The notes beneath the pieces are model-generated. The model made no database searches. It saw only the letters and a program-made list of their open reading frames with translations, and was not told the origin of the DNA. This document shows positions 1 to 64,000 of a stretch of 64,000 nucleotides of DNA, piece after piece. Every line of letters starts with the position of its first letter. The stretch's first letter is position 1. The stretch is from positions 219,164 through 283,163 of the forward strand of contig JAKQPK010000013.1 in NCBI GenBank assembly GCA_029564765.1, read 5' to 3'. The position numbers and the translations under genes are program-made. Origin of the DNA: Candidatus Omnitrophota bacterium (lineage in GTDB: Bacteria; Omnitrophota; Gorgyraeia; Zapsychrales; Aceulaceae).

Positions 1-76
1 AAAGATTATCAACTGGTAGAATTTTTTTGCTTCTTAAGATCAGTTTTTGTTTTACGACATAGAAATACTTTTGATC

Positions 77-2434
77 ATGAAACTCAAACCTTTCCATCAT
101 TTTCTTGCCGTTGCGGCCTTTTTTATTCTCTTTCTCGTTGTTTTCTTTCATGATGTCGTGTTCAAGGGAAAAACCTTTAAGGCGACAACGATGTTCGCGC
201 AAGCTCTGCCCAGTGGCCCTTATGGGCAATCCGGCAACTATGGCACCTCTTGTCATACGTTCTTGCGTGAATCAGCAGCTATTGAAGAACCATTCTATCA
301 ATTTTTAAGAACAAGCTTTCAGCAAGGTGTTTTTCCGCTCTGGAATCCCTATCAATGCTGTGGCGTTCCTGTTACGGCTATGATGGAAGCCGGGATCTTT
401 TTTCCGCTCACTGCAATCGTCTATCTTTTGCCTAATATCATCAGCATGGATGTCTTGATCCTCGCGCGTTTGCTCCTTGCCGCTTTATTGATGTATTGGC
501 TCATGAGCGTTTGGGGTTTTGGCCTGCTGGCAAGGATCGCGGCGGCGCTCATATTTGCCTGCAGCGGCCCGATGGTGACATTGCACATATGGGCGATCAA
601 TGTTGACCTTCTTCTTCCGTTATTATTCTTGAGCGCGTATCAATTTTTTTATCGAGGATCTCTCTGGGACCGTCTTCTTTTAAGCATAGCCGTTGCTTTA
701 AGCATCTTTGGCGGCCACATCGAGCACATCTTCCTTGTTCATTTCACGCTATTGTGTTATGGCATTTTTCTTTTGTGGCAGAGCAACAAAGGATCCCCGA
801 GATCTACCTTTTCTTTGACGGCACGCTTTGTCTCTTTTTACCTCTTGGGTGTCGGCATATCCGCTGTTGCTTTATTTCCTTTTATTCCTGATTTTTTTCA
901 CTCGTGGACATCACATACGGCAGACTGTGGATCTGCTGTCGCGCCTTTATCAGAAGTCCTGGGAAAACTCATTACGGTTATTGTTCCAAAATTCTATAGT
1001 GATGTTCTGATCCCCTTAAAGGGGGAGGTGTACAATTGGTGTGGAGGATATTTAGGTGTCATGACCATTGCGCTTGCTGCAGCCGGGCTATGGTGTAGGT
1101 CGCACAGGCCGTTCATTTTATTTTCTAGCATCGCGTCTTTTATTGTCTATGGCATGGTATCAGGATCAGGCTATACGCAGTGGATCGGGCATTTGCCAGT
1201 CTTTAATATTATGCTTTTACGATTGCATTCGGTCTGGATCCTCACGTTCTTCATCTCTTTCCTTGCTGGAGCTGGGATCGAGAGCATTGCGCTCCAATCT
1301 CAGGCTATGCTCAGAAAATTCTCTTGTATCGCGTTTAGCCTTGGCCTTTTGATCGGATGCTATCTTTTGGTTTTCCGACGTGAACCTTTTTTCGCGCAAG
1401 CGATAAAGGCATCAGGCATCGCGTTCGGTTTTCTTGCCGCGTCCATTCTTTGGTATGTTTTCGCAATGACGGCCACAAGGCGGAAACCATATGCTATCGT
1501 GGTCGGACTTGTCGTCCTTCTTGCCGGGGAGTTGTTTATCCATAATCCTGATTCTCGCCCCCGTCGTTTTGATTCATTCCCGAGAGTGCCTTATGTTGAA
1601 TTTTTAAAAAAGAATACACAGGATCCCAGGTTTCGCGCTCAAGGTTTCTTTCTGGCCTTTTATCGAAATACGGCCATGGCATACGGCGTAGAGAGTTTTT
1701 CAGGAAGCCAGGCACTATATCCTCGTCGATATGTAGAATTCGTTCAACAACTTATCCATCCGGGGCTTTTCTCAACAATATGCCCAAAGCCAATTTCCAC
1801 GGAAGGGTTTGACCAGGCGCTGATCACGCGCAGTGATATATTGGCCTTGGCGAACGTGAATTATTTTGTTCTACCGCAGCAGAGCAATGTTGGGCCTCAG
1901 CCGGTCTATGACGCGGAAACGCAGATCCTTCCCATATCTGCCGCGATATCTTTACCTTCTGCTTTGCCTCGAGCGTATTTAGCCTATCAATGGACATCTG
2001 TTCCTAAGGGCGCAGGACAAGAAGCCTTAGAGAAGATAAAGGCAGCACGATTGCGCGCGGCGGCTAATGTCATTATTGAAAATATCTTGGACAAGAAACT
2101 TCCTTTTACGCCGTCAGAGCGGCAGGGTATCGTGGCGGTTGAAGAAAAGAAGCGATGGGCAAACGGAGTGATCGTCAAGGCGCGCGCGGACGCGCCTTGT
2201 GTATTAGTCCTGACGGATGCTTATTATCCTGGGTGGAAGGCTTGGGTCAATGGGAAGCCTGCGACGATCTATCCGGCGAACCATTTATTCCGCGCGGTTT
2301 TTTTGCCGCCGGGTGACCATAGGGTTGTCTTTCGCTTTGTTCCTTTTTGGTTCTATGTGGGATTAGGAGTAACGGTCTTTAGCTGCGCGCTTTGGGTGGG
2401 GATCTTGTTTCGACGAAAGAAGCAAAGATCATGA
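77..2434 (+). CDS. Polytopic GT-C-like membrane protein (YfhO/PMT-like): about 12 TM helices followed by a roughly 280-aa extracytoplasmic C-terminal domain
   Basis: Long hydrophobic N-terminal two thirds, soluble C-terminal domain, overall size around 790 aa. The ORF track starts at TTG 47; the first ATG is at 77 (MKLKPF...) and there is no clear SD for either. Family assignment is by architecture only. Confidence 0.45.
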   Translation: MKLKPFHHFLAVAAFFILFLVVFFHDVVFKGKTFKATTMFAQALPSGPYGQSGNYGTSCHTFLRESAAIEEPFYQFLRTSFQQGVFPLWNPYQCCGVPVTAMMEAGIFFPLTAIVYLLPNIISMDVLILARLLLAALLMYWLMSVWGFGLLARIAAALIFACSGPMVTLHIWAINVDLLLPLLFLSAYQFFYRGSLWDRLLLSIAVALSIFGGHIEHIFLVHFTLLCYGIFLLWQSNKGSPRSTFSLTARFVSFYLLGVGISAVALFPFIPDFFHSWTSHTADCGSAVAPLSEVLGKLITVIVPKFYSDVLIPLKGEVYNWCGGYLGVMTIALAAAGLWCRSHRPFILFSSIASFIVYGMVSGSGYTQWIGHLPVFNIMLLRLHSVWILTFFISFLAGAGIESIALQSQAMLRKFSCIAFSLGLLIGCYLLVFRREPFFAQAIKASGIAFGFLAASILWYVFAMTATRRKPYAIVVGLVVLLAGELFIHNPDSRPRRFDSFPRVPYVEFLKKNTQDPRFRAQGFFLAFYRNTAMAYGVESFSGSQALYPRRYVEFVQQLIHPGLFSTICPKPISTEGFDQALITRSDILALANVNYFVLPQQSNVGPQPVYDAETQILPISAAISLPSALPRAYLAYQWTSVPKGAGQEALEKIKAARLRAAANVIIENILDKKLPFTPSERQGIVAVEEKKRWANGVIVKARADAPCVLVLTDAYYPGWKAWVNGKPATIYPANHLFRAVFLPPGDHRVVFRFVPFWFYVGLGVTVFSCALWVGILFRRKKQRS

Positions 2435-2787
2435 AGAAATTATTTCTTTGTTTAATGCTGTTTTTTTCTGCCACAGCTTCTTTTGCCACGACCTTGCGTC
2501 CGGCGCGCGACAACGATCCTCTGCGTTATATTGTGACCGGTATCGTAGAAAAGGTCAGCATCAACGCCCTTGAGATCTGGGATGAGAATGACAGGATCGT
2601 TAAGCGTTATGTTTATTTTGGGCGAGATGTGGAGGTTGGGCAGAGGGTCCGGGTTCATTATGACCCAGCGTCATTACGGATAGACCGCCTGAAGAAAATG
2701 ACAACGCTTGAGTATCAAAAAGATGGGCAGAATTTAGGATATATCTTTCAGCAGGAGAACAAGGTCACGCAGGGAGCAGGGCCTTGA
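2431..2787 (+). CDS. Small secreted hypothetical protein with a signal peptide
   Basis: ATGA overlap with the upstream stop. N-terminus MKKLFLCLMLFFSATASFA is a typical Sec signal. No recognisable domain. Confidence 0.45.
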   Translation: MKKLFLCLMLFFSATASFATTLRPARDNDPLRYIVTGIVEKVSINALEIWDENDRIVKRYVYFGRDVEVGQRVRVHYDPASLRIDRLKKMTTLEYQKDGQNLGYIFQQENKVTQGAGP

Positions 2788-3148
2788 TCTTTTCCAAAAG
2801 AAGTTCAAGTTCGTAGGGTTTACGGATAAAATCATTGGCTCCCAAGGCCCGCGCCTTTTCTTCCATCGCTGGATTAACGTTGGCGCTAGAGATAATGAGC
2901 GGCAGGCAGATCGTTCTTGGGATACGTTTTAGATTTTCAATGACGAACAACCCTCCACCGCTGGGTAACCCCAGGTCAAGGATGACCAAAGAGACATCTT
3001 CCCGTGCCGCGTATTGGATCGCGAATGTGGCATCATAAGCAACAAGCACTTGATAGCCGTTACCGACCAAGAATGTCATCAAGGCCATGACGAATTTTTG
3101 ATCATCATCAACGATCAGGATTTTTTTAGGTTTTGCGTTCTCTGTCAT
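2765..3148 (-). CDS. Single-domain response regulator (CheY-like receiver)
   Basis: KKILIVDDD ... LVILDLGLP ... receiver motifs. Its start overlaps the stop of the upstream kinase gene by 4 nt (ATGA). Confidence 0.8.
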   Translation of the reverse strand: MTENAKPKKILIVDDDQKFVMALMTFLVGNGYQVLVAYDATFAIQYAAREDVSLVILDLGLPSGGGLFVIENLKRIPRTICLPLIISSANVNPAMEEKARALGANDFIRKPYELELLLEKIKALLPA

Positions 3149-4116
3149 GAGCGATCACCTGTCAATGTAAGCAAAACAGTAAAACAATTCGTTTCTTTGG
3201 GATCGCTGGTAGCCCAGATCTTTCCTCCGTGAAGCTCGATGATATCTTTAGCAATAGATAAGCCTAACCCCTGGCCTTCGATCAGCGCGTTGAGGCGTTC
3301 GAATTTATCAAAGATCTTTTCCAGTTTGTTCGCGGGGATCGGGTCGCCTGTGTTGAAGAAATCCGCGCGCGCAAGCCCATCAACAGCATACGCCTTAACA
3401 CGGACTTTTCCATTGCAGGGTGTATGCTTGAGTGAATTGCTTAAAAGGTTGTTCATTGCTCGGGTGATCTTTTCTCGATCAGCCTGGATGAATAAAGGAT
3501 CCTTGCCAAGATCTGTGCTTAGTGAAATATTTTTTTCGTGAGTCATTGTCTGAAGCTCTCGGCATTGCGCCTGGAGGATCTCTCGCAGATCAAAGCGGGT
3601 GATCGTCATTTCTGTTTGCCGCGCTTCGAACATGTAGGCATTGATCAGGTCTGTTGTGATCGTGTTCATCCGGTCAGCAACATCTTTGCATACTTCTATC
3701 GCGTCCTTTTGTTGGGCCGTCAGACTGCCGAGAAATCCGGCCAGCAGGTTGGAGATATTCGCTTTGATCGTAGCCACAGGGCTTTTAAGGTCATGCGCCA
3801 GCGACATCGCGAAGGTTGATTTGATCTCGTCGGCATGCTTTGCCCGTGTCGCGTAGAGCAATGTTTTCTTGATAATGTTCTTGATAACACTGTAGGCGAC
3901 GATATATCCTAGGACAAGAATAGCGCCCGCGGAAACAAGAATAGGGCCTGCGTCCAGAAAAGATCTGTTGCCGGTCAGAATTTTATCGACCAAGACATAA
4001 ATAAGCGCTAGAAGGGGAATGACGCTCATCAAAAGAAAAGCAAGGTTCAGCCGTCGATAGGGATTTTCGTTTAATTCTTGGAATAAAAGCTTTTGTTCGT
4101 TACCTGTATTGCTCAT
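3145..4116 (-). CDS. Sensor histidine kinase (2 TM, HisKA + HATPase_c)
   Basis: H-box AHDLKSPV, N-box and G-box (GQGLGLSIAKDIIELHGG), two N-terminal TM segments. Translationally coupled to the receiver gene. Confidence 0.8.
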   Translation of the reverse strand: MSNTGNEQKLLFQELNENPYRRLNLAFLLMSVIPLLALIYVLVDKILTGNRSFLDAGPILVSAGAILVLGYIVAYSVIKNIIKKTLLYATRAKHADEIKSTFAMSLAHDLKSPVATIKANISNLLAGFLGSLTAQQKDAIEVCKDVADRMNTITTDLINAYMFEARQTEMTITRFDLREILQAQCRELQTMTHEKNISLSTDLGKDPLFIQADREKITRAMNNLLSNSLKHTPCNGKVRVKAYAVDGLARADFFNTGDPIPANKLEKIFDKFERLNALIEGQGLGLSIAKDIIELHGGKIWATSDPKETNCFTVLLTLTGDRS

Positions 4117-4270
4117 AAGGTCCTTTTCTTCCCCACATAATATCTCTGTGCCCGTGTTAAGTCAATGGACAAGATCATGATTTTATTCTAAAATCAATTT
4201 GGTGGTGGATAGCTTTTGATGAAAAAGTGTAAGATCAGTGTTTATTGTTATCGAATTTAAGGAGGATAAT

Positions 4271-4996
4271 ATGCGTTCAGGAAATCCAGCATTACGGGAT
4301 AATACGTTCAGCAATGCCGCGTTGTCAGGGTCGGGACAGACTATGACCATCTCCGGAGCGGTAAATAAGACATTCATCATGGGGTTATTTGTTTTGATCG
4401 CGGCACTTTGGTCATGGAGCGAGCCGTGGCGCTTTATGCCGTTTTTTATGCCTATTTGCTTAGGGTCATTGATCGTCGCTTTGATCACGATCTTCAGGCC
4501 TCAGACAGCGCCTGTAACCGCCCCGATCTACGCTTTGCTCGAAGGATTGTTGATCGGAGGTATTTCGTTCTTTTTTGAACGAAGATATCCCGGGATCGTG
4601 ATCCAGGCGGTCGGCTTAACGTTCGGAACGCTTTTTGCCCTATTGATGGTCTATAAATCAGGATTGATCAAGGTTACGCAAAATTTTCGTTTAGGGATTA
4701 TTGCGGCTACAGGGGGCATTGCTCTTTATTATCTTGCTAGCCTGGTCTGCTCGTATTTTTTCAAGTTCCAAGTCCCTCTGATCCACGAAAGCACACCCTT
4801 AGGTATTGGCTTTAGCGTTTTTGTTGTGATCATCGCGGCGCTTAATCTGGTCTTGGATTTTGATTTTATCGAGCAGGGCGCCCAGATGAACGCTCCTAAG
4901 TACATGGAATGGTACGCAGCCTTTGGCCTTACAGTGACGCTGATCTGGCTTTATATGGAGATCCTTAGATTATTAGCCAAAATGAGCCGCCGATAA
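4271..4996 (+). CDS. Bax-inhibitor-1/YccA family 7-TM membrane protein
   Basis: Strong SD AAGGAGGATAAT before ATG 4271. About 7 TM helices with a BI-1-like Gly/Pro-rich polar N-terminus. The ORF-track start at 4238 is rejected. Confidence 0.55.
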   Translation: MRSGNPALRDNTFSNAALSGSGQTMTISGAVNKTFIMGLFVLIAALWSWSEPWRFMPFFMPICLGSLIVALITIFRPQTAPVTAPIYALLEGLLIGGISFFFERRYPGIVIQAVGLTFGTLFALLMVYKSGLIKVTQNFRLGIIAATGGIALYYLASLVCSYFFKFQVPLIHESTPLGIGFSVFVVIIAALNLVLDFDFIEQGAQMNAPKYMEWYAAFGLTVTLIWLYMEILRLLAKMSRR

Positions 4997-5164
4997 AATG
5001 TCCCGCGAACGCGTTAGCCCACGGCAAAAAGACATTTCCCGCATGCTGCGCAAGCGACGGCAGGTAAAAAGATGCAGGCCGGTAGTCCCACGCCTCATGA
5101 AATAGCAGCATAGGTTTGCGTCTTTACGCTTTTCTGTGCATGTTTTCTCTGGAATTCAGCGCAG

Positions 5165-5193
5165 TTGACGACAGCTCGTAGAGCGTATATACT
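5165..5193 (+). promoter_or_regulatory. Sigma70-like promoter (-35 TTGACG, 17-nt spacer, -10 TATACT) upstream of the large GH5 gene
   Basis: TTGACG at 5165-5170 and TATACT at 5188-5193, with the gene start about 35 nt downstream. Confidence 0.4.
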
Positions 5194-5227
5194 GATTGCA
5201 TAATCATCCGCTCAAAAGGTGTTCATC

Positions 5228-8200
5228 GTGAACAAGCGAGTTAAAATTTTTTTGTCGACGGCAATTTTTGTCGTTTTTCAGACAACCATTTCTTTTGCCG
5301 GATCTATCTATCAAAATTTTGAACCTAATAATGGTTCTGTTGCTTATGGCCTTCCGGGCTATCAGAGCGCTGTTAGTTTCTCTGGCCCTGGCGAACCTGT
5401 GCATTCTGGCGCGCGCTCTTGGAAGGTGATGACGGCCTACCAGTGGGGCGGCACGACCGTTGAGTCCCAAGTGCAAGCAGGGGACGTTAATTTTTATCCT
5501 ACCAAGAACGATCGTATTTCATTTTGGGTTTACGCTGTTATCCCTTTTCCTTGGGGTGGCTTTGATACGGTCGGAATGAAGTTTTTCGATAATAACAATT
5601 ATGCGCTGAGCGGTTTTACGGTCTGGACAACAAAGACTTTTTTTAATGAGCAGTGGACAAGGCTGGACATCCTTTTTAGCCAGCTGCCGGCGGATTTTGA
5701 TCTTGAGCATGTGAACAAGGTCGAGTTTATCTTTTATCAGCACGGCACGTATTATCTCGATGATATCCAGATCGTACGGGAAGATAGAAGCTATCAATCG
5801 TTCGAGCCGCAGCAGCGCTTTGGATCTACAGCTTCGGAGTATGGATGGAAGTGGAATCCGGCGGACACGGTTGATTTTTCTGGCCCTGGCGAGCCAGTGC
5901 AGGAAGGGCTTCACTCCTGGAAGCTTGTCAGTACCCAGAAATGGGGTGGTACGGGTATTCAGTCGCAAGAAAAGAAATATGTGGCAACGCCGACCCCGGA
6001 ACAAAGTTTTTGGCATGTTGATCTGCGTCCAGATCGAAACGATCGATTGACGTTTTGGGTGTACGCTCTTGCGGAGAACGGGTTGGATAACAGCCTTGCC
6101 GTGCAGTTTTATGACCATGGCCAGCATTCAAATGATCAGACCAAGGTTGTTGTTTGGACCAAGAATGCCTCTCGCTATGGCCAATGGACCCGCATGACAA
6201 TTCTTTTTTCGGATCTGCCATCCACGCTTGATCTTTATGACCTGAATAAGATCCAATTTCAGCAATATTGGCCTGGTACATATTATTTTGATGATATTCG
6301 TGCCGCTGGCCCTACCATTAAGATCAGTGAGGCGAAGCTCGCGGAAGGTATTATTAGCTGGGCCTTGGTGCCAGGAGCCGGAAAATATGTTCTAGAGGAG
6401 AGCCGCGTTGGGCCGCAAGGGCCATGGGTTGTCGCGTATAGCGGTGCCCATCCTTTTGATTTTGAGCCGATGCCAGCACCGATCATTTATTCAGATAAAG
6501 TATCGACGGGCAAGCAACAAGAAACTGCCCCTCCGCCATACTTGATCAAGCCTCTAAGAAGAGTTTCTCGCGTGACAAAGCTGTGGTACCGCGTGCGATG
6601 GGAAGATGCTGTTACCACGGCGCATCCTGTGCCGTATGTGTCGCCATGGAGCGATGTCGTTGAATATATGCCGCCCAGCCTTGTCATTAAATATAAAAAG
6701 TTAACACAAGGTGTTCTTGAGTGGACGAAGGTCCCTCAGGCGCATTTATATGAAGCGCAATCAGCCCCCAGCAAGAGTGGCCCTTGGACGCAAATATATT
6801 ATGGATATTTTCCTGCCCAGCCGCTAGCGGTTCAGCAGGGGACGTGGTATCGCGTTCGGGCCCTACATAAAAAAGGAAGCGATATCACGGACATAACCGA
6901 CTGGAGCGTGCCACAACGCTATGTCCAGGGACAAGGATTTTTGCATTCCGCTGGCACGATGATCAAGGATGAGAATGGCCAAGGTAATGAAGTTGTCCTC
7001 CAGGGGGTTAATTTGGGAGGATATCTTTTGACCGAGCGATTTTTTACGGGATTGGGTGATGGGGACAACCCTACCATAGAAGATGACTGGACATTAAGAG
7101 ATGTTTTGATCCAGCGGTTTGGGGAAGTCGGATGTCGTGATCTTTTCAAGACCTATCAGAACGCTTATATTAAGAATTTTGATCTTGATTATCTTAAGGA
7201 GATCGGCGTGAACTTGGTAAGATTGCCGATCTTTTACAGGATACTGCAGAATGATGATGGAACATGGGTGCTGAATGATCAAGGGCAGATCGATTTTGAA
7301 AAGATCGACTATGTTGTGGACGAATGCGCCAACCGCGGTATATACGTGCTGCTTGATCTACACGGTGCTCCGGGAGCCCAAAGCCCAGAAGCGCATACAG
7401 GGCGTGCGAATTTCAACAAACTGTTCGAGAACAGTCCTCAAGGTGAAATATATCGGCAGAGGACAGAAGATCTTTGGATCGCTATCGCGGATCGTTATAA
7501 AGATAATCCATGGGTGTGTGGCTATGATCTTCTTAATGAGCCAACGGGAGCGCCAACCAACGCTGATCTTTGGAGCATGTATGACCGCCTTTATGACGCG
7601 ATCCGCGCTGTCGACCAAAACCACATCATCATGATGGAAGGTATTTGGGATTGGGCAACGCTGCCAACGCCTTCATCGATGAACTGGAACAACGTCGTCT
7701 ACCAATTCCATTATTATTTATGGGGCAGCGATGAGGATGTTCAGGCCCACATGGCCTTTATCGATCAAAAGGTCGCTGAGGGACAAGTTCAGCAGCCGTT
7801 ATATCAGGTCCCGGTCATGATCGGAGAATTTCACGGCTTTACGCAGAAAGCCATCTGGGAATACTATTTGCAGAAGTTCAACGAACAACGCTGGAGTTGG
7901 GCGACATGGACGCATAAGACCTATCCAGCGCCGTCTAATTGGGGATTTTTCAATCATGCCTTTTATGGAACAGAGCTTCCAAGGTTTCGAGATCCCGGAG
8001 GAGATCCTTATGCAACGTTAGCGGATAAGTTCAAGCGTTATGCCACGCTAGATCATCATGAGCGTAACGCGGCATTAACAAACATCATGGACGCGTATCT
8101 TGTTCCGCCGATAATAACGCCATTCATTAAGCGCGTTTCACCGGAAAGTGTTTTAGTTGTGGCAACCGATTTTTATATCCATGGCAAGAATTTTGGGGTC

Positions 8201-8677
8201 ACGCAAGGGTCCGCGGTCGTATCTTTTAACGGGATCGCCATACCCGTGATCTCTTGGTCCGATGACCTTATTCGCGCGTATATACCATCAACGATCACGT
8301 CGCTTTATGGGACGGTCACTGTTCATACAGGCCAGGGGATCAGCAATCCAAAGCTGCTACATGTTATTCAGCCTCCCCAGGTCACGAGCGTTGTTCCGCC
8401 CTCTGGGCCAGTGGGTACACAGATCTGGATCTACGGAAAAGACTTTGGGTCTTATCAGGGGAAGGTCAAGTTTTATTCTCCTCCAGGGTCAACCAATGGC
8501 GGCTTGGCAGAGATCCTTTCGTGGACAGATACACGTATTCGATGTACTGTTCCTAATGATGCGATCACGGGGCCTGTCACGATCATGACGCCTTACGGTA
8601 ACGCAACGTTCGGTTTTGCTGTTACGCTTTCTAACCAACTTGTCGATAAGAAATCTTTCCCTGCCAGGGCTCGTTAG
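5228..8677 (+). CDS. Large secreted multidomain glycoside hydrolase family 5 (cellulase/mannanase-like): signal peptide, 2 tandem ~190-aa duplicated domains, 2 Fn3-like, GH5 catalytic, 2 IPT/TIG domains
   Basis: GH5 motifs (VNLGGYL, LLDLHGAPGAQS, DLLNEP acid/base, GEFHG nucleophile region). C-terminal TIG repeats (VSPESV..., VTSVVPPSGPVGT...). N-terminal internal duplication (FSGPGEPV..SWK...WGGT...FWVYA twice). GTG start at 5228 with AAAGG 9 nt upstream; the alternative GTG is at 5219. Confidence 0.8.
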   Translation: MNKRVKIFLSTAIFVVFQTTISFAGSIYQNFEPNNGSVAYGLPGYQSAVSFSGPGEPVHSGARSWKVMTAYQWGGTTVESQVQAGDVNFYPTKNDRISFWVYAVIPFPWGGFDTVGMKFFDNNNYALSGFTVWTTKTFFNEQWTRLDILFSQLPADFDLEHVNKVEFIFYQHGTYYLDDIQIVREDRSYQSFEPQQRFGSTASEYGWKWNPADTVDFSGPGEPVQEGLHSWKLVSTQKWGGTGIQSQEKKYVATPTPEQSFWHVDLRPDRNDRLTFWVYALAENGLDNSLAVQFYDHGQHSNDQTKVVVWTKNASRYGQWTRMTILFSDLPSTLDLYDLNKIQFQQYWPGTYYFDDIRAAGPTIKISEAKLAEGIISWALVPGAGKYVLEESRVGPQGPWVVAYSGAHPFDFEPMPAPIIYSDKVSTGKQQETAPPPYLIKPLRRVSRVTKLWYRVRWEDAVTTAHPVPYVSPWSDVVEYMPPSLVIKYKKLTQGVLEWTKVPQAHLYEAQSAPSKSGPWTQIYYGYFPAQPLAVQQGTWYRVRALHKKGSDITDITDWSVPQRYVQGQGFLHSAGTMIKDENGQGNEVVLQGVNLGGYLLTERFFTGLGDGDNPTIEDDWTLRDVLIQRFGEVGCRDLFKTYQNAYIKNFDLDYLKEIGVNLVRLPIFYRILQNDDGTWVLNDQGQIDFEKIDYVVDECANRGIYVLLDLHGAPGAQSPEAHTGRANFNKLFENSPQGEIYRQRTEDLWIAIADRYKDNPWVCGYDLLNEPTGAPTNADLWSMYDRLYDAIRAVDQNHIIMMEGIWDWATLPTPSSMNWNNVVYQFHYYLWGSDEDVQAHMAFIDQKVAEGQVQQPLYQVPVMIGEFHGFTQKAIWEYYLQKFNEQRWSWATWTHKTYPAPSNWGFFNHAFYGTELPRFRDPGGDPYATLADKFKRYATLDHHERNAALTNIMDAYLVPPIITPFIKRVSPESVLVVATDFYIHGKNFGVTQGSAVVSFNGIAIPVISWSDDLIRAYIPSTITSLYGTVTVHTGQGISNPKLLHVIQPPQVTSVVPPSGPVGTQIWIYGKDFGSYQGKVKFYSPPGSTNGGLAEILSWTDTRIRCTVPNDAITGPVTIMTPYGNATFGFAVTLSNQLVDKKSFPARAR

Positions 8678-8680
8678 TCT

Positions 8681-9235
8681 TCAAGAGGCTTTTGGAGCAA
8701 GCCTTTGTGAGCTGTCGTCGATCTCAAAATATTCCTTTTCTTTAAAATCAAAAAAGAATGCTAACAGGTTGCTAGGAAACATTTGCACCGTGTTGTTGTA
8801 TTCACGGACATTGCCATTGTAAAAACGGCGGGCCGCTTGGATACGGTTCTCGGTGTTGATCAATTCGTTTTGCAGCGATAGGAAATGCTGATCGGCTTTC
8901 AAGGCCGGATAATTTTCCACAACGGCAAAAAGGCTTTTTAGGGAACCGACAAAAGCGTTTTCATCTTTTGCCTGCGCTGATGGGGAGCCGTGGGAATTTA
9001 AAGCTTGCGCGCGCATGGCGGTGACGGACTCCAGGACAGCTTTTTCGTGCTTGGCATAGCCGCTAACGGTCTCCACAAGATTCGGGATCAGGTCATAACG
9101 CCTTTTTAGTTCCGTATCGATACCGCTCCAAGACTCTTCCGTCGTATTCTTAAGCCGCACGAGCTTATTGTAAGTAGCCCATATCGCTATGACAATGATG
9201 CCGATCACGATCAAGGGGACCGCTAAGGATTCCAT
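8681..9235 (-). CDS. lemA: LemA family protein
   Basis: N-terminal TM followed by a conserved LemA core (YNKLV...WSGID..LKRRYDLIPNLV...). Confidence 0.8.
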   Translation of the reverse strand: MESLAVPLIVIGIIVIAIWATYNKLVRLKNTTEESWSGIDTELKRRYDLIPNLVETVSGYAKHEKAVLESVTAMRAQALNSHGSPSAQAKDENAFVGSLKSLFAVVENYPALKADQHFLSLQNELINTENRIQAARRFYNGNVREYNNTVQMFPSNLLAFFFDFKEKEYFEIDDSSQRLAPKAS

Positions 9236-9272
9236 GGTAAAACTCCTTTCGTAAAATGTGCCAATGCTTTCA

Positions 9273-9956
9273 TCAGGCCGGATCCTCGTTGAGTTCCTTT
9301 ATCAGGTATTCGGGGATACGCTCGATCATGCCAACGCCCACGTCAAGACATTTAGCGAATTCCTCAGGTTGGAAAACTTTGTTCTGATAGATCAGGATCT
9401 CGTTGCGGTTTGTATGTATCAAATAATTCGGATTCTCCAAAAGATATTCCATCATGCCTTGATGGATCATGCCATAGGCGAATTTCTTTTCTTTCGCTGT
9501 GACAAAGAATTTTCTTGAGAATTCGTTCGATTCAAAATCAATATCATCGAGCCCGACGAATTCACCGATCTTATCCAGCAATCCTTCCGGACGGATGGCG
9601 AGCTCTTTAAGCGGAAAGTCCGTGCGCAGGATCACGGCTGAAAAATGATAATGTTGGGTTCTTGTTCCATTCTTGGTATGGACCGTAACAGCGTAATGGT
9701 AGTCAAAAGCCAGAACATCTTTGTTCTTATAGTTTCCTTTAAGGATGTTGTAGGCATATTGACTATGGCCTCGGTGAAAAGCGCTAAAAAAAGGATATCG
9801 GGCTTTTAAGCTAATATCCCGGTCAGGGTTAAAAGACAACCCATTGGCCAGGGCAAAAGCGTGCAGCGCGTCCAGGCGCTTTTTTTTCGCCTGATAGCTG
9901 ACATAGGCCAGGATCCCGAATAGGGCAATAAAACTGATAAAGAAAAGGATTTCCAT
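9273..9956 (-). CDS. Membrane-anchored hypothetical protein, co-transcribed upstream of lemA (possibly a LemA-associated DUF)
   Basis: N-terminal TM helix. No motif I can name. It sits 37 bp upstream of lemA on the same strand. Confidence 0.45.
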   Translation of the reverse strand: MEILFFISFIALFGILAYVSYQAKKKRLDALHAFALANGLSFNPDRDISLKARYPFFSAFHRGHSQYAYNILKGNYKNKDVLAFDYHYAVTVHTKNGTRTQHYHFSAVILRTDFPLKELAIRPEGLLDKIGEFVGLDDIDFESNEFSRKFFVTAKEKKFAYGMIHQGMMEYLLENPNYLIHTNRNEILIYQNKVFQPEEFAKCLDVGVGMIERIPEYLIKELNEDPA

Positions 9957-10101
9957 AAGAGTTTCCTTATTTTATTTATCATAACATATTTTAAAGATCT
10001 TCAAAGAGGGAAAGAGTCCTTTCGCACGGCGCATTCCAGAAAAGGCGTGGACAAGGGTTTGTCCGCCTGCTAAAATTCGTGGAAGTTAAAGGAGCCCCAG
10101 A

Positions 10102-10335
10102 ATGGGAAAGATATCGTTAGTTCAGATGAAGGGAAATCAAAAAGGCAAGATCCATGATATTGTCGGTGGTGAAACCCTGCATCAAAAACTTGCGCATATT
10201 GGCGTGTATAAAGGCAGAGAGATCTTGAAGGTAAATCATGTCGGTCTGCGAGGGCCTGTTGTTATTAAGGTAGGCAGAGGTATTCTCGCCTTAGGTCACA
10301 CGATCGCCACAAAGATCTTAGTGGATGTAGAATGA
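10102..10335 (+). CDS. feoA: Ferrous iron transport protein FeoA
   Basis: 77-aa SH3-like FeoA sequence. Its stop overlaps the feoB start. Confidence 0.75.
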   Translation: MGKISLVQMKGNQKGKIHDIVGGETLHQKLAHIGVYKGREILKVNHVGLRGPVVIKVGRGILALGHTIATKILVDVE

Positions 10336-12062
10336 TCAAAAAAGTTTATCTGATCGGGAATCCCAATGTTGGCAAGAGCGCGGTTTTTTCAAGGCTGACC
10401 GGTGTTCATGTCATGTCTTCGAATTATCCGGGGACAACCGTTGAGATCAGCCGCGGCTTGCTGACCGTAGGCGAGCAGCGAGTGGATGTTGTTGATCTTC
10501 CCGGGACATATTCCCTGGAGCCGACATCGCGTGCGGAAGAAGTCGCGGTGTCTTTGTTGAATGAACATCCCCAGAATGAGATCGCGGTCGTGAATATTCT
10601 AGACGCGACCAATCTTGAGCGTAATCTGTTCTTGACGCTTCAGCTTCTGGAAAAGGGATTTTCCGTGATCGTTTGCCTGAACATGTGCGATGACGCGGTA
10701 CACCGAGGAGTACATATTGACACGCGCAAATTAGAAGATATTCTACAGGTTCCGGTTGTCGCGACGTGCGCGATCGCTGGTACCGGCATTAAAGATCTGG
10801 TGGCAAGGATCGTCGAGACCGCAGCCCGTCCACGCGTCTCCTTGAATTTTCAGGATCGATGGGCGGAGATCGGCAGGATCGTCGAGAACGTTCAGCGCTT
10901 AGAGCATCGGCATCATACTCTTCGCGAAATGCTTGAAGATGCGTCAGTCAAGCCTTTGACCGGCCTTGTGATGGCGGGGGCTGTTATCTATGCGTCATTT
11001 AAGGTCGTGCGTTTTATCGGTGAAGGCATCATTACTTACATCACGGACCCATTTTTTATCAATATCTATCAACCTTTGCTGGAAAAAATGACAAGCGGCT
11101 GGCAGCCGGGGAGTTTTCTTTTTCATCTTCTCATCGGTGATTTGATCGATGGGGGGATCGATTTTAAACAATCTTTGGGTGTTCTGACAACCGCGCCGTA
11201 TATCGAGTTTGGCATGGTCTTGCCCTATGTCATCGCGTTCTATCTGATCTTAAGTCTTTTGGAGGATGTTGGCTATTTGCCGCGGTTGGCCATATTGCTG
11301 GATAATCTTTTGCACCGATTAGGGCTGCATGGATACGCGGTTATTCCGGTATTGCTGGGTTTTGGCTGTAATGTGCCAGGCATTCTATCGACGCGCGTCC
11401 TTGAATCAAAAAGAGAAAGGTTCATCGCGGCGACTTTGATCTCGATCGGAGTTCCTTGTGTTCCTTTGCAGGCCATGATCTTTGGACTTTTAGGTGTTTT
11501 TGGCGGATTCTACGTTGCTGGCGTTTACCTTGTCCTTTTTTCTTTGATCATTATCTTGGGGCTCATCCTGAATCGCTTGATGCCGGGATATAGCCCTGAA
11601 TTCTTGCTGGAGATCCCGCCATACCGATTTCCGCCGCTATGGATGCTCGCGCAAAAATTATACTTTCGCATCAAAGGCTTTATCGTTGAGGCGGTTCCTG
11701 TCGTGCTGATCGGCGTCTTTATTATTAACATCCTTTTGTTCGTCCAGGCATTTGATCTTGCGGCAGGGATCTTCGCGCCGATCGTTCATGGACTTTTTGG
11801 CCTGCCTCAAGAATCCATCATCGCTCTTGTGATTGGGTTTTTCCGCAAAGACGTTGCTGTAGGGTTGTTAATGCCGCTAGATCTTTCCGCCAAGCAGCTT
11901 TTTATTGCGTCGACACTTTTAGCGATATCTTTTCCATGCGTGGCAACGTTTATCGTTCTGTGGAAAGAGCTTGGAGTCAAAGATGTCATCAAAGCAACGC
12001 TTTTAATGATCGGCGTCAGCCTGATCGTCGGAACGTTGTTAAATTTTGTTATCCTTTCCTAA
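10332..12062 (+). CDS. feoB: Ferrous iron transporter FeoB (G-domain + membrane permease, short form)
   Basis: G1 GNPNVGKS, G3 DLPG, NxxD, and a polytopic C-terminal Gate-like membrane domain. Confidence 0.9.
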   Translation: MIKKVYLIGNPNVGKSAVFSRLTGVHVMSSNYPGTTVEISRGLLTVGEQRVDVVDLPGTYSLEPTSRAEEVAVSLLNEHPQNEIAVVNILDATNLERNLFLTLQLLEKGFSVIVCLNMCDDAVHRGVHIDTRKLEDILQVPVVATCAIAGTGIKDLVARIVETAARPRVSLNFQDRWAEIGRIVENVQRLEHRHHTLREMLEDASVKPLTGLVMAGAVIYASFKVVRFIGEGIITYITDPFFINIYQPLLEKMTSGWQPGSFLFHLLIGDLIDGGIDFKQSLGVLTTAPYIEFGMVLPYVIAFYLILSLLEDVGYLPRLAILLDNLLHRLGLHGYAVIPVLLGFGCNVPGILSTRVLESKRERFIAATLISIGVPCVPLQAMIFGLLGVFGGFYVAGVYLVLFSLIIILGLILNRLMPGYSPEFLLEIPPYRFPPLWMLAQKLYFRIKGFIVEAVPVVLIGVFIINILLFVQAFDLAAGIFAPIVHGLFGLPQESIIALVIGFFRKDVAVGLLMPLDLSAKQLFIASTLLAISFPCVATFIVLWKELGVKDVIKATLLMIGVSLIVGTLLNFVILS

Positions 12063-13198
12063 TGATAACCCGCTTGATCTGCGCAGAGTGCCCTAACGGA
12101 TGCAATCTTTCTTTAGAGTGGAAAGATGCTGTTTCCGTTGTCGTTAGCGATAATCAATGCAGCCGCGGCATTGGATACGCGGCGCGCATACTTTGCAGAG
12201 AGAAAGATGTTCACATCGAAGCCAAAGAAAAGACAGCCCATTTTAGCCAAGAAGCGATCGCTGAGATCCTGAAAAGCTGGAACATCCCTCTTTCTCGGGT
12301 GCGTTACGATATCCCGATCCAAGGAAGCCCTGAGCGCAGTCTTTTTCGGGTCGTGATCGAGAATGCCGATAAAGAACTTTTTGTCCTTGAGCAGATCGCT
12401 ATTAAAAATCTTGATGCTAGGCGTCGGATCGCTAAGACCCTTGATCTTTTAAGCCAGAAAAAGATCTCCCAGCTTAATCCTTATTTGAAGAATATTTCTC
12501 AGGAGCATTTAACGCAGCACAGGGCGACATTCTGGCAGGTGGCTCCTTTTGTTCAGGGGGTCGCGCTTGAAAGAGAAAAGTATATGCTCGACAGCTGGCG
12601 GGGAAAAGCGCTGGCTGAGTTCTTGATCGATTTGCGACAGGCGGGTGAGATCCCATTTTTTAACACGAAGAAAGTTTTTTCTCTTAAAAGTTATATCCAT
12701 AAATTGGTCCGCAATATCGCAACATATAAAGGTGATGTTCTTTCTGATGTCAAGGATATCGTTGATCTTCTGGAAAAAGATTTTCTGACCCAGGATGAAA
12801 GACTGCCAATCGTTTTTTGTCACGGCGATTATCATCCAATGAACATGATTTGGGGCAATGACCGAATCGCGTGTGTCATTGATTGGGAATTCTCCGGATA
12901 TAAGAACGAAATTTATGATATGGCAAACCTGATCGGGTGTGTGGGTGTTGAAAACCCTCAAGGCTTGTCCGCAGGGCTTGTGATGTCTTTTGTCCGGAGA
13001 ATGCAAGAAGTGAGGATCATTTCTGCGGCTGGCTGGCATTATCTAGTTGATTGCGTTCTTGCCCTTCGATTCGCATGGCTGTCTGAGTGGCTGCGTCGTA
13101 GTGATAAAGAGATGACCGATCTTGAGCTTGATTATATGCATCTGTTGATAGAGAATAGAGAAGACCTAAAAAAGTATTGGGATGTTAAAGGAGCTTGA
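12062..13198 (+). CDS. APH/choline-kinase-like phosphotransferase with an N-terminal Cys-rich motif
   Basis: Kinase-fold motifs [14 protein letters not shown] and IDWEFSG. N-terminal CAECPNGC. Start ATG overlaps the feoB stop (TAATG). The ORF-track start inside feoB at 11936 is rejected. Confidence 0.6.
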
Positions 13199-13235
13199 CG
13201 TGATCCAGTGTCGGATAATAGCGCAAAAGTTTTTT

Positions 13236-14294
13236 ATGGGAATGATGATCGTGGGGGTGTTTATGGCTCAGGTAGTATTTGCGCAGAATGAAAAAGCGAC
13301 TGCAACTTTTGCTGGCGGGTGCTTTTGGTGTACAGAGCAAGCGTTTAGCGGCTTAAGGGGCGTTGTGTCAGTAATATCAGGCTACACAGGAGGGGCCTTG
13401 CAGGATCCCTCCTACGAGCAGGTTTCCAGCGGACGGACGGGTCATCGTGAAGCGGTCGAGATCGTTTTTGACCCTTCTCAGGTTGGCTACGCTCAGCTGC
13501 TGGATGTTTTCTTGAAGAGCATTGATCCGACGGATCGCGTGGGTCAGTTTGCAGATAAAGGGGACCAATACAAAGCCGTGATCTTTTATCATGACGAAGA
13601 GCAGAAAATGATGGCTGAAAGCGCTTTGAAAGCTTTGGAAGACATGAAGATCTTTTCAAAGCCTATCGTGGTCGATGTTTTGCCTGCGCGGAGATTTTAT
13701 CCAGCTGAAGAATATCATCAGGATTACTACCAAAAAAACGCTACGCACTACAATGCGTACAAAAAAGGTTCAGGACGAGAAAGTTTTTTGAGAAAAACTT
13801 GGGGTGACCGAGAGGACATTCCTATTTGCCCGATCCGTCCAAGATCCAAGACCATTCCTGCGCAACCAATCAAAGAAGGCCTAAAAGAGAAGCTCACGCC
13901 TGAGCAGTATCGCGTCACGCAAGAGTGCGGGACAGAAACACCGTTTGCCAACGCGTATTGGGACAATAAAAAACCAGGGATCTATGTGGATATTGTTTCC
14001 GGAGAGCCTCTTTTTCTTTCGCTCGATAAATTTGATTCCGGCACTGGATGGCCGAGCTTTTCTAAGCCGGTTGATCCGTCTAACATCGTCGAGAGAAAGG
14101 ATGTTTCGCATGGAATGGTTCGCACTGAGGTTCGCAGTAAAAAAGGGAATTCGCATTTAGGCCATGTGTTCGAGGATGGGCCAGGACCTTCGGGTTTGCG
14201 GTTTTGCATCAACTCTGCCGCCTTGCGGTTTATCCCTAAAAATGATATGGAAGCCCAAGGATATGGCGAGTATTTAAAATATTTTAAGGATTGA
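13236..14294 (+). CDS. msrAB: Bifunctional peptide methionine sulfoxide reductase MsrA-MsrB with a signal peptide
   Basis: MsrA GCFWC active site. MsrB CGTETPF...GWPSF...HLGHVF with two CxxC pairs. N-terminal hydrophobic signal. Confidence 0.9.
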
Positions 14295-14297
14295 TGT

Positions 14298-14609
14298 ATG
14301 AAAAAAAGGGCTATCAAGAAAGCCAAGAAGAGAGTTAATAAAAAAACACAAGGCGACTGGAAGGTCTACATCCTTGAAACGGATAAAGATCAGCTGTATA
14401 CTGGCATCACGAATAATCTCGAGAAGCGGCTTGCTACGCATAAAAAAGGAAAAGGGGCTTTGTTCACAAAATTTTTTGGCGTTAAGGCGCTTTTGTACGC
14501 GGAAGACCAGCCAACCCGATCGGCAGCGCTTAAGCGTGAGCATGAGATCAAGACCTGGCCTCGGGCCAAGAAACTTGAATTGATCCAAACACATAAAGAA
14601 GGGGAATGA
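14298..14609 (+). CDS. GIY-YIG nuclease superfamily protein (UPF0213/YhbQ-like)
   Basis: KVYILETDKDQLYTGITNNLEKRL..H motif of the GIY-YIG catalytic core, about 100 aa. Confidence 0.75.
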   Translation: MKKRAIKKAKKRVNKKTQGDWKVYILETDKDQLYTGITNNLEKRLATHKKGKGALFTKFFGVKALLYAEDQPTRSAALKREHEIKTWPRAKKLELIQTHKEGE

Positions 14610-14610
14610 T

Positions 14611-14817
14611 ATGCCTGTTGTGACCATTGAAGGGCCGAAACTTGATCTTGAAACCAAAAGAGTCCTCGTCAAGGATGTTACCGACGCGCTTGAAAAGGCG
14701 TATCGATTTCCGCGCCACGTGTATGGTATTATCATCCGCGAGAATGCTCCTGAGAATGTCGCTAACGGCGGGGAGCTGGTCCTTGATCGTAAGAATCGCC
14801 AGAAAACGTCTGCCTAA
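14611..14817 (+). CDS. 4-oxalocrotonate tautomerase family protein
   Basis: MPVVTIEG... with Pro1 after Met, 68 aa, beta-alpha-beta tautomerase signature. Confidence 0.65.
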   Translation: MPVVTIEGPKLDLETKRVLVKDVTDALEKAYRFPRHVYGIIIRENAPENVANGGELVLDRKNRQKTSA

Positions 14818-14997
14818 TTATTAGGCAATCTCAGCGGAAAATTGATTTTTAAAGCTTGTGCGAAAAAAAGTTTATGCTACAATGGCTTAAATTATTTGGA
14901 GCATAAAGATTGAGCGTCGTTAAACCTTCCCAAGTTCTGTCCGCTGTCCTTTACCCGAAGATATTCTTTTTTCATTTTTTAAACCAAAGGGGTTACC

Positions 14998-17900
14998 ATG
15001 CCAAGACACAATGATATCAAAAAGATCTTAATTATCGGTTCCGGCCCTATCATTATCGGCCAGGCTTGTGAGTTTGACTATTCAGGAACGCAGGCCTGTA
15101 AGGCTCTTAAAAAAGAAGGGTATGAAGTTGTCCTGGTCAATTCTAATCCGGCGACGATCATGACGGACCCGGGCATGGCGGATAAAACCTATATCGAGCC
15201 TTTAACGATCGAATCGCTGGAAAAGATCATTGCTAAGGAACGGCCGGACGCGCTTTTGCCTAATCTTGGCGGCCAGACAGGTTTAAATCTTTCTTCCAGC
15301 TTGCATAAAGCTGGCATCCTTGAGAAATACGGTGTTAAGATCATCGGCGTCAAAGCGGATGCCATCGAGCGCGGTGAAGATCGGGATATTTTTAAAGCGA
15401 CTATGAAAAAGCTCGGCATTCCTGTGCCTCGTTCAGAGATCGCGGAATCCGTGGAGCAGGCGGAAAAGATCGCTCAAGATATCGGCTATCCGGTCGTTGT
15501 TCGCCCAGCCTACACGATGGGCGGAACAGGCGGGGGTATCGTTTATAATGTTGAAGAATTGCGTACCGTGGCTTTGCGAGGGCTGACGGTCAGCATCGCC
15601 CGGCAGATCTTGATCGAGGAAGCGGTTGTTGGATGGGAAGAGCTTGAGCTGGAAGTTGTCCGCGATGAAAAGGATCAGAAGATCACAGTGTGTTTTATTG
15701 AGAATATTGACGCGATGGGCGTGCATACAGGGGATAGTTTTTGCGCAGCGCCGATGTTGACAGTTCCAGTTGAGCTGCAAAAGAAACTTCAAGATTTCTC
15801 TTATAAGATCGTTGACGCGATCGGGGTTGTGGGCGGGACGAACGTGCAGTTCGCGCACAACAAAAAAGATGGCCGCGTGGTCGTTATTGAGATCAATCCT
15901 CGCACGTCACGCTCCTCCGCCTTGGCCTCAAAGGCGACAGGGTTTCCGATCGCGATGGTGTCGACGCGTTTGGCGGCCGGATTTACGATGGATGAGATCC
16001 CATATTGGCGTGATGGAACTTTAGAAAAATATACGCCCAGCGGAGAGTACGTTGTTATCAAATTTGCCCGGTGGGCTTTTGAAAAATTTCCTCAGGCTAA
16101 GGATGTCTTGGGAACACAGATGAAAGCTGTGGGAGAGGTCATGAGCATTGGCAAGACCTTTAAGGAGGCTTTCCAGAAAGCGATCCGCTCTTTGGAGATC
16201 GGGCGCCATGGATTAGGCGGCGCGAAGAATTTCGGATCATTGTCTTTGCAAGAACTGAAGGAACGCCTGCGTGTTCCGTCAAGCGAGCGTATCTTTTTGA
16301 TGTATGAAGCCTTACGCAAAGGGATGAGCGTTACCGATCTGCATGCGATGACGCATATCGGTGAGTGGTTCATTCAGCAGATGAAAGATCTTGTTGACCT
16401 CGAAGAGATGATGTTAAAAACGCCTTGGGAGAAATTTTCCGACCAAGACCTTGTCAAGGCGAAAGAGTGGGGCTTTGCTGATCGCTATTTGGCTGGATTG
16501 TTCAAGATCAAGGAAAAGGATGTGCGCGTCCGGCGTGTTGGGTTAGGCAAGATCGCCCGTTATGAAGCGGTCCACGTCAGCGGCGTTGAGAATGCGGCGT
16601 ATTATTATTCGACATATAGCGCAGGCCCAGACGAGGTCAAGGTTTCCGGTAAAAAGAAGATCATGATCTTAGGCGGTGGGCCCAATCGTATCGGGCAGGG
16701 GATCGAGTTCGATTATACCTGTGTGCACGCGGCCTTCGCGCTGCGCGAAGCTGGATATGAAACGATCATGGTCAACTGCAACCCTGAAACCGTTTCTACG
16801 GATTACGATACATCGGATAAGCTTTATTTTGAACCTTTGACGGTCGAAGATGTTCTGGCGATCTATGAAAAAGAAAAGCCTGAGGGCGTGATCGTTCAGT
16901 TTGGCGGGCAAACGCCGTTGAATATCGCGGCTCAACTGAAAGAGCATGGCGTTAACATTTTAGGTACAACGCCGGAGAGTATCGCGTTCGCGGAGGACCG
17001 TGAACTTTTTCGCCAGAAAATGATCGACCTTAAGATCCCTCAGCCGGAAAGTGATATCGCCCGTTCGCTGGAAGACGCGCTTTCGATCGCGCAGCGCATC
17101 GGCTATCCTTTGATGGTGAGGCCATCGTTTGTTTTAGGCGGGCGAGGTATGGAGATCATCTATGATGAGAAAATGCTGCGCAAATACGCCTTGGAAGCTA
17201 TTAAGGTCAGCCCTGAGCATCCGATGCTGATCGATCGTTTTTTAGAGCAGGCGTTAGAGTGCGAAGTTGACGCGCTGTGCGACGGGAAAGAAACATTTAT
17301 CCCAACGGTCATGGAGCACATTGAGTGGGCTGGCGTGCATTCTGGTGATTCCGCGTGTTCTATCCCCAGCCGCAATATCAGCGCTAAACATATTGAAGAT
17401 ATCAATAGGTACACGGATCTGTTAGCGCGCGCGTTGAATGTGATCGGTATCATTAACGTTCAATACGCTATTTGTGATGATAAAGTGTATGTCTTGGAGG
17501 CGAATCCGCGGGCATCACGCACTGTGCCGATCGTTTCCAAGGTCATGGGTATCCCGATCGCGCGTTTAGCCACATTTTTGATGCTGGGACGGGCGCTAAA
17601 GGATTTTCCTCAGACCAAGAACGCCAAGGCACCATTCTTTGGTGTTAAAGAAGCGGTATTTCCTTTTAATATGTTCCCAGAAGTAGACCCTTTGCTAGGC
17701 CCAGAAATGCGCGCGACCGGCGAGGTCATGGGTATCGGTGATACCTTTGGCGCGGCCTTTTATAAAGCGCAAGAGGCGACAGGGGCCAAGTTGCCTTTGG
17801 AGGGAAATGTATTGCTGACGGTCGCGGATAAAGATAAGAAAATGTTGCTGCCAATCGCGCAAAAGATCCACCAGGCAGGATTAAAGATTTATGCCACTAA

Positions 17901-18201
17901 AGGAACAAATGAGCTTTTGACCAAGAACAAGATCCCGAATGTGCTGATCCAGAAGGTGCATGAAGGTCAGCCCAATATTGCGGATGCCATTAAGAATAAT
18001 CAGCTGCAGCTTATTATTAATACGCCGGCAGGTAGGGATAGCAAATTTGATGACAGTTATATTCGCATGATGGCAATTCAGCGCAAGATCCCTTATGTAA
18101 CGTCTATGGCTGCCGCGCAAGCGACTGTTGACGGGATCGCGGCGATGCGGCAGGGTCAAAACGCGCCCAAAGCGCTTCAGGAATACCATCAGGCATCGTA
18201 A
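14998..18201 (+). CDS. carB: Carbamoyl-phosphate synthase large subunit
   Basis: 1067 aa with duplicated ATP-grasp halves. N-terminal KKILIIGSGPIIIGQACEFDYSG, second KKIMILGGGPNRIGQGIEFDY, and a MGS-like C-terminus. Confidence 0.97.
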   Translation: MPRHNDIKKILIIGSGPIIIGQACEFDYSGTQACKALKKEGYEVVLVNSNPATIMTDPGMADKTYIEPLTIESLEKIIAKERPDALLPNLGGQTGLNLSSSLHKAGILEKYGVKIIGVKADAIERGEDRDIFKATMKKLGIPVPRSEIAESVEQAEKIAQDIGYPVVVRPAYTMGGTGGGIVYNVEELRTVALRGLTVSIARQILIEEAVVGWEELELEVVRDEKDQKITVCFIENIDAMGVHTGDSFCAAPMLTVPVELQKKLQDFSYKIVDAIGVVGGTNVQFAHNKKDGRVVVIEINPRTSRSSALASKATGFPIAMVSTRLAAGFTMDEIPYWRDGTLEKYTPSGEYVVIKFARWAFEKFPQAKDVLGTQMKAVGEVMSIGKTFKEAFQKAIRSLEIGRHGLGGAKNFGSLSLQELKERLRVPSSERIFLMYEALRKGMSVTDLHAMTHIGEWFIQQMKDLVDLEEMMLKTPWEKFSDQDLVKAKEWGFADRYLAGLFKIKEKDVRVRRVGLGKIARYEAVHVSGVENAAYYYSTYSAGPDEVKVSGKKKIMILGGGPNRIGQGIEFDYTCVHAAFALREAGYETIMVNCNPETVSTDYDTSDKLYFEPLTVEDVLAIYEKEKPEGVIVQFGGQTPLNIAAQLKEHGVNILGTTPESIAFAEDRELFRQKMIDLKIPQPESDIARSLEDALSIAQRIGYPLMVRPSFVLGGRGMEIIYDEKMLRKYALEAIKVSPEHPMLIDRFLEQALECEVDALCDGKETFIPTVMEHIEWAGVHSGDSACSIPSRNISAKHIEDINRYTDLLARALNVIGIINVQYAICDDKVYVLEANPRASRTVPIVSKVMGIPIARLATFLMLGRALKDFPQTKNAKAPFFGVKEAVFPFNMFPEVDPLLGPEMRATGEVMGIGDTFGAAFYKAQEATGAKLPLEGNVLLTVADKDKKMLLPIAQKIHQAGLKIYATKGTNELLTKNKIPNVLIQKVHEGQPNIADAIKNNQLQLIINTPAGRDSKFDDSYIRMMAIQRKIPYVTSMAAAQATVDGIAAMRQGQNAPKALQEYHQAS

Positions 18202-18222
18202 TCTTTTATTAAGGAGGATGAT

Positions 18223-18825
18223 ATGGCGGTAACGATCTTTATTGCGATCATATTTTTAGCGGTTGTGTTGTTTATCTTTCTCGGATTTCCGATGTGGATG
18301 ATCGTTGATTGCGCGATAGCGTCATCCCGCAAGAATCTTTCCAAGGCTTTGTGGATCGTTTCGATGCTGTTGACTTGGACTCTGGGTGCGATCATCTACG
18401 GATTGTTCGCGTCACGAAAAAAAGCGGCACAATGGACCGCCGGAGCTGTCCTTGCTGTCGGAGTTTTAGGTATTGTTCTTTTTGTTCGTAGTCTTTTTTA
18501 TGTCGCGGACCTGGCAAGCCGTGAGGCGCTCAAAAGAGTTGAGGCGATCCAGGTGGGTGTGCTGACGCAAGAGGACCTTGACCAGCTGAAAACAAGATTG
18601 ACCATCCTTGCCAGGGAAAATCAGGATGGGCAGGGTATGGGCAGGATGCGCGCGTTCAAAGACACTTTAAAGAACATCACGATCACGCAGATCTTTTTAA
18701 AGATGCAGGAAGACGGCACTTTGACGCCAACAGAATATCAGATCTGGATAGAGAAATTTGATACACGAAAAACACAGGACCCCGATGAGCTGAAGGCGTT
18801 CTTGGACGCGAAGGGCTGGCAATAG
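18223..18825 (+). CDS. Membrane protein with a PLDc_N-like N-terminal domain and two SHOCT-like motifs
   Basis: W..IVDC...KALWIVSMLL...GAIIYGLF pattern, second TM, then two G(V/T)LT..E(D/Y) short helical motifs. Confidence 0.5.
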   Translation: MAVTIFIAIIFLAVVLFIFLGFPMWMIVDCAIASSRKNLSKALWIVSMLLTWTLGAIIYGLFASRKKAAQWTAGAVLAVGVLGIVLFVRSLFYVADLASREALKRVEAIQVGVLTQEDLDQLKTRLTILARENQDGQGMGRMRAFKDTLKNITITQIFLKMQEDGTLTPTEYQIWIEKFDTRKTQDPDELKAFLDAKGWQ

Positions 18826-18842
18826 AAAACAAAGAGACTTAA

Positions 18843-18880
18843 GGGCCCCGCAGGATCTCTGCGGGGCCCTTTTTCTTTTT
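18843..18880 (+). terminator. Rho-independent terminator
   Basis: GGGCCCCGCAG-GATCT-CTGCGGGGCCC hairpin followed by TTTTTCTTTTT. Confidence 0.75.
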
Positions 18881-18982
18881 CTGCTGGATTCTAGTACCAT
18901 ATCAGCTGGATCGCGTCAGGACGAGTAAAAGATAGACAGCGTCTTTTTTGTTTGTTAATATGCTTATATTCCAAAGACGCAT

Positions 18983-20635
18983 ATGAGCCATCCAAACACC
19001 TTTCTCGATATCGCGCTTTCGTCCCTGCCAAGGCTGTTATCATGCCTGGATCGCAACCCATTGTCTGCGCATTACGGATGTTTTGATAAGAATTATTGGC
19101 ATTATCGCATCGTTACAGATTTTCCGTCCGCGCCTTTTCAGGCAGGCGTTTATTCTCTGGCGCTTGCCTTCACGCATCCAGCGGACAACAATCCTTATTG
19201 CGATCGTTCTGTTATCAAAGAATATATTGAAGCTGGCTTGCGCTTTTGGGCCAAGCAACAGCACAAAGACGGCAGCTTTGATGAGTGGTACCGTTTTGAA
19301 AGAAGCCATGTCGCGACCGCCTTTACATCCCTTTACATCAGCGAAACCTTATTGATCTTAGATGACCGGCTTGATCCCGGTACGCGCGCGATCGCGATCA
19401 ACGCGCTTCGCAAGTCCTGCCAGTGGTTGTCCAAAAACCAGGACAAGGTTGTCTCCAACCATTCTGTTGGCGCCCTTGTCGCTTTGCAGAATTTCTTTCT
19501 TCTGGCCAATGAAGAGTTCGCCCGCGCAAGCGTTGACGCGCACCTGACCCTTTTAGAGCAGCTGCAAAGCAGTGAGGGATGGTTTGCTGAATACGGCGGG
19601 GCTGATCTAGGATATTTAAGTTTATCCCTTGAATTCCTGACGCGTTTTTATGCCAAGACCCAAGATCCGCGCGCCTTAAAAATGATCTCGCAGGCGCTAT
19701 CTTTTATGAAATATTTTGCCCATCCGGATCAAAGCTATGGCGGGGAGTACGGAGCACGCAATACCAAATACATTTTTCCATTTGGTTTAGTCCGGGCCGC
19801 GGATCATTTATCTGACGCCCAAGGCCTGCTCAGCGCTCTGCTAAGATCGCTCGCCAAGGGCCAGGCGATCACGCCATTGACCGCGGATGACCGCTATGCC
19901 ACATTTTTCTTTTTGCCCAGCTATCTTGATGCTGGATTCTCGCTTGAAGGAGAATTGCTTGATGTCCCAATGCTTAAGAGCTTTGAACAGCACTTTGAAG
20001 CCGCTGGAATTTTCAATAAAAAGAACATCTTATACCACGCGGTCATCAATTACAAAAAAAATGGCGTCAGCAAGATCTTTAGCGCCGACGGTCGGCAGAT
20101 GTTCTCTGACACAGGGTATGTTGCTCAGTTCTTTGATGGCACGGTCGCGGCCTCTCAGTGGCTTGACCCCAAGCGCTCCGTGAGTGTCGATAAGGAAAAC
20201 AATATCACGCGCATAAAGATCCGCTCACCATTTGCCTATACCAGTTTTCATCAAGATCTCGCTTTTTATTCTTTCGCGTTCAAGATCCTTGCGGGGATCA
20301 TTGGGCGCAGCGCTATGTTATCAGAAAAATTGGGGCGGCTGGTCAAACATCTGTTCATCAAAAAGATCAAGACATGTCCGATCATTTTAGAGCGCGAGAT
20401 GGTGATCAGCGAAGAAGGATTGACCGTGCGCGACCATATTGTGAACAGAACAGGCAAAAGACTCTCTAAATTCTTTTTAACATCAGACCTTTCGGTCATG
20501 CACGTGCCGTCATCCAAGCTTTTTGTCTTAGATGATCTGCGCGTGGAGCCCCGTAAGGATCTGGCCCAGGATTTTGATCGCCAGAGAACCGTTACCTGCG
20601 AATACAAGCATTATTTTAACACTGTCAAATTTTAA
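18983..20635 (+). CDS. Hypothetical 550-aa protein, first gene of the rSAM/GT2/AsnB cassette (possibly an alpha-helical toroid polysaccharide-modifying enzyme)
   Basis: No motif I can name with confidence. Co-directional and tightly spaced with the next three genes. Confidence 0.5.
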   Translation: MSHPNTFLDIALSSLPRLLSCLDRNPLSAHYGCFDKNYWHYRIVTDFPSAPFQAGVYSLALAFTHPADNNPYCDRSVIKEYIEAGLRFWAKQQHKDGSFDEWYRFERSHVATAFTSLYISETLLILDDRLDPGTRAIAINALRKSCQWLSKNQDKVVSNHSVGALVALQNFFLLANEEFARASVDAHLTLLEQLQSSEGWFAEYGGADLGYLSLSLEFLTRFYAKTQDPRALKMISQALSFMKYFAHPDQSYGGEYGARNTKYIFPFGLVRAADHLSDAQGLLSALLRSLAKGQAITPLTADDRYATFFFLPSYLDAGFSLEGELLDVPMLKSFEQHFEAAGIFNKKNILYHAVINYKKNGVSKIFSADGRQMFSDTGYVAQFFDGTVAASQWLDPKRSVSVDKENNITRIKIRSPFAYTSFHQDLAFYSFAFKILAGIIGRSAMLSEKLGRLVKHLFIKKIKTCPIILEREMVISEEGLTVRDHIVNRTGKRLSKFFLTSDLSVMHVPSSKLFVLDDLRVEPRKDLAQDFDRQRTVTCEYKHYFNTVKF

Positions 20636-20652
20636 CGTATCAATTAAAGCTT

Positions 20653-22101
20653 ATGAAGATCCTTGTCCTTGTTCCTCCCAGTAAATTCGTCAAGAATGTT
20701 CCGCGTGATCTTGTCTATGGCTGCTGGTGCAAAGGAAAACGCATTGCCGGTATCCAGTTTCCGCCGCTAACATCGGTCATTGTCGCGACCGTCTTGCAAG
20801 ACGATGGGCATGACGTCACATTTTTGGACGCGGCTGGAGGATACAAGACTCTGGAATATGTGAAAGGCGTCGCGAAAGAAAAGGATGTCGTGATCCTTTT
20901 AACATCCACGATGACCGTCAATGAGGACGCGGAGGTCTTGGCACAGCTAAAAAGCGTCAATCCAAAGCTTATCTCCATTGTCTTCGGCTCACATCCTACG
21001 TTCTTGCCGGAAGAAACCTTGACAAAGAAGGGCATTGATATCGCGGTGCGCCGCGAATCCGAATATATCATTCGCGATCTGGTTCGCGCCTTTACCAAAA
21101 ATGACAACAGCTGGAAAAAAGTTCCCGGTATCGCGTTCCGCGAAGGTACAACAAGCGTTGTGAATCCCGACTATCCTTTGATCGAGAATTTAGATGCCCT
21201 TCCTTTTCCGGATCGCGCGATGCTGGATCCGTCAGTTGAGTATTTTAATCCGATCATCAAGCGCGCGCCATTTACCACGATCTACACCACGCGCGGCTGT
21301 CCGGGCAAGTGCACATTTTGTTCTTCACCATCCTTTTATGGCCGCAAGATCCGTTTTCGCAGTGCCAAAAGTATTTTAGAAGAATTGCGCATTATTAAGA
21401 AAATGGGCTACCGCGAAGTTTTTTTCCGTGATGAATTTTTTCCTGTGTCCAAAGAGCGTACGCGTGAGCTCTGCGAGGCCATGATCAGCGAAAAAATGGA
21501 TCTCACATGGATCTGCAGCGCGCGCGTGGGCACTATTGATGAAGAAACGATGCGGTTGATGAAAAAAGCCGGTTGCCATATGATCCGCTTTGGCGCAGAG
21601 TCCGGTGTTCAAAAGATCCTAGATAATGTGAAAAAAGAAATTCAAGTCGATGCGACCCGTGCAACCTTCGCGTCAGCCAATCGCGTCGGGCTCTCGACGC
21701 ATGCGCATATGATGATCGCGATGCCCGGGGAGACCAAAGAAACTATTGAACAATCTATCCAGTTTGCCAAAGAGATCAACCCGACGGTCGTCACGTTCGG
21801 AGTTATGACACCGTATCCGGGCACCGAAGTTTACGAAGAAGTGCGTAAAGCCCATCCCGAGATAGGTGATGGCAGCGCCTGTGATCTAAGCAAACTCCAC
21901 ACGCAAGGATTCTTCAATGAAGCCTTTACATCGCTTTCGCGTGAGGAAATTTCCCAGTACATCCGCAAAGCGTATTTTCAATTTTACATGCGGCCAAGTT
22001 ATATTTTTTCATGGCTTAAACGTATCAATTCGTTTGAAGAATTGCGCCGGGTTATCTTAGCCGGCCTTCAAGTGTTCAGTTTCGTAAAAGGCAACGATTA
22101 G
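20653..22101 (+). CDS. B12-binding domain radical SAM protein
   Basis: N-terminal Rossmann-like B12-binding region. CPGKCTFC (CxxxCxxC) radical SAM cluster motif in the TIM-barrel core. Confidence 0.85.
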   Translation: MKILVLVPPSKFVKNVPRDLVYGCWCKGKRIAGIQFPPLTSVIVATVLQDDGHDVTFLDAAGGYKTLEYVKGVAKEKDVVILLTSTMTVNEDAEVLAQLKSVNPKLISIVFGSHPTFLPEETLTKKGIDIAVRRESEYIIRDLVRAFTKNDNSWKKVPGIAFREGTTSVVNPDYPLIENLDALPFPDRAMLDPSVEYFNPIIKRAPFTTIYTTRGCPGKCTFCSSPSFYGRKIRFRSAKSILEELRIIKKMGYREVFFRDEFFPVSKERTRELCEAMISEKMDLTWICSARVGTIDEETMRLMKKAGCHMIRFGAESGVQKILDNVKKEIQVDATRATFASANRVGLSTHAHMMIAMPGETKETIEQSIQFAKEINPTVVTFGVMTPYPGTEVYEEVRKAHPEIGDGSACDLSKLHTQGFFNEAFTSLSREEISQYIRKAYFQFYMRPSYIFSWLKRINSFEELRRVILAGLQVFSFVKGND

Positions 22102-22116
22102 TTTTAAGGAGGCATT

Positions 22117-22995
22117 ATGAGCCAAGAGTTGGATGTTTCTATTCTTATTCCTGTGTACAACGAAGAACAAGCGATCAAGGGCATCATTGACCAAGTAAGC
22201 TCGGTCATGCAGAAAGAAAAATATTCTTACGAAGTTTTGATCGTCGATGATGCTTCTGATGATAAGACACGCGAAGAGGTTGCCAAGACAAACGCGCGTT
22301 TAGTGAAGCGTTCAAGCCGGGGCGGGGCAGGAGCGGCGCGTAAAACAGGTATTCGCGCAGCCCTTGGAAAGATCGTTGTCATGCTCGACGGCGACGGAAG
22401 CTATGAAATAAACGATATCCCCAAGATGCTTGCTTTTTTTCCTGAATACGACCAGGTCAATGGGGCCCGCACCAGTGAACAAGGAACCTTAAAATATTTA
22501 CGCGCGCCGGCCAAATGGTTCATCCGTAAGCTCGCGTGTTATTTGACCGATACCAATATCCCAGACTTGAACACAGGCCTTAAGGCCTTTAAAAAAGATA
22601 TCATGCTGCGTTATCTTTGGGTTGTCCCGAATGGTTTTTCGTGTGTTACCACAATGACCTTGGCGTTTTTGTGTAATGGCCATAGCGTCAAATATATCCC
22701 CACGAGCTATTATCCGCGTATCGGCCAGTCCAAATTCCACCCCGTGAAAGACACTTACCAGTATTTTCTAACGGTTGTGCGTATGGTCACATATTTTAAT
22801 CCCTTAAAGATCTTTTTGCCGATGTCTTTTGGGCTTTTCCTGATCGGCATTGCCAAGTCGTTGTATGATTTCTTTTTTGTCATTGGGCGCTTGCAGCAAT
22901 CGGATATCATTATCCTGTTGGCATCTGTCATGATATTTTCTTTGGGGTTGTTGGCAGACTTGATCGTCGCGCAATCCCGACAACACAGCGGCTAA
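22117..22995 (+). CDS. GT2 polyprenol-phosphate glycosyltransferase (DPM1/GtrB/ArnC-like) with two C-terminal TM helices
   Basis: ILIPVYNEE, DDASDD and DGDGS (DxD) motifs. C-terminal hydrophobic hairpin typical of Und-P-sugar synthases. Confidence 0.8.
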   Translation: MSQELDVSILIPVYNEEQAIKGIIDQVSSVMQKEKYSYEVLIVDDASDDKTREEVAKTNARLVKRSSRGGAGAARKTGIRAALGKIVVMLDGDGSYEINDIPKMLAFFPEYDQVNGARTSEQGTLKYLRAPAKWFIRKLACYLTDTNIPDLNTGLKAFKKDIMLRYLWVVPNGFSCVTTMTLAFLCNGHSVKYIPTSYYPRIGQSKFHPVKDTYQYFLTVVRMVTYFNPLKIFLPMSFGLFLIGIAKSLYDFFFVIGRLQQSDIIILLASVMIFSLGLLADLIVAQSRQHSG

Positions 22996-23000
22996 AATCT

Positions 23001-24932
23001 ATGTGCGGGATCCTGGGAGCCATCTATTTTAATGGTCAACGTGCCGATGCCGGCGAGCTTTTGCGTGCCGCGCAATGGATGAAACACCGTGGACCCGACG
23101 ATGAAGGCTCCTGGGCGAAAGAAAGTGTGGGTTTCGCGCACAAGCGCCTTTCCATCTTAGACCTTTCCTATGCTGGGCATCAGCCCATGGTTTCTGCCGA
23201 CGGTCAATCGGTCATTATCTACAACGGTGAATGTTACAATTTTAAAGAACTGCGCGCTGATCTTGAGCAAAAAGGCTACACCTTCCGCTCCCACACTGAC
23301 ACTGAAGTCATTCTTTACGGCATTGAAGAATACGGCACAGGTTTTATCAGCAAGATGAACGGTATGTTCAGCTTTGCCATTTGGTCGCAGAAGCGCAACG
23401 AGCTTTTGCTTGTGCGTGACAGGCTGGGCGTCAAACCTCTTTATATTTATCACGACCGTGAAAAACTATTCTTTTCTTCCGAGATAAAACCTCTGTTAAG
23501 CCTTGGCGTGCCCGCAACGCTCAATGAGAAAATGCTGAGTTTCTTCTTTTCTCTGCGCTATTGCCCAGGCGATGAAACGCTTTTTAAAGGTATTGCCAAA
23601 CTTTCTCCGGGCCATTTTATGAAGATCAAAAAAAACGGATCTGTTGAAAAACAATGTTATTGGTCGCTTTTGGATTGCTGGGATGTCGCGCCCTATACGC
23701 TTGCCCAAGCCAAAGACAGATTTTATGAACTCTTTTCTTCGGCAGTTTCTTTGCGCCAAATAGCGGATGTCCCCGTTGGGGCGTTTCTTTCCGGCGGCAT
23801 TGACTCAAGCGCTATTGTGGCCTTAATGAAAAAGAATGAGCCCAACGTTGAAAGTTTTACGATCGGCATGGGCTCTGATATTGACGAGTCGTACGCGGCC
23901 AAGCGTGTGGCGGATTTTGTGGGTATCAGAAACGACACCTTTGCGCTTCAAAAGGGTGATTATCGTCTTTACGAAAAAGCCCTTTGGCATCTGGAAGAGC
24001 CCATCGGTGATTCGATCATTGCTCCGACATATTTGTTAGCGCAGCGCGCGGCACAGCGCCTGAAAGTCGTTGAGCTTGGTGAGGGTGCGGATGAGATCTT
24101 GGGCGGTTACATTCATCAGCTGGCGCTTACCTATGGCGAAAGCTTTAAAACGCATTTTCCGCTCCTTTCTTCGCGCGTTATTCCTTCTGTTGCCAGGATG
24201 ATGCCGCAAGTTTTTTGGGAAAAGGTTTTTCCGTATCCGGCTCAGCTGGGCGCATCGGGTGTAGCAAAGGTCGTGGATTACCTTAAAAATACTGACAAGC
24301 TGGCCAAGCGCTACTTGGGGCTTGCCGGTTTATTTGAGGAAAGCGAAAAACAAAGCCTTTTTGCCGAAAAGTTTTACCGTGATGCGATCGCGCCTACAGA
24401 TGCCTCAAGTGTTTTTGACCAATTCTTATCCAAGCAAAAGAATCCTATTTTTCAAAACCGGCTTCTCGCTCTTGATCTTCGATATTGGAATACCGACTAC
24501 ACGCTGTTGCGTATGGACAAACTCACCATGGCGCATTCCCTGGAAGCGCGCGTGCCGTATCTGGATTACCGCTTAGTCGAGTTTTGCCTGAAATTACCCC
24601 GCGAGCTAAAAACAAAAGGTTTCAAGCAAAAGATCCTTTTGCGTGAAGCGCTTAAAGGCAAGAACCTTTTGCCCCAAGAAACGATCGCCGCGCGCAAAAA
24701 AGCTTTTTATCTTCCTATCGAAAAATGTTTTGATGAGAAGTTCCAAGGCTATATGAAAGATGTCCTGCTTTCGGATTCTCTGCGACAGCGTGATATCTTT
24801 AATATGCGAAGCATTGAAAAACTTTTGAGCGCGTCCAATCGTGAGCTTGTCAACAATAAGCAGTTGATGGCGCTTTTGGTCTTTGAGCTTTGGGCGCGGA
24901 TGTTTCTGGATGGGGGATGGAAGAAAGATTAA
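23001..24932 (+). CDS. Asparagine synthase (glutamine-hydrolysing)-family amidotransferase, long AsnB/WbpS-like form
   Basis: MCGI N-terminal Cys nucleophile (Ntn), SGGIDSS PP-loop. At 643 aa it is longer than housekeeping AsnB. Confidence 0.9.
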   Translation: MCGILGAIYFNGQRADAGELLRAAQWMKHRGPDDEGSWAKESVGFAHKRLSILDLSYAGHQPMVSADGQSVIIYNGECYNFKELRADLEQKGYTFRSHTDTEVILYGIEEYGTGFISKMNGMFSFAIWSQKRNELLLVRDRLGVKPLYIYHDREKLFFSSEIKPLLSLGVPATLNEKMLSFFFSLRYCPGDETLFKGIAKLSPGHFMKIKKNGSVEKQCYWSLLDCWDVAPYTLAQAKDRFYELFSSAVSLRQIADVPVGAFLSGGIDSSAIVALMKKNEPNVESFTIGMGSDIDESYAAKRVADFVGIRNDTFALQKGDYRLYEKALWHLEEPIGDSIIAPTYLLAQRAAQRLKVVELGEGADEILGGYIHQLALTYGESFKTHFPLLSSRVIPSVARMMPQVFWEKVFPYPAQLGASGVAKVVDYLKNTDKLAKRYLGLAGLFEESEKQSLFAEKFYRDAIAPTDASSVFDQFLSKQKNPIFQNRLLALDLRYWNTDYTLLRMDKLTMAHSLEARVPYLDYRLVEFCLKLPRELKTKGFKQKILLREALKGKNLLPQETIAARKKAFYLPIEKCFDEKFQGYMKDVLLSDSLRQRDIFNMRSIEKLLSASNRELVNNKQLMALLVFELWARMFLDGGWKKD

Positions 24933-24936
24933 GGGC

Positions 24937-24987
24937 AGTCGTTGGTCGATAGCATTTAGTATTTAGCTAAATACTAACGACTAAATA
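24937..24987. promoter_or_regulatory. Composite palindrome: 22-bp perfect inverted repeat TTAGTATTTAGCTAAATACTAA flanked by AGTCGT/ACGACT, with the half-site CTAAATAC repeated again 11 bp downstream
   Basis: Read directly: 24956-24977 is a perfect palindrome. GTATTTAG / CTAAATAC / CTAAATAC lie at 24959, 24969 and 24980. It sits 5 bp after the asnB-like stop and has no T-tract. Confidence 0.45.
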
Positions 24988-25017
24988 CCAAGGACAATCT
25001 TTTAACTGGGGGTGTTT

Positions 25018-25176
25018 ATGAAAGTACTCGGGAAATCAGTTAAAGTGTTTAAGATCAAGAATCGTCGCGGATATGCAGCACTCTGCAATGATCATTTGAC
25101 CGAAGGCTCTACGTCAGCCCAAGCCTGCGAGCGTATGGAAAAGGCGCTCAAGAGGACGGGGAAGAAGAGGAAGTAA
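25018..25176 (+). CDS. Small basic 52-aa protein (not in the ORF track)
   Basis: GGGGGTG SD-like 4 nt before ATG. MKVLGKSVKVFKIKNRRGYAALCNDHLTEGSTSAQACERMEKALKRTGKKRK. Weak resemblance to a half YegP/DUF1508-type fold. Lies in the AT-rich islet. Confidence 0.3.
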   Translation: MKVLGKSVKVFKIKNRRGYAALCNDHLTEGSTSAQACERMEKALKRTGKKRK

Positions 25177-25187
25177 AAAAGTTAGTT

Positions 25188-25241
25188 GAGTTTATAGAGT
25201 TTATAGAGCTTGTTGAGTCGGTTGAGTTTGTAGAGTTAACC
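25188..25241. repeat. Tandem 9-bp repeat array, 6 units, consensus GAGTTTRTA
   Basis: gagtttata gagtttata gagcttgtt gagtcggtt gagtttgta gagttaacc. Confidence 0.8.
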
Positions 25242-25330
25242 CAATGAACGCAAAGAACACAAGAAACCCAATCAACCCAATGAACACAATGAGCGCAACA
25301 AACCCGATGAACCCAACTAGCCCAAAAATA
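25241..25330. repeat. Tandem 9-bp repeat array, 10 units, consensus CCAATGAAC
   Basis: ccaatgaac gcaaagaac acaagaaac ccaatcaac ccaatgaac acaatgagc gcaacaaac ccgatgaac ccaactagc ccaaaaata. Directly abuts the first array. Confidence 0.8.
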
Positions 25331-25376
25331 GGTAGAAACGTTTTGGTTTTTCATTGGTTTTTCAGGAGGAAACGAT

Positions 25377-25565
25377 ATGGACAAGATATTTGATGCGTGC
25401 GTGGCTATATTGCTGGATATGGCAGCCTTCACCGGAACAACATACAAGACGATCAATGTGATTATTTTTTGTATTATTTGGCCGATCGTGACTTTGGCGC
25501 TTGTGCTTTTGACTTTGCGTCAACGTGATGTCATTAGAGATCTTAAAAAGCGCATTAATCGATAA
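25377..25565 (+). CDS. 62-aa two-TM small membrane protein
   Basis: Strong SD AGGAGGAAACGAT before ATG. Two hydrophobic helices and a basic C-terminus. AGAAACGTTTT, a degenerate copy of the AGAA-N3-TTCT element, lies 35 bp upstream. Confidence 0.5.
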   Translation: MDKIFDACVAILLDMAAFTGTTYKTINVIIFCIIWPIVTLALVLLTLRQRDVIRDLKKRINR

Positions 25566-25617
25566 GCAGAAACGCTTTGAGGGGTTTGATAGCGTGGAAT
25601 GCAAATTGAAGAGAGTT

Positions 25618-25659
25618 CAGAACGCTTCTAAATAAGTCGTTGGGATGGGGAGGGCGGGG
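25618..25659 (+). promoter_or_regulatory. Conserved upstream element, copy 1 (AGAACGCTTCT inverted repeat + TAAATAAG + G-tract block GGGATGGGGAGGGCGGGG)
   Basis: Aligns with copies at 26460 and 26782. About 73 bp upstream of ATG 25733. Confidence 0.6.
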
Positions 25660-25732
25660 TAGAAATATTTTGAGGTCTTTTGAAGTTTTGGGGTTTTCAG
25701 AATTTTATCATAAGTGGAAAGCGAGGCGGCAG

Positions 25733-26428
25733 ATGGAAGCAGCGAAGAATAAAATGAAGGACCGTCTTTCAATGGTCGTTGGCACGATCGCGAGGACTTC
25801 TTTTTTAATTTATTGTATTGTTGTTGGTGGCGGTTACTGGTTTTTGCGTTTTGGGTTATTCGGAAATCCACAACTGACAGTTGCGTGGTGGAAGATTTTG
25901 TTTGTCCTATGTGGCGGTTTTGTTTTATTGGGGCTGATGATCTCTGCCTTAAGAGATGATATTCTATTATTTTTTAGAAGGTCAGAAAATAATAAACATA
26001 TTGACCCAGCGAGATGGATAATCTTTTTGGGTATTTTTATTTTGTCATATTTCTTGTTGATCTGGGGGCAAGGGGTAAGCCAGGCTGCATATTTAAACAA
26101 TATTTTTAGAAATTTTATATATAGCCCGGTCCCTCGGCAAGTGAAGATCATCAAAGGGTCTTATCATGCGTGGCTTGGCGAGGAAGTTTCCGTGGAGTTT
26201 GGCTGCGATCTTCAAACTTTCAACAGGATCCTTCTTGATAAAGGCTATACGCCATTGACTTCGGCGCAAAAAGATAAGTTTCGTGGCCACTTTTTCCGTT
26301 GGGATGAGGAAGGGTTTTCTTTTTATTGTCGTGATGCCGTGATGAGCGAAAGAAATCCTTATCCATGTTATTTGTTTTGGAACGCCAAGGAGAATCGAGC
26401 GTATTTTTTTTATACAGTGCCGGATTAA
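25733..26428 (+). CDS. Hypothetical membrane protein: 3-4 N-terminal TM helices plus a roughly 110-aa C-terminal soluble domain
   Basis: GAGG SD 6 nt before ATG 25733. The ORF-track start at 25640 would translate the G-rich element and is rejected. AT-rich codon usage. Confidence 0.5.
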   Translation: MEAAKNKMKDRLSMVVGTIARTSFLIYCIVVGGGYWFLRFGLFGNPQLTVAWWKILFVLCGGFVLLGLMISALRDDILLFFRRSENNKHIDPARWIIFLGIFILSYFLLIWGQGVSQAAYLNNIFRNFIYSPVPRQVKIIKGSYHAWLGEEVSVEFGCDLQTFNRILLDKGYTPLTSAQKDKFRGHFFRWDEEGFSFYCRDAVMSERNPYPCYLFWNAKENRAYFFYTVPD

Positions 26429-26459
26429 AAGAATGAAACGCCTCAGGAATGAAACGCCC

Positions 26460-26502
26460 CAGAACGTTTTTAGATAAGTCTTTTGGGTGGGGATGGTTTT
26501 GG
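26460..26502 (+). promoter_or_regulatory. Conserved upstream element, copy 2 (CAGAACGTTTTTAGATAAGTCTTTTGGGTGGGGATGG)
   Basis: Preceded by the direct duplication CAGGAATGAAACGCC x2. About 43 bp upstream of ATG 26545. Confidence 0.6.
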
Positions 26503-26544
26503 CAGGCAGGATCGTTAGGGCATAAAAATAAATAAGGAGAGAAA

Positions 26545-26796
26545 ATGAATTCAATTTTAGCGCCTGTTCTAATCTTTGCTGTTGCTGTGTTGATCTGTGG
26601 GATCATCGCGCATTTTTTGACAAACCTTGTCAGGAAGAAGACATCGAATCAGGTTGTCGTGAATATTGCTTTTGCTGTCTTTATTTTCTTACTTTTGTTC
26701 TTGTTTTTTATGTGGGGCTCATCTCAGCCTTTGCGTCATTCAGATTTTCAAAGGTCAAGCTCCCAAAACCCCCAAAAACCCTCAGAACGTTTCTAG
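26545..26796 (+). CDS. 83-aa two-TM small membrane protein
   Basis: SD AAGGAGAG before ATG. Two TM helices. Its stop TAG lies inside copy 3 of the conserved element. Confidence 0.5.
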   Translation: MNSILAPVLIFAVAVLICGIIAHFLTNLVRKKTSNQVVVNIAFAVFIFLLLFLFFMWGSSQPLRHSDFQRSSSQNPQKPSERF

Positions 26797-26826
26797 ATAA
26801 GCTGTGGGGGTTGGGAAGAGTGGGTG
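26782..26826 (+). promoter_or_regulatory. Conserved upstream element, copy 3 (CAGAACGTTTCTAGATAAGCTGTGGGGGTTGGGAAGAGTGGGTG)
   Basis: About 62 bp upstream of GTG 26888. Preceded by CCAAAACCCCCAAAAACCC. Confidence 0.6.
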
Positions 26827-26887
26827 TAAGCGAGGGAAGATTGCTTTGGTCAATAGAGGCCTGCAGAAACAATGAAAGGAGATCATC

Positions 26888-27304
26888 GTGGCGGTAAAGA
26901 ATATCTACATTACGGATAACGATATGAAGCGATTGCGAGAATTGATCATGGTGGCAAGGCAATTCAAGAAAGAGGAAGAAAAATATTTGCAGGAACTGGA
27001 AAATGAGCTAAATCGTGCTCAAGTCGTCAGCGCTCAAAATATTCCACCTGATGTCATCACCATGAATTCCGAAGTCCATTTACGGGACCTGGAAACTCAT
27101 GAGGAGACAGCCTATCGATTAGTTTTTCCTGACCAGGCGGACGCGGGCGTAGGAAAGATCTCGATCCTGGCGCCGATCGGCACGGCCTTGCTGGGATACC
27201 GTGTCGGCGATGAGATCCAATGGCAGGTCCCTGCGGGTATAACCAAATTCAAGGTGGAGAAGATCCTTTATCAGCCTGAGTCCAGCGGGCATTATCATTT
27301 GTGA
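26888..27304 (+). CDS. GreA/GreB C-terminal-domain protein (Rnk-like regulator)
   Basis: C-terminal FKBP-like GreA/B domain: VVTMNSEVHLRDLETHEE..YRLVFP..AD...GKISILAPIGTALLGYRVGDEIQWQVP. Size matches Rnk at about 136 aa. Confidence 0.7.
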   Translation: MAVKNIYITDNDMKRLRELIMVARQFKKEEEKYLQELENELNRAQVVSAQNIPPDVITMNSEVHLRDLETHEETAYRLVFPDQADAGVGKISILAPIGTALLGYRVGDEIQWQVPAGITKFKVEKILYQPESSGHYHL

Positions 27305-27369
27305 AAAGAAGGGCAGATAAAAAGGACTGGCGTTTTTAGGATTTATTAACACAAATAACGGAGGGTAAT

Positions 27370-27840
27370 ATGGCAGAGCAAGGTCATTCATCACAAGGCA
27401 AGGGAACATTTCTTAACGTGGCTATTATTTTTGTCCTGGCGGTTTTAGCGATGTTGCTTTTTCAGCTGTTCCGCGGACCGCAACCAAGACAATGCCCGCT
27501 TTCACGCCAAGTGATACAGCAGGAAGTTTTCGCGCCTAAAGGTGCTGCGCAAGAAGAGGCTGTGCTGGTCGAGCAGGCGGCTGTTGTTCCTGCTGCAGTT
27601 GTTGCGCAAGGAAAATTTTTTATCCAGGCGGCTTCATTCCAGGATAAGGCCAAGGCCGATAGCGTGGCAGAGAAGTTAAAAGCAAAAGGCCATGAGGCGG
27701 TTGTTGAATCCAAAGACTTGGGAGAAAAAGGAATTTGGTATCGTGTGCACGCTGGGTCTTTTGAAACCAAAGAGCAGGCGCAAGAAGTCTTGAACAGCAT
27801 CAAGCAAGAGCACCCAGGGTCTTTTATTAAGGAGCGATAG
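27370..27840 (+). CDS. SPOR-domain (peptidoglycan-binding) membrane-anchored protein
   Basis: N-terminal TM and a C-terminal SPOR repeat: FFIQAASFQDKAKADSVAEKLKAKGHEAVV...WYRVHAGSFETKEQAQEV. Confidence 0.75.
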   Translation: MAEQGHSSQGKGTFLNVAIIFVLAVLAMLLFQLFRGPQPRQCPLSRQVIQQEVFAPKGAAQEEAVLVEQAAVVPAAVVAQGKFFIQAASFQDKAKADSVAEKLKAKGHEAVVESKDLGEKGIWYRVHAGSFETKEQAQEVLNSIKQEHPGSFIKER

Positions 27841-27903
27841 AGAAAAGATCAGGTTGGCCGTAGGTAGCGGACAGGTATTTTTTTTAAAGAACAGAGGACC
27901 ATC

Positions 27904-29283
27904 GTGGAGAGAAAAAAAGTTTTAGGGTTTTGGGATCTAGCGCTGTTCTCGTTCTGCGCGATCTTTGGCATCGAAGCGATCGCGGCCTCGGCGGCTATTG
28001 GGCCTTCGGCGATCTTTTGGTGGCTTGTCTGCCTTGTGGGCTTCTTTTTGCCTTTTAGCTTGATCTCCGCGGAATTGGGTTCCGCGTACCCTGATCAGGG
28101 TGGTGTCTACATCTGGATCAAAAAAGCCTTTGGGGCCCGATGGGCGGCCAGGGCGATCTGGTGTTATTGGATCGCTTTGCCGTTATGGTTGCCCGCGATC
28201 TATATCGCGATCGTTCAGATCTTAAGCCACATGTTCTTCCCCGGCCTTGCTCTTTGGCCGCAAATAGCGATCGGGGTTATTCTCATATGGTTTTCTGTTG
28301 TTGTTAATCTCTGTCCGCTTAAGTTTTCTAAATGGGTGCCTAACATCGGCTCCGTCGCGCGATTTTTGGTGATCGCTGGGATGATCGCTGCCGCGGTTTT
28401 GTATTTCTTAAAGAATGGAAATTTTGCTAATGCTATCACATGGGCGAACATTTTGCCGGATCCCAACGCGGCGATCATCTTTGTCCCGATGATCATTTAT
28501 AATCTCTTGGGTTGTGAGCTGGTGTCTGGGGCTGCTGGGGAAATGAAGGATCCTAAAAAGGATGTGCCTAGAGCGGTTATTTTCTCAGCGCTTATCATCG
28601 CATTCTTTTACGTGATCACGACCGTGACGGTTTGGGTCGTCGTTCCGGTTGCTGATATCAATGTTGCCAGCGGGATTTTCCAAATGTTCGCCATTGCTTT
28701 TGAAGGTTATGGGGCCGTGCAAAGCATTCTGGTCATGACCGGCCTTTTGATCTCTTTTGCGCTCTTTGCGGAGATCGTAGCCTGGAACTTAGGCGAGAAC
28801 CGCACGGTGGCCGAAGCGGCCTGCAATGGTGAGCTTCCAAAAGTCTTGGGAAAGGTGACCGCAAAGTCTCAAGCGCCTCTGGGGGCTTCGATCGTCTCAG
28901 GGGTGATCTCAACGGCAGTGATCATTGTTTATGGATTTATTGCCCGAAATAGCTCTGAGCTTTTTTGGCACATCGTGTCCTTTAGTTTAGTGGTTGAGTT
29001 GTTCACCTATCTGATGTTGTTCCCGGCCTTTGTTGCGCTGCGAAAGAAAGATAAAGATATCGAGAGGCCTTATCGGGTGCCGGGCCCGCAATGGCTTGTG
29101 ATATTCTTGGCGGTCATGGCGGAACTGTTCATCGTCATGGCCATGGCTATCTTGTTCCTTCAGCCTGGGCATGGTCTTATCAGGTCAGCCTTGCCGTTGA
29201 TCGTTGGGGTTTTTATTACTCTGGCAGCTGGAGAGACCTTTATCGTTACGTCTATGCGAAAGCGAAAAGAATGCCACGCGTAA
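27904..29283 (+). CDS. APC-superfamily amino acid/polyamine permease
   Basis: About 12 TM helices with an APC-like N-terminal consensus (GFWDLALFSFCAIFGIEAIAASA). Confidence 0.8.
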   Translation: MERKKVLGFWDLALFSFCAIFGIEAIAASAAIGPSAIFWWLVCLVGFFLPFSLISAELGSAYPDQGGVYIWIKKAFGARWAARAIWCYWIALPLWLPAIYIAIVQILSHMFFPGLALWPQIAIGVILIWFSVVVNLCPLKFSKWVPNIGSVARFLVIAGMIAAAVLYFLKNGNFANAITWANILPDPNAAIIFVPMIIYNLLGCELVSGAAGEMKDPKKDVPRAVIFSALIIAFFYVITTVTVWVVVPVADINVASGIFQMFAIAFEGYGAVQSILVMTGLLISFALFAEIVAWNLGENRTVAEAACNGELPKVLGKVTAKSQAPLGASIVSGVISTAVIIVYGFIARNSSELFWHIVSFSLVVELFTYLMLFPAFVALRKKDKDIERPYRVPGPQWLVIFLAVMAELFIVMAMAILFLQPGHGLIRSALPLIVGVFITLAAGETFIVTSMRKRKECHA

Positions 29284-29293
29284 GGCATCGCTT

Positions 29294-30667
29294 ATGATTT
29301 GGAAGAAAATCGGTTGCTATTTTTTTGTTGGCTGTTTACTTTTGACCGCCGCGTGCGCGCCAAAAGAACGCAAAGGTTATGCGCCGCCTTCGATCATCCC
29401 AGGCACAATAGAGGAAATGAAAAGCCCGGGATTTTGGACAAGTCAAGATCCGTTGGCCGATCAGGTTGTCTTAGACAAAGACGGCATTGCTCAGCTTAAC
29501 GCGCAAGTTCAGAATGATCTTGGCTTGATAACCGATGTGATGGCGGTTGGCCCAGATTGCGATGGAGCAAAGCTGCGCGCGGAGCTGGAGAAAATCTTTG
29601 TTGAGCTTGGCTTGGAAAAACTTTTTGGCAAGAATGCGCTGCGTTTGAAGCGGCAAGAGATCCAGGCTGTTAATCAAAATATGAACACGGCAAGCATCGC
29701 GCCTGTTGTCAGTGTGCGCTATGGCGCTATCAGTCGGTGCGCAGACCAAAGGCTTTTGCCAACGGACGCTCTCGCGGTCAAAAAGCCGGGCGATGTGGAG
29801 TTTGACGAACTGCAGAACAGCTCTTTGGATATCGGAACGCCTTTGGCTATTTTGCATGAAAGTAAGGATGGTGCGTGGTTTTATGTCCATGCACCCAGTA
29901 GCGTCGGTTGGGTGAAAAAAGATCATGTTGTCATCTGTCCTTTGGCAGAGCTGAAAAGTTATTTGGCGCAAGCGCCTTTTGTTGTCGTGACAACTGCCAA
30001 GGCGGATATCTTTTGGGATGCCGCGCGCACACAATACGTCGATACGGTCCGCATGGGGGCTATGTTTCCATGCAATGTGGATGCGAATTCGGATGTTGTA
30101 GAAATTACGATCCCTTCTGTGTCTGCTGAGCGAAATGGTATTTGGCAAAAAGCGTACATCAAAAAAGACAATATTCATGTTGGGTTTCTACCTTATACGC
30201 CACGTACGATGATTGAGCAAGCGTTCAGATTGCTGAACGCGCCTTACGGCTGGGGTGGCGCGAATGGCGAGCAAGATTGTTCGAGCTTTCTACAGGAAAT
30301 CTTTGCTACGGTTGGCATTCGGTTGCCGCGGAATTCCGGTGATCAGGGAAAGGTTGGAAGATCTTTGGGGACATGGGGTGCGCAGGCAAGCGATAGCATC
30401 AAGGAGGGCGCGCTGCGCGCCTTTGCTCTGCCAGGGGCGACGATCGTGCAGCTTAATGGCCATGTGCTTTTATATCTGGGAACTTATCAAAATATTCCTT
30501 ACGTTATTCACGCCACTTATGGCTATCGTGAAAAGGTGTGGTATGGAGAGATCTTGCGCAAGGTTAATCGTGTGATCGTTAGCGATCTTTCTTTGGGCGC
30601 GGGAACAAAAAAAGGATCTTTGTTAAACCGTATTGTATCTATTCGTTTGGTCGATCATGAAAAATAA
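29294..30667 (+). CDS. NlpC/P60 family peptidoglycan endopeptidase lipoprotein with SH3b-like N-terminal domains (YkfC/DPP6-like)
   Basis: Lipobox LLTAAC. C-terminal papain-like catalytic motifs (GEQDCSSF ... H). The track ORF start at 29204 lies inside the upstream gene and is trimmed to ATG 29294. Confidence 0.8.
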   Translation: MIWKKIGCYFFVGCLLLTAACAPKERKGYAPPSIIPGTIEEMKSPGFWTSQDPLADQVVLDKDGIAQLNAQVQNDLGLITDVMAVGPDCDGAKLRAELEKIFVELGLEKLFGKNALRLKRQEIQAVNQNMNTASIAPVVSVRYGAISRCADQRLLPTDALAVKKPGDVEFDELQNSSLDIGTPLAILHESKDGAWFYVHAPSSVGWVKKDHVVICPLAELKSYLAQAPFVVVTTAKADIFWDAARTQYVDTVRMGAMFPCNVDANSDVVEITIPSVSAERNGIWQKAYIKKDNIHVGFLPYTPRTMIEQAFRLLNAPYGWGGANGEQDCSSFLQEIFATVGIRLPRNSGDQGKVGRSLGTWGAQASDSIKEGALRAFALPGATIVQLNGHVLLYLGTYQNIPYVIHATYGYREKVWYGEILRKVNRVIVSDLSLGAGTKKGSLLNRIVSIRLVDHEK

Positions 30668-31790
30668 AAAAATCTTCTATCTTATTTTTGTTGTTGCTGT
30701 GCTTACGCTTGCCGTTGGGATTTTGCGGAACGTGACAGAAAAGAAATTAAGAAGCGATATTGGCCAGATGCTGATCATTGGTTTTCGAGGGACAGAAGTA
30801 AGCGAGGGTTCGTTCATTGTCAAAGCCATTCGAGAGCTTAACATAGGCGGCGTCATTCTTTTTGATATTGACGGCCCAACAAAAAGTTTTCCGAGGAATA
30901 TCGTTAATGCGCAGCAGGTTAGCGCACTGATCGCGGGTTTAAAGAAGAATGCGAAAACACCTTTGATCGTGGCTGTGGACGCGGAAGGAGGAGGGGTCAA
31001 CCGTTTAAAGCCTGATTATGGTTTTATTGCGATGCCGGGTGCTCAAGAGTTGGGTGGAAGAGATGATCTTGCGTTAACGCGAAGAATTTCCGGAGAGCTT
31101 GCCAGCCAGTTATCGCAGCTTGGTTTTAACGTGAATTTTGCGCCATGCGTGGATCTGGGCGTTAATCTGGACAATCCTGTCATTGCTCGCATGGGCCGTT
31201 CGTTCTCGGCGGACGCGGAAACTGTTGTCCGCCATGCGGCCGCGTTCATTAAGGGTCAGAAGGATCATGGTATCCTGACCGCTATCAAGCATTTTCCCGG
31301 GCATGGCAGTTCTCAGCAGGACAGCCATAAAGGCCTCACGGATGTGACCGCGACCTATAAAGCGAACGAGCTGATCCCTTATCAAGAACTAATCAAGGAC
31401 GGCATCGTTGATATGGTCATGACCGCGCATATTATAAATAAGAACATTGACGATCGTTATCCTGCGACATTGTCAGGCCGTTACATTCAGGAGATCTTGC
31501 GAGAAAGGCTTGGTTTTCAGGGTGTTGTTGTTTCTGATGACCTACAAATGGGGGCGATCACAGAGCATTATGGATTTCAGGAGGCTGTCATCCGCGCGGT
31601 TTTAGCAGGATGCGACCTTTTAGTTATTTCCAACAATGGGAAAGTCTATGATGAAACAGCTGCGCGCCAGGCGAGGGATATCATTTATCAAGCGGTCAAA
31701 GATGGCGTGATTCCGCCGTGCAGAATCAAAGAGTCTTTGCGACGTCTTTACAATATGAAAGCGAGGTTGCACAGTGGATTCAGCAAATAA
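30657..31790 (+). CDS. nagZ: Beta-N-acetylhexosaminidase (GH3, NagZ-like) with signal/TM anchor
   Basis: KHFPGHG motif and a GH3 N-terminal domain. The N-terminal hydrophobic segment indicates a periplasmic location. Confidence 0.85.
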   Translation: MKNKKIFYLIFVVAVLTLAVGILRNVTEKKLRSDIGQMLIIGFRGTEVSEGSFIVKAIRELNIGGVILFDIDGPTKSFPRNIVNAQQVSALIAGLKKNAKTPLIVAVDAEGGGVNRLKPDYGFIAMPGAQELGGRDDLALTRRISGELASQLSQLGFNVNFAPCVDLGVNLDNPVIARMGRSFSADAETVVRHAAAFIKGQKDHGILTAIKHFPGHGSSQQDSHKGLTDVTATYKANELIPYQELIKDGIVDMVMTAHIINKNIDDRYPATLSGRYIQEILRERLGFQGVVVSDDLQMGAITEHYGFQEAVIRAVLAGCDLLVISNNGKVYDETAARQARDIIYQAVKDGVIPPCRIKESLRRLYNMKARLHSGFSK

Positions 31791-32229
31791 CGCGGATGCG
31801 TATTTACAGGCGGCCATTGAAGAAGCGAGAAAAGGATTAAGTGAGGGTGGAATTCCGATAGGGTCGGTTCTTGTGCACAAGGGCAAGATCATCGGCCGCG
31901 GGCATAATCGGCGCGTACAAAGAAAGAGCGCTATTTTGCACGCGGAAATGGATGCTTTAGAGAGCGCGGGACGTCTTCCGGCTTCAGCTTATCAAGAGAG
32001 TGTACTTTATACAACACTTTCACCATGCGCGATGTGCTCAGGCGCTATCTTGCTTTATAAGATCCCGCGTGTTATTATCGGTGAGAATACAACATTCATA
32101 GGTGAAGAAAATCTTCTGAGAAGCCGTAGGGTTGAAGTTGAAGTCTTGCAAGATGAGGACTGCATTCAGATGATGCGGGAATTTATCCAGAAGAATCCCA
32201 ATCTTTGGAACGAAGATATAGGTGTTTGA
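31774..32229 (+). CDS. Cytosine deaminase, yeast Fcy1-type (CDA fold)
   Basis: HAEMDALE and SPCAMCSGAIL zinc motifs. C-terminal NLWNEDIGV closely parallels Fcy1 (...DWFEDIGE). Confidence 0.75.
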   Translation: MDSANNADAYLQAAIEEARKGLSEGGIPIGSVLVHKGKIIGRGHNRRVQRKSAILHAEMDALESAGRLPASAYQESVLYTTLSPCAMCSGAILLYKIPRVIIGENTTFIGEENLLRSRRVEVEVLQDEDCIQMMREFIQKNPNLWNEDIGV

Positions 32230-32260
32230 AACTTAAAGATAATACTGATAAGCTACCTTT

Positions 32261-33391
32261 ATGGCGCCAGCAAAAATAACTCTTCAGTGCGATCAATCCC
32301 TTCACGTGCTTTCCGTTGAGATAGGCGGGGACTGGCAGCTTTCCGACAAGGTCCCTTGCGTGGATGAGGTATGCCAGCAATTTTCGACAAATCCTGATAT
32401 CACAAAAGTTATCGTGAACGCTTCTCAGCTTTCTGATTGGGACAGCAGCCTCCTTTCGTTTTTATGCCACTTAGCTCGTGAATGTCAGAATAAAAAAATA
32501 ACGGTGCAATATGACAGCTTTCCGGAAGGTGTTGAAAGCTTAGTCGCTCTTTCTTTGCAAGAGATCGGGGCAGAGATCACGCCTAAAGCATCTTCGCAGA
32601 CATTTTTGGTGAAAGCTGCCGAACGTTTTTTTGCTGCTAGAAAAAGTATTCTGATCTTGTTGGATTTTTTAGGGGAGATCATCTGTGCTCTCGGACGGCT
32701 GATAGCAGGAAAAGCTTATTTTCGCTGGAATGATTTTTGGATTTTTGTACAGCGCTGCGGAGCTGATGCCTTGGGACTTGTTTCCTTGATCAGTTTGTTG
32801 GTAGGCGTTATCCTCGCATTCGTAGGAGCGATGCAGTTAAAATTATTCGGAGCGCAAATCTATATCGCTGATATTGTTGGTATTGCGATGGTGCGCGTTA
32901 TGGGCGCTGTGATGACAGGGATCATCATGTCAGGGCGTACGGGAGCGAGTTTTGCGGCAGAGTTAGGTATCATGCAGGCTAATGAAGAGATCGATGCGTT
33001 TAAAACGATCGGTGTTAATCCTGTGGAATTCTTAGTGACGCCTCGGCTTTTGGCCTTGGTGGTCATGATGCCGCTGTTAACGTTGTACGCGAATTTCATG
33101 GGGATCTTGGGCGGCTTTGCGATCAGCGCGAGCATGCTCAATCTTAATCCGGTTGAATACTTAAATCATACACAGGTTGCGGTTAAGATCAATAATCTAT
33201 GGGTGGGGTTGATCCATGGCATTGTCTTTGGGATCATTATTGCTGTTTGTGGATGTCTTCGAGGCATGCAATGTGAACGAAGCTCTGCCGGTGTTGGAGA
33301 GGCGACAACATCCGCTGTGGTGACTGCCATTACCTCGATCGTTGTTGCCACAGCGATCATTACCTTTATTTGCCAGATCTTAGGAGTATAG
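32261..33391 (+). CDS. mlaE: MlaE-type ABC transporter permease with a fused N-terminal STAS (MlaB-like) domain
   Basis: C-terminal roughly 260 aa is the MlaE/Ttg2B permease (GIMQANEEIDAFKTIGVNPVEFLVTPR). N-terminal roughly 110 aa has the STAS fold pattern. Confidence 0.8.
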   Translation: MAPAKITLQCDQSLHVLSVEIGGDWQLSDKVPCVDEVCQQFSTNPDITKVIVNASQLSDWDSSLLSFLCHLARECQNKKITVQYDSFPEGVESLVALSLQEIGAEITPKASSQTFLVKAAERFFAARKSILILLDFLGEIICALGRLIAGKAYFRWNDFWIFVQRCGADALGLVSLISLLVGVILAFVGAMQLKLFGAQIYIADIVGIAMVRVMGAVMTGIIMSGRTGASFAAELGIMQANEEIDAFKTIGVNPVEFLVTPRLLALVVMMPLLTLYANFMGILGGFAISASMLNLNPVEYLNHTQVAVKINNLWVGLIHGIVFGIIIAVCGCLRGMQCERSSAGVGEATTSAVVTAITSIVVATAIITFICQILGV

Positions 33392-33394
33392 CGC

Positions 33395-34168
33395 ATGGTT
33401 ACATCAAGACATCCGATCTTACAAGTGCATCAGCTGGACCTTGCGTATGATGATCATGTTGTCATGAGAGACCTTAATTTTAGTGTCAACCGCGGCGAGG
33501 TTTTCGTTATCATGGGCGGCAGCGGATGCGGGAAAAGTACCTTGCTTAAAGTCTTGATAGGCCTTAAAAAGCCGGCGCAGGGTCAGGTTGTGTACGACAA
33601 TAAGGATTTTTGGGCCGTGGACCATGCCCGCCAACAGATGCTCTTAAAACGTTTTGGTGTGCTTTATCAAAGCGGGGCTTTGTGGAGCTCTTTGACCGTT
33701 GGAGAGAATGTCGCGCTTCCCTTACAGCTTTACTCTGCCTTGACGCCAGCACAAATAAAAGACATGGTTCATCTTAAGCTTTCGTTGGTAGGGCTAGGCG
33801 GATATGAAGATCTTTATCCTAGCGAGCTTAGCGGTGGGATGCGTAAACGCGCAGGGCTTGCGCGCGCGATCGCGCTGGATCCGGATATCGTATTCTTTGA
33901 TGAGCCTTCCGCGGGGCTTGACCCGGTGAGCGCTCGGATGCTCGATGATCTGATCTTGCAGTTAAGAGATTATGTGGGCGCAACGATCGTCGTTGTGACG
34001 CATGAATTGGCGAGTATTTTCGCGATCGCGGATAACGCGATCTTCTTGGATGCTCAAAAAAAGACGTTAACCGCGGCCGGAAATCCCAAGGATCTTTTGG
34101 CGCGTTCCCATGACCCTAACGTGATCCAATTTTTAACCAGAGGCGAGAAACAAGGAGTGAAGGGATGA
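33395..34168 (+). CDS. mlaF: MlaF-type ABC transporter ATP-binding protein
   Basis: Walker A GGSGCGKST, signature LSGGMRKRAGLARA, Walker B IVFFDEP. Confidence 0.9.
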   Translation: MVTSRHPILQVHQLDLAYDDHVVMRDLNFSVNRGEVFVIMGGSGCGKSTLLKVLIGLKKPAQGQVVYDNKDFWAVDHARQQMLLKRFGVLYQSGALWSSLTVGENVALPLQLYSALTPAQIKDMVHLKLSLVGLGGYEDLYPSELSGGMRKRAGLARAIALDPDIVFFDEPSAGLDPVSARMLDDLILQLRDYVGATIVVVTHELASIFAIADNAIFLDAQKKTLTAAGNPKDLLARSHDPNVIQFLTRGEKQGVKG

Positions 34169-34851
34169 GTAAACAGGCAAGTAAAACTCTGATCGGTGCG
34201 TTCGTAGTCGGAGCGGTGGCCCTGCTGGTCATATCAACCGTTGTTTTTGGAGCCAGTACGTTGTTTAAAAGGACCAATAAATATGTTTTGTTCTTCGACG
34301 GATCTATTAAAGGGCTTTCTGTCGGGGCTCCGGTTATTTTACGGGGAGTTAAGATCGGTGCTGTTAAAGACATTCACCTTGTTTATGACCCCTCCATCGA
34401 AGATCTGGTAATTCCGGTTATTATTGAGGTTGAACCGTCTAAGATCAGAAATTTGCCGCCCCGGCTCAGCATTGAGGATTATAACGAATTGATCAAGTCC
34501 GGCTTGCGCGCCAAGCTTGATATCGATAGTTTTATTACCGGACAGCTGATGATCGGCTTGGATTTCTATGAGAATAAGCCAGCTACCTTGCATAAGGTCG
34601 CTAAGAAATATCCAGAGATCCCTACCTTGCCCACCTCACCTGACATTTTTCAGCTGATGGACGATCTACCGATCAAAGAGATCGCGGATGACCTGAAACA
34701 AACTGTGGCCGGGATCAACAAATTGATCAATTCCCAAGGGTCTTACGGCCTAAGCAATATGTTGAACGAATTGTCTCAGGCGGCACGTTCCATTCGGCTG
34801 CTGGTCGAGTATCTTGAGGTTCATCCGGAAGCGATCCTTAAAGGAAAATAG
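34165..34851 (+). CDS. mlaD: MlaD-type MCE-domain substrate-binding protein
   Basis: N-terminal TM and the MCE domain (FDGSIKGLSVGAPVILRGVKIGAV). Confidence 0.85.
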   Translation: MSKQASKTLIGAFVVGAVALLVISTVVFGASTLFKRTNKYVLFFDGSIKGLSVGAPVILRGVKIGAVKDIHLVYDPSIEDLVIPVIIEVEPSKIRNLPPRLSIEDYNELIKSGLRAKLDIDSFITGQLMIGLDFYENKPATLHKVAKKYPEIPTLPTSPDIFQLMDDLPIKEIADDLKQTVAGINKLINSQGSYGLSNMLNELSQAARSIRLLVEYLEVHPEAILKGK

Positions 34852-34865
34852 ACAAAGGAGAAAAT

Positions 34866-35513
34866 ATGCGACACAGGTTCTCGATCATTGTAAATATTTT
34901 TGTTTGCGCCTTCATCTTGAGCGGATGCATTTCGGTTGCTCGCAGCCCTTCTCCGCGGTTTTATAGGTTGAGCTCGTTAAGCTTAGAGCAGTCTTGCGAG
35001 AAAGTAAAGATCGCTGCGGATACGTTGATCGGCGTTGGGCCGGTCAGGATCCCGGATTATTTGAACCGCCCTCAGATCGTCACGGTAAATAAGGACAAAA
35101 CAATGGCGTTCGCGCAGTTTGACCGCTGGGGAGAATCATTAGACGTTGCCGTGACAAGGGTCCTGGATGAGAATTTGACATTTCTTTTAGAGGGAAGCGA
35201 TGTGCAGATGCATCCTTGGAACATGTTCGTTCCGGTCAGGTTTCAGGTGACTCTGGAGGTGATCCGACTGGATATTGACCTTAAGCAAGATGTGGAATTG
35301 GTGGTCCAGTGGTCTATTTTAGACCTTAAAGATAAGAATTTTATTTTTAGCCAAAGATCGGTATTGCGCGCAGCTGTTGAGCCTTTAAGCTATGCGGGCG
35401 CTGAACGCGCCATTAGCATAGTGCTATCACAGTTAAGTTCTGAAATTGCCCATGAGTTATCGCGACTGTTGACCATGCATCAGGAAAAAAAGCAGCACAC
35501 GATCGCGATCTAG
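34866..35513 (+). CDS. ABC-transport auxiliary lipoprotein (PqiC/YmbA/DUF330-like)
   Basis: Lipobox ILSGC. Size and position after the MCE gene are typical of the family. Confidence 0.6.
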   Translation: MRHRFSIIVNIFVCAFILSGCISVARSPSPRFYRLSSLSLEQSCEKVKIAADTLIGVGPVRIPDYLNRPQIVTVNKDKTMAFAQFDRWGESLDVAVTRVLDENLTFLLEGSDVQMHPWNMFVPVRFQVTLEVIRLDIDLKQDVELVVQWSILDLKDKNFIFSQRSVLRAAVEPLSYAGAERAISIVLSQLSSEIAHELSRLLTMHQEKKQHTIAI

Positions 35514-35553
35514 GTTCAGCGATCGTTAAAAAAGTTATTCAAGGAGGGATCAT

Positions 35554-35799
35554 ATGGCGATAAAAGTAAAAAAACATGAACACACATGCCCCACATGCCA
35601 GAAAAAGACAAACGAGGCGGGCCATCTTTGTGTCCCAACAAGGCTGTCACATAAAAAATGTGATTGGTGCGGGGCGTTCATTCCCAACGTCCGGCATCTT
35701 TGCGACAAGAAGCTGCGCGATGTTTCGTATATTTGTAACAGCTGCGGCCGTACTGCTGTGAAGCCTGAATTTTTATGCAAGCCACAACGCATTAAATAA
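35554..35799 (+). CDS. 81-aa Cys-rich protein with three C-x2-C-x10-C modules (putative metal-binding)
   Basis: Strong SD AAGGAGGGATCAT. Modules are CPTC..x10..C, CDWC..x10..C and CNSC..x10..C, with H-L-C in two of the three. Confidence 0.5.
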   Translation: MAIKVKKHEHTCPTCQKKTNEAGHLCVPTRLSHKKCDWCGAFIPNVRHLCDKKLRDVSYICNSCGRTAVKPEFLCKPQRIK

Positions 35800-35810
35800 G
35801 AGGAGCTATC

Positions 35811-36383
35811 ATGAACTATCTTGTTATTTACGCGCATCCGAACCCAAAAAGCTTCTGCCATGCGATCAAAGAAGAGGTTATTGCTCATATAAAAAAACAA
35901 GGGGGAAAGTGCGAGACCCGGGACTTGTACCAGATGGGCTTTAATCCAGTCCTTGGCTCATCGGATTTTGTGCAATTTTTGCAGAAAAGAACTCCTGAGG
36001 ACATCCAGAAAGAACAAGATCTTGTTCGACAGGCGGATATCCTTGTTTTTGTTTATCCGGTCTGGTGGTTTAGCATGCCAGCGATCCTCAAAGGTTATGT
36101 TGACCGCGTGTTTTTCCGGGGGTTTGCTTATGATTACAAAGGGCCTATGATCCAAGGCCTGTTAAAAGGCAAGAAAGCGATCCTGCTCTCAACGACCGGA
36201 GGCCCGCGTTTCGCGTATTATCTTTTAGGATATCTGTCGGCGATGAAGACGACCATTGATGTGGGGATCCTGAACTTCTGCGGCATCAAGGTCGCTTTGC
36301 ACAAGTATTTTTACGCGGTACCAACAGTTGGTGACGCAGCCCGCAAGAAGATGCTTGCAAGCATCCCTAAGATCATATCTTAA
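35811..36383 (+). CDS. NAD(P)H dehydrogenase (quinone) family flavoprotein (Flavodoxin_2, MdaB/KefF-like)
   Basis: YLVIYAHPNPKSF ... DILVFVYPVWWFSMPAILKGYVDRVF motifs. Confidence 0.75.
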   Translation: MNYLVIYAHPNPKSFCHAIKEEVIAHIKKQGGKCETRDLYQMGFNPVLGSSDFVQFLQKRTPEDIQKEQDLVRQADILVFVYPVWWFSMPAILKGYVDRVFFRGFAYDYKGPMIQGLLKGKKAILLSTTGGPRFAYYLLGYLSAMKTTIDVGILNFCGIKVALHKYFYAVPTVGDAARKKMLASIPKIIS

Positions 36384-36405
36384 ATTTCTCGTCATCACTT
36401 TTTTT

Positions 36406-36550
36406 CTAAGAAGCTTTGTGCTATACTGCAATTAACTCAGAGAAGTCGCCAGTACTTCGGCTAACTTCATGAGGTAAGAAGATTTCCTCAATCTAAGGGG
36501 GCGAGCAAGCCGAGGGCGTCTGAGGCAAAAAAATCGCCCCCTTTTTTATT
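36406..36550 (+). ncRNA. Candidate small RNA of roughly 120 nt (extended -10 promoter to intrinsic terminator, no ORF)
   Basis: TGCTATACT extended -10 at 36409-36420. GGGGGCGA...TCGCCCCC stem followed by TTTTTTATT at 36498-36550. No start-to-stop ORF longer than 2 codons in between. Confidence 0.25.
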
Positions 36551-36646
36551 GCCCTTTCCAAAAAACCTTTTGCTTTTTCCTTGTTAAATCTTACAATATG
36601 TTAAGCATTTGACCGTATTCTTTTATCAGATCCAGGAGGTTGTCTT

Positions 36647-37966
36647 ATGAAGCAAAAGATCATCAATTTTATCAAGAAGGATATTTGGCGGATCAGAGCC
36701 TCCAAGATGCCTCGCCAGCAATCTTTTCTTATTAAGAACCTTCGGATTGTGATCCTAGCACTCCGCGGTTTTAATGAAGATAAATGTTCCTTGCGATCAT
36801 CCGCCCTCACTTTTTATACCTTATTGTCAATCGTTCCTATCTTTGCCATGGCTTTTGGTATTGCCAAAGGTTTTGGTTTTGAGAAGCTTTTAGAACAGCA
36901 TATTTTAGAGAAATTCCCTGGCCAGACTGATGTCATTGTCAATATCATTAATTTTGCGAATACGATGCTGGAGCATACGCGAGGCGGCTTGATCGCGGGA
37001 GTTGGCGTCGCTGTTTTGTTTTGGTCCGTGATCAAGGTTCTGAGCAATATTGAGATCTCTTTTAATGATATTTGGGGCGTTAAAAAGATGCGAGATGTTG
37101 GCCGTCGTCTAAGTGATTATCTTTCTGTCATGCTTATTTGCCCTATTTTCTTTATCTTTTCAAGTGGATTAACTGTTTTCGTTAAGACCCAGGCGATCAT
37201 GATCACGGAAAAGATCGCCATCTTAGGCCCTGTCAGTTCCTTGATCTATTTTCTTTTGGAGTTCTTGCCGTATACGATCATGTGGGCTGTCTTTACGTTC
37301 ATTTATATTTTTATCCCTAACACCAAAGTCCAATGGAAGTCGGCACTTGTTGCGGGTATCATCGCCGGAACGATCTATCAAGCAACCCAATTATTTTATG
37401 TCAATTTTCAGGTTGGCGTGGCGAAAAGCAACGCGATCTACGGCAGCTTTGCCGCTTTGCCGCTTTTCTTGGTTTGGCTGCAGCTTTCTTGGCGTATTGT
37501 TTTGTTCGGCGCGGAGCTTTCGTTCGCGCATCAAAATGTGGATACGTATGAGTTTGAGCCTGATTGCTTGAATGTGAGCCGGTCTTTTCGAAGGCTGTTG
37601 ACCTTGCGCGTACTGAATTTGATCATCAAGAATTTTGCAAAAGGCGAAACGCCTTTGACAGAAAACGAGATCTCTCAAGAGCTGGAGATCCCGATCAGGC
37701 TTTTGCGGGATATCCTGAGCGAACTTTTGGACGCACGCTTAGTGTCCGCCGTCAAGGGTGGAGAAGCCAGGGCTTTGGCCTATCATCCTGGATGTGATAT
37801 TAATATTATGACGATCCATTATGTTCTAAGCCGTTTGGAAGAAAAAGGATCTGCGGATATCCCTGTGGCGCAGACAGCAGAATTCACAAAGATCAACGAT
37901 TCTCTTGAAGCCTTTGGCGCGCTTGTGGAGAGATCTTCTTTGAATTATCTTTTAAAGGATGTTTAG
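36647..37966 (+). CDS. YihY/BrkB family membrane protein (RNase BN-like) with a C-terminal extension
   Basis: YihY core with six TM helices (FAMAFGIAKGFGFEKLLEQ...) plus a roughly 130-aa cytoplasmic tail. Confidence 0.8.
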   Translation: MKQKIINFIKKDIWRIRASKMPRQQSFLIKNLRIVILALRGFNEDKCSLRSSALTFYTLLSIVPIFAMAFGIAKGFGFEKLLEQHILEKFPGQTDVIVNIINFANTMLEHTRGGLIAGVGVAVLFWSVIKVLSNIEISFNDIWGVKKMRDVGRRLSDYLSVMLICPIFFIFSSGLTVFVKTQAIMITEKIAILGPVSSLIYFLLEFLPYTIMWAVFTFIYIFIPNTKVQWKSALVAGIIAGTIYQATQLFYVNFQVGVAKSNAIYGSFAALPLFLVWLQLSWRIVLFGAELSFAHQNVDTYEFEPDCLNVSRSFRRLLTLRVLNLIIKNFAKGETPLTENEISQELEIPIRLLRDILSELLDARLVSAVKGGEARALAYHPGCDINIMTIHYVLSRLEEKGSADIPVAQTAEFTKINDSLEAFGALVERSSLNYLLKDV

Positions 37967-38019
37967 CCCATGGCGCACGAGAAAAAGTTTATTCATTTTA
38001 ATTAACTAAGGAGGCTGGC

Positions 38020-38355
38020 ATGAGAAAGTTGTTTGTTGTGGGTGTTGTGCTGTGTTTATGCTGTAGTGTTTTTTTTGGCTGTGAAAAAAAAGCCGGATCA
38101 GCGAGTGAAGCTATTGATAGCGCGCAGTCCTTGAAAACCGTCTCTGAAAAAGCAGATTATCTGATCAAACAGGCAGAAGCATTCTACAACTCAAAAGAAT
38201 TTCAGCAGGCTATTCAGGTCGCTCAATATGTTTTAAACAATCTGGATAAAGAGTCTAAGCCCGCTCAAAGCCTTATTGAAAAGGCTAAGGCTGAGCTGCA
38301 AGCGGCCGCGCAAAAGGCTGTTGGTGATGCTGCGAATAAGTTTCTTGGTAAGTAA
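38020..38355 (+). CDS. Small lipoprotein, hypothetical
   Basis: Signal peptide ending in a Cys cluster (LCLCCSVFFGC). Helical alanine-rich mature region. Confidence 0.5.
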   Translation: MRKLFVVGVVLCLCCSVFFGCEKKAGSASEAIDSAQSLKTVSEKADYLIKQAEAFYNSKEFQQAIQVAQYVLNNLDKESKPAQSLIEKAKAELQAAAQKAVGDAANKFLGK

Positions 38356-38385
38356 ATATAATAACTAACAAAAAAGGAGGAAAAG

Positions 38386-38787
38386 GTGAAAAAGGTTATC
38401 ATGTTTTTGTTCGCAATGGCGCTTGTGGTTTTTCCAAGGCTTGGTTTTGCCCAAGATAGCCAGGGATTGAGATTGGGTGGCCTAGATAAGGATGCTAAAA
38501 AAGCTAAGATTGAGGCTAAGAAGACAGCGAAACAAGCAGAAGTTGAAGCAAAAAAAGCAGAAGCCCAAGCAAAGAAAGAGGCTGAGCAGAAATTGAAAGA
38601 AGCTGAGAAAGCTAAAGAAAAGGCTGCAAAGGAAGCAGAAAAAAAGGCGAAGGAAGCTGAAAAGATTAGAGATCAGAAGATGAAAGAAGCGCAGAAAGCT
38701 AAAGAAAAATCCGCAAAAGAAGCTGAGCAAGCAAGAAAACAAGCAGAGAAGAAACGTCAAGAAGCGTTTAAAGGGTTGAAGAAGTAA
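38386..38787 (+). CDS. Secreted lysine/alanine/glutamate-rich repeat protein (coiled-coil, low complexity)
   Basis: Signal peptide, then about 90 aa of AKKAEAEAKK / KEAEKKAKEAEK-type heptad-like repeats. Confidence 0.5.
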   Translation: MKKVIMFLFAMALVVFPRLGFAQDSQGLRLGGLDKDAKKAKIEAKKTAKQAEVEAKKAEAQAKKEAEQKLKEAEKAKEKAAKEAEKKAKEAEKIRDQKMKEAQKAKEKSAKEAEQARKQAEKKRQEAFKGLKK

Positions 38788-38820
38788 GCTGTCGGTTGTT
38801 CTAAAAGAAGTCAACAAAAG

Positions 38821-38856
38821 CCCGCTGTTATTCGCTGCTCAGCGATTAACAGCGGG
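38821..38856. repeat. Long imperfect palindrome/hairpin (17-bp stem with 1 mismatch, 3-nt loop) with no U-tract
   Basis: CCCGCTGTTATTCGCTG-CTC-AGCGATTAACAGCGGG, immediately before the NUDIX gene. Confidence 0.6.
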
Positions 38857-38863
38857 TTCCATT

Positions 38864-39415
38864 ATGAAGAAATTGTCTGAAAAAATATTATTTCAAGGTA
38901 AGTGGATTTCTATCCGCGAAGTTCATTTTCTGAATCCGCGCCACCAAGAGGTTGCCTGGGAAACGATCGTTCGCAATGAACAGAAAAGCAGTGTCATTGT
39001 CGTGCCTATTTTGATGCCCTCTCGGCGCATTGTTTTGATCAAGCAATATCGCCTACCTCTAGAGGACTGGGTTATTGGATTTCCCGCCGGCATGACAGAT
39101 GGCAATCCTGACCAGGCGTTCCATGAGCTCAAGGAAGAAACAGGATACATAGGAGAGGTCGCAGAAGAAAGCCCTGCGTTGCAGATCAATTCCGGATTGC
39201 TCAATGAAACAACGAAGATCGTCGTCATGCACATCAATGAACACGACCCTGTTAATCAAAACCCCTGCCAATCTCTTGAGCCTACCGAGGAGATCGAGGT
39301 CTTGCTTGTGCCTTACAAGGAAGTCCGTACGTTTTTGTTAGAGCAAAATAGTAAGGGTGTGCGTATCGCAGCTGGGGTGTGGAGTGTTTTTGGCTTGCAG
39401 CTACATCTTGGCTGA
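38864..39415 (+). CDS. NUDIX hydrolase
   Basis: Nudix box GMTDGNPDQAFHELKEETGY (GX5EX7REUXEEXGU pattern). Confidence 0.8.
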   Translation: MKKLSEKILFQGKWISIREVHFLNPRHQEVAWETIVRNEQKSSVIVVPILMPSRRIVLIKQYRLPLEDWVIGFPAGMTDGNPDQAFHELKEETGYIGEVAEESPALQINSGLLNETTKIVVMHINEHDPVNQNPCQSLEPTEEIEVLLVPYKEVRTFLLEQNSKGVRIAAGVWSVFGLQLHLG

Positions 39416-40381
39416 TTGTTGGTCACGAAGCCTATTTTCTGAGGCAATTTTCTGAATATCATCGTAAACTTTCTGATTTGTCGGCACTGGGATGTTGTGT
39501 TTCTGGGCTAATGCAAGCACGACACCTGTTAAGGCGTCTATTTCAACACGTTTACCGGAGCGCAGGGCCTGCAGCGTCGATGATTTGTGATTAGCCGTAG
39601 CGGGAACAAGCTTTTCATAGAAAACCTTGGTGTACTCTTCCGGGGTGGCCCAATGTGTTTCATAGCCGGCGGCATTCATCACGTGAAAAATTTCTTTGAT
39701 GATCTCTTCCATGACCCTGCGGGTCTCTACTTTTTCCGCTAGCACACCGTAGGAAACTCCTAAGGTCGCGCCTAAAGGATTAAGTGCGCAATTATAAAGC
39801 AGCTTTGCCCACAGATCCTTTGCGATATCAGGCACAACACGGCAAGGAATACCGCCTTGATCAATAGATTGAGCAAGAGGTTTTAAGAAGTCAAGAGGGT
39901 TATCAAACAAGCTCCCTAAGTGAATATCATCCGCGTGGACCGTGATCACAACCTCATTGGGTTTAGGGCGCGAAAATCCTGTGATGACACGTGCGTTATA
40001 AAGTTGTTCTTCAGGAAAGTATTGCGTGAAGATCTCCGCGTTGCCCCAGCCATTTTGGCAAAGAATAATTTTTGTATTCTGATCCATCAGATGCGCGTTT
40101 TTATTTAAGATCGTGGCGGTTTCTTTAGAATCGTAGGATTTGACCGAGACGATAATAAAGTCAAAGGGTTCGCGAGGGATGTCGCTTGGTGCGCCAAAAG
40201 CGCGAAAACTACCCGCGTCCGCCGTAAAATCGCCAAAAAGACCGGTACGCTTGAAGCCTTCTTTATTTAAAAGTTCTGCTGTTTGCGGGCGGGTGAGAAC
40301 AGTCACATCACAGCCGCTTTTTATTAAGCAGCTGTCAATGCCAAGGCCGACTGCGCCAGCGCCAAAGTTCAGTATTTTCAT
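39401..40381 (-). CDS. panE: 2-dehydropantoate 2-reductase (ketopantoate reductase, ApbA/PanE family)
   Basis: N-terminal MKILNFGAGAVG Rossmann motif and the ApbA C-terminal domain. Confidence 0.8.
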   Translation of the reverse strand: MKILNFGAGAVGLGIDSCLIKSGCDVTVLTRPQTAELLNKEGFKRTGLFGDFTADAGSFRAFGAPSDIPREPFDFIIVSVKSYDSKETATILNKNAHLMDQNTKIILCQNGWGNAEIFTQYFPEEQLYNARVITGFSRPKPNEVVITVHADDIHLGSLFDNPLDFLKPLAQSIDQGGIPCRVVPDIAKDLWAKLLYNCALNPLGATLGVSYGVLAEKVETRRVMEEIIKEIFHVMNAAGYETHWATPEEYTKVFYEKLVPATANHKSSTLQALRSGKRVEIDALTGVVLALAQKHNIPVPTNQKVYDDIQKIASENRLRDQQSAKM

Positions 40382-40483
40382 TACTTCTCCTTTTTGTTCA
40401 TTATAAAGGTTTTTGATCAGAAAACAAAATTTTCATGTTTTAACCGAGAGTTGTTATAATTATAAAGATTATGTCAATGGTAG

Positions 40484-40894
40484 GTGCAGATGCCAGAAAG
40501 AAATCCTTTCTCTCCCAGGTACTCGATCGTGATCTTTGATGGGGTGTGTTGTTTGTGCAACGGTTTTGTTGATTTTATTTTAAAGCATGATAAGAACAAA
40601 AACTTTCGTTTATTGCCCAGCCAATCATCAGCAGCACAGAAAATGTTGTCAGTGTTTGGATTTGCCTCTCAGGTCAATGACTCTGTATATTTGATCCAGG
40701 GAGGGAATATTTACAAAGAATCGGCAGCCGGTTTGCGCATTTTAAAAACATTAGGGTTTCCTTTCAGCTTGTGTTATGTTTTCATGGTCGTGCCGGCTTT
40801 TTTACGTAATATGATTTACAGGGTCATTGCCCAAAATCGCTATCGTTGGTTTGGAAAAAAAGAGTCTTGCCGGCTTTTGCCACCCCAAGAATAA
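40484..40894 (+). CDS. DCC-family thiol-disulfide oxidoreductase (DUF393, YuxK-like)
   Basis: IFDGVCCLCNGFVDFILKHD motif. Confidence 0.7.
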   Translation: MQMPERNPFSPRYSIVIFDGVCCLCNGFVDFILKHDKNKNFRLLPSQSSAAQKMLSVFGFASQVNDSVYLIQGGNIYKESAAGLRILKTLGFPFSLCYVFMVVPAFLRNMIYRVIAQNRYRWFGKKESCRLLPPQE

Positions 40895-40909
40895 TACAAA
40901 GGAGCAAAA

Positions 40910-41461
40910 ATGAAAATACTATTATTGAGCGTTATGGTGTTGGGTTTTTTTGCATTTTGCGTGTCACCGTTGCGGGCCCAGAGCTCAGAGGATATTTACG
41001 GATTTACGGTTTCTGACATCGACGGAAAACCTGTGCCGCTTTCTGATTACAAAGGCAAGGTTTTACTCATCGTTAATACTGCCTCGAACTGCGGGCTCAC
41101 GCCCCAATACAAATCTCTCGAAGAGCTTTATCAGAAATATAAAGATAGAGGTTTTGTTGTTTTGGCGTTTCCGGCTAACAATTTTATGGGTCAGGAACCG
41201 GGCACTAACGAAGAGATCAAGAATTTTTGCACCATCAATTACAAGACGACCTTTCCGCTGTTTTCCAAGATCAGCGTCCAGGGAGAGGACATCGCGCCGT
41301 TATATGCGTATTTAACAGGTGTTCCGGGATTTGAAGGAGGTATCATCTGGAATTTTAATAAATTTTTGATCGATCGAGCAGGAAAAGTTGTCGGACGGTT
41401 CGCAAGCCCCGTTAATCCGATGTCTGAGGAGATGATAAAAGCCGTGGAAGGGCAATTATAA
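40910..41461 (+). CDS. gpx: Glutathione peroxidase with a signal peptide
   Basis: LIVNTASNCGLTPQY ... FPANNFMGQEPG ... WNFNKFLI GPx motifs. Confidence 0.9.
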   Translation: MKILLLSVMVLGFFAFCVSPLRAQSSEDIYGFTVSDIDGKPVPLSDYKGKVLLIVNTASNCGLTPQYKSLEELYQKYKDRGFVVLAFPANNFMGQEPGTNEEIKNFCTINYKTTFPLFSKISVQGEDIAPLYAYLTGVPGFEGGIIWNFNKFLIDRAGKVVGRFASPVNPMSEEMIKAVEGQL

Positions 41462-41474
41462 TTTTACAATGGTG

Positions 41475-41510
41475 TTCAGATTCAGCTGCTGGGCCGCAGC
41501 TGAATCTGAA
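41475..41510. promoter_or_regulatory. Perfect 15-bp-stem hairpin (TTCAGATTCAGCTGC-TGGGCC-GCAGCTGAATCTGAA) between gpx and the dodecin gene
   Basis: Read directly. No U-tract follows. A second perfect 7-bp hairpin ACGACAT-TTC-ATGTCGT lies at 41532-41548. Confidence 0.6.
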
Positions 41511-41576
41511 TTAATTCATGCGGCTGGCTTGACGACATTTCATGTCGTAAGTCAGGCATTCATTGAAGGAGGCAAT

Positions 41577-41768
41577 ATGTTCCAAATGATCGAAGTGATT
41601 GGCATTTCGCCTGTGAGCTTAAGCGAGGCAGTAAAAAATGCTGTGAGTGACGTAGCGAAAACGAAGAAAGATATTCATTTTTTTGAGGTTACAGAGCAGC
41701 GGGGTTGCGTGCGTGAAGGTAAGATCAAGGAATTTCAAGTCAAGGTCAAGGTGGCATTCGTTGAATAG
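41577..41768 (+). CDS. Dodecin family flavin-binding protein
   Basis: AGGAGG SD. 63-aa protein MFQMIEVIGISP...FFEV...GCVREGKIKEFQVKVKVAF matches the dodecin fold pattern. The ORF-track start at 41469 is rejected. Confidence 0.65.
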   Translation: MFQMIEVIGISPVSLSEAVKNAVSDVAKTKKDIHFFEVTEQRGCVREGKIKEFQVKVKVAFVE

Positions 41769-41798
41769 CGTTGACTGCAACCGCATAAAATCTATCCG

Positions 41799-43142
41799 AT
41801 GAACCCAGGGCGTATTCGTATATTAAAAGCTGGCAAGCGGGGTTCCGGCCCGGTTGTCTACTGGATGAGCCGGGATCAGCGCTTCAATGATAATTGGGCG
41901 CTTATTTTTGCCCAGGAACTTGCCTTAAAGAATGCAGTGCCGCTTGGCATTGTATTTGCCCTTGCGTCAAAATTTTTAAACGCAACTAGGCGCCATTATG
42001 ATTTTATGCTCAAAGGGCTGATCGAGCTTCAAAAGAATTTGGCCGCGAAAAACATCCCGTTTTTTCTTTTGTCCGGAAACCCATCTGAAGAGATCTTCAA
42101 ATTTGTGAAGAAGCACGAAGCCGGCGCACTTGTTTGCGATTTTGATCCCTTGCGCGTCAAGCGCGCGTGGAAGAGCGAGGTCGCGCGCAAGATCGATATC
42201 CCTTTCTACGAAGTGGATGCCCATAACATTGTGCCGTGTTGGGTGGCTTCGCCTAAGCAGGAATTCGGCGCTTATACCATTCGGCCGAAGATCAACCGTA
42301 TTCTGGACATTTATCTAAAAGATTTTCCAAAAGTGACTCGGCACCGTTATTCGTTCACTGAAAATCCGCAAGCGATCGATGTGGACTGCATTTTAGCGCA
42401 GTTAAAGTGCGGCCAAAGTGCGGGTCCCGTAGCCTGGATCAAGCCTGGCGAGAAGAATGCCGCGGCCGCGCTTAAGAAATTTATCAGTAAGAAATTATCC
42501 AAATATGATGCGGCCCGAAACGACCCCAACCTCGGCGGCCAGTCTGATCTTTCGCCGTATTTGCATTTTGGGCAGTTGTCAGCCCAGCGCGTGGCGCTCG
42601 CTGTCGCTCGCGCTAAGGCCAATGAAAATTCGAAGCAGGCATTCTTAGAAGAACTTGTTATTCGCCGGGAATTATCGGACAATTTTTGTTTTTATAATAA
42701 GAGCTATGACAATATCGCATGCGCGCCAAATTGGGCGCGCACCACGTTCATGGCACACGCGAAAGACCGGCGAGAATATCTTTACACGCTTAAAGAATTT
42801 GAAGACGCTAAAACGCATGATCAACTTTGGAATGCGGCACAAATGGAGATGATGAAGACCGGTAAGATGCATGGTTTTATGCGCATGTATTGGGCCAAGA
42901 AGATCCTGGAATGGACACCAAGCCCCAAGAAAGCTTTTGAGATAGCGGTTTATTTAAACGATAAGTATTCACTCGACGGCCGTGACCCCAACGGCTACGC
43001 GGGTATCGCTTGGTCCGTTGCCGGTGTTCATGATCGGGCTTGGGGCGAGCGCGCCATCTTCGGCAAGGTACGCTATATGAGCTATAATGGGTGCAAGAAT
43101 AAGTTTGATATCGAGCAATATATTGAAAAGATCGAAAAATAA
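41799..43142 (+). CDS. phr: Deoxyribodipyrimidine photolyase, class II (CPD)
   Basis: N-terminal alpha/beta domain and C-terminal FAD-binding helical domain, with characteristic class II spacing (WxxxxR...). Confidence 0.85.
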   Translation: MNPGRIRILKAGKRGSGPVVYWMSRDQRFNDNWALIFAQELALKNAVPLGIVFALASKFLNATRRHYDFMLKGLIELQKNLAAKNIPFFLLSGNPSEEIFKFVKKHEAGALVCDFDPLRVKRAWKSEVARKIDIPFYEVDAHNIVPCWVASPKQEFGAYTIRPKINRILDIYLKDFPKVTRHRYSFTENPQAIDVDCILAQLKCGQSAGPVAWIKPGEKNAAAALKKFISKKLSKYDAARNDPNLGGQSDLSPYLHFGQLSAQRVALAVARAKANENSKQAFLEELVIRRELSDNFCFYNKSYDNIACAPNWARTTFMAHAKDRREYLYTLKEFEDAKTHDQLWNAAQMEMMKTGKMHGFMRMYWAKKILEWTPSPKKAFEIAVYLNDKYSLDGRDPNGYAGIAWSVAGVHDRAWGERAIFGKVRYMSYNGCKNKFDIEQYIEKIEK

Positions 43143-43158
43143 AGAAGGGCGGATCGTT

Positions 43159-44082
43159 ATGAATCGTGTCTTAACAGAAAAGATCAGGATCGGGATCAGC
43201 GAATGTAATTTTGGCGCTCAAGTGCGCTGGAATCATGTGGGTTGGGACCGAGTGGCAAAACTTGGACGCGTACAAATGGATTATGCCTGGATCCCTGTTT
43301 GCCCGGAAGTTTTAAGCGGGCTCGGCGTGCCGCGTCCTCCGATGAAACTAGTTGTTGGAAGCGGTGATGATTTTTGGCAAGGGAAGGCTCGCATGAAAAA
43401 CCGCCAAGGCCGCGATGTGTCGAATGAAATGCGCGCAGGCGCTTCGACCGCGCAGGAGATCATCATGCGTTCCGGTGCGGAGGCGTTTGCCTTTATGGAA
43501 GGAAGCCCATCCTGCGGAGTTTACCGTACTACCTTAAAAGATAAAAGGCTTGGACGCCCACCAGGGGTTTTTGGATCCCTGCTTTTAAAAAAAGACTTGT
43601 TTCTTATTCCTGTTCTTGATCTTGACAGCCCATGGAAATGGTGGGATTGGTCGCGCAGGCTCCATGCCTTTGCATGGCTCAAACGCCTTGAGGTCAACGG
43701 AAAGCAGGAGTTGTTTGAGGCGTGGCATATTTTAAAGTTTGTCTGTCAAGAAGCTGATGAACGAGCGGCACGAAACCTTGGAACACAGCTGGCTACTGCC
43801 CCTAGAAAGCTTACGAAAGAATTTGTCGCTGATTGGAAAATGCAAGTTTTCTTTCTGCTGAGAAGGCCATCCACCCTCAAGCGAATTCACGCTACCATGG
43901 TCAAGCATTACGCTCATTATCGTAAGACTTTCGGTCTAAAGGCTCAGGAAGTCAGCGCTCCGAGCTTGCTTGTTAGTAAGCATGAATTTGTCGAAGAGTT
44001 GGGGAAGATGGAGCGAAAAGCCTTTGAAAAAGAGTATTTCTTTGCCGGAAGACCGATATTCTATGTCCCGGATAGTAGATAA
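43159..44082 (+). CDS. DUF523 + DUF1722 fusion protein (YbgA-like, photolyase-associated)
   Basis: N-terminal DUF523-like CxxC-containing domain (ISECNFG...CPEV) and a C-terminal helical DUF1722-like region. ybgA-phr linkage is known in E. coli. Confidence 0.65.
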   Translation: MNRVLTEKIRIGISECNFGAQVRWNHVGWDRVAKLGRVQMDYAWIPVCPEVLSGLGVPRPPMKLVVGSGDDFWQGKARMKNRQGRDVSNEMRAGASTAQEIIMRSGAEAFAFMEGSPSCGVYRTTLKDKRLGRPPGVFGSLLLKKDLFLIPVLDLDSPWKWWDWSRRLHAFAWLKRLEVNGKQELFEAWHILKFVCQEADERAARNLGTQLATAPRKLTKEFVADWKMQVFFLLRRPSTLKRIHATMVKHYAHYRKTFGLKAQEVSAPSLLVSKHEFVEELGKMERKAFEKEYFFAGRPIFYVPDSR

Positions 44083-44114
44083 TACACCACAATACGTGAT
44101 TTATTCATAAAAAT

Positions 44115-44160
44115 AAGGGATTATGGTATCCATAATCCCTTATTTCTTACATTTTTAATC
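44115..44160. terminator. Bidirectional intrinsic terminator between convergent genes
   Basis: Perfect 12-bp stem AAGGGATTATGG-TAT-CCATAATCCCTT with T-rich runs on both sides. Confidence 0.65.
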
Positions 44161-44200
44161 CACTGAATATCGATATTATTCTTAAGTCAATATTTTACAA

Positions 44201-44647
44201 TTACTTAAGATATGTTTTAAGAATCTCCCATGTTTTAGCGCCTACAATGCTGTCAGCTTTAAGATTATTAGCTTTCTGAAAGGCGGCAATGGCTGCAATT
44301 GTATTTGGACCGATCTTTCCATCAATATTCCCTTGATAATATCCGGCTGATTTGAGGGCTTTCTGGACATCGGTTATTGGAGCGTTTACGCGGATAATAC
44401 CAAGACTGTCCTTGGTTTCTGGAGTAGCGGTAACGGCTGGTGTTTTTGCAGCTTTCTTCGCGCTTACGCTATCAAGCTGGTATTGTAGATCAGAGATCTC
44501 TCTGTCTCGCTGGTCAAGCGTTGCCTCAAGGGTCATAATCCGATTATTTAAAGTCGATATTTGATCTGTGCGCGCTTTTGTTGTTTGGCATCCTGTTAAC
44601 ATGCCAGCGATGATCGTGAAGGCGAGAAGAAAAATAGCGTTTCTCAT
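44201..44647 (-). CDS. Lipoprotein with a peptidoglycan-binding (PG_binding_1) C-terminal domain
   Basis: Lipobox LTGC, coiled-coil linker, then the AGYYQGNIDGKIGPNTIAAIAAFQKANNL motif. Confidence 0.65.
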   Translation of the reverse strand: MRNAIFLLAFTIIAGMLTGCQTTKARTDQISTLNNRIMTLEATLDQRDREISDLQYQLDSVSAKKAAKTPAVTATPETKDSLGIIRVNAPITDVQKALKSAGYYQGNIDGKIGPNTIAAIAAFQKANNLKADSIVGAKTWEILKTYLK

Positions 44648-44810
44648 ATGAGCTCCTTTGAAGGGGTTAAGTTTTCTTTATTATATAAAAAATTTATACA
44701 ATGTCTAGATGATTTGATTAAATTGTTTTTACTTCTTTATTGTCAAAATCGTTGACAAAATATTCAGCGCCTATTAACATGAACTATTCTTATCCCACGC
44801 AAGGAGACTT

Positions 44811-45773
44811 ATGCTAGAGTCAGCGATCAGTTGGTTTATTTTTTCTTTTTTGCGCCTTGATCCGTCGTCTCGCTCGGTCAATGTCCTGCATTTTTTTCTC
44901 TATGATGCGGTCAAGATCATTTTATTGCTGTTCGTTATGATCTCTTTTTTAGGGTTCTTGCGAACGTTCTTGGATGAGAAACGTATTAAGGCATGGCTAA
45001 GCCAGAAACGGATCTTGGCAGCTTTTTATGCATCTTTATTTGGCACGATCACGCCTTTTTGTTCTTGCTCATCGATCCCGATCTTTCTAAGTTTTGTTAA
45101 GATGGGGATTCCTGTAGGTGTGATGTTCGCGTTCCTTATTACCTCGCCTTTGATCAACGAATATCTTGTTGTCTTGATGTTGAATTTCTTTGGCTGGAAG
45201 ATCACTGTTCTATATGTTGTCAGCGGCATGGCCCTAGGTATCGGGGCAGGACTTATTTTAGGGCAGATGAAGCTCGAGAGTCTTTTAGAGAGGGACATTG
45301 TTGGCCCGATGACCGATAAACAACAGCAGCGCGTGTACACGACGATCTGGCAGAGGGTGCAGTTTGGGCTCATTGAAGCAAAGGCTATTTTGCAGCGTCT
45401 CTGGGTCTGGATCCTGGCTGGTGTTGGTTTGGGAGCCTTGATCCATAATTACGTTCCTCAAGAGGTGATCCAGTCAGCCATCAGTAAGACAGGCCCTTTT
45501 TCAGTTCCTGCCGCTGTCGGTCTAGGCGTTCCTATGTACGGTAGCTGTGCGGCCATTGTCCCGATCGCCGTAGCGCTTTTTCGTAAAGGTGTCCCTTTGG
45601 GAACCGCGTTGGCGTTTATGATGGCGGTCAGCGCTTTAAGCTTACCGGAAGCTGTTATTTTACGGCGAGCGATGAAAATGAAGTTGATCGTGATCTTTTT
45701 TTCTTTGATCACAATCGGCATTATTTTTACAGGGTATCTGTTTAACGTTCTTCAGCAGACCCTAATTCCATAG
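44811..45773 (+). CDS. Predicted permease, ArsP_1/DUF318 family
   Basis: TPFCSCSSIP signature motif and about 8 TM helices. Confidence 0.65.
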   Translation: MLESAISWFIFSFLRLDPSSRSVNVLHFFLYDAVKIILLLFVMISFLGFLRTFLDEKRIKAWLSQKRILAAFYASLFGTITPFCSCSSIPIFLSFVKMGIPVGVMFAFLITSPLINEYLVVLMLNFFGWKITVLYVVSGMALGIGAGLILGQMKLESLLERDIVGPMTDKQQQRVYTTIWQRVQFGLIEAKAILQRLWVWILAGVGLGALIHNYVPQEVIQSAISKTGPFSVPAAVGLGVPMYGSCAAIVPIAVALFRKGVPLGTALAFMMAVSALSLPEAVILRRAMKMKLIVIFFSLITIGIIFTGYLFNVLQQTLIP

Positions 45774-45810
45774 CGACATGATTTATTTCCGATAAAAGGC
45801 GAGGTGCGGA

Positions 45811-47922
45811 TTGTCTTCACAACGTTTTGGTACTTTTGAAGGCGTTTTTGTTCCCAGTCTGCTCAGCATTTTTGGCGTTATCATGTATTTACGTCTGAGC
45901 TGGGTGGTTGGACAGGTGGGCATTATTGCGGCGCTTATCATCATCATTGCAAGCAACATGATCAGCTTGCTGACAGGATTTTCAGTTTCTTCGATCGTGA
46001 CAAATATCAGGATCGGTCACGGGGGAGCGTATTCGATCATCACAAAGTCTTTAGGCGCGGAAGCGGGAGGGGCTATTGGCTTGCCATTATATTTAGCGCA
46101 GGCTATTTCAATGGCGTTTTATGTTGTTGGGTTTGCTGAGTGCTGGATCAACGTCTTTCCGCAGCATTCATTCTTGATCGTTTGTCTTTTAGCTTGGTTC
46201 TTTATTTTATGGATTTCATATTGTAGCGCGCGGATCGCGTTTCGAACGCAATATTTCATTCTGGGTATCATTATCTTATCGCTTATCTCGATCTTTTTAG
46301 GCCAAAAAACATCTTTGTCCTCTGCGCAGCCGACAGGAACGCCTTTTGTATCTTCAGGTAATTTTTTTGTTGCCTTTGCTGTGTTCTTTCCTGCCGTGAC
46401 AGGATTTATGTCGGGACTTTCCATGTCCGGGGAGTTGGAGGAACCGAAGAAAAGCATCCCGATAGGAACGCTTCTGGCGACGGGCCTTAGTTTTGTCATT
46501 TATCTGATGCTCGCCGTTTGGTTGAGTCTTCAAGCAGGGCGGGAGGAACTGGTTCATAATACAAACATCATAGTAGACATCGGGCGATGGCCTGCCTTGG
46601 TGATCGCGGGGATCATGGGCGCCACACTTTCGTCGGCTATCAACATGTGCGTAACGGCTCCTCGCACTTTATTTGCTTTAAGCCAAAGCAAGGTTTTTCC
46701 CTTGCTTAAGGTTTTTGCGCATCGCAATAAAAAAGATGAACCAACAACCGCGATCCTTTTGACAGCGTTTATTGCCCTTGTTACGATTTTAGCCGGCACC
46801 TTGAACCAGGTCGCCACGATCTTGACCATGTTCTTTTTGATCACTTATGGGCTTATCAATTTTTCAGTTTTTGTCGAACAGTGGATCGGCATCGCTAGCT
46901 TTCGTCCTTCTTTTAGGGTTCCAAGGATAGTGCCTCTTGCGGGGTGGGTGGGATGTCTGAGCGTTATGTTCTTGATCAACCCGGTGTTTAGCTGGATCGC
47001 CTGGATCACTATTGGTATTTTGTACATGGCGTTAATGCGCAGAAAGACCGTGCGCTTTTCGCCTGATGTCAGAAGCGGCCTTTTGATCTTTTTGTCTGAG
47101 CAAATGGCAAAAGCAGCCGCACGACTGCCTTATTATCCCAAAATATGGAAGCCCAATGTTGCCGCACTGATAACAGACCTAAATGATTTCCAGCGCGCTT
47201 TCTCAGTGTTGGATGCCATCGTTTACCCAAATGGTCGTTTAACAGCTTTTTGCTTTGAGCAAGGGAAAAAAGAAGGGGCGTCTGGCCGCATTCAGAACAT
47301 GATCAAGCCTTTTGCGCAGAAAGGCATTTTTTCCGAAGGGATTACCTTGGCCCAAGGAGATCCCGCGTGCAGCATTAGCACGGTTTTGCAGACCCTTAAA
47401 TCGACGCATTTCCCGCCTAATGCTTTTTTTTGCGTCCTTCCTGAAAGTGGTCTGGTTGGCGGCCCCATTCAACAGGTTGTTCAGCAGGCTTCGCGTGAAG
47501 ATCTGGGTATTATTTTGCACAAGCAAGGGCAGGTGATCACGTCAACCCCTCAGCGTATCAATTTGTGGGTTCGCAAAGGAAGTCCGAATATCGATCTATC
47601 TATTTTGTTGGCGATCCAATTGCAAAGGAATTGGGATGGATACCTTTGCCTTGTGCAGGCTGTTGCGTCCCAAGAAGAAAGCGATGATGCGACAGCATAT
47701 TTAGCAAGGCTGGGAGAATTGATGAGGCTTCCAGGGGACCTGGGTATCAAGGTCCTTGTCGGCGATTTTGCGGCGGTTTTAGGACAAGCTCCGCAGGCAG
47801 ATATTAATATTTTTGGGATGCCAGAGCGACCGGATTTTGATTTTATCCATAAGTGTTCTCAAGGGATAAAAACATCGATCTTGTTTTTACGTGATTCGCC
47901 CCATGAAAGCGCAATCGCTTGA
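45811..47922 (+). CDS. Cation-chloride cotransporter (SLC12/CCC)-like APC-superfamily transporter with a C-terminal cytoplasmic domain
   Basis: N-terminus FGTFEGVFVPSLLSIFGVIMYLRLSWVVGQVG is the hallmark of bacterial CCC homologues. 12 TM helices plus a roughly 250-aa tail. TTG start. Confidence 0.7.
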   Translation: MSSQRFGTFEGVFVPSLLSIFGVIMYLRLSWVVGQVGIIAALIIIIASNMISLLTGFSVSSIVTNIRIGHGGAYSIITKSLGAEAGGAIGLPLYLAQAISMAFYVVGFAECWINVFPQHSFLIVCLLAWFFILWISYCSARIAFRTQYFILGIIILSLISIFLGQKTSLSSAQPTGTPFVSSGNFFVAFAVFFPAVTGFMSGLSMSGELEEPKKSIPIGTLLATGLSFVIYLMLAVWLSLQAGREELVHNTNIIVDIGRWPALVIAGIMGATLSSAINMCVTAPRTLFALSQSKVFPLLKVFAHRNKKDEPTTAILLTAFIALVTILAGTLNQVATILTMFFLITYGLINFSVFVEQWIGIASFRPSFRVPRIVPLAGWVGCLSVMFLINPVFSWIAWITIGILYMALMRRKTVRFSPDVRSGLLIFLSEQMAKAAARLPYYPKIWKPNVAALITDLNDFQRAFSVLDAIVYPNGRLTAFCFEQGKKEGASGRIQNMIKPFAQKGIFSEGITLAQGDPACSISTVLQTLKSTHFPPNAFFCVLPESGLVGGPIQQVVQQASREDLGIILHKQGQVITSTPQRINLWVRKGSPNIDLSILLAIQLQRNWDGYLCLVQAVASQEESDDATAYLARLGELMRLPGDLGIKVLVGDFAAVLGQAPQADINIFGMPERPDFDFIHKCSQGIKTSILFLRDSPHESAIA

Positions 47923-47993
47923 GAGGATATGTTTGTTTTTCTTTCGGAAAAAGGTATAATAAAAAACAAAGTTGTTAAACATAAGGAGGGAAC

Positions 47994-48290
47994 GTGAAGG
48001 ACGACATGAATAAACGGTTGAAGGTATGGCAGATGATCACGTTAGTGCAGATTGTTATGATTTTCTTCTTGGGGTTGTATGCGACATACCAGCGCACAGC
48101 GTTCGCGGCACAGCTTAGTTATCTTGCTAATCTTGAGACGACGCTTAAAGATAAAGAGGCAAAAGAAAAAGAGCTTTCCTCTCGTCTGTTGACGGTCATG
48201 GCACTGCTTCAGCGCGCGGTCAATGAGCTCAACCAAGAAGGCCAAGAGATGGGCATCAATAATATTGTTCCGTCCTCCACGGGGAAGTAG
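47994..48290 (+). CDS. Hypothetical single-TM coiled-coil protein
   Basis: SD AAGGAGGG, N-terminal TM helix, helical remainder. Confidence 0.4.
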   Translation: MKDDMNKRLKVWQMITLVQIVMIFFLGLYATYQRTAFAAQLSYLANLETTLKDKEAKEKELSSRLLTVMALLQRAVNELNQEGQEMGINNIVPSSTGK

Positions 48291-48413
48291 CCTTAAGAAA
48301 ACGCTTGCAGAATAAGGCGCAAGAAGCCTTCTTTTTTTGTAAAGTTGTGCTATCTTTAGACTAGATGTATCGTTCTTTTATAAATTGTTTTATGTAATAT
48401 TTTCTTAGCCAGG

Positions 48414-48455
48414 CCCCGCGTAAGATGCATCTTGCGCGGGGCTCTTGTTTTTTGG
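48414..48455 (+). terminator. Strong intrinsic terminator (nested palindrome CCCCGCGTAAGATG/CATCTTGCGCGGGG + CTCTTGTTTTTT) followed by a promoter with a perfect TATAAT
   Basis: Read directly. TATAAT at about 48484-48489 precedes the gene at 48514. Confidence 0.7.
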
Positions 48456-48513
48456 AGAGTTTTGTTGATTTCAAGAAGTTTCAAGTATAATATGAGGCAA
48501 GGAAAAAAGATCT

Positions 48514-49203
48514 ATGCCGACCATTCAATTGATCCTACTTCTTTTTATTTTTTCGATCCTCGCTTTTGTTGTCTTTGCTGTTTTTTTTCCGGCACAGCAA
48601 GAGCGAAGGCGCCGTAAGCGCGCAGAGCAGACAGAGCCTGTCTTATCCAAGGAGGATAAGGAATGGCAAGAGGCGGCTTTTCGGCTCAAGGAATATGTCT
48701 CGAAATATAAAAAAGAGATCAATGACCTTAAAAGAGAAGAGGAAAAACTAAAAAGCGATCTGCATGAAGAAAAAGAGAAGATCAAAAAGTTCGAAGAGAA
48801 ATTAAAAAGAGAAAAGCAGTGGCTGTCTGAACAGGAGACATCGCTTGACCGCCGGACAAAAGAGATCCGCCAGGCCAAGATGGAATTGACCAAGGCCCAG
48901 ACAGACCGTGAACACGAATATTCCCTGAGGCTTTCCAGCGAGCGTGAGAAGAAGAGCCTGCAATCCGACCTTGAGAAGTTGACCAAGGAAAAGAACGACC
49001 TTCTTTTGAAGGTAACGAACCTTGATTTCGCGGTGCGCAATCAAAAAGATGAGATCGCGGAGCTTCGCAAGACCAACGCTATCTTGCAAAAGAAAAAAGA
49101 TGAAGAGCAGTGGATCGCGAAGTCCGAGTTCGATAAGATTGAGCAGAAGCTGAAAGAAAAAGAGAAAGAGATCCAGAAACTCCAAGAAGATTGGAGACGT
49201 TAA
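48514..49203 (+). CDS. Membrane-anchored coiled-coil protein (charged KE-rich)
   Basis: N-terminal TM, then about 200 aa of highly charged heptad-like sequence. Confidence 0.5.
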   Translation: MPTIQLILLLFIFSILAFVVFAVFFPAQQERRRRKRAEQTEPVLSKEDKEWQEAAFRLKEYVSKYKKEINDLKREEEKLKSDLHEEKEKIKKFEEKLKREKQWLSEQETSLDRRTKEIRQAKMELTKAQTDREHEYSLRLSSEREKKSLQSDLEKLTKEKNDLLLKVTNLDFAVRNQKDEIAELRKTNAILQKKKDEEQWIAKSEFDKIEQKLKEKEKEIQKLQEDWRR

Positions 49204-49211
49204 CCCTTCCT

Positions 49212-50381
49212 ATGTTTTCCCGCCGCACAGATTGGCCCTTTGAGCAAAATCCATTGATGCTCGCCCTTGCCCAGCTGAAGGAAAAAAGGATCAAAGTTTT
49301 TGATCTTACGACATCTAACCCTACACAAGCAGGGCTTGCATATCCTGATCGACAGATCCTTAAAGCGCTGTCTTTGGCATCAAATATTTTGTATCAACCT
49401 CAGCCTTTCGGCCAAGAGCAAGCTCGCCAGGCCATAGCGCAGATGTATGCAAAGCAGAAAGTGATGATCAGGCCCGAGCAGATCATCTTAACGTCGAGCT
49501 CAAGCGAGGCGTATGCATTTCTTTTTCGCTTGTTGCTTAATCCGGACGAAGAAGCCTTGTTCCCAAGCCCTAGCTATCCACTCTTTGACTTCTTAGCGCA
49601 GCTTAACGATGTGGATATTCAACCGTACCCTCTTTGTTATCAACAGCAATGGGAGATCGACCTATCCGTGCTTAAAGAAAAATTCTCCTTAAAAACCCGC
49701 GCGCTTGTTCTGGTGAACCCAAATAATCCCACAGGAGGCTTTGTTAAAACTGAGGAGCTTGCTGTGATCAATCATCTTTGTCGCGAAAGGGATGTTGCTA
49801 TTATTTGCGATGAAGTGTTTTCTGATTATGTGCTTGATATGCACAAGGATGGGGTGCGGACATTATCAGGAAACACCGAGGCTTTGACATTCGTTCTGGG
49901 CGGCTTGTCGAAAAGCTTAGGACTGCCCCAGATGAAATTATCATGGATCATCGTTAATGGGCCAGAGGATAAAATCGCGCGAGCGCTTGAGCGCCTGGAG
50001 ATCATCGCGGACACCTATCTTTCGGTGAATACCCCCGCGCAGAACGCTTTACCATCATGGCTTAAGCTTAAGGATAAGATCCAGCGTCTTATCCAGGCGC
50101 GCATCCAAAAAAATCAAAAACTGCTTCAGGGCCTGTGCGCTAAGACACCATTTAAGGTTTTATCTGCTGAAGGCGGCTGGTACGCCATCATACAGCTTCC
50201 AGAAGGTCTTAGCGAAGAGCGCTTTGTCGAACAGCTGCTGCGTGAGCATCATGTCTTTGCGCATCCAGGGTATTTTTTTGATCTTATCCAAGGCGCGCAT
50301 CTTGTTGTGAGCCTTTTGACACCGGAAGATGTCCTTCGGGAAGGTCTTTCGCGCATCGTTGAATGTAGCGCTTATTCTTAA
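49212..50381 (+). CDS. PLP-dependent aminotransferase, class I/II
   Basis: LGGLSKSLGLPQMKLSWIIV (PLP-binding Lys region) and the general AAT fold pattern. Confidence 0.8.
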   Translation: MFSRRTDWPFEQNPLMLALAQLKEKRIKVFDLTTSNPTQAGLAYPDRQILKALSLASNILYQPQPFGQEQARQAIAQMYAKQKVMIRPEQIILTSSSSEAYAFLFRLLLNPDEEALFPSPSYPLFDFLAQLNDVDIQPYPLCYQQQWEIDLSVLKEKFSLKTRALVLVNPNNPTGGFVKTEELAVINHLCRERDVAIICDEVFSDYVLDMHKDGVRTLSGNTEALTFVLGGLSKSLGLPQMKLSWIIVNGPEDKIARALERLEIIADTYLSVNTPAQNALPSWLKLKDKIQRLIQARIQKNQKLLQGLCAKTPFKVLSAEGGWYAIIQLPEGLSEERFVEQLLREHHVFAHPGYFFDLIQGAHLVVSLLTPEDVLREGLSRIVECSAYS

Positions 50382-50481
50382 TCGTAGATCAGCCTTTGAT
50401 TCAGGTCTTGCAAACTTTTTATTGTTTGATAATATGATAACAATATAGAAATACTCATATTAATATTTAAAAGGACACGGC

Positions 50482-50958
50482 ATGAGCAAACGACCTTCTT
50501 GGGATGAATATTTTTTAAAGTTAGCGATGCTCGCTTCTGAACGAGCGACTTGTCCACGCATGCATTGCGGATGCGTTCTGGTCAAGGACAAACAAGTGAT
50601 CGCTACCGGCTATAACGGGTCGATCCCTGGTGATGATCATTGCGAAGATGTGGGTTGTTGGGTCGTTGAGAACCACTGCATCCGTACCAATCACGCGGAA
50701 ATGAACGCCCTCACGCAAGCAGCGAAGAACGGACACCCGACCGATGGATCAACGGCGTATGTGACGAATATGCCCTGTACGACCTGTGCTAAGGCCCTGA
50801 TCGCGGCGGGTGTTAAACGCGTCGTTGTTTTTTCAGATTATCATGATACGGTCGCCCAAAAGTTTTTCGCGAAAGCCGGCGTCTCGCTGGATAAGATCGC
50901 TAAGCCGTCGAATGAGATCAATTATAATTTAGACAATTATTCTTCGGCGCGAAAGTAA
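50482..50958 (+). CDS. dCMP deaminase (ComEB-type)
   Basis: HAEMNAL and PCTTCAKALIAAGVKRVV zinc-binding motifs, N-terminal SWDEYFLKLA. Confidence 0.85.
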   Translation: MSKRPSWDEYFLKLAMLASERATCPRMHCGCVLVKDKQVIATGYNGSIPGDDHCEDVGCWVVENHCIRTNHAEMNALTQAAKNGHPTDGSTAYVTNMPCTTCAKALIAAGVKRVVVFSDYHDTVAQKFFAKAGVSLDKIAKPSNEINYNLDNYSSARK

Positions 50959-50974
50959 GAAGAGGTCTTTTAAG

Positions 50975-51012
50975 CAGCAGGCGGCGGCAGGCTGCCTGCT
51001 GGTTTTATTTTA
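50975..51012 (+). terminator. Intrinsic terminator after the dCMP deaminase gene
   Basis: CAGCAGGC-(11)-GCCTGCTG followed by GTTTTATTTT. Confidence 0.5.
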
Positions 51013-51027
51013 AGAGAAAGAGGATGC

Positions 51028-51432
51028 ATGGCATTAAAAGTGTTGGTCGCTGATGATGAGCCGGAGGTCTTGGAGATCATGGCCAAGGCCGTCGCGATGC
51101 GCGGATACGCGGTTGTTCAAGCGATCGATGGACAACAGGCCTGGGAAAAGATCAAGAAAGAAGATCCGGACATTATTTTATTGGATTTGATCATGCCTGG
51201 AATGCATGGGATGACGATCTTAAAGAAGCTTCGGGAAAATCCTCTGCCGGATCGCTGGCAGCCTGTGGTGATCGTTTCTTCTCTGGGAGAGCTAGAAGAT
51301 GTCCAGAAGGGTTTCGCGTATCAAGCGGACCATTACATCACAAAGCCTTGCGCGATCGATACGGTCTTGCGCGCCGTGCAAATGATGCACGAGCTCATTG
51401 ACCAAAAGGGGCCTAAGCGAGGGCGGTCATGA
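51028..51432 (+). CDS. Single-domain response regulator receiver
   Basis: KVLVADDE...DIILLDLIMPGMHG...receiver motifs. Confidence 0.8.
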   Translation: MALKVLVADDEPEVLEIMAKAVAMRGYAVVQAIDGQQAWEKIKKEDPDIILLDLIMPGMHGMTILKKLRENPLPDRWQPVVIVSSLGELEDVQKGFAYQADHYITKPCAIDTVLRAVQMMHELIDQKGPKRGRS

Positions 51433-52238
51433 TCAAGTTCTTTATCGTGATCGTTGTCGCGCTGATCGCCTTTCTTGTCTTTGTTCGGTATCTTGAGTCT
51501 AAAAGCGTTTTTTTTCCCCAGAAGGAAATAGAGTTCTTGCCTGATGCCAAGCGCTATCTTTTCTCTGAAGTTTTCTTTCAAACAGAAGATGGGCTGACGC
51601 TTAACGGTTGGTTCTTTCGTTATCCTTCAGCTCAAGCAACACTGCTTTTCTTCCACGGCAACGGTGGCAATGTTTGTCATCGCTTGGATAAGATCTTATT
51701 GTTTCGAGACATGGGATTGAACGTTTTCATTATTGATTATCGTGGATACGGAAAAAGTCAGGGACGCCCTAGTGAGCAGGGGGTGTATCAAGATGCGATA
51801 GCCGCTTTCGATTATCTGTCTGGACGACTTGACATTCACAAAGATAAGATCATTGGCTACGGGGAATCTTTAGGTGGTGTGGTTGCCTTGGAGCTTGCGC
51901 GCAAGCGTCCTTTCGCTGCGTTGATCGTCGATTCTAGCTTTTCTTCGGTTGCTGATATTGCTAAGCTGTATTATCCTTTCATCCCTGCCTTTTTGCTGAG
52001 AACAAGAATGGATGCGGCTTCTTATTCGCGGGATATCAAAGCGCCTAAGCTTTTTATTCATAGCCAGAACGACGATATTGTTCCTTTTACCTTGGGTAAA
52101 AAACTTTTTGACGCAGCTGCTGAGCCAAAAGAATTCTTAGCGATCCAAGGTGACCATAATCAAGGATACGTGGACTCTAAGGATGTCTACAGTGAAGGTA
52201 TCAAGAAATTTCTTAACGTTCAGGGACTTTTACCATGA
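51429..52238 (+). CDS. Alpha/beta hydrolase (membrane-anchored)
   Basis: N-terminal TM. HGNGGN oxyanion region and GESLGG nucleophile elbow. Confidence 0.75.
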   Translation: MIKFFIVIVVALIAFLVFVRYLESKSVFFPQKEIEFLPDAKRYLFSEVFFQTEDGLTLNGWFFRYPSAQATLLFFHGNGGNVCHRLDKILLFRDMGLNVFIIDYRGYGKSQGRPSEQGVYQDAIAAFDYLSGRLDIHKDKIIGYGESLGGVVALELARKRPFAALIVDSSFSSVADIAKLYYPFIPAFLLRTRMDAASYSRDIKAPKLFIHSQNDDIVPFTLGKKLFDAAAEPKEFLAIQGDHNQGYVDSKDVYSEGIKKFLNVQGLLP

Positions 52239-53440
52239 AGCATTCTTTTTTAAGGACGCAAAGAACAAAGATCGTTGATGCTAGGGGCCGTGAGATATTC
52301 TTGCGAGGCGTGAATCTTGGCGGATGGCTAATGATGGAAGGCTATTTTTTGCAGGCGCCTAATATCGGTGTTCGGAAATTCAAGAAAGAATTTGCCGCGC
52401 GCCTTGGCGAAAAGGCTTTGCAGGATTTTGAGCGCGCGTTCTATGGTACATTTATTCAAGAAGAAGATTTCAAGCGTGTTGCCCAAATGAAGCTGAATTG
52501 CATCCGCTTGCCATTCCATCATGGGCTCATCGAGACAGAGTCTTATCGCTATAGCGCCAAAGGTGTCGCGTATCTTGATCAAGCGATCCGATGGGCAAAG
52601 AAATATAGCCTTTATATTATTTTGGACTTGCATGGGGCGGCGGGATGCCAGAACCATGATTGGCACTCAGACAGCTTAGGAAAAGCCGAGCTCTGGAGCA
52701 ATAAAAATTTCCAGAAAAGGACCGCGGCGCTTTGGGAATTTTTAGCTGATCGTTATCGTGATGAATCAACCGTGGCTGGATATGATCTTTTAAACGAGGC
52801 TGTCATTACTGATGAAAAGAAGCTCAACGATCTTTATCGCATGATCATCCAGGCGATCCGTTCAGCCGATAAGAACCATGTTCTTTTCGTCGAAGGGAAT
52901 AAATGGGCAACGGATCTCAAGTGTTTAGAAAGATTTCACGATCATAATTTAGCGCTCAGCATCCATTTTTATCATCCGATCGATTTTTCATTTAATTTTG
53001 TCCCATCACTGCGTTATCCATTACGCTATCAAGGGGTCAAGTGGGACCGCGCGATGCTGGGTCGCATGGCTGCTTCCTACGCGAGGGCCGCTAAAAAATA
53101 TGGCGCGCCGGTTTTTGTCGGGGAGTTTGGTGTTAATGACCGTGATAACGTTCATCATGAGATCGATTATCTAAAGGATGTTCTTTCTTGTTTTGACGCG
53201 CACGATTTTCATTGGACGTATTGGACCTATAAGGCCGTGAAGCACACCATGTTTCCTGACGGACTTTTCAGTTATTATCCCAATAGCCCTTGGGTGAATC
53301 GTCAGGGGCCCAAAACAGGCTGGGATACTTACGCTGATCTTTGGCCGCGCCACAAAAAAGATATTATTGAGTCTTGGAAAACAAAATATTTTACTCCCAA
53401 CACCAAAGCGATCAAGGCGCTTTCCTCATGCCAAGCATAA
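52235..53440 (+). CDS. Glycoside hydrolase family 5 with no signal peptide
   Basis: GVNLGGWL, ILDLHGAAGCQN, DLLNEA and GEFG motifs. Paralogous to the catalytic domain of the 5228-8677 protein. Confidence 0.75.
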   Translation: MKHSFLRTQRTKIVDARGREIFLRGVNLGGWLMMEGYFLQAPNIGVRKFKKEFAARLGEKALQDFERAFYGTFIQEEDFKRVAQMKLNCIRLPFHHGLIETESYRYSAKGVAYLDQAIRWAKKYSLYIILDLHGAAGCQNHDWHSDSLGKAELWSNKNFQKRTAALWEFLADRYRDESTVAGYDLLNEAVITDEKKLNDLYRMIIQAIRSADKNHVLFVEGNKWATDLKCLERFHDHNLALSIHFYHPIDFSFNFVPSLRYPLRYQGVKWDRAMLGRMAASYARAAKKYGAPVFVGEFGVNDRDNVHHEIDYLKDVLSCFDAHDFHWTYWTYKAVKHTMFPDGLFSYYPNSPWVNRQGPKTGWDTYADLWPRHKKDIIESWKTKYFTPNTKAIKALSSCQA

Positions 53441-54234
53441 AAGAGATCACGAGCGCGAAGAATCTGCAGGTGAAAGCTGTCATGGAGTTGCGCGAAAAGA
53501 AGGCGCGCGATGATTCAGGGCTGATGATCGTGGAAGGCGTGAGAGAAATGCGTTTGGCGCGGCAGGCCGGGATCTTTTTTCAGCAGGTCTATTTAGCACG
53601 ATCATTTATCGACCAAGCGGATCATCGGGAATTCGTGGAATTCGCGACCAAAGAAGCCAAAGAGGTTTTTTTGCTCAAGGATTTTATCTTTGAAAAGATC
53701 TCGTTTGGCCACCGTCAGGAGGGAGCCTTGGCTGTATGCGCGCAACCGCGTAAGCAATTGGCTGATATCCGTTGCTCTGACAAACCTCTTTTTATGATCT
53801 TAGAACATGTTGAGAAACCTGGGAATCTGGGCGCGATCCTGCGCACAGCGGATGCCGCGGGCGTGGACGCGGTCTTAGTGTGCGATCCGGCCACAGATAT
53901 CTATAATCCAAACGTTATTCGATCGAGTTTAGGCGCGATCTTTACCGTTGCGGTCGTGGAGATTGAGGCTCCTGAGGCTTTCAAATTCCTTAAGTCCAAA
54001 GGTGTTGTTATCTGCGCGACAGTTCCTCAGGCAGAAAAAGTTTATACAGAAGCCGATCTTAATGTTCCTTTGGCGGTTGTGATGGGAAGCGAGGACCAGG
54101 GCCTTGGGGAATTTTGGGTCGAACATTGCAATACCCCTATCGCGATACCCATGAAGGGCAAGGTAGATTCTTTGAACGTTTCTGTTTCCGCTGCGATCGT
54201 TCTTTATGAAACCATCCGACAACGAAAAAAATAA
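53428..54234 (+). CDS. TrmH/SpoU-family RNA 2'-O-methyltransferase (RlmB-like)
   Basis: SPOUT motifs LEHVEKPGNLGAILRTADAAG and a C-terminal knot region (LNVSVSAAIVLYE). Confidence 0.8.
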   Translation: MPSIKEITSAKNLQVKAVMELREKKARDDSGLMIVEGVREMRLARQAGIFFQQVYLARSFIDQADHREFVEFATKEAKEVFLLKDFIFEKISFGHRQEGALAVCAQPRKQLADIRCSDKPLFMILEHVEKPGNLGAILRTADAAGVDAVLVCDPATDIYNPNVIRSSLGAIFTVAVVEIEAPEAFKFLKSKGVVICATVPQAEKVYTEADLNVPLAVVMGSEDQGLGEFWVEHCNTPIAIPMKGKVDSLNVSVSAAIVLYETIRQRKK

Positions 54235-54940
54235 GCTACGGCTTCAAGTTTTTTTATCGCACAGCGGGATCTGTTCGCGGCGCAAGGCTATGGACCTGGT
54301 TAAAGAGGGCTATGTGATGGTCAATGGCGTTGTTGTGACCGAGCCGTCCATCCCGATCGACCCTGCCAAAGATACTGTTCTCTGCCAGGGGAAAAAAGTT
54401 GCGGTCGCGCAATACGCGTATGTAATGCTCAATAAGCCGCAAGGATACACGACAACGACTGAGGATCCTTTCGCGGAAAAGACAGTTTTAGATCTGGTGC
54501 CGGGGCAGTTTAAGACGCTTAATCCTGCTGGCCGTCTGGATAAGAATACGGAAGGTTTGTTGCTGCTGACCAACGACGGTGCGGTCGCTTATAAATTAAC
54601 GCATCCGAGCTTTAACATCGATAAAGTCTATTTCGCGCGCCTGAACAAATTTCTTTCTGATGATCACAAGGCGCGCTTAGAAAAAGGAGTTGTCTTGGAC
54701 GAAGCCAAGACCTCGCCGTGCAAGATCTTTCATTTAAGAACGCAACAGGGTGCGACAGAGCTGCGCATCAGCATTCATGAGGGGCGTAAGCGCCAGATCC
54801 GCCGGATGTTCGAGAAATTCGGCTATGAAGTTACTTTTTTAAAACGTGAGCAACAAGGACCTTTAAAACTCGGGGACCTGCCACTTGGCGCATGGCGGCA
54901 TTTGACGCCGGTGGAAATCAATATTTTAAAACAGCTATGA
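54206..54940 (+). CDS. Pseudouridine synthase, RsuA/RluB family, with an S4 domain
   Basis: S4 motif LQVFLSHSGICSRRKA and catalytic GRLDKNTEGLLLLTNDG. The ATG at 54206 implies a 29-nt overlap with the upstream gene, so the start is uncertain. Confidence 0.8.
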   Translation: MKPSDNEKNKLRLQVFLSHSGICSRRKAMDLVKEGYVMVNGVVVTEPSIPIDPAKDTVLCQGKKVAVAQYAYVMLNKPQGYTTTTEDPFAEKTVLDLVPGQFKTLNPAGRLDKNTEGLLLLTNDGAVAYKLTHPSFNIDKVYFARLNKFLSDDHKARLEKGVVLDEAKTSPCKIFHLRTQQGATELRISIHEGRKRQIRRMFEKFGYEVTFLKREQQGPLKLGDLPLGAWRHLTPVEINILKQL

Positions 54941-56886
54941 TCACCATTAACAATCTTGCTAAGAATTTTACAAATCGAACGCTTTTTGAAGGCGTCTCTT
55001 TGAGTATTTACCGCAATGAAAAGATCGGGCTTACAGGACCCAATGGTTCCGGCAAAACGACCCTCTTTTCGATCATCCGCGGAGAGATGCAGTCGACCGG
55101 CGGCGAGGTTCAGATCCAAAAAGGGATCAATATCGGCTATCTTCCGCAGGAGAGCGCGTTTCACTCCGATCGTACTGTCATTGATGAGCTGACATCTGGC
55201 GATGACCGCATTAAGGCGTTAAAAGACGAAAAGCATAAGCTTGAGGACGAGAACAAGGCGGATTCAGATCGCTATGGCGATGTCTTAGCAGAGCTTGAGC
55301 ATTTAGGGATCTACGAGCTGGAGCATCGGGCAGAAAAGATCCTTTCTGGCCTGGGGTTTCGCGAGAGGGATATTTATCGTCCTATTAACCACTTGAGCGG
55401 CGGCTGGCAGATGCGCACACTATTAGCCAAGCTGTTGACATATCAGTATGATCTTTTGCTGCTGGATGAGCCCACTAATTATCTTGACCTTAGCGCAACG
55501 CTATGGCTGAAGGATTTTCTCGCAAGCTACCCAGGGACGTTTATCATCATTTCTCATGACAAGGTTTTCCTGGATGCCGTAACGAACTATACGATCCTTT
55601 TGGAAAATTCTCGCATGGTCAAGGTCAAAGGAAATTACAGCGAATACGAGGAGCAGAAGGCTGTTGAGCAGGGTTCTCTGGAAAAACGACAGAAGATCAT
55701 TGAAAAGAAAAGAGAGCAGCTGGAACGTTTTTGCGAGAGGTTCCACGCACAGCCAAATCGCGCGGCAGCCGTACGTAACAAACGCAAGATGATCGAGCGC
55801 ATGGAAACGATCGAGCTTAAAGATTATCGGCGTAGTATTAAGGATTTTGAATTCGAGCAAACACAGCGTAGTGGTCATCATGTCTTGACCTTGGACAACA
55901 TGTTCAAGTCCTACGGCGAGTTGGAAGTCTATCGTAATATCAACTTTGAGATCACGCGCGGTCAGCGCGTGTGTTTGGTCGGAGAGAACGGCGCAGGCAA
56001 GTCAACGTTGTTAAAGATCCTGGCAGGTGTCATTGATATGAGCTCAGGAGCGCGGCGATTGGGACACAATGTGGAATTAGGATATTTTTCCCAGACACGA
56101 TTGGATGTTCTTCATCCGGAAAAAACAGCCTTGGAAGAAGTGTGCTCATCGAAGGCGGGCGTGCGCGCTCAGGAAGCGCGCAGCCTGCTAGGCCTTTTTA
56201 ATTTCCGGGATGATGATGTTTTCAAGAAGGTTTCTGTTCTGTCTGGAGGAGAGAAGAGCCGCGTGATCTTGGCCAAGCTTCTTATTAATCCGCCAAATTT
56301 TATTTTATTGGATGAGCCGACGACCCATTTGGACATTGACGGAGTGGAGGCGCTTACTAACGCGTTTAAAAAATATGAAGGCACGTTATGTTTTATCAGC
56401 CACGACCTGTTCTTTGTTCGGGAGATCGCGAATCATATTGTTGAAGTGGACAGCGGACATCTCACGCATTTTTATGGGGACCTTAATTATTATCTTGAGA
56501 AGCGTCGAGAAAAAGATCAAGAAAAGAGCCAGCAGGAACGTCTTGAAAAAGAAAAGGTAAAAAAAGAAAAAAAGGCTGAGCAGACAAGTGAGCCTTTAAG
56601 CCCTGGCATCCAGAAGCTTCATGATCAACACAAAGAAGCTTTGGAGAAAGTGGCCGCCAACAAATCCGCGATCACGAAGTTAGATAAGGAAAAAAAAGAA
56701 CTTGAAACAGAAAGTTATATCAAGGCCCGCGTGCTTTCTTCCGGGACAGCCGCACGTGATCCTGGCACCCTTAAAGAGTATGGCCAGCGGTTAAAATTTA
56801 TTCAGCACCGTATTCGTCAAATAGAGACGGATATCGACCGTCTCAGGGAAGAAAATAGAGAGATCAAAGGTAGTGGGCAATCTTAA
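54937..56886 (+). CDS. ABC-F family ATPase (two tandem ABC domains, no TM; Uup/EttA-like) with a C-terminal coiled coil
   Basis: Two Walker A motifs (GPNGSGKTT, GENGAGKST), two LSGG signatures, and a linker with the ABC-F arm. Confidence 0.9.
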   Translation: MITINNLAKNFTNRTLFEGVSLSIYRNEKIGLTGPNGSGKTTLFSIIRGEMQSTGGEVQIQKGINIGYLPQESAFHSDRTVIDELTSGDDRIKALKDEKHKLEDENKADSDRYGDVLAELEHLGIYELEHRAEKILSGLGFRERDIYRPINHLSGGWQMRTLLAKLLTYQYDLLLLDEPTNYLDLSATLWLKDFLASYPGTFIIISHDKVFLDAVTNYTILLENSRMVKVKGNYSEYEEQKAVEQGSLEKRQKIIEKKREQLERFCERFHAQPNRAAAVRNKRKMIERMETIELKDYRRSIKDFEFEQTQRSGHHVLTLDNMFKSYGELEVYRNINFEITRGQRVCLVGENGAGKSTLLKILAGVIDMSSGARRLGHNVELGYFSQTRLDVLHPEKTALEEVCSSKAGVRAQEARSLLGLFNFRDDDVFKKVSVLSGGEKSRVILAKLLINPPNFILLDEPTTHLDIDGVEALTNAFKKYEGTLCFISHDLFFVREIANHIVEVDSGHLTHFYGDLNYYLEKRREKDQEKSQQERLEKEKVKKEKKAEQTSEPLSPGIQKLHDQHKEALEKVAANKSAITKLDKEKKELETESYIKARVLSSGTAARDPGTLKEYGQRLKFIQHRIRQIETDIDRLREENREIKGSGQS

Positions 56887-57127
56887 GCTTGACCTTCATG
56901 ATATTTTTAGCAATGATCGCGCGATCGAACAGGCTCTGACCTCTGTGATGCAAGAAGCTGTTGAGAAAAAAGCACGCTGTGTTGAGATCATCCCTGGTAA
57001 AGGCTCAGGACAGCTTAAAAAACATGTTTTAAGGTTTTTAGAAAAAAGGTACAAAGGCATTTATCATAGGATCGAGAAAGACGATAAGAACTTCGGGCGA
57101 GTATTTGTCCATTTTCGCTGGCTCTAA
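56873..57127 (+). CDS. Smr-domain protein
   Basis: LDLHD ... IIPGKGSG ... pattern of the small MutS-related domain. Confidence 0.7.
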   Translation: MGNLKLDLHDIFSNDRAIEQALTSVMQEAVEKKARCVEIIPGKGSGQLKKHVLRFLEKRYKGIYHRIEKDDKNFGRVFVHFRWL

Positions 57128-57133
57128 AGTATT

Positions 57134-57547
57134 ATGAAAGAAGATATGCGATATATTGTTTCATTCTTTTTTACCGCTGTCCTTCTTGCAGGCTGTAATG
57201 CTAGGCATGTGACAGAGATCATACGCCTTCAAGACGCTGCCTCGAATAAAAAAGAGCAGGTTTGCAGCATTCGCTCTATTAACAAAAGATTTGACGTGCT
57301 CTTGGCAGCCATGCGAGATCAGACCATTGATGCGTACAGGACCAAGGAAGACTTCTTGGAGCATTTCGGCGAGCCCATTTTTGTCAAACGTTATATTGAT
57401 CCTGATGAACATGCAGAACGCTGGCTTTATCGTTATGCCGAAGACTTTTGGAAGAGCGATAAAATTTATATCTATTTTGATGCGCAAGGAAAAGTCGTCC
57501 AATGGGAGTACCAACCGCCTTCGGCCCCAGAGCCCAAAAAGCCCTAA
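57134..57547 (+). CDS. Lipoprotein, hypothetical
   Basis: Lipobox LLAGC. No known domain. Confidence 0.5.
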   Translation: MKEDMRYIVSFFFTAVLLAGCNARHVTEIIRLQDAASNKKEQVCSIRSINKRFDVLLAAMRDQTIDAYRTKEDFLEHFGEPIFVKRYIDPDEHAERWLYRYAEDFWKSDKIYIYFDAQGKVVQWEYQPPSAPEPKKP

Positions 57548-58188
57548 CGCGTCGTATCTACCACACGCTTTTTTCCATCTTTGGCCCTCAGCACTGGTGG
57601 CCCGCCCAAACACCTTTTGAGGTCATGGTCGGCGCCATTTTGGTGCAAAATACAAACTGGAAGAACGTTGAAAAGGCGATCGCTCGGCTTAAGGATAGAA
57701 AACTTTTGACGCCGCGGAAGCTGAACGCTATAAGTTTGCAAGAGCTCGCCAAGCACATTCGGCCTGCTGGATATTTTAATGTGAAGGCAAAACGTATAAA
57801 GAATTTTGTTGCATTTTTCATTGGGAGATATCAGGGAAGCTTGGCAAAGATGCGAGCACGGTCTGTGCGCGTCCTCAGAGAGCAATTATTATCCGTGAGC
57901 GGTGTCGGCGAGGAGACTGCGGATTCGATCCTTTTGTACGCCTTGAATAAACCGATCTTTGTCATTGATGCCTACACAAAGCGAGTTTTTAGCCGTCACA
58001 AGATATTTTCGTGCGATATTTCATATCGTGACGCGCAAGAAATTTTCCACAAGAACTTACCGCAAAGTGGTAAAATATACAATGAATATCACGCGTTGAT
58101 CGTTCAGCTTGCGAAGCAATATTGCCGAGTGAAGCCCTTATGCTTAAAATGTCCTTTAAGCAGAATTAATCAACATTCAAGGAGGTGA
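57502..58188 (+). CDS. Endonuclease III-like HhH-GPD family DNA glycosylase
   Basis: HhH motif LLSVSGVGEETADSILLYAL, the GPD-Asp region, a C-terminal Cys cluster, and the N-terminal conserved FGPQHWWPA..PFEVMVGAILVQNT. Start uncertain. Confidence 0.75.
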   Translation: MGVPTAFGPRAQKALTRRIYHTLFSIFGPQHWWPAQTPFEVMVGAILVQNTNWKNVEKAIARLKDRKLLTPRKLNAISLQELAKHIRPAGYFNVKAKRIKNFVAFFIGRYQGSLAKMRARSVRVLREQLLSVSGVGEETADSILLYALNKPIFVIDAYTKRVFSRHKIFSCDISYRDAQEIFHKNLPQSGKIYNEYHALIVQLAKQYCRVKPLCLKCPLSRINQHSRR

Positions 58189-58190
58189 GT

Positions 58191-58349
58191 ATGAAGTGTC
58201 CGATGATGGGAGCTTGCGGAGGAGGGGATTGGTTCGTAACAATGATGACGTTAAAGACCATCCTTGCAATATGGGTTTTAGTTGTTCCTTTTATGTTCTT
58301 AAAGCGTTTTGATAGACTCTTAAAGATCCTGGAAGATAAAAAGAAATAA
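58191..58349 (+). CDS. 52-aa small membrane protein with N-terminal CPMMGACGGG (not in the ORF track)
   Basis: Strong SD AAGGAGGTGAGT before ATG. One TM helix and a basic C-terminus. Confidence 0.35.
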   Translation: MKCPMMGACGGGDWFVTMMTLKTILAIWVLVVPFMFLKRFDRLLKILEDKKK

Positions 58350-58356
58350 TCGTTCT

Positions 58357-59517
58357 ATGGCTGACCGGGTTATCGCGCATGTCGATATGGACGCGTTCTT
58401 TGCCGCCATTGAGCAACGCGATAATCCGCAGCTTCGCGGCAAGCCAGTGGTGATCGGCGCTGATCCTAAAAGAGGAAAGGGCCGAGGTGTTGTTTCCACG
58501 TGCTCATACGAGGCGCGAAAATTCGGCATCCATTCCGCTATGCCGATCTCACAAGCTTACGCGCGTTGTCCCAGAGCTGTTTTCCTCCCCGTACGCATGC
58601 AGCGCTACAGCGACGTTTCTACTCAGATCTTTTCCATTCTTTATGAATTCACTCCTGATGTTGAACCGATCAGCATTGATGAAGCTTTTTTGGACCTAAG
58701 CGGGACCGAAGCCCTTCATGGCCCGTCCATAGAAGCTGCTCGAAAGATCAAGCGGCGTATTTACGACGAGCTTTGTCTGACAGCCTCTGTCGGGGTCGCG
58801 CCCGTAAAAATGGTCGCCAAGATCGCGTCGGATCATTGCAAACCAGATGGCCTTTTGGAGATCACAAAAGAAAAGCTTTTGGATTTTTTATGGCCTTTGG
58901 ATGTTGGAAAGCTTTGGGGAGTAGGGCCTAAGACCAGAGAAGTATTGACGCGAATGAATATTGTCAAGATAGGTGATATGGCGAAGCTGAGCGAGGACAG
59001 TCTTCGTCAGGCGTTTGGTGACAATGGCCCGCGTCTTTACGCGCTTGCGCATGGCATCGACCCACGAGGCGTGGAGCAATCTCAAGAAGTAAAATCCGTC
59101 AGTCATGAACATACGTTTGAAAAAGATTCTGATGACAAGAAAATGCTTTATCAGATTTTGTTGATCTTAAGCGAAAAAGTTTCGCGCCGCCTTCGGTTGG
59201 ACGGATTGCAAGGCCGTACGATCACGCTTAAGGTGCGGTTGAAAGGGTTTAAGACATATACTCGCTCTGTGACCTTGCCCCAGATGACAAATTTTGTTGA
59301 TGATATTTTTTCTCATGCGCGGACATTATTCGATAGGTTGTATGTGACAGGAACGCAAGTACGATTGCTGGGTGTGCGAGTGTCAGGATTTCAAAGCGCT
59401 TATGTCCAAGAGAGCCTTTTTGAGCGCGCGGACCAAGAGAAGAGAGAGCGCGTGCATAGGGCCGTGGACCTCATTAAGGATAAGTTCGGCGAAAGATCGA
59501 TCCATAGAGCTATATAA
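58357..59517 (+). CDS. dinB: DNA polymerase IV (Y-family)
   Basis: IAHVDMDAFFAAIE and SIDEAFLD catalytic motifs, plus a little-finger domain. Confidence 0.9.
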   Translation: MADRVIAHVDMDAFFAAIEQRDNPQLRGKPVVIGADPKRGKGRGVVSTCSYEARKFGIHSAMPISQAYARCPRAVFLPVRMQRYSDVSTQIFSILYEFTPDVEPISIDEAFLDLSGTEALHGPSIEAARKIKRRIYDELCLTASVGVAPVKMVAKIASDHCKPDGLLEITKEKLLDFLWPLDVGKLWGVGPKTREVLTRMNIVKIGDMAKLSEDSLRQAFGDNGPRLYALAHGIDPRGVEQSQEVKSVSHEHTFEKDSDDKKMLYQILLILSEKVSRRLRLDGLQGRTITLKVRLKGFKTYTRSVTLPQMTNFVDDIFSHARTLFDRLYVTGTQVRLLGVRVSGFQSAYVQESLFERADQEKRERVHRAVDLIKDKFGERSIHRAI

Positions 59518-59559
59518 AATTCTTTGCAAAACGATGCGTTAAACGGTAGTATATAAAAA

Positions 59560-59940
59560 ATGAAAAATATTATTATTCAAATGGGTGACCTGAAGATGCG
59601 GGCCAAGTTTAACGGCTCGCAAACGGCCGGAGAGATCTGGGACGCTCTTCCAATCAAATCTTTTGTAAGCCTGTGGGGAGAAGAGATCTATTTTCAGATC
59701 CCTGTCACGGAAAAGGTCGAGAAAGATTTCGCGACAGAAACAGCTGAGATCGGTGATCTGGGATATTGGCCGGAAGGCCAATGTTTTTGCATCTTTTTTG
59801 GTCCCACGCCTGTCAGCAAGCCCGGCGAGATACGTCCGGCGAGTGTGGTCAACATTGTTGGTAGGATCGAAGGAGATTGGAAGGTTTTAAAGACGGTTAA
59901 AGAAAATCAAGAAGTCACAATTAAAGAGGATGAAGGATAA
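59560..59940 (+). CDS. Cyclophilin-like-fold hypothetical protein (DUF3830-like)
   Basis: About 125 aa with a beta-rich pattern. The family call is tentative. Confidence 0.4.
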   Translation: MKNIIIQMGDLKMRAKFNGSQTAGEIWDALPIKSFVSLWGEEIYFQIPVTEKVEKDFATETAEIGDLGYWPEGQCFCIFFGPTPVSKPGEIRPASVVNIVGRIEGDWKVLKTVKENQEVTIKEDEG

Positions 59941-59943
59941 TCC

Positions 59944-61020
59944 ATGATCCCTGTGTGGTTTTTGATCGTTGCTGTTTTGGCAATGCTACTTTTTTTGGCG
60001 TTAGCGGTTTTTTCCCTGAAAGAAGCGGTACGGCGTGAAGTTCGTCGAGAATTTGACGTTTCACGTAGCGACCTGCAAGAAAAGACGGTTGGTGAATTCG
60101 AGCGCCAGCGCCAAGCAGTTGACCAGTCGGTGAAGACCTTAAAAGATGAGCTTGAGCGTTATTCTAAACTTGTGCATGAGCTTGAAAAAGACCGTGATAA
60201 AAAATATGGCAACTTAGAAAATGAACTCAAGAATGCGTCGCAGGCCACAAGCCGTTTGCAGGAAACGACCGCGCATTTGACCAATGTGCTTGGCAATGTG
60301 AAAAAACGCGGCGAATGGGGTGAGCGCATGGCCGAGGATATTGTCCAGCTTTGCGGGCTCAAGGAAGGGGTCAACTATGCCAAGCAAACACGTTTAGCGT
60401 CTGTCAGCACCCAGCCGGACTTCACTTTTTTCTTACCTGATAAGCACAAGATCCATATGGATGTCAAATTTCCGTTGGATAATTATTTGAACATGGTCAA
60501 CGCGGAAAATCCCTTGCAAAAAGAAAATTACAAGAAAGATTTTATCAACAACGTCAAAGCCCGCATCAAGGAAATTCAGGGACGGTCGTATATCGACCCG
60601 TCTCAAGGGACGCTTGATTTCGTCTTAGTTTTTATTCCTAACGAACAAGTGTATGGTTTTATTCAAGAAAATTTTCCAAGCCTAATGGATGAATCCCTGA
60701 AGCAAAAGGTTGTTCTCTGCTCGCCATTTACCTTATACGCGATGCTGCGCGTGATCCGCCAGGCATTTGAAAACTTTTATTATGAGAATTCGATCAAGAA
60801 GATCATTGAAACGATCAATGTCTTTGCCAAGGAGTACAACCAGTTTAAAGAACGTTTTCAGGGATTAGGCGATGTGATACGAAAGGCGGGGGCTACTTAC
60901 GAGGACCTTCATGATAAGAATTTTAAAAGACTTGATGCCCAGATCAAAAAGATCGAAGGCCACAAAGAAGGAAAACTTGTCGCTTTAGAAGAAGACAAAG
61001 TCATTGATATTCCCTCATAA
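59944..61020 (+). CDS. rmuC: DNA recombination protein RmuC
   Basis: N-terminal TM, long coiled coil, and the conserved RmuC C-terminal nuclease-like domain (FVLVFIPNEQVY). Confidence 0.8.
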   Translation: MIPVWFLIVAVLAMLLFLALAVFSLKEAVRREVRREFDVSRSDLQEKTVGEFERQRQAVDQSVKTLKDELERYSKLVHELEKDRDKKYGNLENELKNASQATSRLQETTAHLTNVLGNVKKRGEWGERMAEDIVQLCGLKEGVNYAKQTRLASVSTQPDFTFFLPDKHKIHMDVKFPLDNYLNMVNAENPLQKENYKKDFINNVKARIKEIQGRSYIDPSQGTLDFVLVFIPNEQVYGFIQENFPSLMDESLKQKVVLCSPFTLYAMLRVIRQAFENFYYENSIKKIIETINVFAKEYNQFKERFQGLGDVIRKAGATYEDLHDKNFKRLDAQIKKIEGHKEGKLVALEEDKVIDIPS

Positions 61021-61119
61021 AACTGAGCAAAAGAATTTATAAAAGTTTAAACTATCAAACATTTTATTCTCTTTAAGAAGGTTTTTTCATCCAACATTAT
61101 CGCTGCAACAACCGATGCG

Positions 61120-61773
61120 ATGATGGATTTTGCTTTGAGTAAAAGCGCACCGCAATTCTCGCCTCGTCAAAGGAAATACCTAGAACGCCACACGCAGTTA
61201 TCGCTGGAGAAGGTTTTTAATATCCAGCAAGTTCATGGACGGCGTGTTGTTCTGGCCACGCGAAGATCCTATCAGGCCCAAACAAAGATACCTCAGGCGG
61301 ATGCCGTTGTGACACAAGAGGTTGGTGTGCCTATCGCCGTCCGTACCGCAGACTGTTTGCCGATCTTTTTTTGCGACACGCGTCATCATGTGATCGCTGT
61401 TGTTCATGCTGGATGGCGCTCCACACGCAAAAGGATCGCGGAAGCTACGCTTCAACTGATGCGAGAAAAGTTCGGTACTCGCGCGAAAGATCTTAAAGTT
61501 GTTTTTGGCCCAGCCTTGAGGTCTTGCTGCTATGAAGTCGGCAAAGAATTCCTTCGTTATTTTCCGCAAGAGGTAAGCCACCGCAACGGTCGTTTGTTCT
61601 TTGACCTGGTGGCTGCTAATAAGCGTCAACTTATCGCGTTGGGTGTCAGGCCAAGCGGTATCGTTGATCGCCGGAAATGCACCTTTTGCCAGCCTGGGTA
61701 TGCGTCGTATCGAAGGGACGCAGAACAATCTACGCGCATGCTTTCCGTGATGATGCTAAAAGACGAAAAATAG
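61120..61773 (+). CDS. YfiH/PgeF-family (laccase-domain, purine nucleoside phosphorylase-like) protein
   Basis: DAVVTQEVGVPIAVRTADCLPIFF ... VHAGWRST ... CTFCQP motifs. The N-terminus may extend upstream with a non-ATG start. Confidence 0.75.
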   Translation: MMDFALSKSAPQFSPRQRKYLERHTQLSLEKVFNIQQVHGRRVVLATRRSYQAQTKIPQADAVVTQEVGVPIAVRTADCLPIFFCDTRHHVIAVVHAGWRSTRKRIAEATLQLMREKFGTRAKDLKVVFGPALRSCCYEVGKEFLRYFPQEVSHRNGRLFFDLVAANKRQLIALGVRPSGIVDRRKCTFCQPGYASYRRDAEQSTRMLSVMMLKDEK

Positions 61774-61823
61774 TTTGCCAGGGATGTTTTTTAAGATACA
61801 ATACGCCCAATGTGAGGTTATCA

Positions 61824-62147
61824 ATGGAAATTGTCGTTTTCGTGACAACTAAAAATACCGCCCAAGCAAAAAAGATCGCCCGAGGGCTTCTTACTAAAAA
61901 ACTTGCGGCATGTGTCAATATTTTACCAGGTGTTCAGTCGCTTTTTTGGTGGCAGGGTAAGATTGATTCAGCGCAGGAGAGCCTCTTGATCATTAAGAGC
62001 ACAAAGGCACGCTTTCAAAAGCTCGCGCAGTGCGTCAAGGCCTTGCATGGTTATCAAGTTCCTGAGATCATTGCTTTACCGATCGTAGCAGGAAATAAAG
62101 AATATTTGGCTTGGCTTCAAGATTCTTGCAGCCCAAAAGGAGAATAA
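61824..62147 (+). CDS. cutA: Divalent-cation tolerance protein CutA
   Basis: About 107 aa. MEIVVFVTTKNTAQAKKIARGLLTKKLAACVNILPGVQSLFWWQGKI is diagnostic. Confidence 0.8.
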   Translation: MEIVVFVTTKNTAQAKKIARGLLTKKLAACVNILPGVQSLFWWQGKIDSAQESLLIIKSTKARFQKLAQCVKALHGYQVPEIIALPIVAGNKEYLAWLQDSCSPKGE

Positions 62148-62151
62148 GGGA

Positions 62152-62655
62152 ATGAAGACATTAGGTCGTGTGGTTTTGATCGTTATTATTTTGTTGTTTG
62201 TTGCTGGACTTGCTAGAGGGCGGGCTCAGCTTTTTCTTTTTGGCAACCCTTTGGAAGGCCAGCAGGCTCCTGATTTTACCCTGCCGACACTGACACAAGC
62301 AGCTGTTTCCATGAGTTCTTTTCAAGGCGCTCAGCCGGCCATTATGTTTTTTTGGGCGACATGGTGCCCTCATTGTCGAACAGCTTTGCAGGATCTAAAC
62401 ATGCGCCAGCAGGAGATCCAGGGCCAGGGCGTTAAGATCATTTTAGTGAATACAGGAGAAGAAAAAGCAAAGGTCGCTAGCTATATGAAGCAACACGGCA
62501 TCGGCCTTGACGTGTTCCTTGATGAAGATTCTTCTGTCGCAGAACGGTATTCGATTGTTGGTGTTCCTACTTTTGTCCTCATCACCGGAAACGGCCTTAT
62601 CCATTCCATGAAGCATGTCTTGCCTCAGGATTACCGGACACTTCTCGCGCAATAA
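62152..62655 (+). CDS. TlpA/ResA-like periplasmic thiol:disulfide oxidoreductase (thioredoxin fold)
   Basis: N-terminal TM/signal, WATWCPHCR CxxC motif. SD AAGGAGAATAAGGGA. Confidence 0.8.
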   Translation: MKTLGRVVLIVIILLFVAGLARGRAQLFLFGNPLEGQQAPDFTLPTLTQAAVSMSSFQGAQPAIMFFWATWCPHCRTALQDLNMRQQEIQGQGVKIILVNTGEEKAKVASYMKQHGIGLDVFLDEDSSVAERYSIVGVPTFVLITGNGLIHSMKHVLPQDYRTLLAQ

Positions 62656-62661
62656 CTACTT

Positions 62662-64000
62662 TTATTGCGTTTGTTGGGCTTCCTGTAGTTTTTTGATGTT
62701 GTCTACCAGGTTCGCTTTTTGACGTAATTTTGCAAGGAACGCATTGAAGGCCTGGTCCTTGCGTTGCGCCAGAAGGCGTTCTTTCAGGAAATCCTTGTCT
62801 TTGGCGAATTTTTCTTGGTCCGCGGGGATAAAATTCTCGAGATAAATGATCGCAAAATCATTGCTCATTTCCACAACTTCGCTCAGTGGATTTTCCATTG
62901 TCAGGGTGAAGGCTGCTTGTTGGAAAGGCCCTGATGGTCCAACGCCTTGCAAATATTGAGAGCGGGTAAATTCGGATGTCTTTTCGGGCTTCAGATCGAG
63001 CTTTTTAGCAATAGTTTCAAATTTTTCCTTGGGCGTTGCTTGCAAAGCAGACTTGATCTTAGAAAGGGCTTCTTGGGATCTCTGCCGGGCGATCTTTTTA
63101 GCTTCTTGCAATGTGAGTAGTTCTTGTGCTTTATCTTTTGCTTCTTCAAGGCTGAGTAGGCGAGCGTCCCGCCTTTCTTTTAACTTTAAAAGATAAAATC
63201 CTTTCGTTGTGGCAATGGGGCCTGCTAATTCATCTTTTCTAAGCTCGAGGGCTTTTTGAAAGATCTCCAAAGGCCATCCTAGGTCAAACTTAGGCTCCTC
63301 AGCGCTGAAAAAACCACTTTCTTTAATAGTAAGATTATATTTTTGACCTATTTGTTTGAGATCGGGCTGACCTTTTGTAAAGTCTTGCGCGATCTGGCTC
63401 GCTGCCTGGTCGATCGCGTCTTTGGATTCTTCCGTTGGATCTTGAGGATACTCTAGCGCGATGAACTCAATGTTGATTCCCGGAGGAAGATAAAATAAGT
63501 TCTGATTGTTATGATAATAGGCGCTGACAGCTTCATCTGGAATAATCACCTCTTTGACGTATTGCATAACGGGAAAAAGAATATAGGCAGCTTGCGCTTT
63601 CGCGTTTTCTGCTTCGTATTCCTTGCGAACATCTTCATCGGTCACATCAATGCTCAAGGTTTCTTGTTTGTATATCTTCTCAAAGATCAAAGACTCGCGG
63701 ATGCCTTCCTCAAAATCGCTGGGGCTGCATTGAAAGGCGTATTGAACGACTTGCGCGTACAACTGCTTGTCAAACTTGCCGTTGCGCTGGAAAAAGGGAA
63801 ATCTTTTTACTGTTTTTATTACTTCGTCATTAGAAACCCTGATACGGCGCTTTTTTCCTTCGTGGGTGAGGATAAGGCGATCCCACGCCTCGGAATGGAG
63901 GTTAAGATAATTACGGATCTTTGCGAAGTTCTCGCCATAGCGTAAGATAGCTTGATTTTGGACGTGCTGAAGACTATTTTGGAATTCACGAAAAGAAACG
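62662..64000 (-). CDS. Periplasmic chaperone/peptidyl-prolyl isomerase, PpiD/SurA-like (5' end outside the window)
   Basis: The reading frame stays open to the window edge on the minus strand. The ORF-track start at 63762 is an internal TTG. The SurA_N-like region continues upstream. Confidence 0.65.
   Translation of the reverse strand, partial: VSFREFQNSLQHVQNQAILRYGENFAKIRNYLNLHSEAWDRLILTHEGKKRRIRVSNDEVIKTVKRFPFFQRNGKFDKQLYAQVVQYAFQCSPSDFEEGIRESLIFEKIYKQETLSIDVTDEDVRKEYEAENAKAQAAYILFPVMQYVKEVIIPDEAVSAYYHNNQNLFYLPPGINIEFIALEYPQDPTEESKDAIDQAASQIAQDFTKGQPDLKQIGQKYNLTIKESGFFSAEEPKFDLGWPLEIFQKALELRKDELAGPIATTKGFYLLKLKERRDARLLSLEEAKDKAQELLTLQEAKKIARQRSQEALSKIKSALQATPKEKFETIAKKLDLKPEKTSEFTRSQYLQGVGPSGPFQQAAFTLTMENPLSEVVEMSNDFAIIYLENFIPADQEKFAKDKDFLKERLLAQRKDQAFNAFLAKLRQKANLVDNIKKLQEAQQTQ

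Follow-up and report, generated by a model that had tools for sequence, protein, structure and literature searches.

Among the closest described counterparts of the locus analyzed here are the three-component glycosylation systems, among them Arn (ArnC-ArnD-ArnE/F-ArnT), FlmF2-NaxD-FlmK of Francisella, the DPR-to-DPA route, GtrA/B/C and CsbB-GtcA-YfhO. ArnD, NaxD and the mycobacterial DprE1/E2 of the DPR-to-DPA route edit the sugar on its lipid carrier. Three-component glycosylation is the topic of PMC11127046. Further points of comparison are the hpnIJKL cluster (GT2 HpnI, B12 radical SAM enzyme HpnJ, deacetylase HpnK and flippase-like HpnL) and the calditol synthase Cds, both of which act on lipid-attached sugars (lipid-linked hexoses, in the case of HpnJ a lipid-linked hexosamine; PMC13459092); the uronate lyases and C5-epimerases; and the AsnB-type sugar amidotransferases WbpS, WbtH and TIGR03108.

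We propose, with a probability of about 0.5, that a four-gene cassette of an Omnitrophota bacterium (genes A to D) makes a sugar on a polyprenyl-phosphate carrier and edits it there, at the cytoplasmic face of the membrane; it is best read as a new variant of three-component glycosylation. Its GT2 is likewise of the GtrB/ArnC type with a TM hairpin, and related loci likewise carry a flippase-like membrane protein and a GT-C (PMT_2 or YfhO), with cytoplasmic enzymes encoded between synthase and flippase in the position of ArnD or NaxD. However, the tailoring set is different (a lyase/epimerase-fold protein A, an HpnJ-like B and an AsnB-type D) and has not been described in this setting, while the flippase-like partner is of the MprF/LPG_synthase_TM type and not GtrA or ArnE/F.

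Boundaries and gene content of the cassette

The window, that is, the whole 64-kb stretch of contig JAKQPK010000013.1 that was analyzed, contains four adjacent co-directional ORFs at exactly the positions originally predicted (18983–24932; Table 1). Copies of all four with 100% identity occur in the Candidatus Omnitrophota MAG GCA_035358335.1 and in two other assemblies, and each protein has hundreds to thousands of homologues; they are therefore real genes and not chance ORFs. Spacers of 15–20 bp had been expected, which holds for A-B (17 nt) and B-C (15 nt), but only 5 nt separate C from D. The start of C is preceded by AGGAGG. The strong terminator announced upstream is present; it closes the preceding unit (carB and a gene for a 200-aa membrane protein) and is the 5' boundary of the cassette. 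The downstream palindrome also exists, but it is imperfect and AT-rich, with 29-nt arms that are 76% complementary and not separated by a spacer. With no T-run behind it, the palindrome does not qualify as a classical intrinsic terminator, but it may mark the 3' boundary. Given the short spacers, the terminator before and the palindrome after, a single operon is the best explanation of the arrangement. The promoter-like site upstream of A comes from a consensus scan with 9/12 matches, a score equally frequent in shuffled sequence.

Table 1. Features of the window (positions counted from its first nucleotide).
Feature	Position	Strand	Description
YfhO-like polytopic membrane protein (GT-C type)	47..2434	+	Pfam YfhO, C-terminal part
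Hairpin terminator	18841..18871	+	14-bp stem, 10 G-C pairs, 3-nt loop, T-rich tail; TTTTCTTTTT
Promoter-like site	18933..18961	+	TAGACA-17-TAATAT with extended TG; 22 nt upstream of A start
A	18983..20635	+	550 aa; toroid plus beta-sandwich, uncharacterized family
B	20653..22101	+	482 aa; B12-binding radical SAM, HpnJ-like
C	22117..22995	+	292 aa; GT2 polyprenyl-phosphate glycosyltransferase
D	23001..24932	+	643 aa; long AsnB-type glutamine-dependent amidotransferase
Imperfect AT-rich palindrome	24938..24995		6 nt past D stop; arms 24938–24966 and 24967–24995

The glycosyltransferase, the radical SAM enzyme and the amidotransferase

The Pfam assignments of B, C and D agree with the original domain calls. 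C matched PF00535 (GT2) with 87 bits and the AglJ model with 125 bits over its full length; its residues 5–282 align with 26–310 of GtrB sll0501, and PfDPMS and ArnC match as well. It carries a D91-G-D93 motif and two hydrophobic segments (about 232–257 and 259–287) forming a C-terminal TM hairpin. Judged by its sequence, C is a polyprenyl-phosphate glycosyltransferase of the GtrB/DPMS/ArnC/AglJ type, in keeping with the polyprenol-P-sugar role first suggested for it.

B combines PF02310 (B12-binding) with PF04055 (Radical_SAM) and has a CxxxCxxC motif at C216/C220/C223. Among the NCBIfam models, it scored highest with HpnJ (291.8 bits over the whole length, cut-off 577.6), followed by BchE (197.9) and AprD4 (152), with sub-threshold matches also to two RiPP models of radical SAM enzymes (ApyD, rSAM_ocin_1); the closest solved structure is AprD4 (6fd2). 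By these comparisons, the nearest clades of B are ones that do not methylate (HpnJ first, BchE second, AprD4 third), which makes methylation, one of the two modifications originally suggested, the less likely outcome; B is predicted to perform radical chemistry on the sugar. Orthologues of B with 53–69% identity are widespread, and in about 10 loci one of them immediately follows A. They also occur without A (L088, L091), so the coupling of B to A is not strict.

The resemblance to HpnJ bears on a reading that we consider unlikely, namely that the cassette modifies the head group of a membrane glycolipid in parallel to hpnIJKL and that the product stays in the membrane. C would then glycosylate a resident lipid instead of a recyclable carrier, B would carry out an HpnJ/Cds-like ring contraction of the sugar to a cyclitol, and A and D would modify the head group further. 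This is consistent with the full-length HpnJ match, with the lipid-linked substrates of HpnJ and Cds, with the MprF/HpnL-type flippase-like genes that recur beside A and with the absence of an adjacent GT-C from the window; moreover, the set of GT2, B12 radical SAM enzyme and LPG_synthase_TM-type membrane protein known from hpnIJKL also recurs in A loci. However, B lies far under the HpnJ cut-off and is not an HpnJ equivalog, C resembles GtrB, DPMS, ArnC and AglJ and not HpnI, hpn clusters contain nothing equivalent to A or D, and the window ORFs that were scanned include no hopanoid gene. The GT-Cs of related loci (PMT_2, YfhO), some even fused to a flippase-like domain, need a carrier-linked donor. 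The A family also extends to CPR and DPANN organisms, whose lipid synthesis is usually considered limited.

D consists of GATase_7/6 and Asn_synthase domains. It passes the general asparagine synthase model TIGR01536 (436.5 bits, cut-off 267.1) and fails the AsnB equivalog model (283.7 bits, cut-off 499). Like the sugar amidotransferases WbpS and WbtH (compared by description) and TIGR03108, it is long (about 640 aa) and belongs to glycan loci, but it scores below the cut-off of TIGR03108, the XrtA/PEP-CTERM amidotransferase model (423.7 bits against 816.9), and has no PEP-CTERM or exosortase context. Its Cys2 nucleophile (MCGILG) and its SGGIDS PP-loop at 264 are intact, so D is predicted to amidate a carboxylate, presumably turning that of the sugar into a carboxamide.

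A sub-threshold score of D with the model for lasso-peptide cyclases (240.9 bits, cut-off 525), together with the ApyD and rSAM_ocin_1 matches of B and a weak LANC_like match of one A relative, would agree with a cluster for a RiPP or another peptide natural product, in which D would be a lactam-forming cyclase, B a peptide C-methyltransferase, A a LanC-like cyclase and C a glycocin-type glycosyltransferase. We regard this as extremely improbable: a precursor-peptide ORF would not fit into the spacers of 5–17 nt, A combines a beta-sandwich of the lyase type with the absence of a conserved Cys/His zinc site, and the neighbors in related loci are glycan genes (GT-C, flippase-like, UDP-sugar dehydrogenase, Wzx).

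Fold, conserved residues and neighbors of protein A

The first protein had been described as lacking an assignable family, and indeed A gave no match at E<0.01 to Pfam or NCBIfam, the Pfam heparinase and alginate-lyase models included, with only a weak precomputed match to PF25840 (Ulvan_lyase_N). It is not an unrelated, well-characterized enzyme: it belongs to a large, uncharacterized family comprising 3005 clusters at 50% identity in Bacteria and Archaea. The AlphaFold (AF2) model (pLDDT 92.7, pTM 0.93) is an alpha/alpha toroid plus a beta-sandwich, and a Foldseek search with it retrieved PL8, PL15, PL17, PL33 and PL35 lyases, heparinase II/III and DS-epimerase 1 (E 1e-8 to 1e-4). All strong matches are uronate-acting lyases or DS-epimerase 1 and span both domains; E values went down to 1.6e-8, with TM about 0.5 and an identity to the fold relatives of about 10%. 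The alpha-toroid relationship suggested for testing is supported by the model, which shows the fold of uronate-specific polysaccharide lyases and dermatan sulfate C5-epimerase, the two-domain fold shared by PL8, PL12, PL15, PL17, PL21, PL33 and PL35 lyases, DS-epi1 and Glce.

Residues N159, G199, E203, D208, Y211 and R259 are invariant in A. The set N159(-H160)...Y211...R259 is invariant or nearly so, and in the model N159 and Y211, which are separated by 52 residues, each occupy the N-terminal end of a toroid helix. The spacing is similar in Alg17c (N201-H202...Y258; PMC4765187) and DS-epi1 (H205...Y261; PMC8006597), which suggests a putative equivalence to the Asn/Tyr/Arg-type set of uronate lyases and C5-epimerases. 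Unlike these enzymes, A has no signal peptide, no conserved metal triad and, in the family alignment, no invariant match for the second catalytic Tyr/His that they supply from the beta-domain. The invariant set is also acid-rich (E203 and D208, as well as E101, E106 and E198), which would also be compatible with a cationic sugar or with a site for metal and phosphate.

Neither a signal peptide nor a TM helix was predicted for A, and some of its relatives carry a fused SAM-methyltransferase or GNAT domain, both of which depend on cofactors of the cytoplasm; A therefore looks like a cytoplasmic tailoring enzyme. On the basis of its fold, it is predicted to tailor a lipid-linked sugar by chemistry of the lyase/C5-epimerase type. 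In contrast to the lyases and epimerases, its setting is biosynthetic and not degradative, and its probable substrate is a lipid-linked sugar and not a polymer.

Neighbor counts for 81 A loci from other species revealed that a C-like GT2 is the commonest neighbor (60 loci, in 35 directly adjacent and mostly immediately upstream; the stop and start codons often overlap). A flippase-like gene, either of the MprF type or fused to PMT_2 (GT-C), was found in 21/81, a B12 radical SAM gene in 22/81, and an AsnB relative of D adjoining or near A in 21/81. In a set of 83 loci from other species, gene edges lying <200 nt from A were more frequent than in the 5–10 kb zone by factors of 56 (C), 17 (B) and 45 (D). 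Homologues of all four genes occur together in lineages that are not related to each other: L004, L006 (Parcubacteria), L010 (a Cyanobacteriota MAG), L013 (an Actinomycetota MAG), L026 (Omnitrophota) and L089. A reciprocal search from B orthologues retrieved AsnB-MT-GT2-A-B (L089), A-GT2-B (L090), AsnB...GT2...B plus a membrane protein (L091) and B beside a YfhO-like GT-C (L088). The cassette recurs across many bacteria and archaea.

This conservation across phyla and domains, with its 17- to 56-fold enrichment, makes it very improbable that the adjacency is meaningless, A being a cytoplasmic oligo-uronide lyase of catabolism and D a housekeeping asparagine synthetase. The PL15 and PL17 oligoalginate lyases (exolyases) do share the fold of A, and D does pass TIGR01536. 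However, no sugar transporter or uronate catabolic gene lies beside A in the loci surveyed, the domains fused to A relatives are biosynthetic, and D falls under the AsnB equivalog cut-off.

It is also unlikely, though less so, that the substrate is a lipid-PP-linked repeat unit or a nascent polymer, with A either epimerizing uronates at C5 in polymers or oligosaccharides, like DS-epi1 and Glce, or trimming chains as a lyase, D amidating uronates inside the repeat unit like WbpS or WbtH, and C as an ordinary side-branch enzyme. The structural neighbors of A are all polymer-acting, and AsnB-type enzymes of O-antigen clusters, such as WbpS and WbtH, are known to form uronamides. A and AsnB stand in a Wzx-type cluster with UDP-ManNAc3NAcA-pathway-like genes in L007 and loci like it; L007 has a full WbpA/B/D/E/I-like set beside GT2-AsnB-A, and in some such loci A could act on a lipid-PP-oligosaccharide instead. 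On the other side are the apparently cytoplasmic location of A without an export signal, its by far commonest partnership with a GtrB-type GT2, the absence of polymer-assembly genes near the window cassette, and minimal loci that consist of GT2-A-flippase-like(+GT-C) without polymerase or other glycosyltransferases.

Predicted route of the tailored sugar

The co-localization and the fold of A support the uncharacterized modified-sugar transfer pathway of the original prediction. The analysis establishes how the genes are arranged, which domain families they encode, what fold A is predicted to have, that A lacks an export signal and that the neighborhood is conserved; from this we infer which sugar is involved, in what order the steps follow and what each enzyme of the carrier-based route does chemically. 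Like GtrB, DPMS and ArnC, C would load polyprenyl phosphate with a sugar (probably a uronic acid, with or without N-acetylation) taken from a nucleotide sugar. The uronic acid is indicated indirectly: a marker (UDP-sugar 6-dehydrogenase, WbpI-type 2-epimerase, Gfo/Idh/MocA bi-domain oxidoreductase or AsnB) is present in 31/81 A loci and absent from 50/81, and the minimal GT2-A-flippase-like loci lack both AsnB and a methyltransferase. A, soluble or peripheral, would then act on the carrier-bound sugar, most likely by C5 proton abstraction leading to epimerization rather than chain cleavage. D would adenylate the carboxylate and convert it to a carboxamide with ammonia from glutamine, and B would perform a radical step on a sugar carbon, where an HpnJ/AprD4-type rearrangement or dehydration is likelier than methylation.

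The finished donor would be flipped, and a GT-C encoded elsewhere would transfer the sugar to an envelope polymer or protein. The 64-kb window has no nucleotide-sugar gene, flippase or nearby GT-C gene, and the pathway is thus incomplete here; in lacking an adjacent flippase and GT-C, the cassette differs from the three-component systems. The polytopic YfhO-like protein, originally proposed as the cognate transferase, is a possible acceptor-side candidate with a weak link. GT-C and flippase-like genes do recur in related loci, but this ORF is separated from the cassette by 16.5 kb that hold unrelated genes. Its Pfam YfhO match (E 6.7e-14) covers residues 700–776 only, and among the roughly 90 related loci, only three, the A or B loci L013, L069 and L088, contain relatives of it.

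Organization of the cassette

The cassette consists of four co-directional open reading frames, encoding a protein of an unnamed family with a toroid domain (A), a B12-domain radical SAM protein (B), a GT2 glycosyltransferase (C) and an AsnB-type amidotransferase (D), and their coordinates agree exactly with those of the original prediction. The spacers between A and B, B and C, and C and D are 17, 15 and 5 nt, respectively. Proteins 100% identical to A–D are encoded on contigs as long as 288 kb, one of them from the Candidatus Omnitrophota MAG GCA_035358335.1.

Features of the cassette and related elements, in window coordinates
Feature	Position	Strand	Description
A	18983-20635	+	ORF, 550 aa
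B	20653-22101	+	ORF, 482 aa
C	22117-22995	+	ORF, 292 aa; AGGAGG precedes the start
D	23001-24932	+	ORF, 643 aa
Hairpin with T tract	18841-18871		14-bp G+C-rich stem; 3' of carB and of a gene for a 200-aa membrane protein, 5' of A
Promoter-like site	18933-18961		Upstream of A
AT-rich imperfect palindrome	24938-24995		Six bases past the D stop; 29-nt arms, 76% complementary; no T-run
YfhO-like (GT-C type) polytopic membrane protein	47-2434		795 aa, TTG start; Pfam YfhO match confined to C-terminal residues 700-776

The other scanned ORFs of the window encode FeoB, Msr, CarB, GreA, the Mla system, GH5 cellulases and permeases, and among them no further glycan-assembly gene was found except that of the YfhO-like protein. 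Since the rest of the scanned window is functionally unrelated, apart from this protein, the cassette represents a compact, self-contained unit. The YfhO-like ORF lies 16.5 kb upstream of it, and relatives of its product occur in only three of the related loci (L013, with two copies, L069 and L088). No nucleotide-sugar gene, flippase gene or nearby GT-C gene was found in the 64-kb window. A relative of LPG_synthase_TM, the MprF-type flippase-like membrane protein, was found neither in the window by tblastn nor among the window ORFs scanned with Pfam. Also absent from the window are the accessory genes of related loci, namely those for UDP-sugar dehydrogenase, nitroreductase, radical SAM-SPASM protein, 2-epimerase and bi-domain oxidoreductase.

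Predicted properties of the four proteins

Searched with a profile, 1.84 billion cluster representatives yielded 3005 clusters of the A family at E ≤ 1e-3, of which 1328 also pass E ≤ 1e-30, and a scan of one genome per species found the family in at least 576 species. Its bacterial members include Omnitrophota, CPR (Parcubacteria, Nealsonbacteria, Paceibacterota), Dictyoglomota, Trueperaceae, Chloroflexota, Planctomycetota, Gemmatimonadota, Myxococcota, Desulfobacterota, Acidobacteriota and Clostridia, and its archaeal members Woesearchaeota, Nanoarchaeia, Altiarchaeota and Methanocrinis. Every source names the homologues just “hypothetical protein,” and our literature search found no paper describing the family or the cassette.

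Searches with A against Pfam and NCBIfam gave no match at E < 0.01 and only chance-level matches at E < 10. Its only sequence match to a lyase family, precomputed and weak, is to PF25840 (Ulvan_lyase_N); some relatives match this model more strongly, and some members of the family also show weak matches to Pec_lyase or GH127. Profile searches against the PDB with two alignments returned generic toroid repeats (the complement C4 TED domain and squalene-hopene cyclase) and no lyase. The AlphaFold2 model of A, built from a 62-sequence alignment (pLDDT 92.7, pTM 0.93), consists of an alpha/alpha toroid (residues 1–320) followed by a beta-sandwich (334–550) with a two-helix insert at 427–460. Foldseek gave 73 PDB matches for this model at E ≤ 1e-3. 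Among the 50 matches listed, nearly all belong to the uronate lyase clan or to dermatan sulfate epimerase 1 (DS-epi1), aligned over about 550–600 columns, with GH127 and GH154 glycosidases among those ranked lower. The top match is chondroitin AC lyase (2wda; E 1.6e-8, TM 0.54), and human DS-epi1 (6hzn) is found at E 3.5e-7 and TM 0.53. Further best matches are PL35 GAG lyases, the alginate lyases Dp0100, PL17 and PL15, xanthan lyase, PL33 BT4410, hyaluronate lyases and heparinases II and III. All of these best matches act on uronates and have the same two domains, and A is about 10% identical to them in sequence. Thus, the comparison with heparinase-type folds that had been suggested for the 550-aa protein bears out a two-domain fold of this kind.

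In a 77-sequence alignment of the A family, N159, G199, E203, D208, Y211 and R259 are invariant, and H160 is conserved at 87%. In the model, N159 and Y211, 52 residues apart, each open a helix of the toroid, the two helices being successive. In enzymes of this clan, the toroid provides a catalytic Tyr, an Asn or His some 55 residues before it that neutralises the carboxylate, and an Arg. In the PL17 lyase Alg17c, N201-H202 serve as neutralisers and Y258 as the catalytic acid (PMC4765187), and the corresponding residues of DS-epi1 are H205 and Y261 (PMC8006597). Judging from alignment and model, the spacing of N159-H160 and Y211 resembles that of both enzymes, which makes these residues, with R259, a candidate catalytic set. 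Lyases and epimerases take a second catalytic Tyr or His, and often a metal site, from the beta-domain, and A has no conserved counterpart of this second residue in the 77-sequence alignment: no Tyr or His of its beta-domain reaches 85% conservation, and only K359, D376, G378, R471 and D484 do. Being rich in acids, the invariant set would also be compatible with an amino sugar or with a metal-phosphate site. In summary, A shares the fold of the clan (PL8/12/15/17/21/33/35 and DS-epi1) and may share part of its catalytic set, and differs from it in lacking sequence membership, the beta-domain catalytic residues and the export signal typical of degradative lyases.

Neither a signal peptide nor a transmembrane helix is present in A (hydropathy over 19 residues is at most 1.34), and its conserved N-terminus belongs to the fold. 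In three independent fusions, the family carries a C-terminal class I SAM-methyltransferase domain (P0302, 802 aa, and P0309, 787 aa) or a GNAT acetyltransferase domain (P0325, 770 aa). Both kinds of domain depend on cofactors of the cytoplasm, and the fusions therefore speak for A acting there, in biosynthesis. The helix insert at 427–460, an amphipathic, basic segment whose pattern is conserved, could be an element of the membrane interface.

Protein C matches PF00535 (87.2 bits over residues 8–160), which marks a GT-A catalytic domain, and contains an acidic DxD-type motif, D91-G-D93, and two hydrophobic segments (about 232–257 and 259–287) form a transmembrane hairpin after the catalytic domain. 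Its residues 5–282 align with residues 26–310 of the GtrB protein sll0501 (E 1e-11), i.e., over the whole length including the hairpin, and the matches to PfDPMS of P. furiosus (E 2.8e-11) and ArnC (E 1.9e-10) cover most or part of C. The best NCBIfam model is AglJ, with 125.4 bits against a cut-off of 325 over residues 6–289 of 292; C reaches no NCBIfam equivalog cut-off, and HpnI is not matched. From these similarities, C is predicted to be a polyprenyl-phosphate glycosyltransferase of the GtrB/DPMS/ArnC/AglJ type.

For B, the radical SAM domain PF04055 (86.8 bits) and the N-terminal B12-binding domain PF02310 (52.8 bits) each exceed the Pfam cut-off, and the CxxxCxxC motif is formed by C216, C220 and C223. 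Residues 55–479 align with positions 47–468 of the 472-position HpnJ model TIGR03471, and despite this full-length alignment the score of 291.8 bits is below the cut-off of 577.6. Lower scores were obtained with BchE (197.9 bits), AprD4 (152) and PhpK (149), the first methyltransferase model in the ranking. The nearest solved structure is AprD4, which carries a B12-type domain yet is not known to contain cobalamin. Based on the two domains, the motif, the model scores and this structure, B is predicted to be a class B-type radical SAM enzyme. Its clade had been left between methyltransferases and other B12-type groups, and the scores lean to the non-methylating clades, with B not being an HpnJ equivalog. 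In view of its proximity to HpnJ, BchE and AprD4, B would more likely abstract a hydrogen from a sugar carbon, and so start a rearrangement or dehydration, than act as a methylase. Such chemistry on hexoses bound to lipids has been proposed for HpnJ and Cds (PMC13459092). Locus L004, which also has relatives of A, B, C and D, encodes at 12457–15072 an 871-aa fusion of a B12-binding radical SAM module with a GT4 glycosyltransferase, which supports a direct action on sugars by the B12 radical SAM enzymes in such clusters.

A possible but less likely reading is that the cassette, like hpnIJKL, modifies the head group of a glycolipid, as HpnJ is the best-scoring model for B. The hopanoid context is, however, missing: none of shc, hpnH, hpnI and hpnK was found among the scanned window ORFs.

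Protein D has the Cys2 nucleophile (MCGILG) and a SGGIDS PP-loop at residue 264, with matches to the GATase domain PF13537 (151.5 bits) and the Asn_synthase domain PF00733 (257.9 bits). Its score exceeds the cut-off of TIGR01536, the general model of asparagine synthases (436.5 bits, cut-off 267.1), and lies below the cut-offs of both the housekeeping AsnB (PRK09431; 283.7 bits against 499, matched in three separate stretches) and the XrtA/PEP-CTERM amidotransferase (TIGR03108; 423.7 bits against 816.9).

Conserved neighborhoods and a proposed pathway of sugar editing on the lipid carrier

The gene neighborhood was analyzed in 81 loci from other species in which the A gene could be called. A full-length C-like GT2 with its transmembrane region occurs within 10 kb of A in 60 loci and within three genes in 53; in 35 it directly adjoins A, usually immediately upstream on the same strand and frequently with overlapping stop and start codons. 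B12 radical SAM genes are found within 10 kb of A in 22/81 loci (directly adjacent in 10), and AsnB genes in 21/81 (directly adjacent in eight). Close orthologues of B (>50% identity) lie immediately 3' of A in about ten loci. Gene edges were counted per 10 kb in two zones, up to 200 nt and 5–10 kb from A, giving 8.4 vs. 0.15 for C, 3.4 vs. 0.20 for B and 3.1 vs. 0.07 for D, and nearly all of the proximal genes are on the strand of A. Co-localization of homologues of all four genes in other genomes, set beforehand as the point on which the prediction could fail, was found in L004, L006 (Parcubacteria), L010 (a Cyanobacteriota MAG), L013 (an Actinomycetota MAG), L026 (Omnitrophota) and L089, and a looser grouping in L005, L038, L047 and L053. 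Chance juxtaposition of the genes was rejected, as were readings of the cassette as a RiPP cluster or a catabolic lyase locus.

Flippase-like or GT-C genes are adjacent to A in 21/81 loci, and an MprF-type gene (LPG_synthase_TM) adjoins A in 10 loci. L005, L006, L088 and L089 contain PMT_2 or YfhO genes. All five Dictyoglomota-type loci (L017, L019, L020, L021 and L024) have the minimal order of GT2, A and, adjoining A, a 760-aa fusion of the flippase-like domain with a PMT_2 GT-C. These loci contain no AsnB, radical SAM or methyltransferase gene and are the simplest setting for studying the A family. Among culturable organisms, related loci of the form GT2-A(-flippase-like) are carried by Gemmatimonas phototrophica (L075), Dictyoglomus (L017–L021) and Truepera/Trueperaceae (L042, L044, L082). 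Other recurrent neighbors of A are SAM methyltransferases, radical SAM-SPASM proteins, UDP-sugar 6-dehydrogenase, a WbpI-type 2-epimerase and an ADH/Gfo-Idh-MocA bi-domain oxidoreductase. A nitroreductase-family protein of about 217 aa is encoded between GT2 and A, or beside A, in 13 loci (adjacent in 10), including L018, L023, L028, L031, L033, L037, L040, L050 and L055, mostly from DPANN archaea, with some from CPR and unclassified bacterial MAGs.

Starting from orthologues of B, we recovered the orders AsnB-MT-GT2-A-B (L089) and A-GT2-x-B (L090), AsnB followed further on by GT2-rSAM-B and a polytopic membrane protein (L091), and B without A beside a YfhO-like GT-C (L088). These four loci link B to carrier-dependent glycosylation without strict dependence on A. 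The unannotated neighbors of the B orthologues in L088 and L091, about 565 aa long, were considered as divergent forms of A and rejected, being polytopic membrane proteins.

Lipid-carrier (“three-component”) glycosylation decorates LPS, teichoic acids, arabinogalactan and surface proteins in many bacteria and archaea. The minimal conserved unit, GT2-A-flippase-like(+GT-C), appears by analogy to match its architecture of cytoplasmic synthase, flippase and extracytoplasmic GT-C. The A gene occupies a position like that of ArnD or NaxD, the carrier-level sugar-editing enzymes of known systems. From this unit and this position we propose a sequence of loading, editing, flipping and transfer: C would load a sugar onto polyprenyl phosphate; A, D and B would edit the carrier-bound sugar at the cytoplasmic face; and the edited product would be flipped and then transferred by a GT-C encoded elsewhere in the genome. 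The cassette would thereby follow the logic of the Arn, Francisella GalN and DPA pathways, in which a carrier-linked monosaccharide is edited before flipping, while being a member of none of them. The three-component logic is familiar, and it is the tailoring enzymes, among them a large, widespread and unnamed family, that are undescribed in such a setting.

The sugar is probably a uronic acid, because structural relatives of A abstract the C5 proton of uronates, D must act on a carboxylate, and uronic-acid synthesis markers accompany A in 31/81 loci (none in 50/81), with a complete WbpA/B/D/E/I-like set in L007. An AsnB or SAM methyltransferase gene accompanies A in only 36/81 loci; an obligatory carboxylate-modifying partner was therefore rejected, and the core function of A cannot depend on carboxylate modification. 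Given the cytoplasmic location of A, and since its substrate would be one sugar bound to the carrier, epimerization is favored over chain cleavage, and small changes in the active site can turn a lyase into an epimerase, according to the authors of the DS-epi1 structure (PMC8006597). Tailoring at the level of the repeat unit or the polymer is a possible but less likely alternative; for it speaks that the structural neighbors of A act on polymers, and against it that the commonest partner of A is the GtrB-type GT2.

In its full form, our reading of monosaccharide editing on the carrier would make A the founding cytoplasmic uronate C5-epimerase or eliminase acting on a polyprenyl-phosphate monosaccharide. 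B would catalyze an HpnJ/Cds-like rearrangement, and together with D they would yield a donor lacking a nucleotide-activated form (e.g., an L-uronamide or a carbocyclic sugar) for surface glycosylation, common to Omnitrophota, CPR, DPANN and many other phyla. We regard this complete scheme as unlikely, with a probability of roughly 15%. The observation itself is solid, its conservation striking and the hypothesis directly testable; we infer which sugar is involved, in what order it is processed and by which reactions, so that the chemistry is a prediction set upon the anatomy, fold, location and synteny described here.

To our knowledge, few edits of sugars on the carrier are known so far, namely deformylation, deacetylation and 2'-epimerization of ribose, and the cassette points to a far richer repertoire. 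The A family has the fold of uronate lyases and epimerases but is cytoplasmic and lies beside a carrier-sugar synthase, in about 3000 clusters from both Bacteria and Archaea. If correct, the proposal would explain how rare sugars without a nucleotide-activated precursor reach the cell surface, and would give a function to a conserved gene set of uncultured small-genome lineages (CPR, DPANN and Omnitrophota), about whose surface biology we know of almost nothing. Should it be wrong, the A family still offers a large and well-defined target whose structural model is confident and whose candidate residues for catalysis are clear.

Further observations on the window

No tRNA genes or Rfam families were detected in the window. 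Two adjoining arrays with a 9-bp period lie at 25180–25316, with the units AGTTTGTAG (about 6.4 copies) and AACCCAATG (about 8.8 copies), and also fit periods of 18, 27 and 36 bp. They occupy the gap between a small ORF (25019–25207) and the next gene, and a minus-strand ORF (25148–25456) would translate them as a Ser/Thr/Asn-rich repeat. The two GH5 (cellulase family) genes of the window are located at 5219–8677 and 52235–53440, and the product of the former (1152 aa) has IPT/TIG domains at its C-terminus.

The related locus L008 (CAZAOD010000012.1), labelled “uncultured Planctomycetales bacterium,” shares the gene order of the window; its carB is 98% and its A–D are 80–96% identical to those of the window. 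One of the two taxonomic labels, that of L008 or that of the Omnitrophota window, is probably a binning or classification error.

Follow-up and report, generated by a model that had tools for sequence, protein, structure and literature searches.

Omnitrophota are uncultured, often very small bacteria whose mobile genetics is largely uncharted. The DNA analysed here, a 64-kb window from a Candidatus Omnitrophota MAG, contains a short AT-rich stretch of small genes flanked by AsnB and SPOR genes, both calls being confirmed by Pfam. The GC content of positions 24933-26887 is 0.414, compared with 0.467 ± 0.018 in 1163 other stretches of the same size, and is the lowest of them all (z = -3.0). The ORFs for proteins of 62, 231 and 83 aa have a GC content of 0.40 and a GC3 of 0.42-0.46, against a GC3 of ~0.50-0.60 in the flanking genes. 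Thus, the AT-rich islet of foreign composition proposed in a preliminary description of this DNA was borne out; also within the AT-rich stretch, a gene for a 52-aa protein and a Rnk gene are host-like in composition. GC skew is positive throughout the locus, which places it away from the terminus.

The 52-aa basic protein is encoded at 25018..25176 (+ strand), and its homologs fall into 236 clusters across Omnitrophota. Downstream lies a segment that we term the array head (25180..25332), in which Tandem Repeats Finder detected two abutting 9-bp tandem arrays, approximately AGTTTGTAG in six units and then AACCCAATG in nine, that are roughly complementary to each other; the predicted RNA fold of the head has an energy of -34.9 kcal/mol (z = -2.85). 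Three genes for small membrane proteins and a Rnk/GreA-like gene follow, so that small membrane proteins account for three of the four genes of the array in the window. Each unit of the array consists of one co-oriented gene, usually without known function.

The first of these genes (25377..25565, + strand) encodes the 62-aa membrane protein and the third (26545..26796, + strand) the 83-aa protein, as judged by ORF and hydropathy. Both had been described as two-TM proteins, which holds for the 83-aa protein with its two TM-like segments, but the 62-aa protein has one clear segment only. Between them (25733..26428, + strand) is the gene of a near-orphan protein of 231 aa, not 232 as previously given, with three hydrophobic TM segments and, at its C-terminus, a conserved domain of ~100 aa; the protein aligns with a small family. 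It has only one close cluster among 5.8 billion and 19 weak relatives among 1.8 billion representatives. An AlphaFold2 model (pLDDT 86) found no fold match in the PDB, and the protein had no match in Pfam, NCBIfam or PADLOC. The last gene (26888..27304, + strand) was correctly recognized as Rnk/GreA-like, with Pfam Rnk_N and GreA_GreB domains and a match to NCBIfam PRK05753 (137 bits against a cutoff of 109).

Copies and architecture of the repeated element

The preliminary description had reported an element triplicated upstream of three consecutive genes, and pattern, repeat and profile searches together with shuffled controls show that it is real. The pattern CAGAACGYTTYTARATAAG, with up to three mismatches permitted, has exactly three matches in the 64 kb, at 25618, 26460 and 26783, all on the + strand; shuffled controls gave a mean of 0.18 matches, and none of 100 shuffles contained three. 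A repeat search recovered the same three 44-nt copies, G-tracts included, at 70-75% identity, and nhmmer (--max) with a profile built from eight copies found no further ones in the window. The reported spacing of 43-73 bp is likewise correct, as 73, 43 and 63 nt separate the ends of the 44-nt copies from the gene starts at 25733, 26545 and 26888.

The full element is longer than these 44 nt, at ~55-65 bp, and consists of an optional C-rich run, a left core CAGAACGTTTCTA with GATAAG after it, ~25 nt of G-rich spacer that is conserved in sequence, and a right core TAGAAACGTTTTG(AGG). The latter repeats the 13-nt left core in inverted orientation, ~43 bp downstream, and the distance from core to core is constant at 42-44 nt. 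Copy 1 (25618..25672, + strand; 46.5 bits against the profile) has its left core at 25618-25636 and, beyond the spacer, the right core TAGAAATATTTTG at 25660-25672, the two cores starting 42 nt apart. Copy 2 (26453..26514, + strand; 52.1 bits) has a degenerate right core, and Tandem Repeats Finder detected a 16-nt tandem duplication just before it (26431-26462). In copy 3 (26762..26833, + strand; 47.1 bits), C-rich 9-nt repeats found by the same program at 26762-26781 are followed by the left core at 26783-26801 and then by G-tracts.

Two further sites, located by motif search, carry the right core only, and both align, on the minus strand, with the 5′ arm of the profile. One is the core TAGAAACGTTTTG of the array head (25333..25345, + strand). 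Here, a degenerate fourth copy had been noted (AGAAACGTTTT at 25334); the site is real, but represents the right-hand core alone, in inverted orientation, rather than a decayed copy. The other, missed in the preliminary description, is a 16-nt short junction, CAGAAACGCTTTGAGG (25567..25582, + strand), directly 3′ of the stop codon of the 62-aa gene.

With respect to the genes on either side, the element ends the upstream ORFs through stop codons placed at fixed offsets in two reading frames, and it forms the first part of the next gene's short leader. The stretch TAGATAAG provides the stop codons of three upstream ORFs, and the 83-aa ORF stops at a TAG within the left core of copy 3. A gene starts ~20-75 nt past every copy, and GAGG-type Shine-Dalgarno-like repeats come after the right core.

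Left and right cores can form 8-10 Watson-Crick pairs of 13, but the resulting hairpin is unstable in the real copies: forcing it yields +2.8 to -2.8 kcal/mol, compared with -2.9 to -9.4 kcal/mol for the unconstrained folds. The folding z-scores of the real copies range from -1.7 to +1.6, and no compensatory pairs were found among the element copies. Only an idealised consensus folds (-13.4 kcal/mol), with inverted arms of ~13-22 nt, and a weak hairpin between C-rich and G-rich segments is predicted around the left core in several copies. Rfam 15 gave no match at the gathering threshold over the 64 kb; the sole match with an E-value up to 1 was to an irrelevant snoRNA model (E = 0.4), inside the 231-aa ORF.

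The array in related genomes

Scans of public genome, metagenome and viral collections found the element in four related contigs only, all other matches in the genome and viral collections being chance single hits. Since the genome to which the window belongs seems not to have been included in these scans, extra copies elsewhere in it are conceivable; outside the array, neither the window nor ~80 kb of related loci contains any. In all four contigs the element occupies the same locus downstream of the 52-aa gene and separates different, unrelated genes. The 52-aa gene heads the array in L018, L019, L024 and L040, and the layout of the head with its two tandem arrays is also present in L018, L019 and L040. 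In more distant Omnitrophota the element was not found after the 52-aa gene. The 52-aa gene is thus the fixed left anchor of the array and not itself a cassette.

Five arrays could be compared: the window, L040, L018, L019 and L024/L023. The window holds the 62-, 231- and 83-aa genes, L018 a 289-aa gene, L040 a 289-aa-like gene, L019 genes for 323 aa, an HNH protein and 192 aa, and L024 genes for an HNH protein, 192, 150, 62, 406 and 360 aa. Together with the near-orphan status of the 231-aa protein, these replacements mark the islet genes as accessory, in support of the earlier reading of the islet as acquired. Whether the Rnk/GreA-like gene is a cassette is uncertain: it is absent between the array and the SPOR or permease gene in L018 and L024, and the element profile finds no full element 3′ of it.

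Comparison of the arrays showed that unrelated genes are swapped between relatives exactly at the cores. Up to the head TAGAAACGTTTTG, L040 and the window share 94.4% identity, and directly after it L040 has a different first gene. Independent switches from context to cassette occur at the right core in three cases (window/L040, the HNH cassette in L019/L024 and the 62-aa cassette in window/L024), and the homology between the window and L024 stops at the short junction at 25567-25582. In all, three or four breakpoints lie in or at AGAAACG|YTTTG, too few to define the crossover at the base level. At the very points of change in gene content, the right arm is frequently hybrid or lacking. This informative basis, five arrays and three or four breakpoints, is small.

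The position of a given cassette also varies between genomes. The 62-aa gene, which opens the window's array, is preceded in L024 by at least three other genes, and it is flanked on both sides by AGAAACGYTTTG in each genome; the HNH cassette likewise changes position or context among relatives. Moreover, identity is higher in cassettes than in the chromosome around them: the 62-aa cassette is 93.5% identical between the window and L024, as against 83.3% for asnB and 84.6% for the permease gene, and a second such comparison of cassette and flank gave 99.0% against 88.2%. Element copies are 82-88% identical between species but 62-78% identical within one array, and copy 2 shares 86% identity with an L018 copy, although the latter separates other genes. 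This argues against local duplication or homogenisation; the three copies in the window, with a within-array identity of 66-69%, are not recent local duplicates. In each of the 15 contigs that contain the 231-aa gene its neighbours are the same, and ongoing shuffling is therefore not apparent within this population. At the array head of L024 an IS30 element, which has targeted the head core, is inserted; it encodes the only transposase found.

Interpretation of the element

In our leading explanation, to which we give about an even chance, the element serves as the junction repeat in a small gene-cassette array restricted to one lineage; this array lies downstream of the conserved 52-aa gene in one Candidatus Omnitrophota clade, and its cassettes move by recombination in an integron-like manner. 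According to this model, cassettes would be gained, lost and moved through recombination within the junction repeat, with the crossover probably near ACG|YTTTG of the right core, by a recombinase presumably encoded elsewhere in the genome. By analogy with integrons, the head core may play the part of attI and the full element that of attC. A Pfam scan of 30 window ORFs and the gene lists of L001 and L018 revealed only housekeeping genes and no recombinase of the tyrosine, serine or DDE type. Homologous recombination between repeats would yield the same picture. A more specific version, which we advance tentatively and hold to be doubtful, is an undescribed cassette-capture platform in this clade, characterized by inverted cores of 13 nt around ACGT, by a G-rich spacer that is conserved and by arms of 8-9-nt CCCCAAAAC/GTTTTGGGG-type units; it would use a recombinase other than an adjacent integron integrase and would be anchored beside a phylum-wide small gene, its cassettes being exchanged between species.

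The preliminary description had instead read the element as an operator and promoter for a dimeric factor or an unknown sigma factor, co-regulating an acquired regulon of membrane proteins and Rnk. The position of the element upstream of three consecutive genes fits this reading, as do a 6-bp palindrome, AACGTT, within the core and the presence of two cores ~43 bp apart, which could be paired operators; GAAACGTTTC also resembles half-site pairs of the LacI/PurR/Cra type. Since a gene starts shortly after every copy, a regulatory role is possible. However, the motif is limited to one 1.5-kb array in the 64 kb and elsewhere to the four related contigs. The genes behind it in relatives are non-orthologous (HNH, SPOR and secreted proteins), so that no coherent regulon emerges, and no regulator gene was seen to travel with it. 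A consensus scan detected neither a -35/-10 pair of sigma-70 type at the element nor an intrinsic terminator at any of the three copies, by rules that Omnitrophota may not follow, and the supposed -10 hexamer TAGATAAG is accounted for by the stop codons described above. The proposed dimer site AGAA-N3-TTCT is better seen as part of the 13-nt core, which recurs in inverted orientation ~43 nt downstream and stands alone at the head. We consider the regulon reading improbable. A milder regulatory view is that the repeats are mainly expression signals (a terminator and insulator with a promoter or leader) between small accessory genes that are swapped by homologous recombination or transformation with no dedicated recombinase. 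This would resemble the PeSL motifs of T4-like phages, which flank small, variable, mostly orphan ORFs, mark where indels and replacements start and end, and mediate such modular swapping (PMC2839356, PMC4122927). The Omnitrophota element is similarly a conserved composite intergenic motif bracketing indels and replacements between close relatives; there is no recombinase nearby, the start codons 20-75 nt after each copy and the GAGG-type repeats suit this view, the weak C-rich/G-rich hairpin lies around the left core of several copies, and 50-60 nt of conserved sequence is enough for homology-driven exchange. Yet PeSLs contain a recognisable promoter and terminator and belong to phage genomes, whereas this element lacks detectable consensus versions of either and sits on a chromosome between housekeeping genes. 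Within-array copies at 62-78% identity make a poor substrate for homologous recombination, the switch points gather at one 12-13-nt core and not along the whole repeat, and a promoter model leaves the lone inverted core at the head unexplained, which makes this account unlikely in our view.

The array could also be a true integron remnant, a CALIN, whose attC sites, folded as single strands, would be recombined by an IntI that is encoded elsewhere or has been lost. The resemblance is considerable: all ORFs lie on one strand as short, tightly packed, mostly single-ORF cassettes without known function, and behind each comes a similar repeat whose ends are inverted; content and order differ among the five arrays and some cassettes are common to several species; the head site is only one half, as is attI; and, at ~58-65 nt, the element's length is within the attC range. 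In integron cassettes, ORFs may run into the site and use its stop codons, as they do here. The left end ...CAGAAC and right end GTTTTGA recall the AAC/GTT of the attC R″/R′ boxes, and the breakpoints are compatible with crossover at G|TT. Against this stands the fact that the cores fit the consensus RYYYAAC/GTTRRRY at AAC/GTT only, the neighbouring positions being off. The R″/L″/L′/R′ arrangement with its L boxes and unpaired central spacer is absent, the G-rich spacer being conserved in sequence instead; the real copies show neither stable hairpins nor structural covariation; and the 62-aa cassette, like some others, ends in just the 16-nt short site. The array is also tiny (3-6 cassettes), and the host phylum is Omnitrophota, for which a literature search found no description of integrons or attC sites. 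An adjacent intI (PF00589 with the IntI-specific insertion) is needed for a complete integron but not for a CALIN; none was found in the 64 kb. CALINs often occur with no intI close by, and similarity among the attC sites of one array is typical of chromosomal integrons (PMC4889954). We rate a CALIN as improbable to the same degree as the regulon. Very improbable, by comparison, is a selfish MITE- or REP-like miniature inverted-repeat element inserted repeatedly in the intergenic spaces of an already variable locus. The folding of the consensus with its inverted arms of ~13-22 nt (-13.4 kcal/mol), the ends of these arms in TA/CTAG and the targeting of the head core by IS30 in L024 would agree with it, but the element is not dispersed, being absent from the other 62 kb of the window and from the flanks of the related loci, its right arm is missing or hybrid where gene content changes, and neither target-site duplications nor empty sites were seen.

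The locus, which stacks unrelated small genes behind a conserved anchor and swaps them between species at a 13-nt core, offers a concrete handle on how Omnitrophota come by accessory functions. Should the junction prove to be a novel type of recombination site, cassette-array systems would extend beyond integrons and the repeat would serve as a sequence tag with which to fish the clade's accessory genes from metagenomes; if it is a divergent attC array, integron biology would reach a new phylum. Under either reading, the small membrane proteins would be strain-specific cargo and not a conserved stress regulon.

A cassette array with its recombinase encoded elsewhere has parallels outside integrons. 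The Xer-dependent pdif modules of Acinetobacter plasmids and the IMEX arrays at dif are gene modules bounded by short inverted sites, with the recombinase encoded outside the module. The Omnitrophota array shares this arrangement, but its element bears no resemblance to the 11-6-11 XerC/XerD site and the locus lies away from the terminus. The minimal mobile elements of Neisseria are alternative cassettes at a fixed chromosomal site between conserved genes and are exchanged between strains, as here; they have no internal junction repeat and depend on homology of the flanking genes, whereas the Omnitrophota array stacks multiple cassettes separated by a dedicated repeat.

The junction element and its copies

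Pattern searching placed CAGAACGYTTYTARATAAG at three sites in the 64-kb window (25618, 26460 and 26783, all on the + strand), and tolerating three mismatches gave no further sites within the same 64 kb. Shuffled controls had a mean of 0.18 matches, with three matches in 0/100 shuffles. A repeat search extended the three copies to 44 nt including the G-tracts, at 70–75% identity. The copies end 73, 43 and 63 nt ahead of the gene starts at 25733, 26545 and 26888, respectively, and the pattern and repeat searches together with the shuffles bear out the triplication upstream of these genes noted in the preliminary description.

Eight full copies of the element were aligned. They share a conserved stretch of ~50 nt, (CCCC)AGAACGTTTCTARATAAGTCGTTGGGGYGGGGGAAGGTTTTGGTAGA, and four of them run on into AACGYTTTGAGG. 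Apart from one position, the right core of 13 nt, TAGAAACGTTTTG, matches the left core, CAGAACGTTTCTA, when reverse-complemented, and the starts of the two cores lie 42–44 nt apart. Just the eight copies reach 46–66 bits with a 65-nt nhmmer profile of the element. The profile also weakly matches the head sites (the head being the region after the 52-aa gene) and a short site after the 62-aa gene, here on the opposite strand and via its 5′ arm, indicating that the sites at 25334 and 25567–25582 are solitary right cores. Thus a site does exist at 25334, where a degenerate fourth copy had been described, but it is a lone right core rather than a degraded element; the additional one at 25567–25582 had been overlooked. 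Immediately outside the cores the arms are lengthened by tandem units of 8–16 nt, namely CCCAAAAAC (x2.2) at 26762, a 16-nt duplication at 26431, TTGGTTTTTCA (x2) at 25343 and TTTTGARG repeats in relatives of the window. Between the short right-core site and element copy 1 (25567–25617) lies an ORF-less segment of ~35 nt, which may be an empty or decayed cassette (a cassette being the gene unit between elements). On the 3′ side of the Rnk stop codon, GGACTGGCGTTTTTAGGAT (27324–27342) loosely resembles the left core and gives no match to the nhmmer profile; it may be a decayed junction that closes the array.

The left core supplies stop codons in two of the three frames, at fixed offsets of +10 and +14. 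Frame analysis showed that the ORFs for the 83-aa protein of the window, the 323-aa protein of L019 and the 192-aa protein of L024 (related contigs with the same locus) end in this core, and that the 289-aa ORF of a further such contig, L018, occupies the third frame and reads through it. This ORF crosses a C8 homopolymer and then continues for 37 codons through the element in the stop-free frame (L018 13410–13540), ending a single base ahead of the start codon of SPOR. With a +1 change in the C-run it would stop in the core as ...PKPHNVSR, and the C8 tract may be either an assembly slip or a genuine variable tract.

Beyond the window, the 19-mer pattern had 13 single matches in a genome collection that apparently lacks the window's own genome; these fall in unrelated phyla and are all attributable to chance because none has the G-tract. 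A metagenome collection, apparently also without the window's own genome, contained two real loci, L023 and L024, with three copies each, and its other five matches were chance, as were all three matches in a motif scan of viral contigs. In the window and the related loci the element occurs only in the array, and for this reason a DNA-uptake sequence or dispersed repeat was rejected.

Array content in related contigs

Relatives were retrieved via homologues of AsnB and of the 52-aa protein, with L024 in addition. AsnB identity to the window is 90% for L018 and 91% for L019, and L040 is 94.4% identical to the window at the nucleotide level over asnB, the 52-aa gene and the 9-bp repeats. In all of these relatives (L018, L019, L024 and L040) the 52-aa gene is in the same place with the same element downstream, and the genes between elements differ. 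From the 52-aa gene to the right flank, the window encodes proteins of 62, 231 and 83 aa and then Rnk. L018 carries the 289-aa gene with SPOR directly after it, L040 a homologue of that 289-aa gene, L019 genes for a 323-aa protein, a 102-aa HNH protein and a 192-aa protein, and L024 an IS30 insertion with the HNH gene and genes for proteins of 192, 150, 62, 406, 360 and 174 aa.

The array is modular, with co-oriented cassettes joined by the element; its content varies between close relatives, and cassettes shift position and pass from species to species. L040 is collinear with the window as far as TAGAAACGTTTTG, and the two diverge immediately past it. The 62-aa cassette opens the array in the window and has at least three other genes ahead of it in L024, flanked on both sides by AGAAACGYTTTG in the two arrays alike. 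The HNH cassette is preceded by a full element in L019 and by the head site in L024, and in both the homology begins within the same core. Shared cassettes exceed their chromosomal surroundings in identity. Between the window and L024 the 62-aa cassette is 93.5% identical, compared with 83.3% for asnB and 84.6% for the permease; likewise, the HNH and 192-aa pair is 99.0% identical between L019 and L024, compared with 88.2% for the flank. Element copies are 62–78% identical within an array and up to 86–88% between arrays of different species, indicating that they are neither recent local duplications nor homogenised in place.

The cassettes are also compositionally foreign. The islet between asnB and the SPOR gene (24933–26887) has a GC content of 0.414, the lowest of 1163 windows of the same size (mean 0.467, sd 0.018, z = −3.0). 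The ORFs for the 62-, 231- and 83-aa proteins (GC 0.40) account for the drop, and the 52-aa and Rnk genes are host-like in composition.

Nature of the junction site

Rfam held no family relevant to the element, single-strand folding of the copies gave no significant fold (z from −1.7 to +1.6), and RNAalifold found just a weak 11-pair hairpin with 0 compensatory changes. The idealised consensus alone folds as a left-core:right-core hairpin of −13.4 kcal/mol; when forced on the real copies, this hairpin had energies of +2.8 to −2.8 kcal/mol against minima of −2.9 to −9.4 kcal/mol. Pairing of the cores therefore costs energy in real copies, and canonical attC behaviour is unsupported. A structured RNA or single-stranded DNA was rejected, stability and covariation both being absent, and a G-quadruplex was discarded because it is not conserved, with four G3 tracts seen by eye in copy 1 only. 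A scan with a consensus that may not suit Omnitrophota detected neither a sigma-70-type promoter nor an intrinsic terminator at any of the copies. Sigma-54 promoters have the form GG-N10-GC and ECF promoters the form GAAC-N16-17-CGT. Judged by eye, the former does not fit across the copies, and the latter was rejected on a spacing of 14 nt and a CGT missing in three copies; sigma-28 and Bacteroidetes-type promoters, compared by eye with consensus sequences, did not fit across copies either. GC skew is positive throughout the window without a switch, which places the locus away from an origin or terminus and makes a dif-type site unlikely; a dif/IMEX site was accordingly rejected. Neither the 30 ORFs of the window that were scanned nor the gene tables of the related loci yielded a recombinase.

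We rate this Omnitrophota locus as a cassette array of integron-like type whose junction site is non-canonical. Cassette exchange would proceed through recombination within the junction repeat, most probably close to ACG|YTTTG in the right core, with the head core acting as attI, the full element as attC and the recombinase encoded elsewhere. The array logic is like that of an integron or CALIN (PMC4889954), but the element fails the structural (hairpin) test and its sequence boxes misfit; membership of that family is at most putative, and a divergent CALIN is possible. The main rival, also possible, is a PeSL-like arrangement, with ordinary homologous recombination shuffling a conserved regulatory junction (PMC2839356, PMC4122927). 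Such shuffling would account both for the absence of a recombinase and for the short, constant spacing between the junction and the start codon that follows, although it leaves unexplained the low identity within arrays, the clustering of breakpoints on one core and the solitary inverted core at the head. The preliminary description had proposed an acquired regulon under a shared promoter or operator. Acquisition of the islet and the sharing of a cis-element stand, but the regulon itself retains a small share of the probability, as the motif, in the sequence scanned, occurs only in the array, stands ahead of unrelated genes in relatives and contains a supposed −10 hexamer that proved instead to supply stop codons. 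The comparative signal is clean and makes gene flux in this uncultured phylum accessible to testing, although the array is small and the enzyme putative.

Islet proteins, array head and flanks

The locus of the window is present on 15 contigs (NCBI, JGI, Logan and ENA) with identical neighbours in all 15, and BLAST of the islet against plasmid and phage sequences gave no match. Pfam and NCBIfam confirmed the identities of AsnB, Rnk and SPOR and returned no family match for the small proteins of the islet. For cassette function, Pfam, NCBIfam and PADLOC gave no solid match; the 102-aa protein of L019 and L024 has a weak HNH/PtuB-like match, past which PADLOC assigned no defence system. Among 5.8 billion, the 231-aa protein has its own cluster alone, and an exhaustive HMMER search of 1.8 billion representatives recovered 19 weak relatives (best 37% identity). 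Judging from their sequences, these proteins are a genuine small family with three predicted TM helices and a conserved C-terminal domain. This alpha/beta domain of ~100 aa has V137 and T162 invariant and W147, F156, D159, F163 and Y172 nearly so. AlphaFold2 modelled the 231-aa protein confidently (pLDDT 86), and the model had no fold neighbour in the PDB; the element is absent from the locus of the protein's 37% homologue, P0122.

The 52-aa gene (25018–25176) encodes a conserved, very basic product (15 K+R), with 236 clusters across Omnitrophota. The gene occurs in distant Omnitrophota without the element, and a phylum-wide tie between gene and array was rejected. Directly 3′ of the gene (25180–25336), two abutting 9-bp tandem arrays, AGTTTGTAG (x6.4) and then AACCCAATG (x8.8), combine into a long hairpin with imperfect pairing (RNA −34.9 kcal/mol, z = −2.85). 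This layout is common to L018, L019 and L040, and distant Omnitrophota have an ordinary hairpin in its place; the paired arrays may represent a terminator in elaborated form or else an accessory to the array head.

The surroundings of the 52-aa gene are a hotspot for insertions. In L018 a PDDEXK_3 nuclease gene separates asnB from the 52-aa gene (11926–12336), and L024 has an IS30-family transposase directly 3′ of the 52-aa stop codon, adjoining the head core (2165–3163). Indels are frequent in the right flank too (26888–29283 of the window, set against L018 and L024): both contigs lack Rnk, L018 lacks the amino-acid permease and L024 lacks SPOR. Between the window and L018, SPOR is 95% identical but asnB just 83%.

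No gene is recorded in this MAG for the 52-aa product. Many contigs with the gene span just 1–2 kb, as though assemblies break close by, and in L033, another homologue locus, it adjoins the gene for ribosomal protein Thx. The interval between asnB and the 52-aa gene contains a palindrome with 29-nt arms of TTTAG/CTAAATA 7-mers (24938–24995), in place of which L019 and L024 have expanded TTTAGAA-type repeats.
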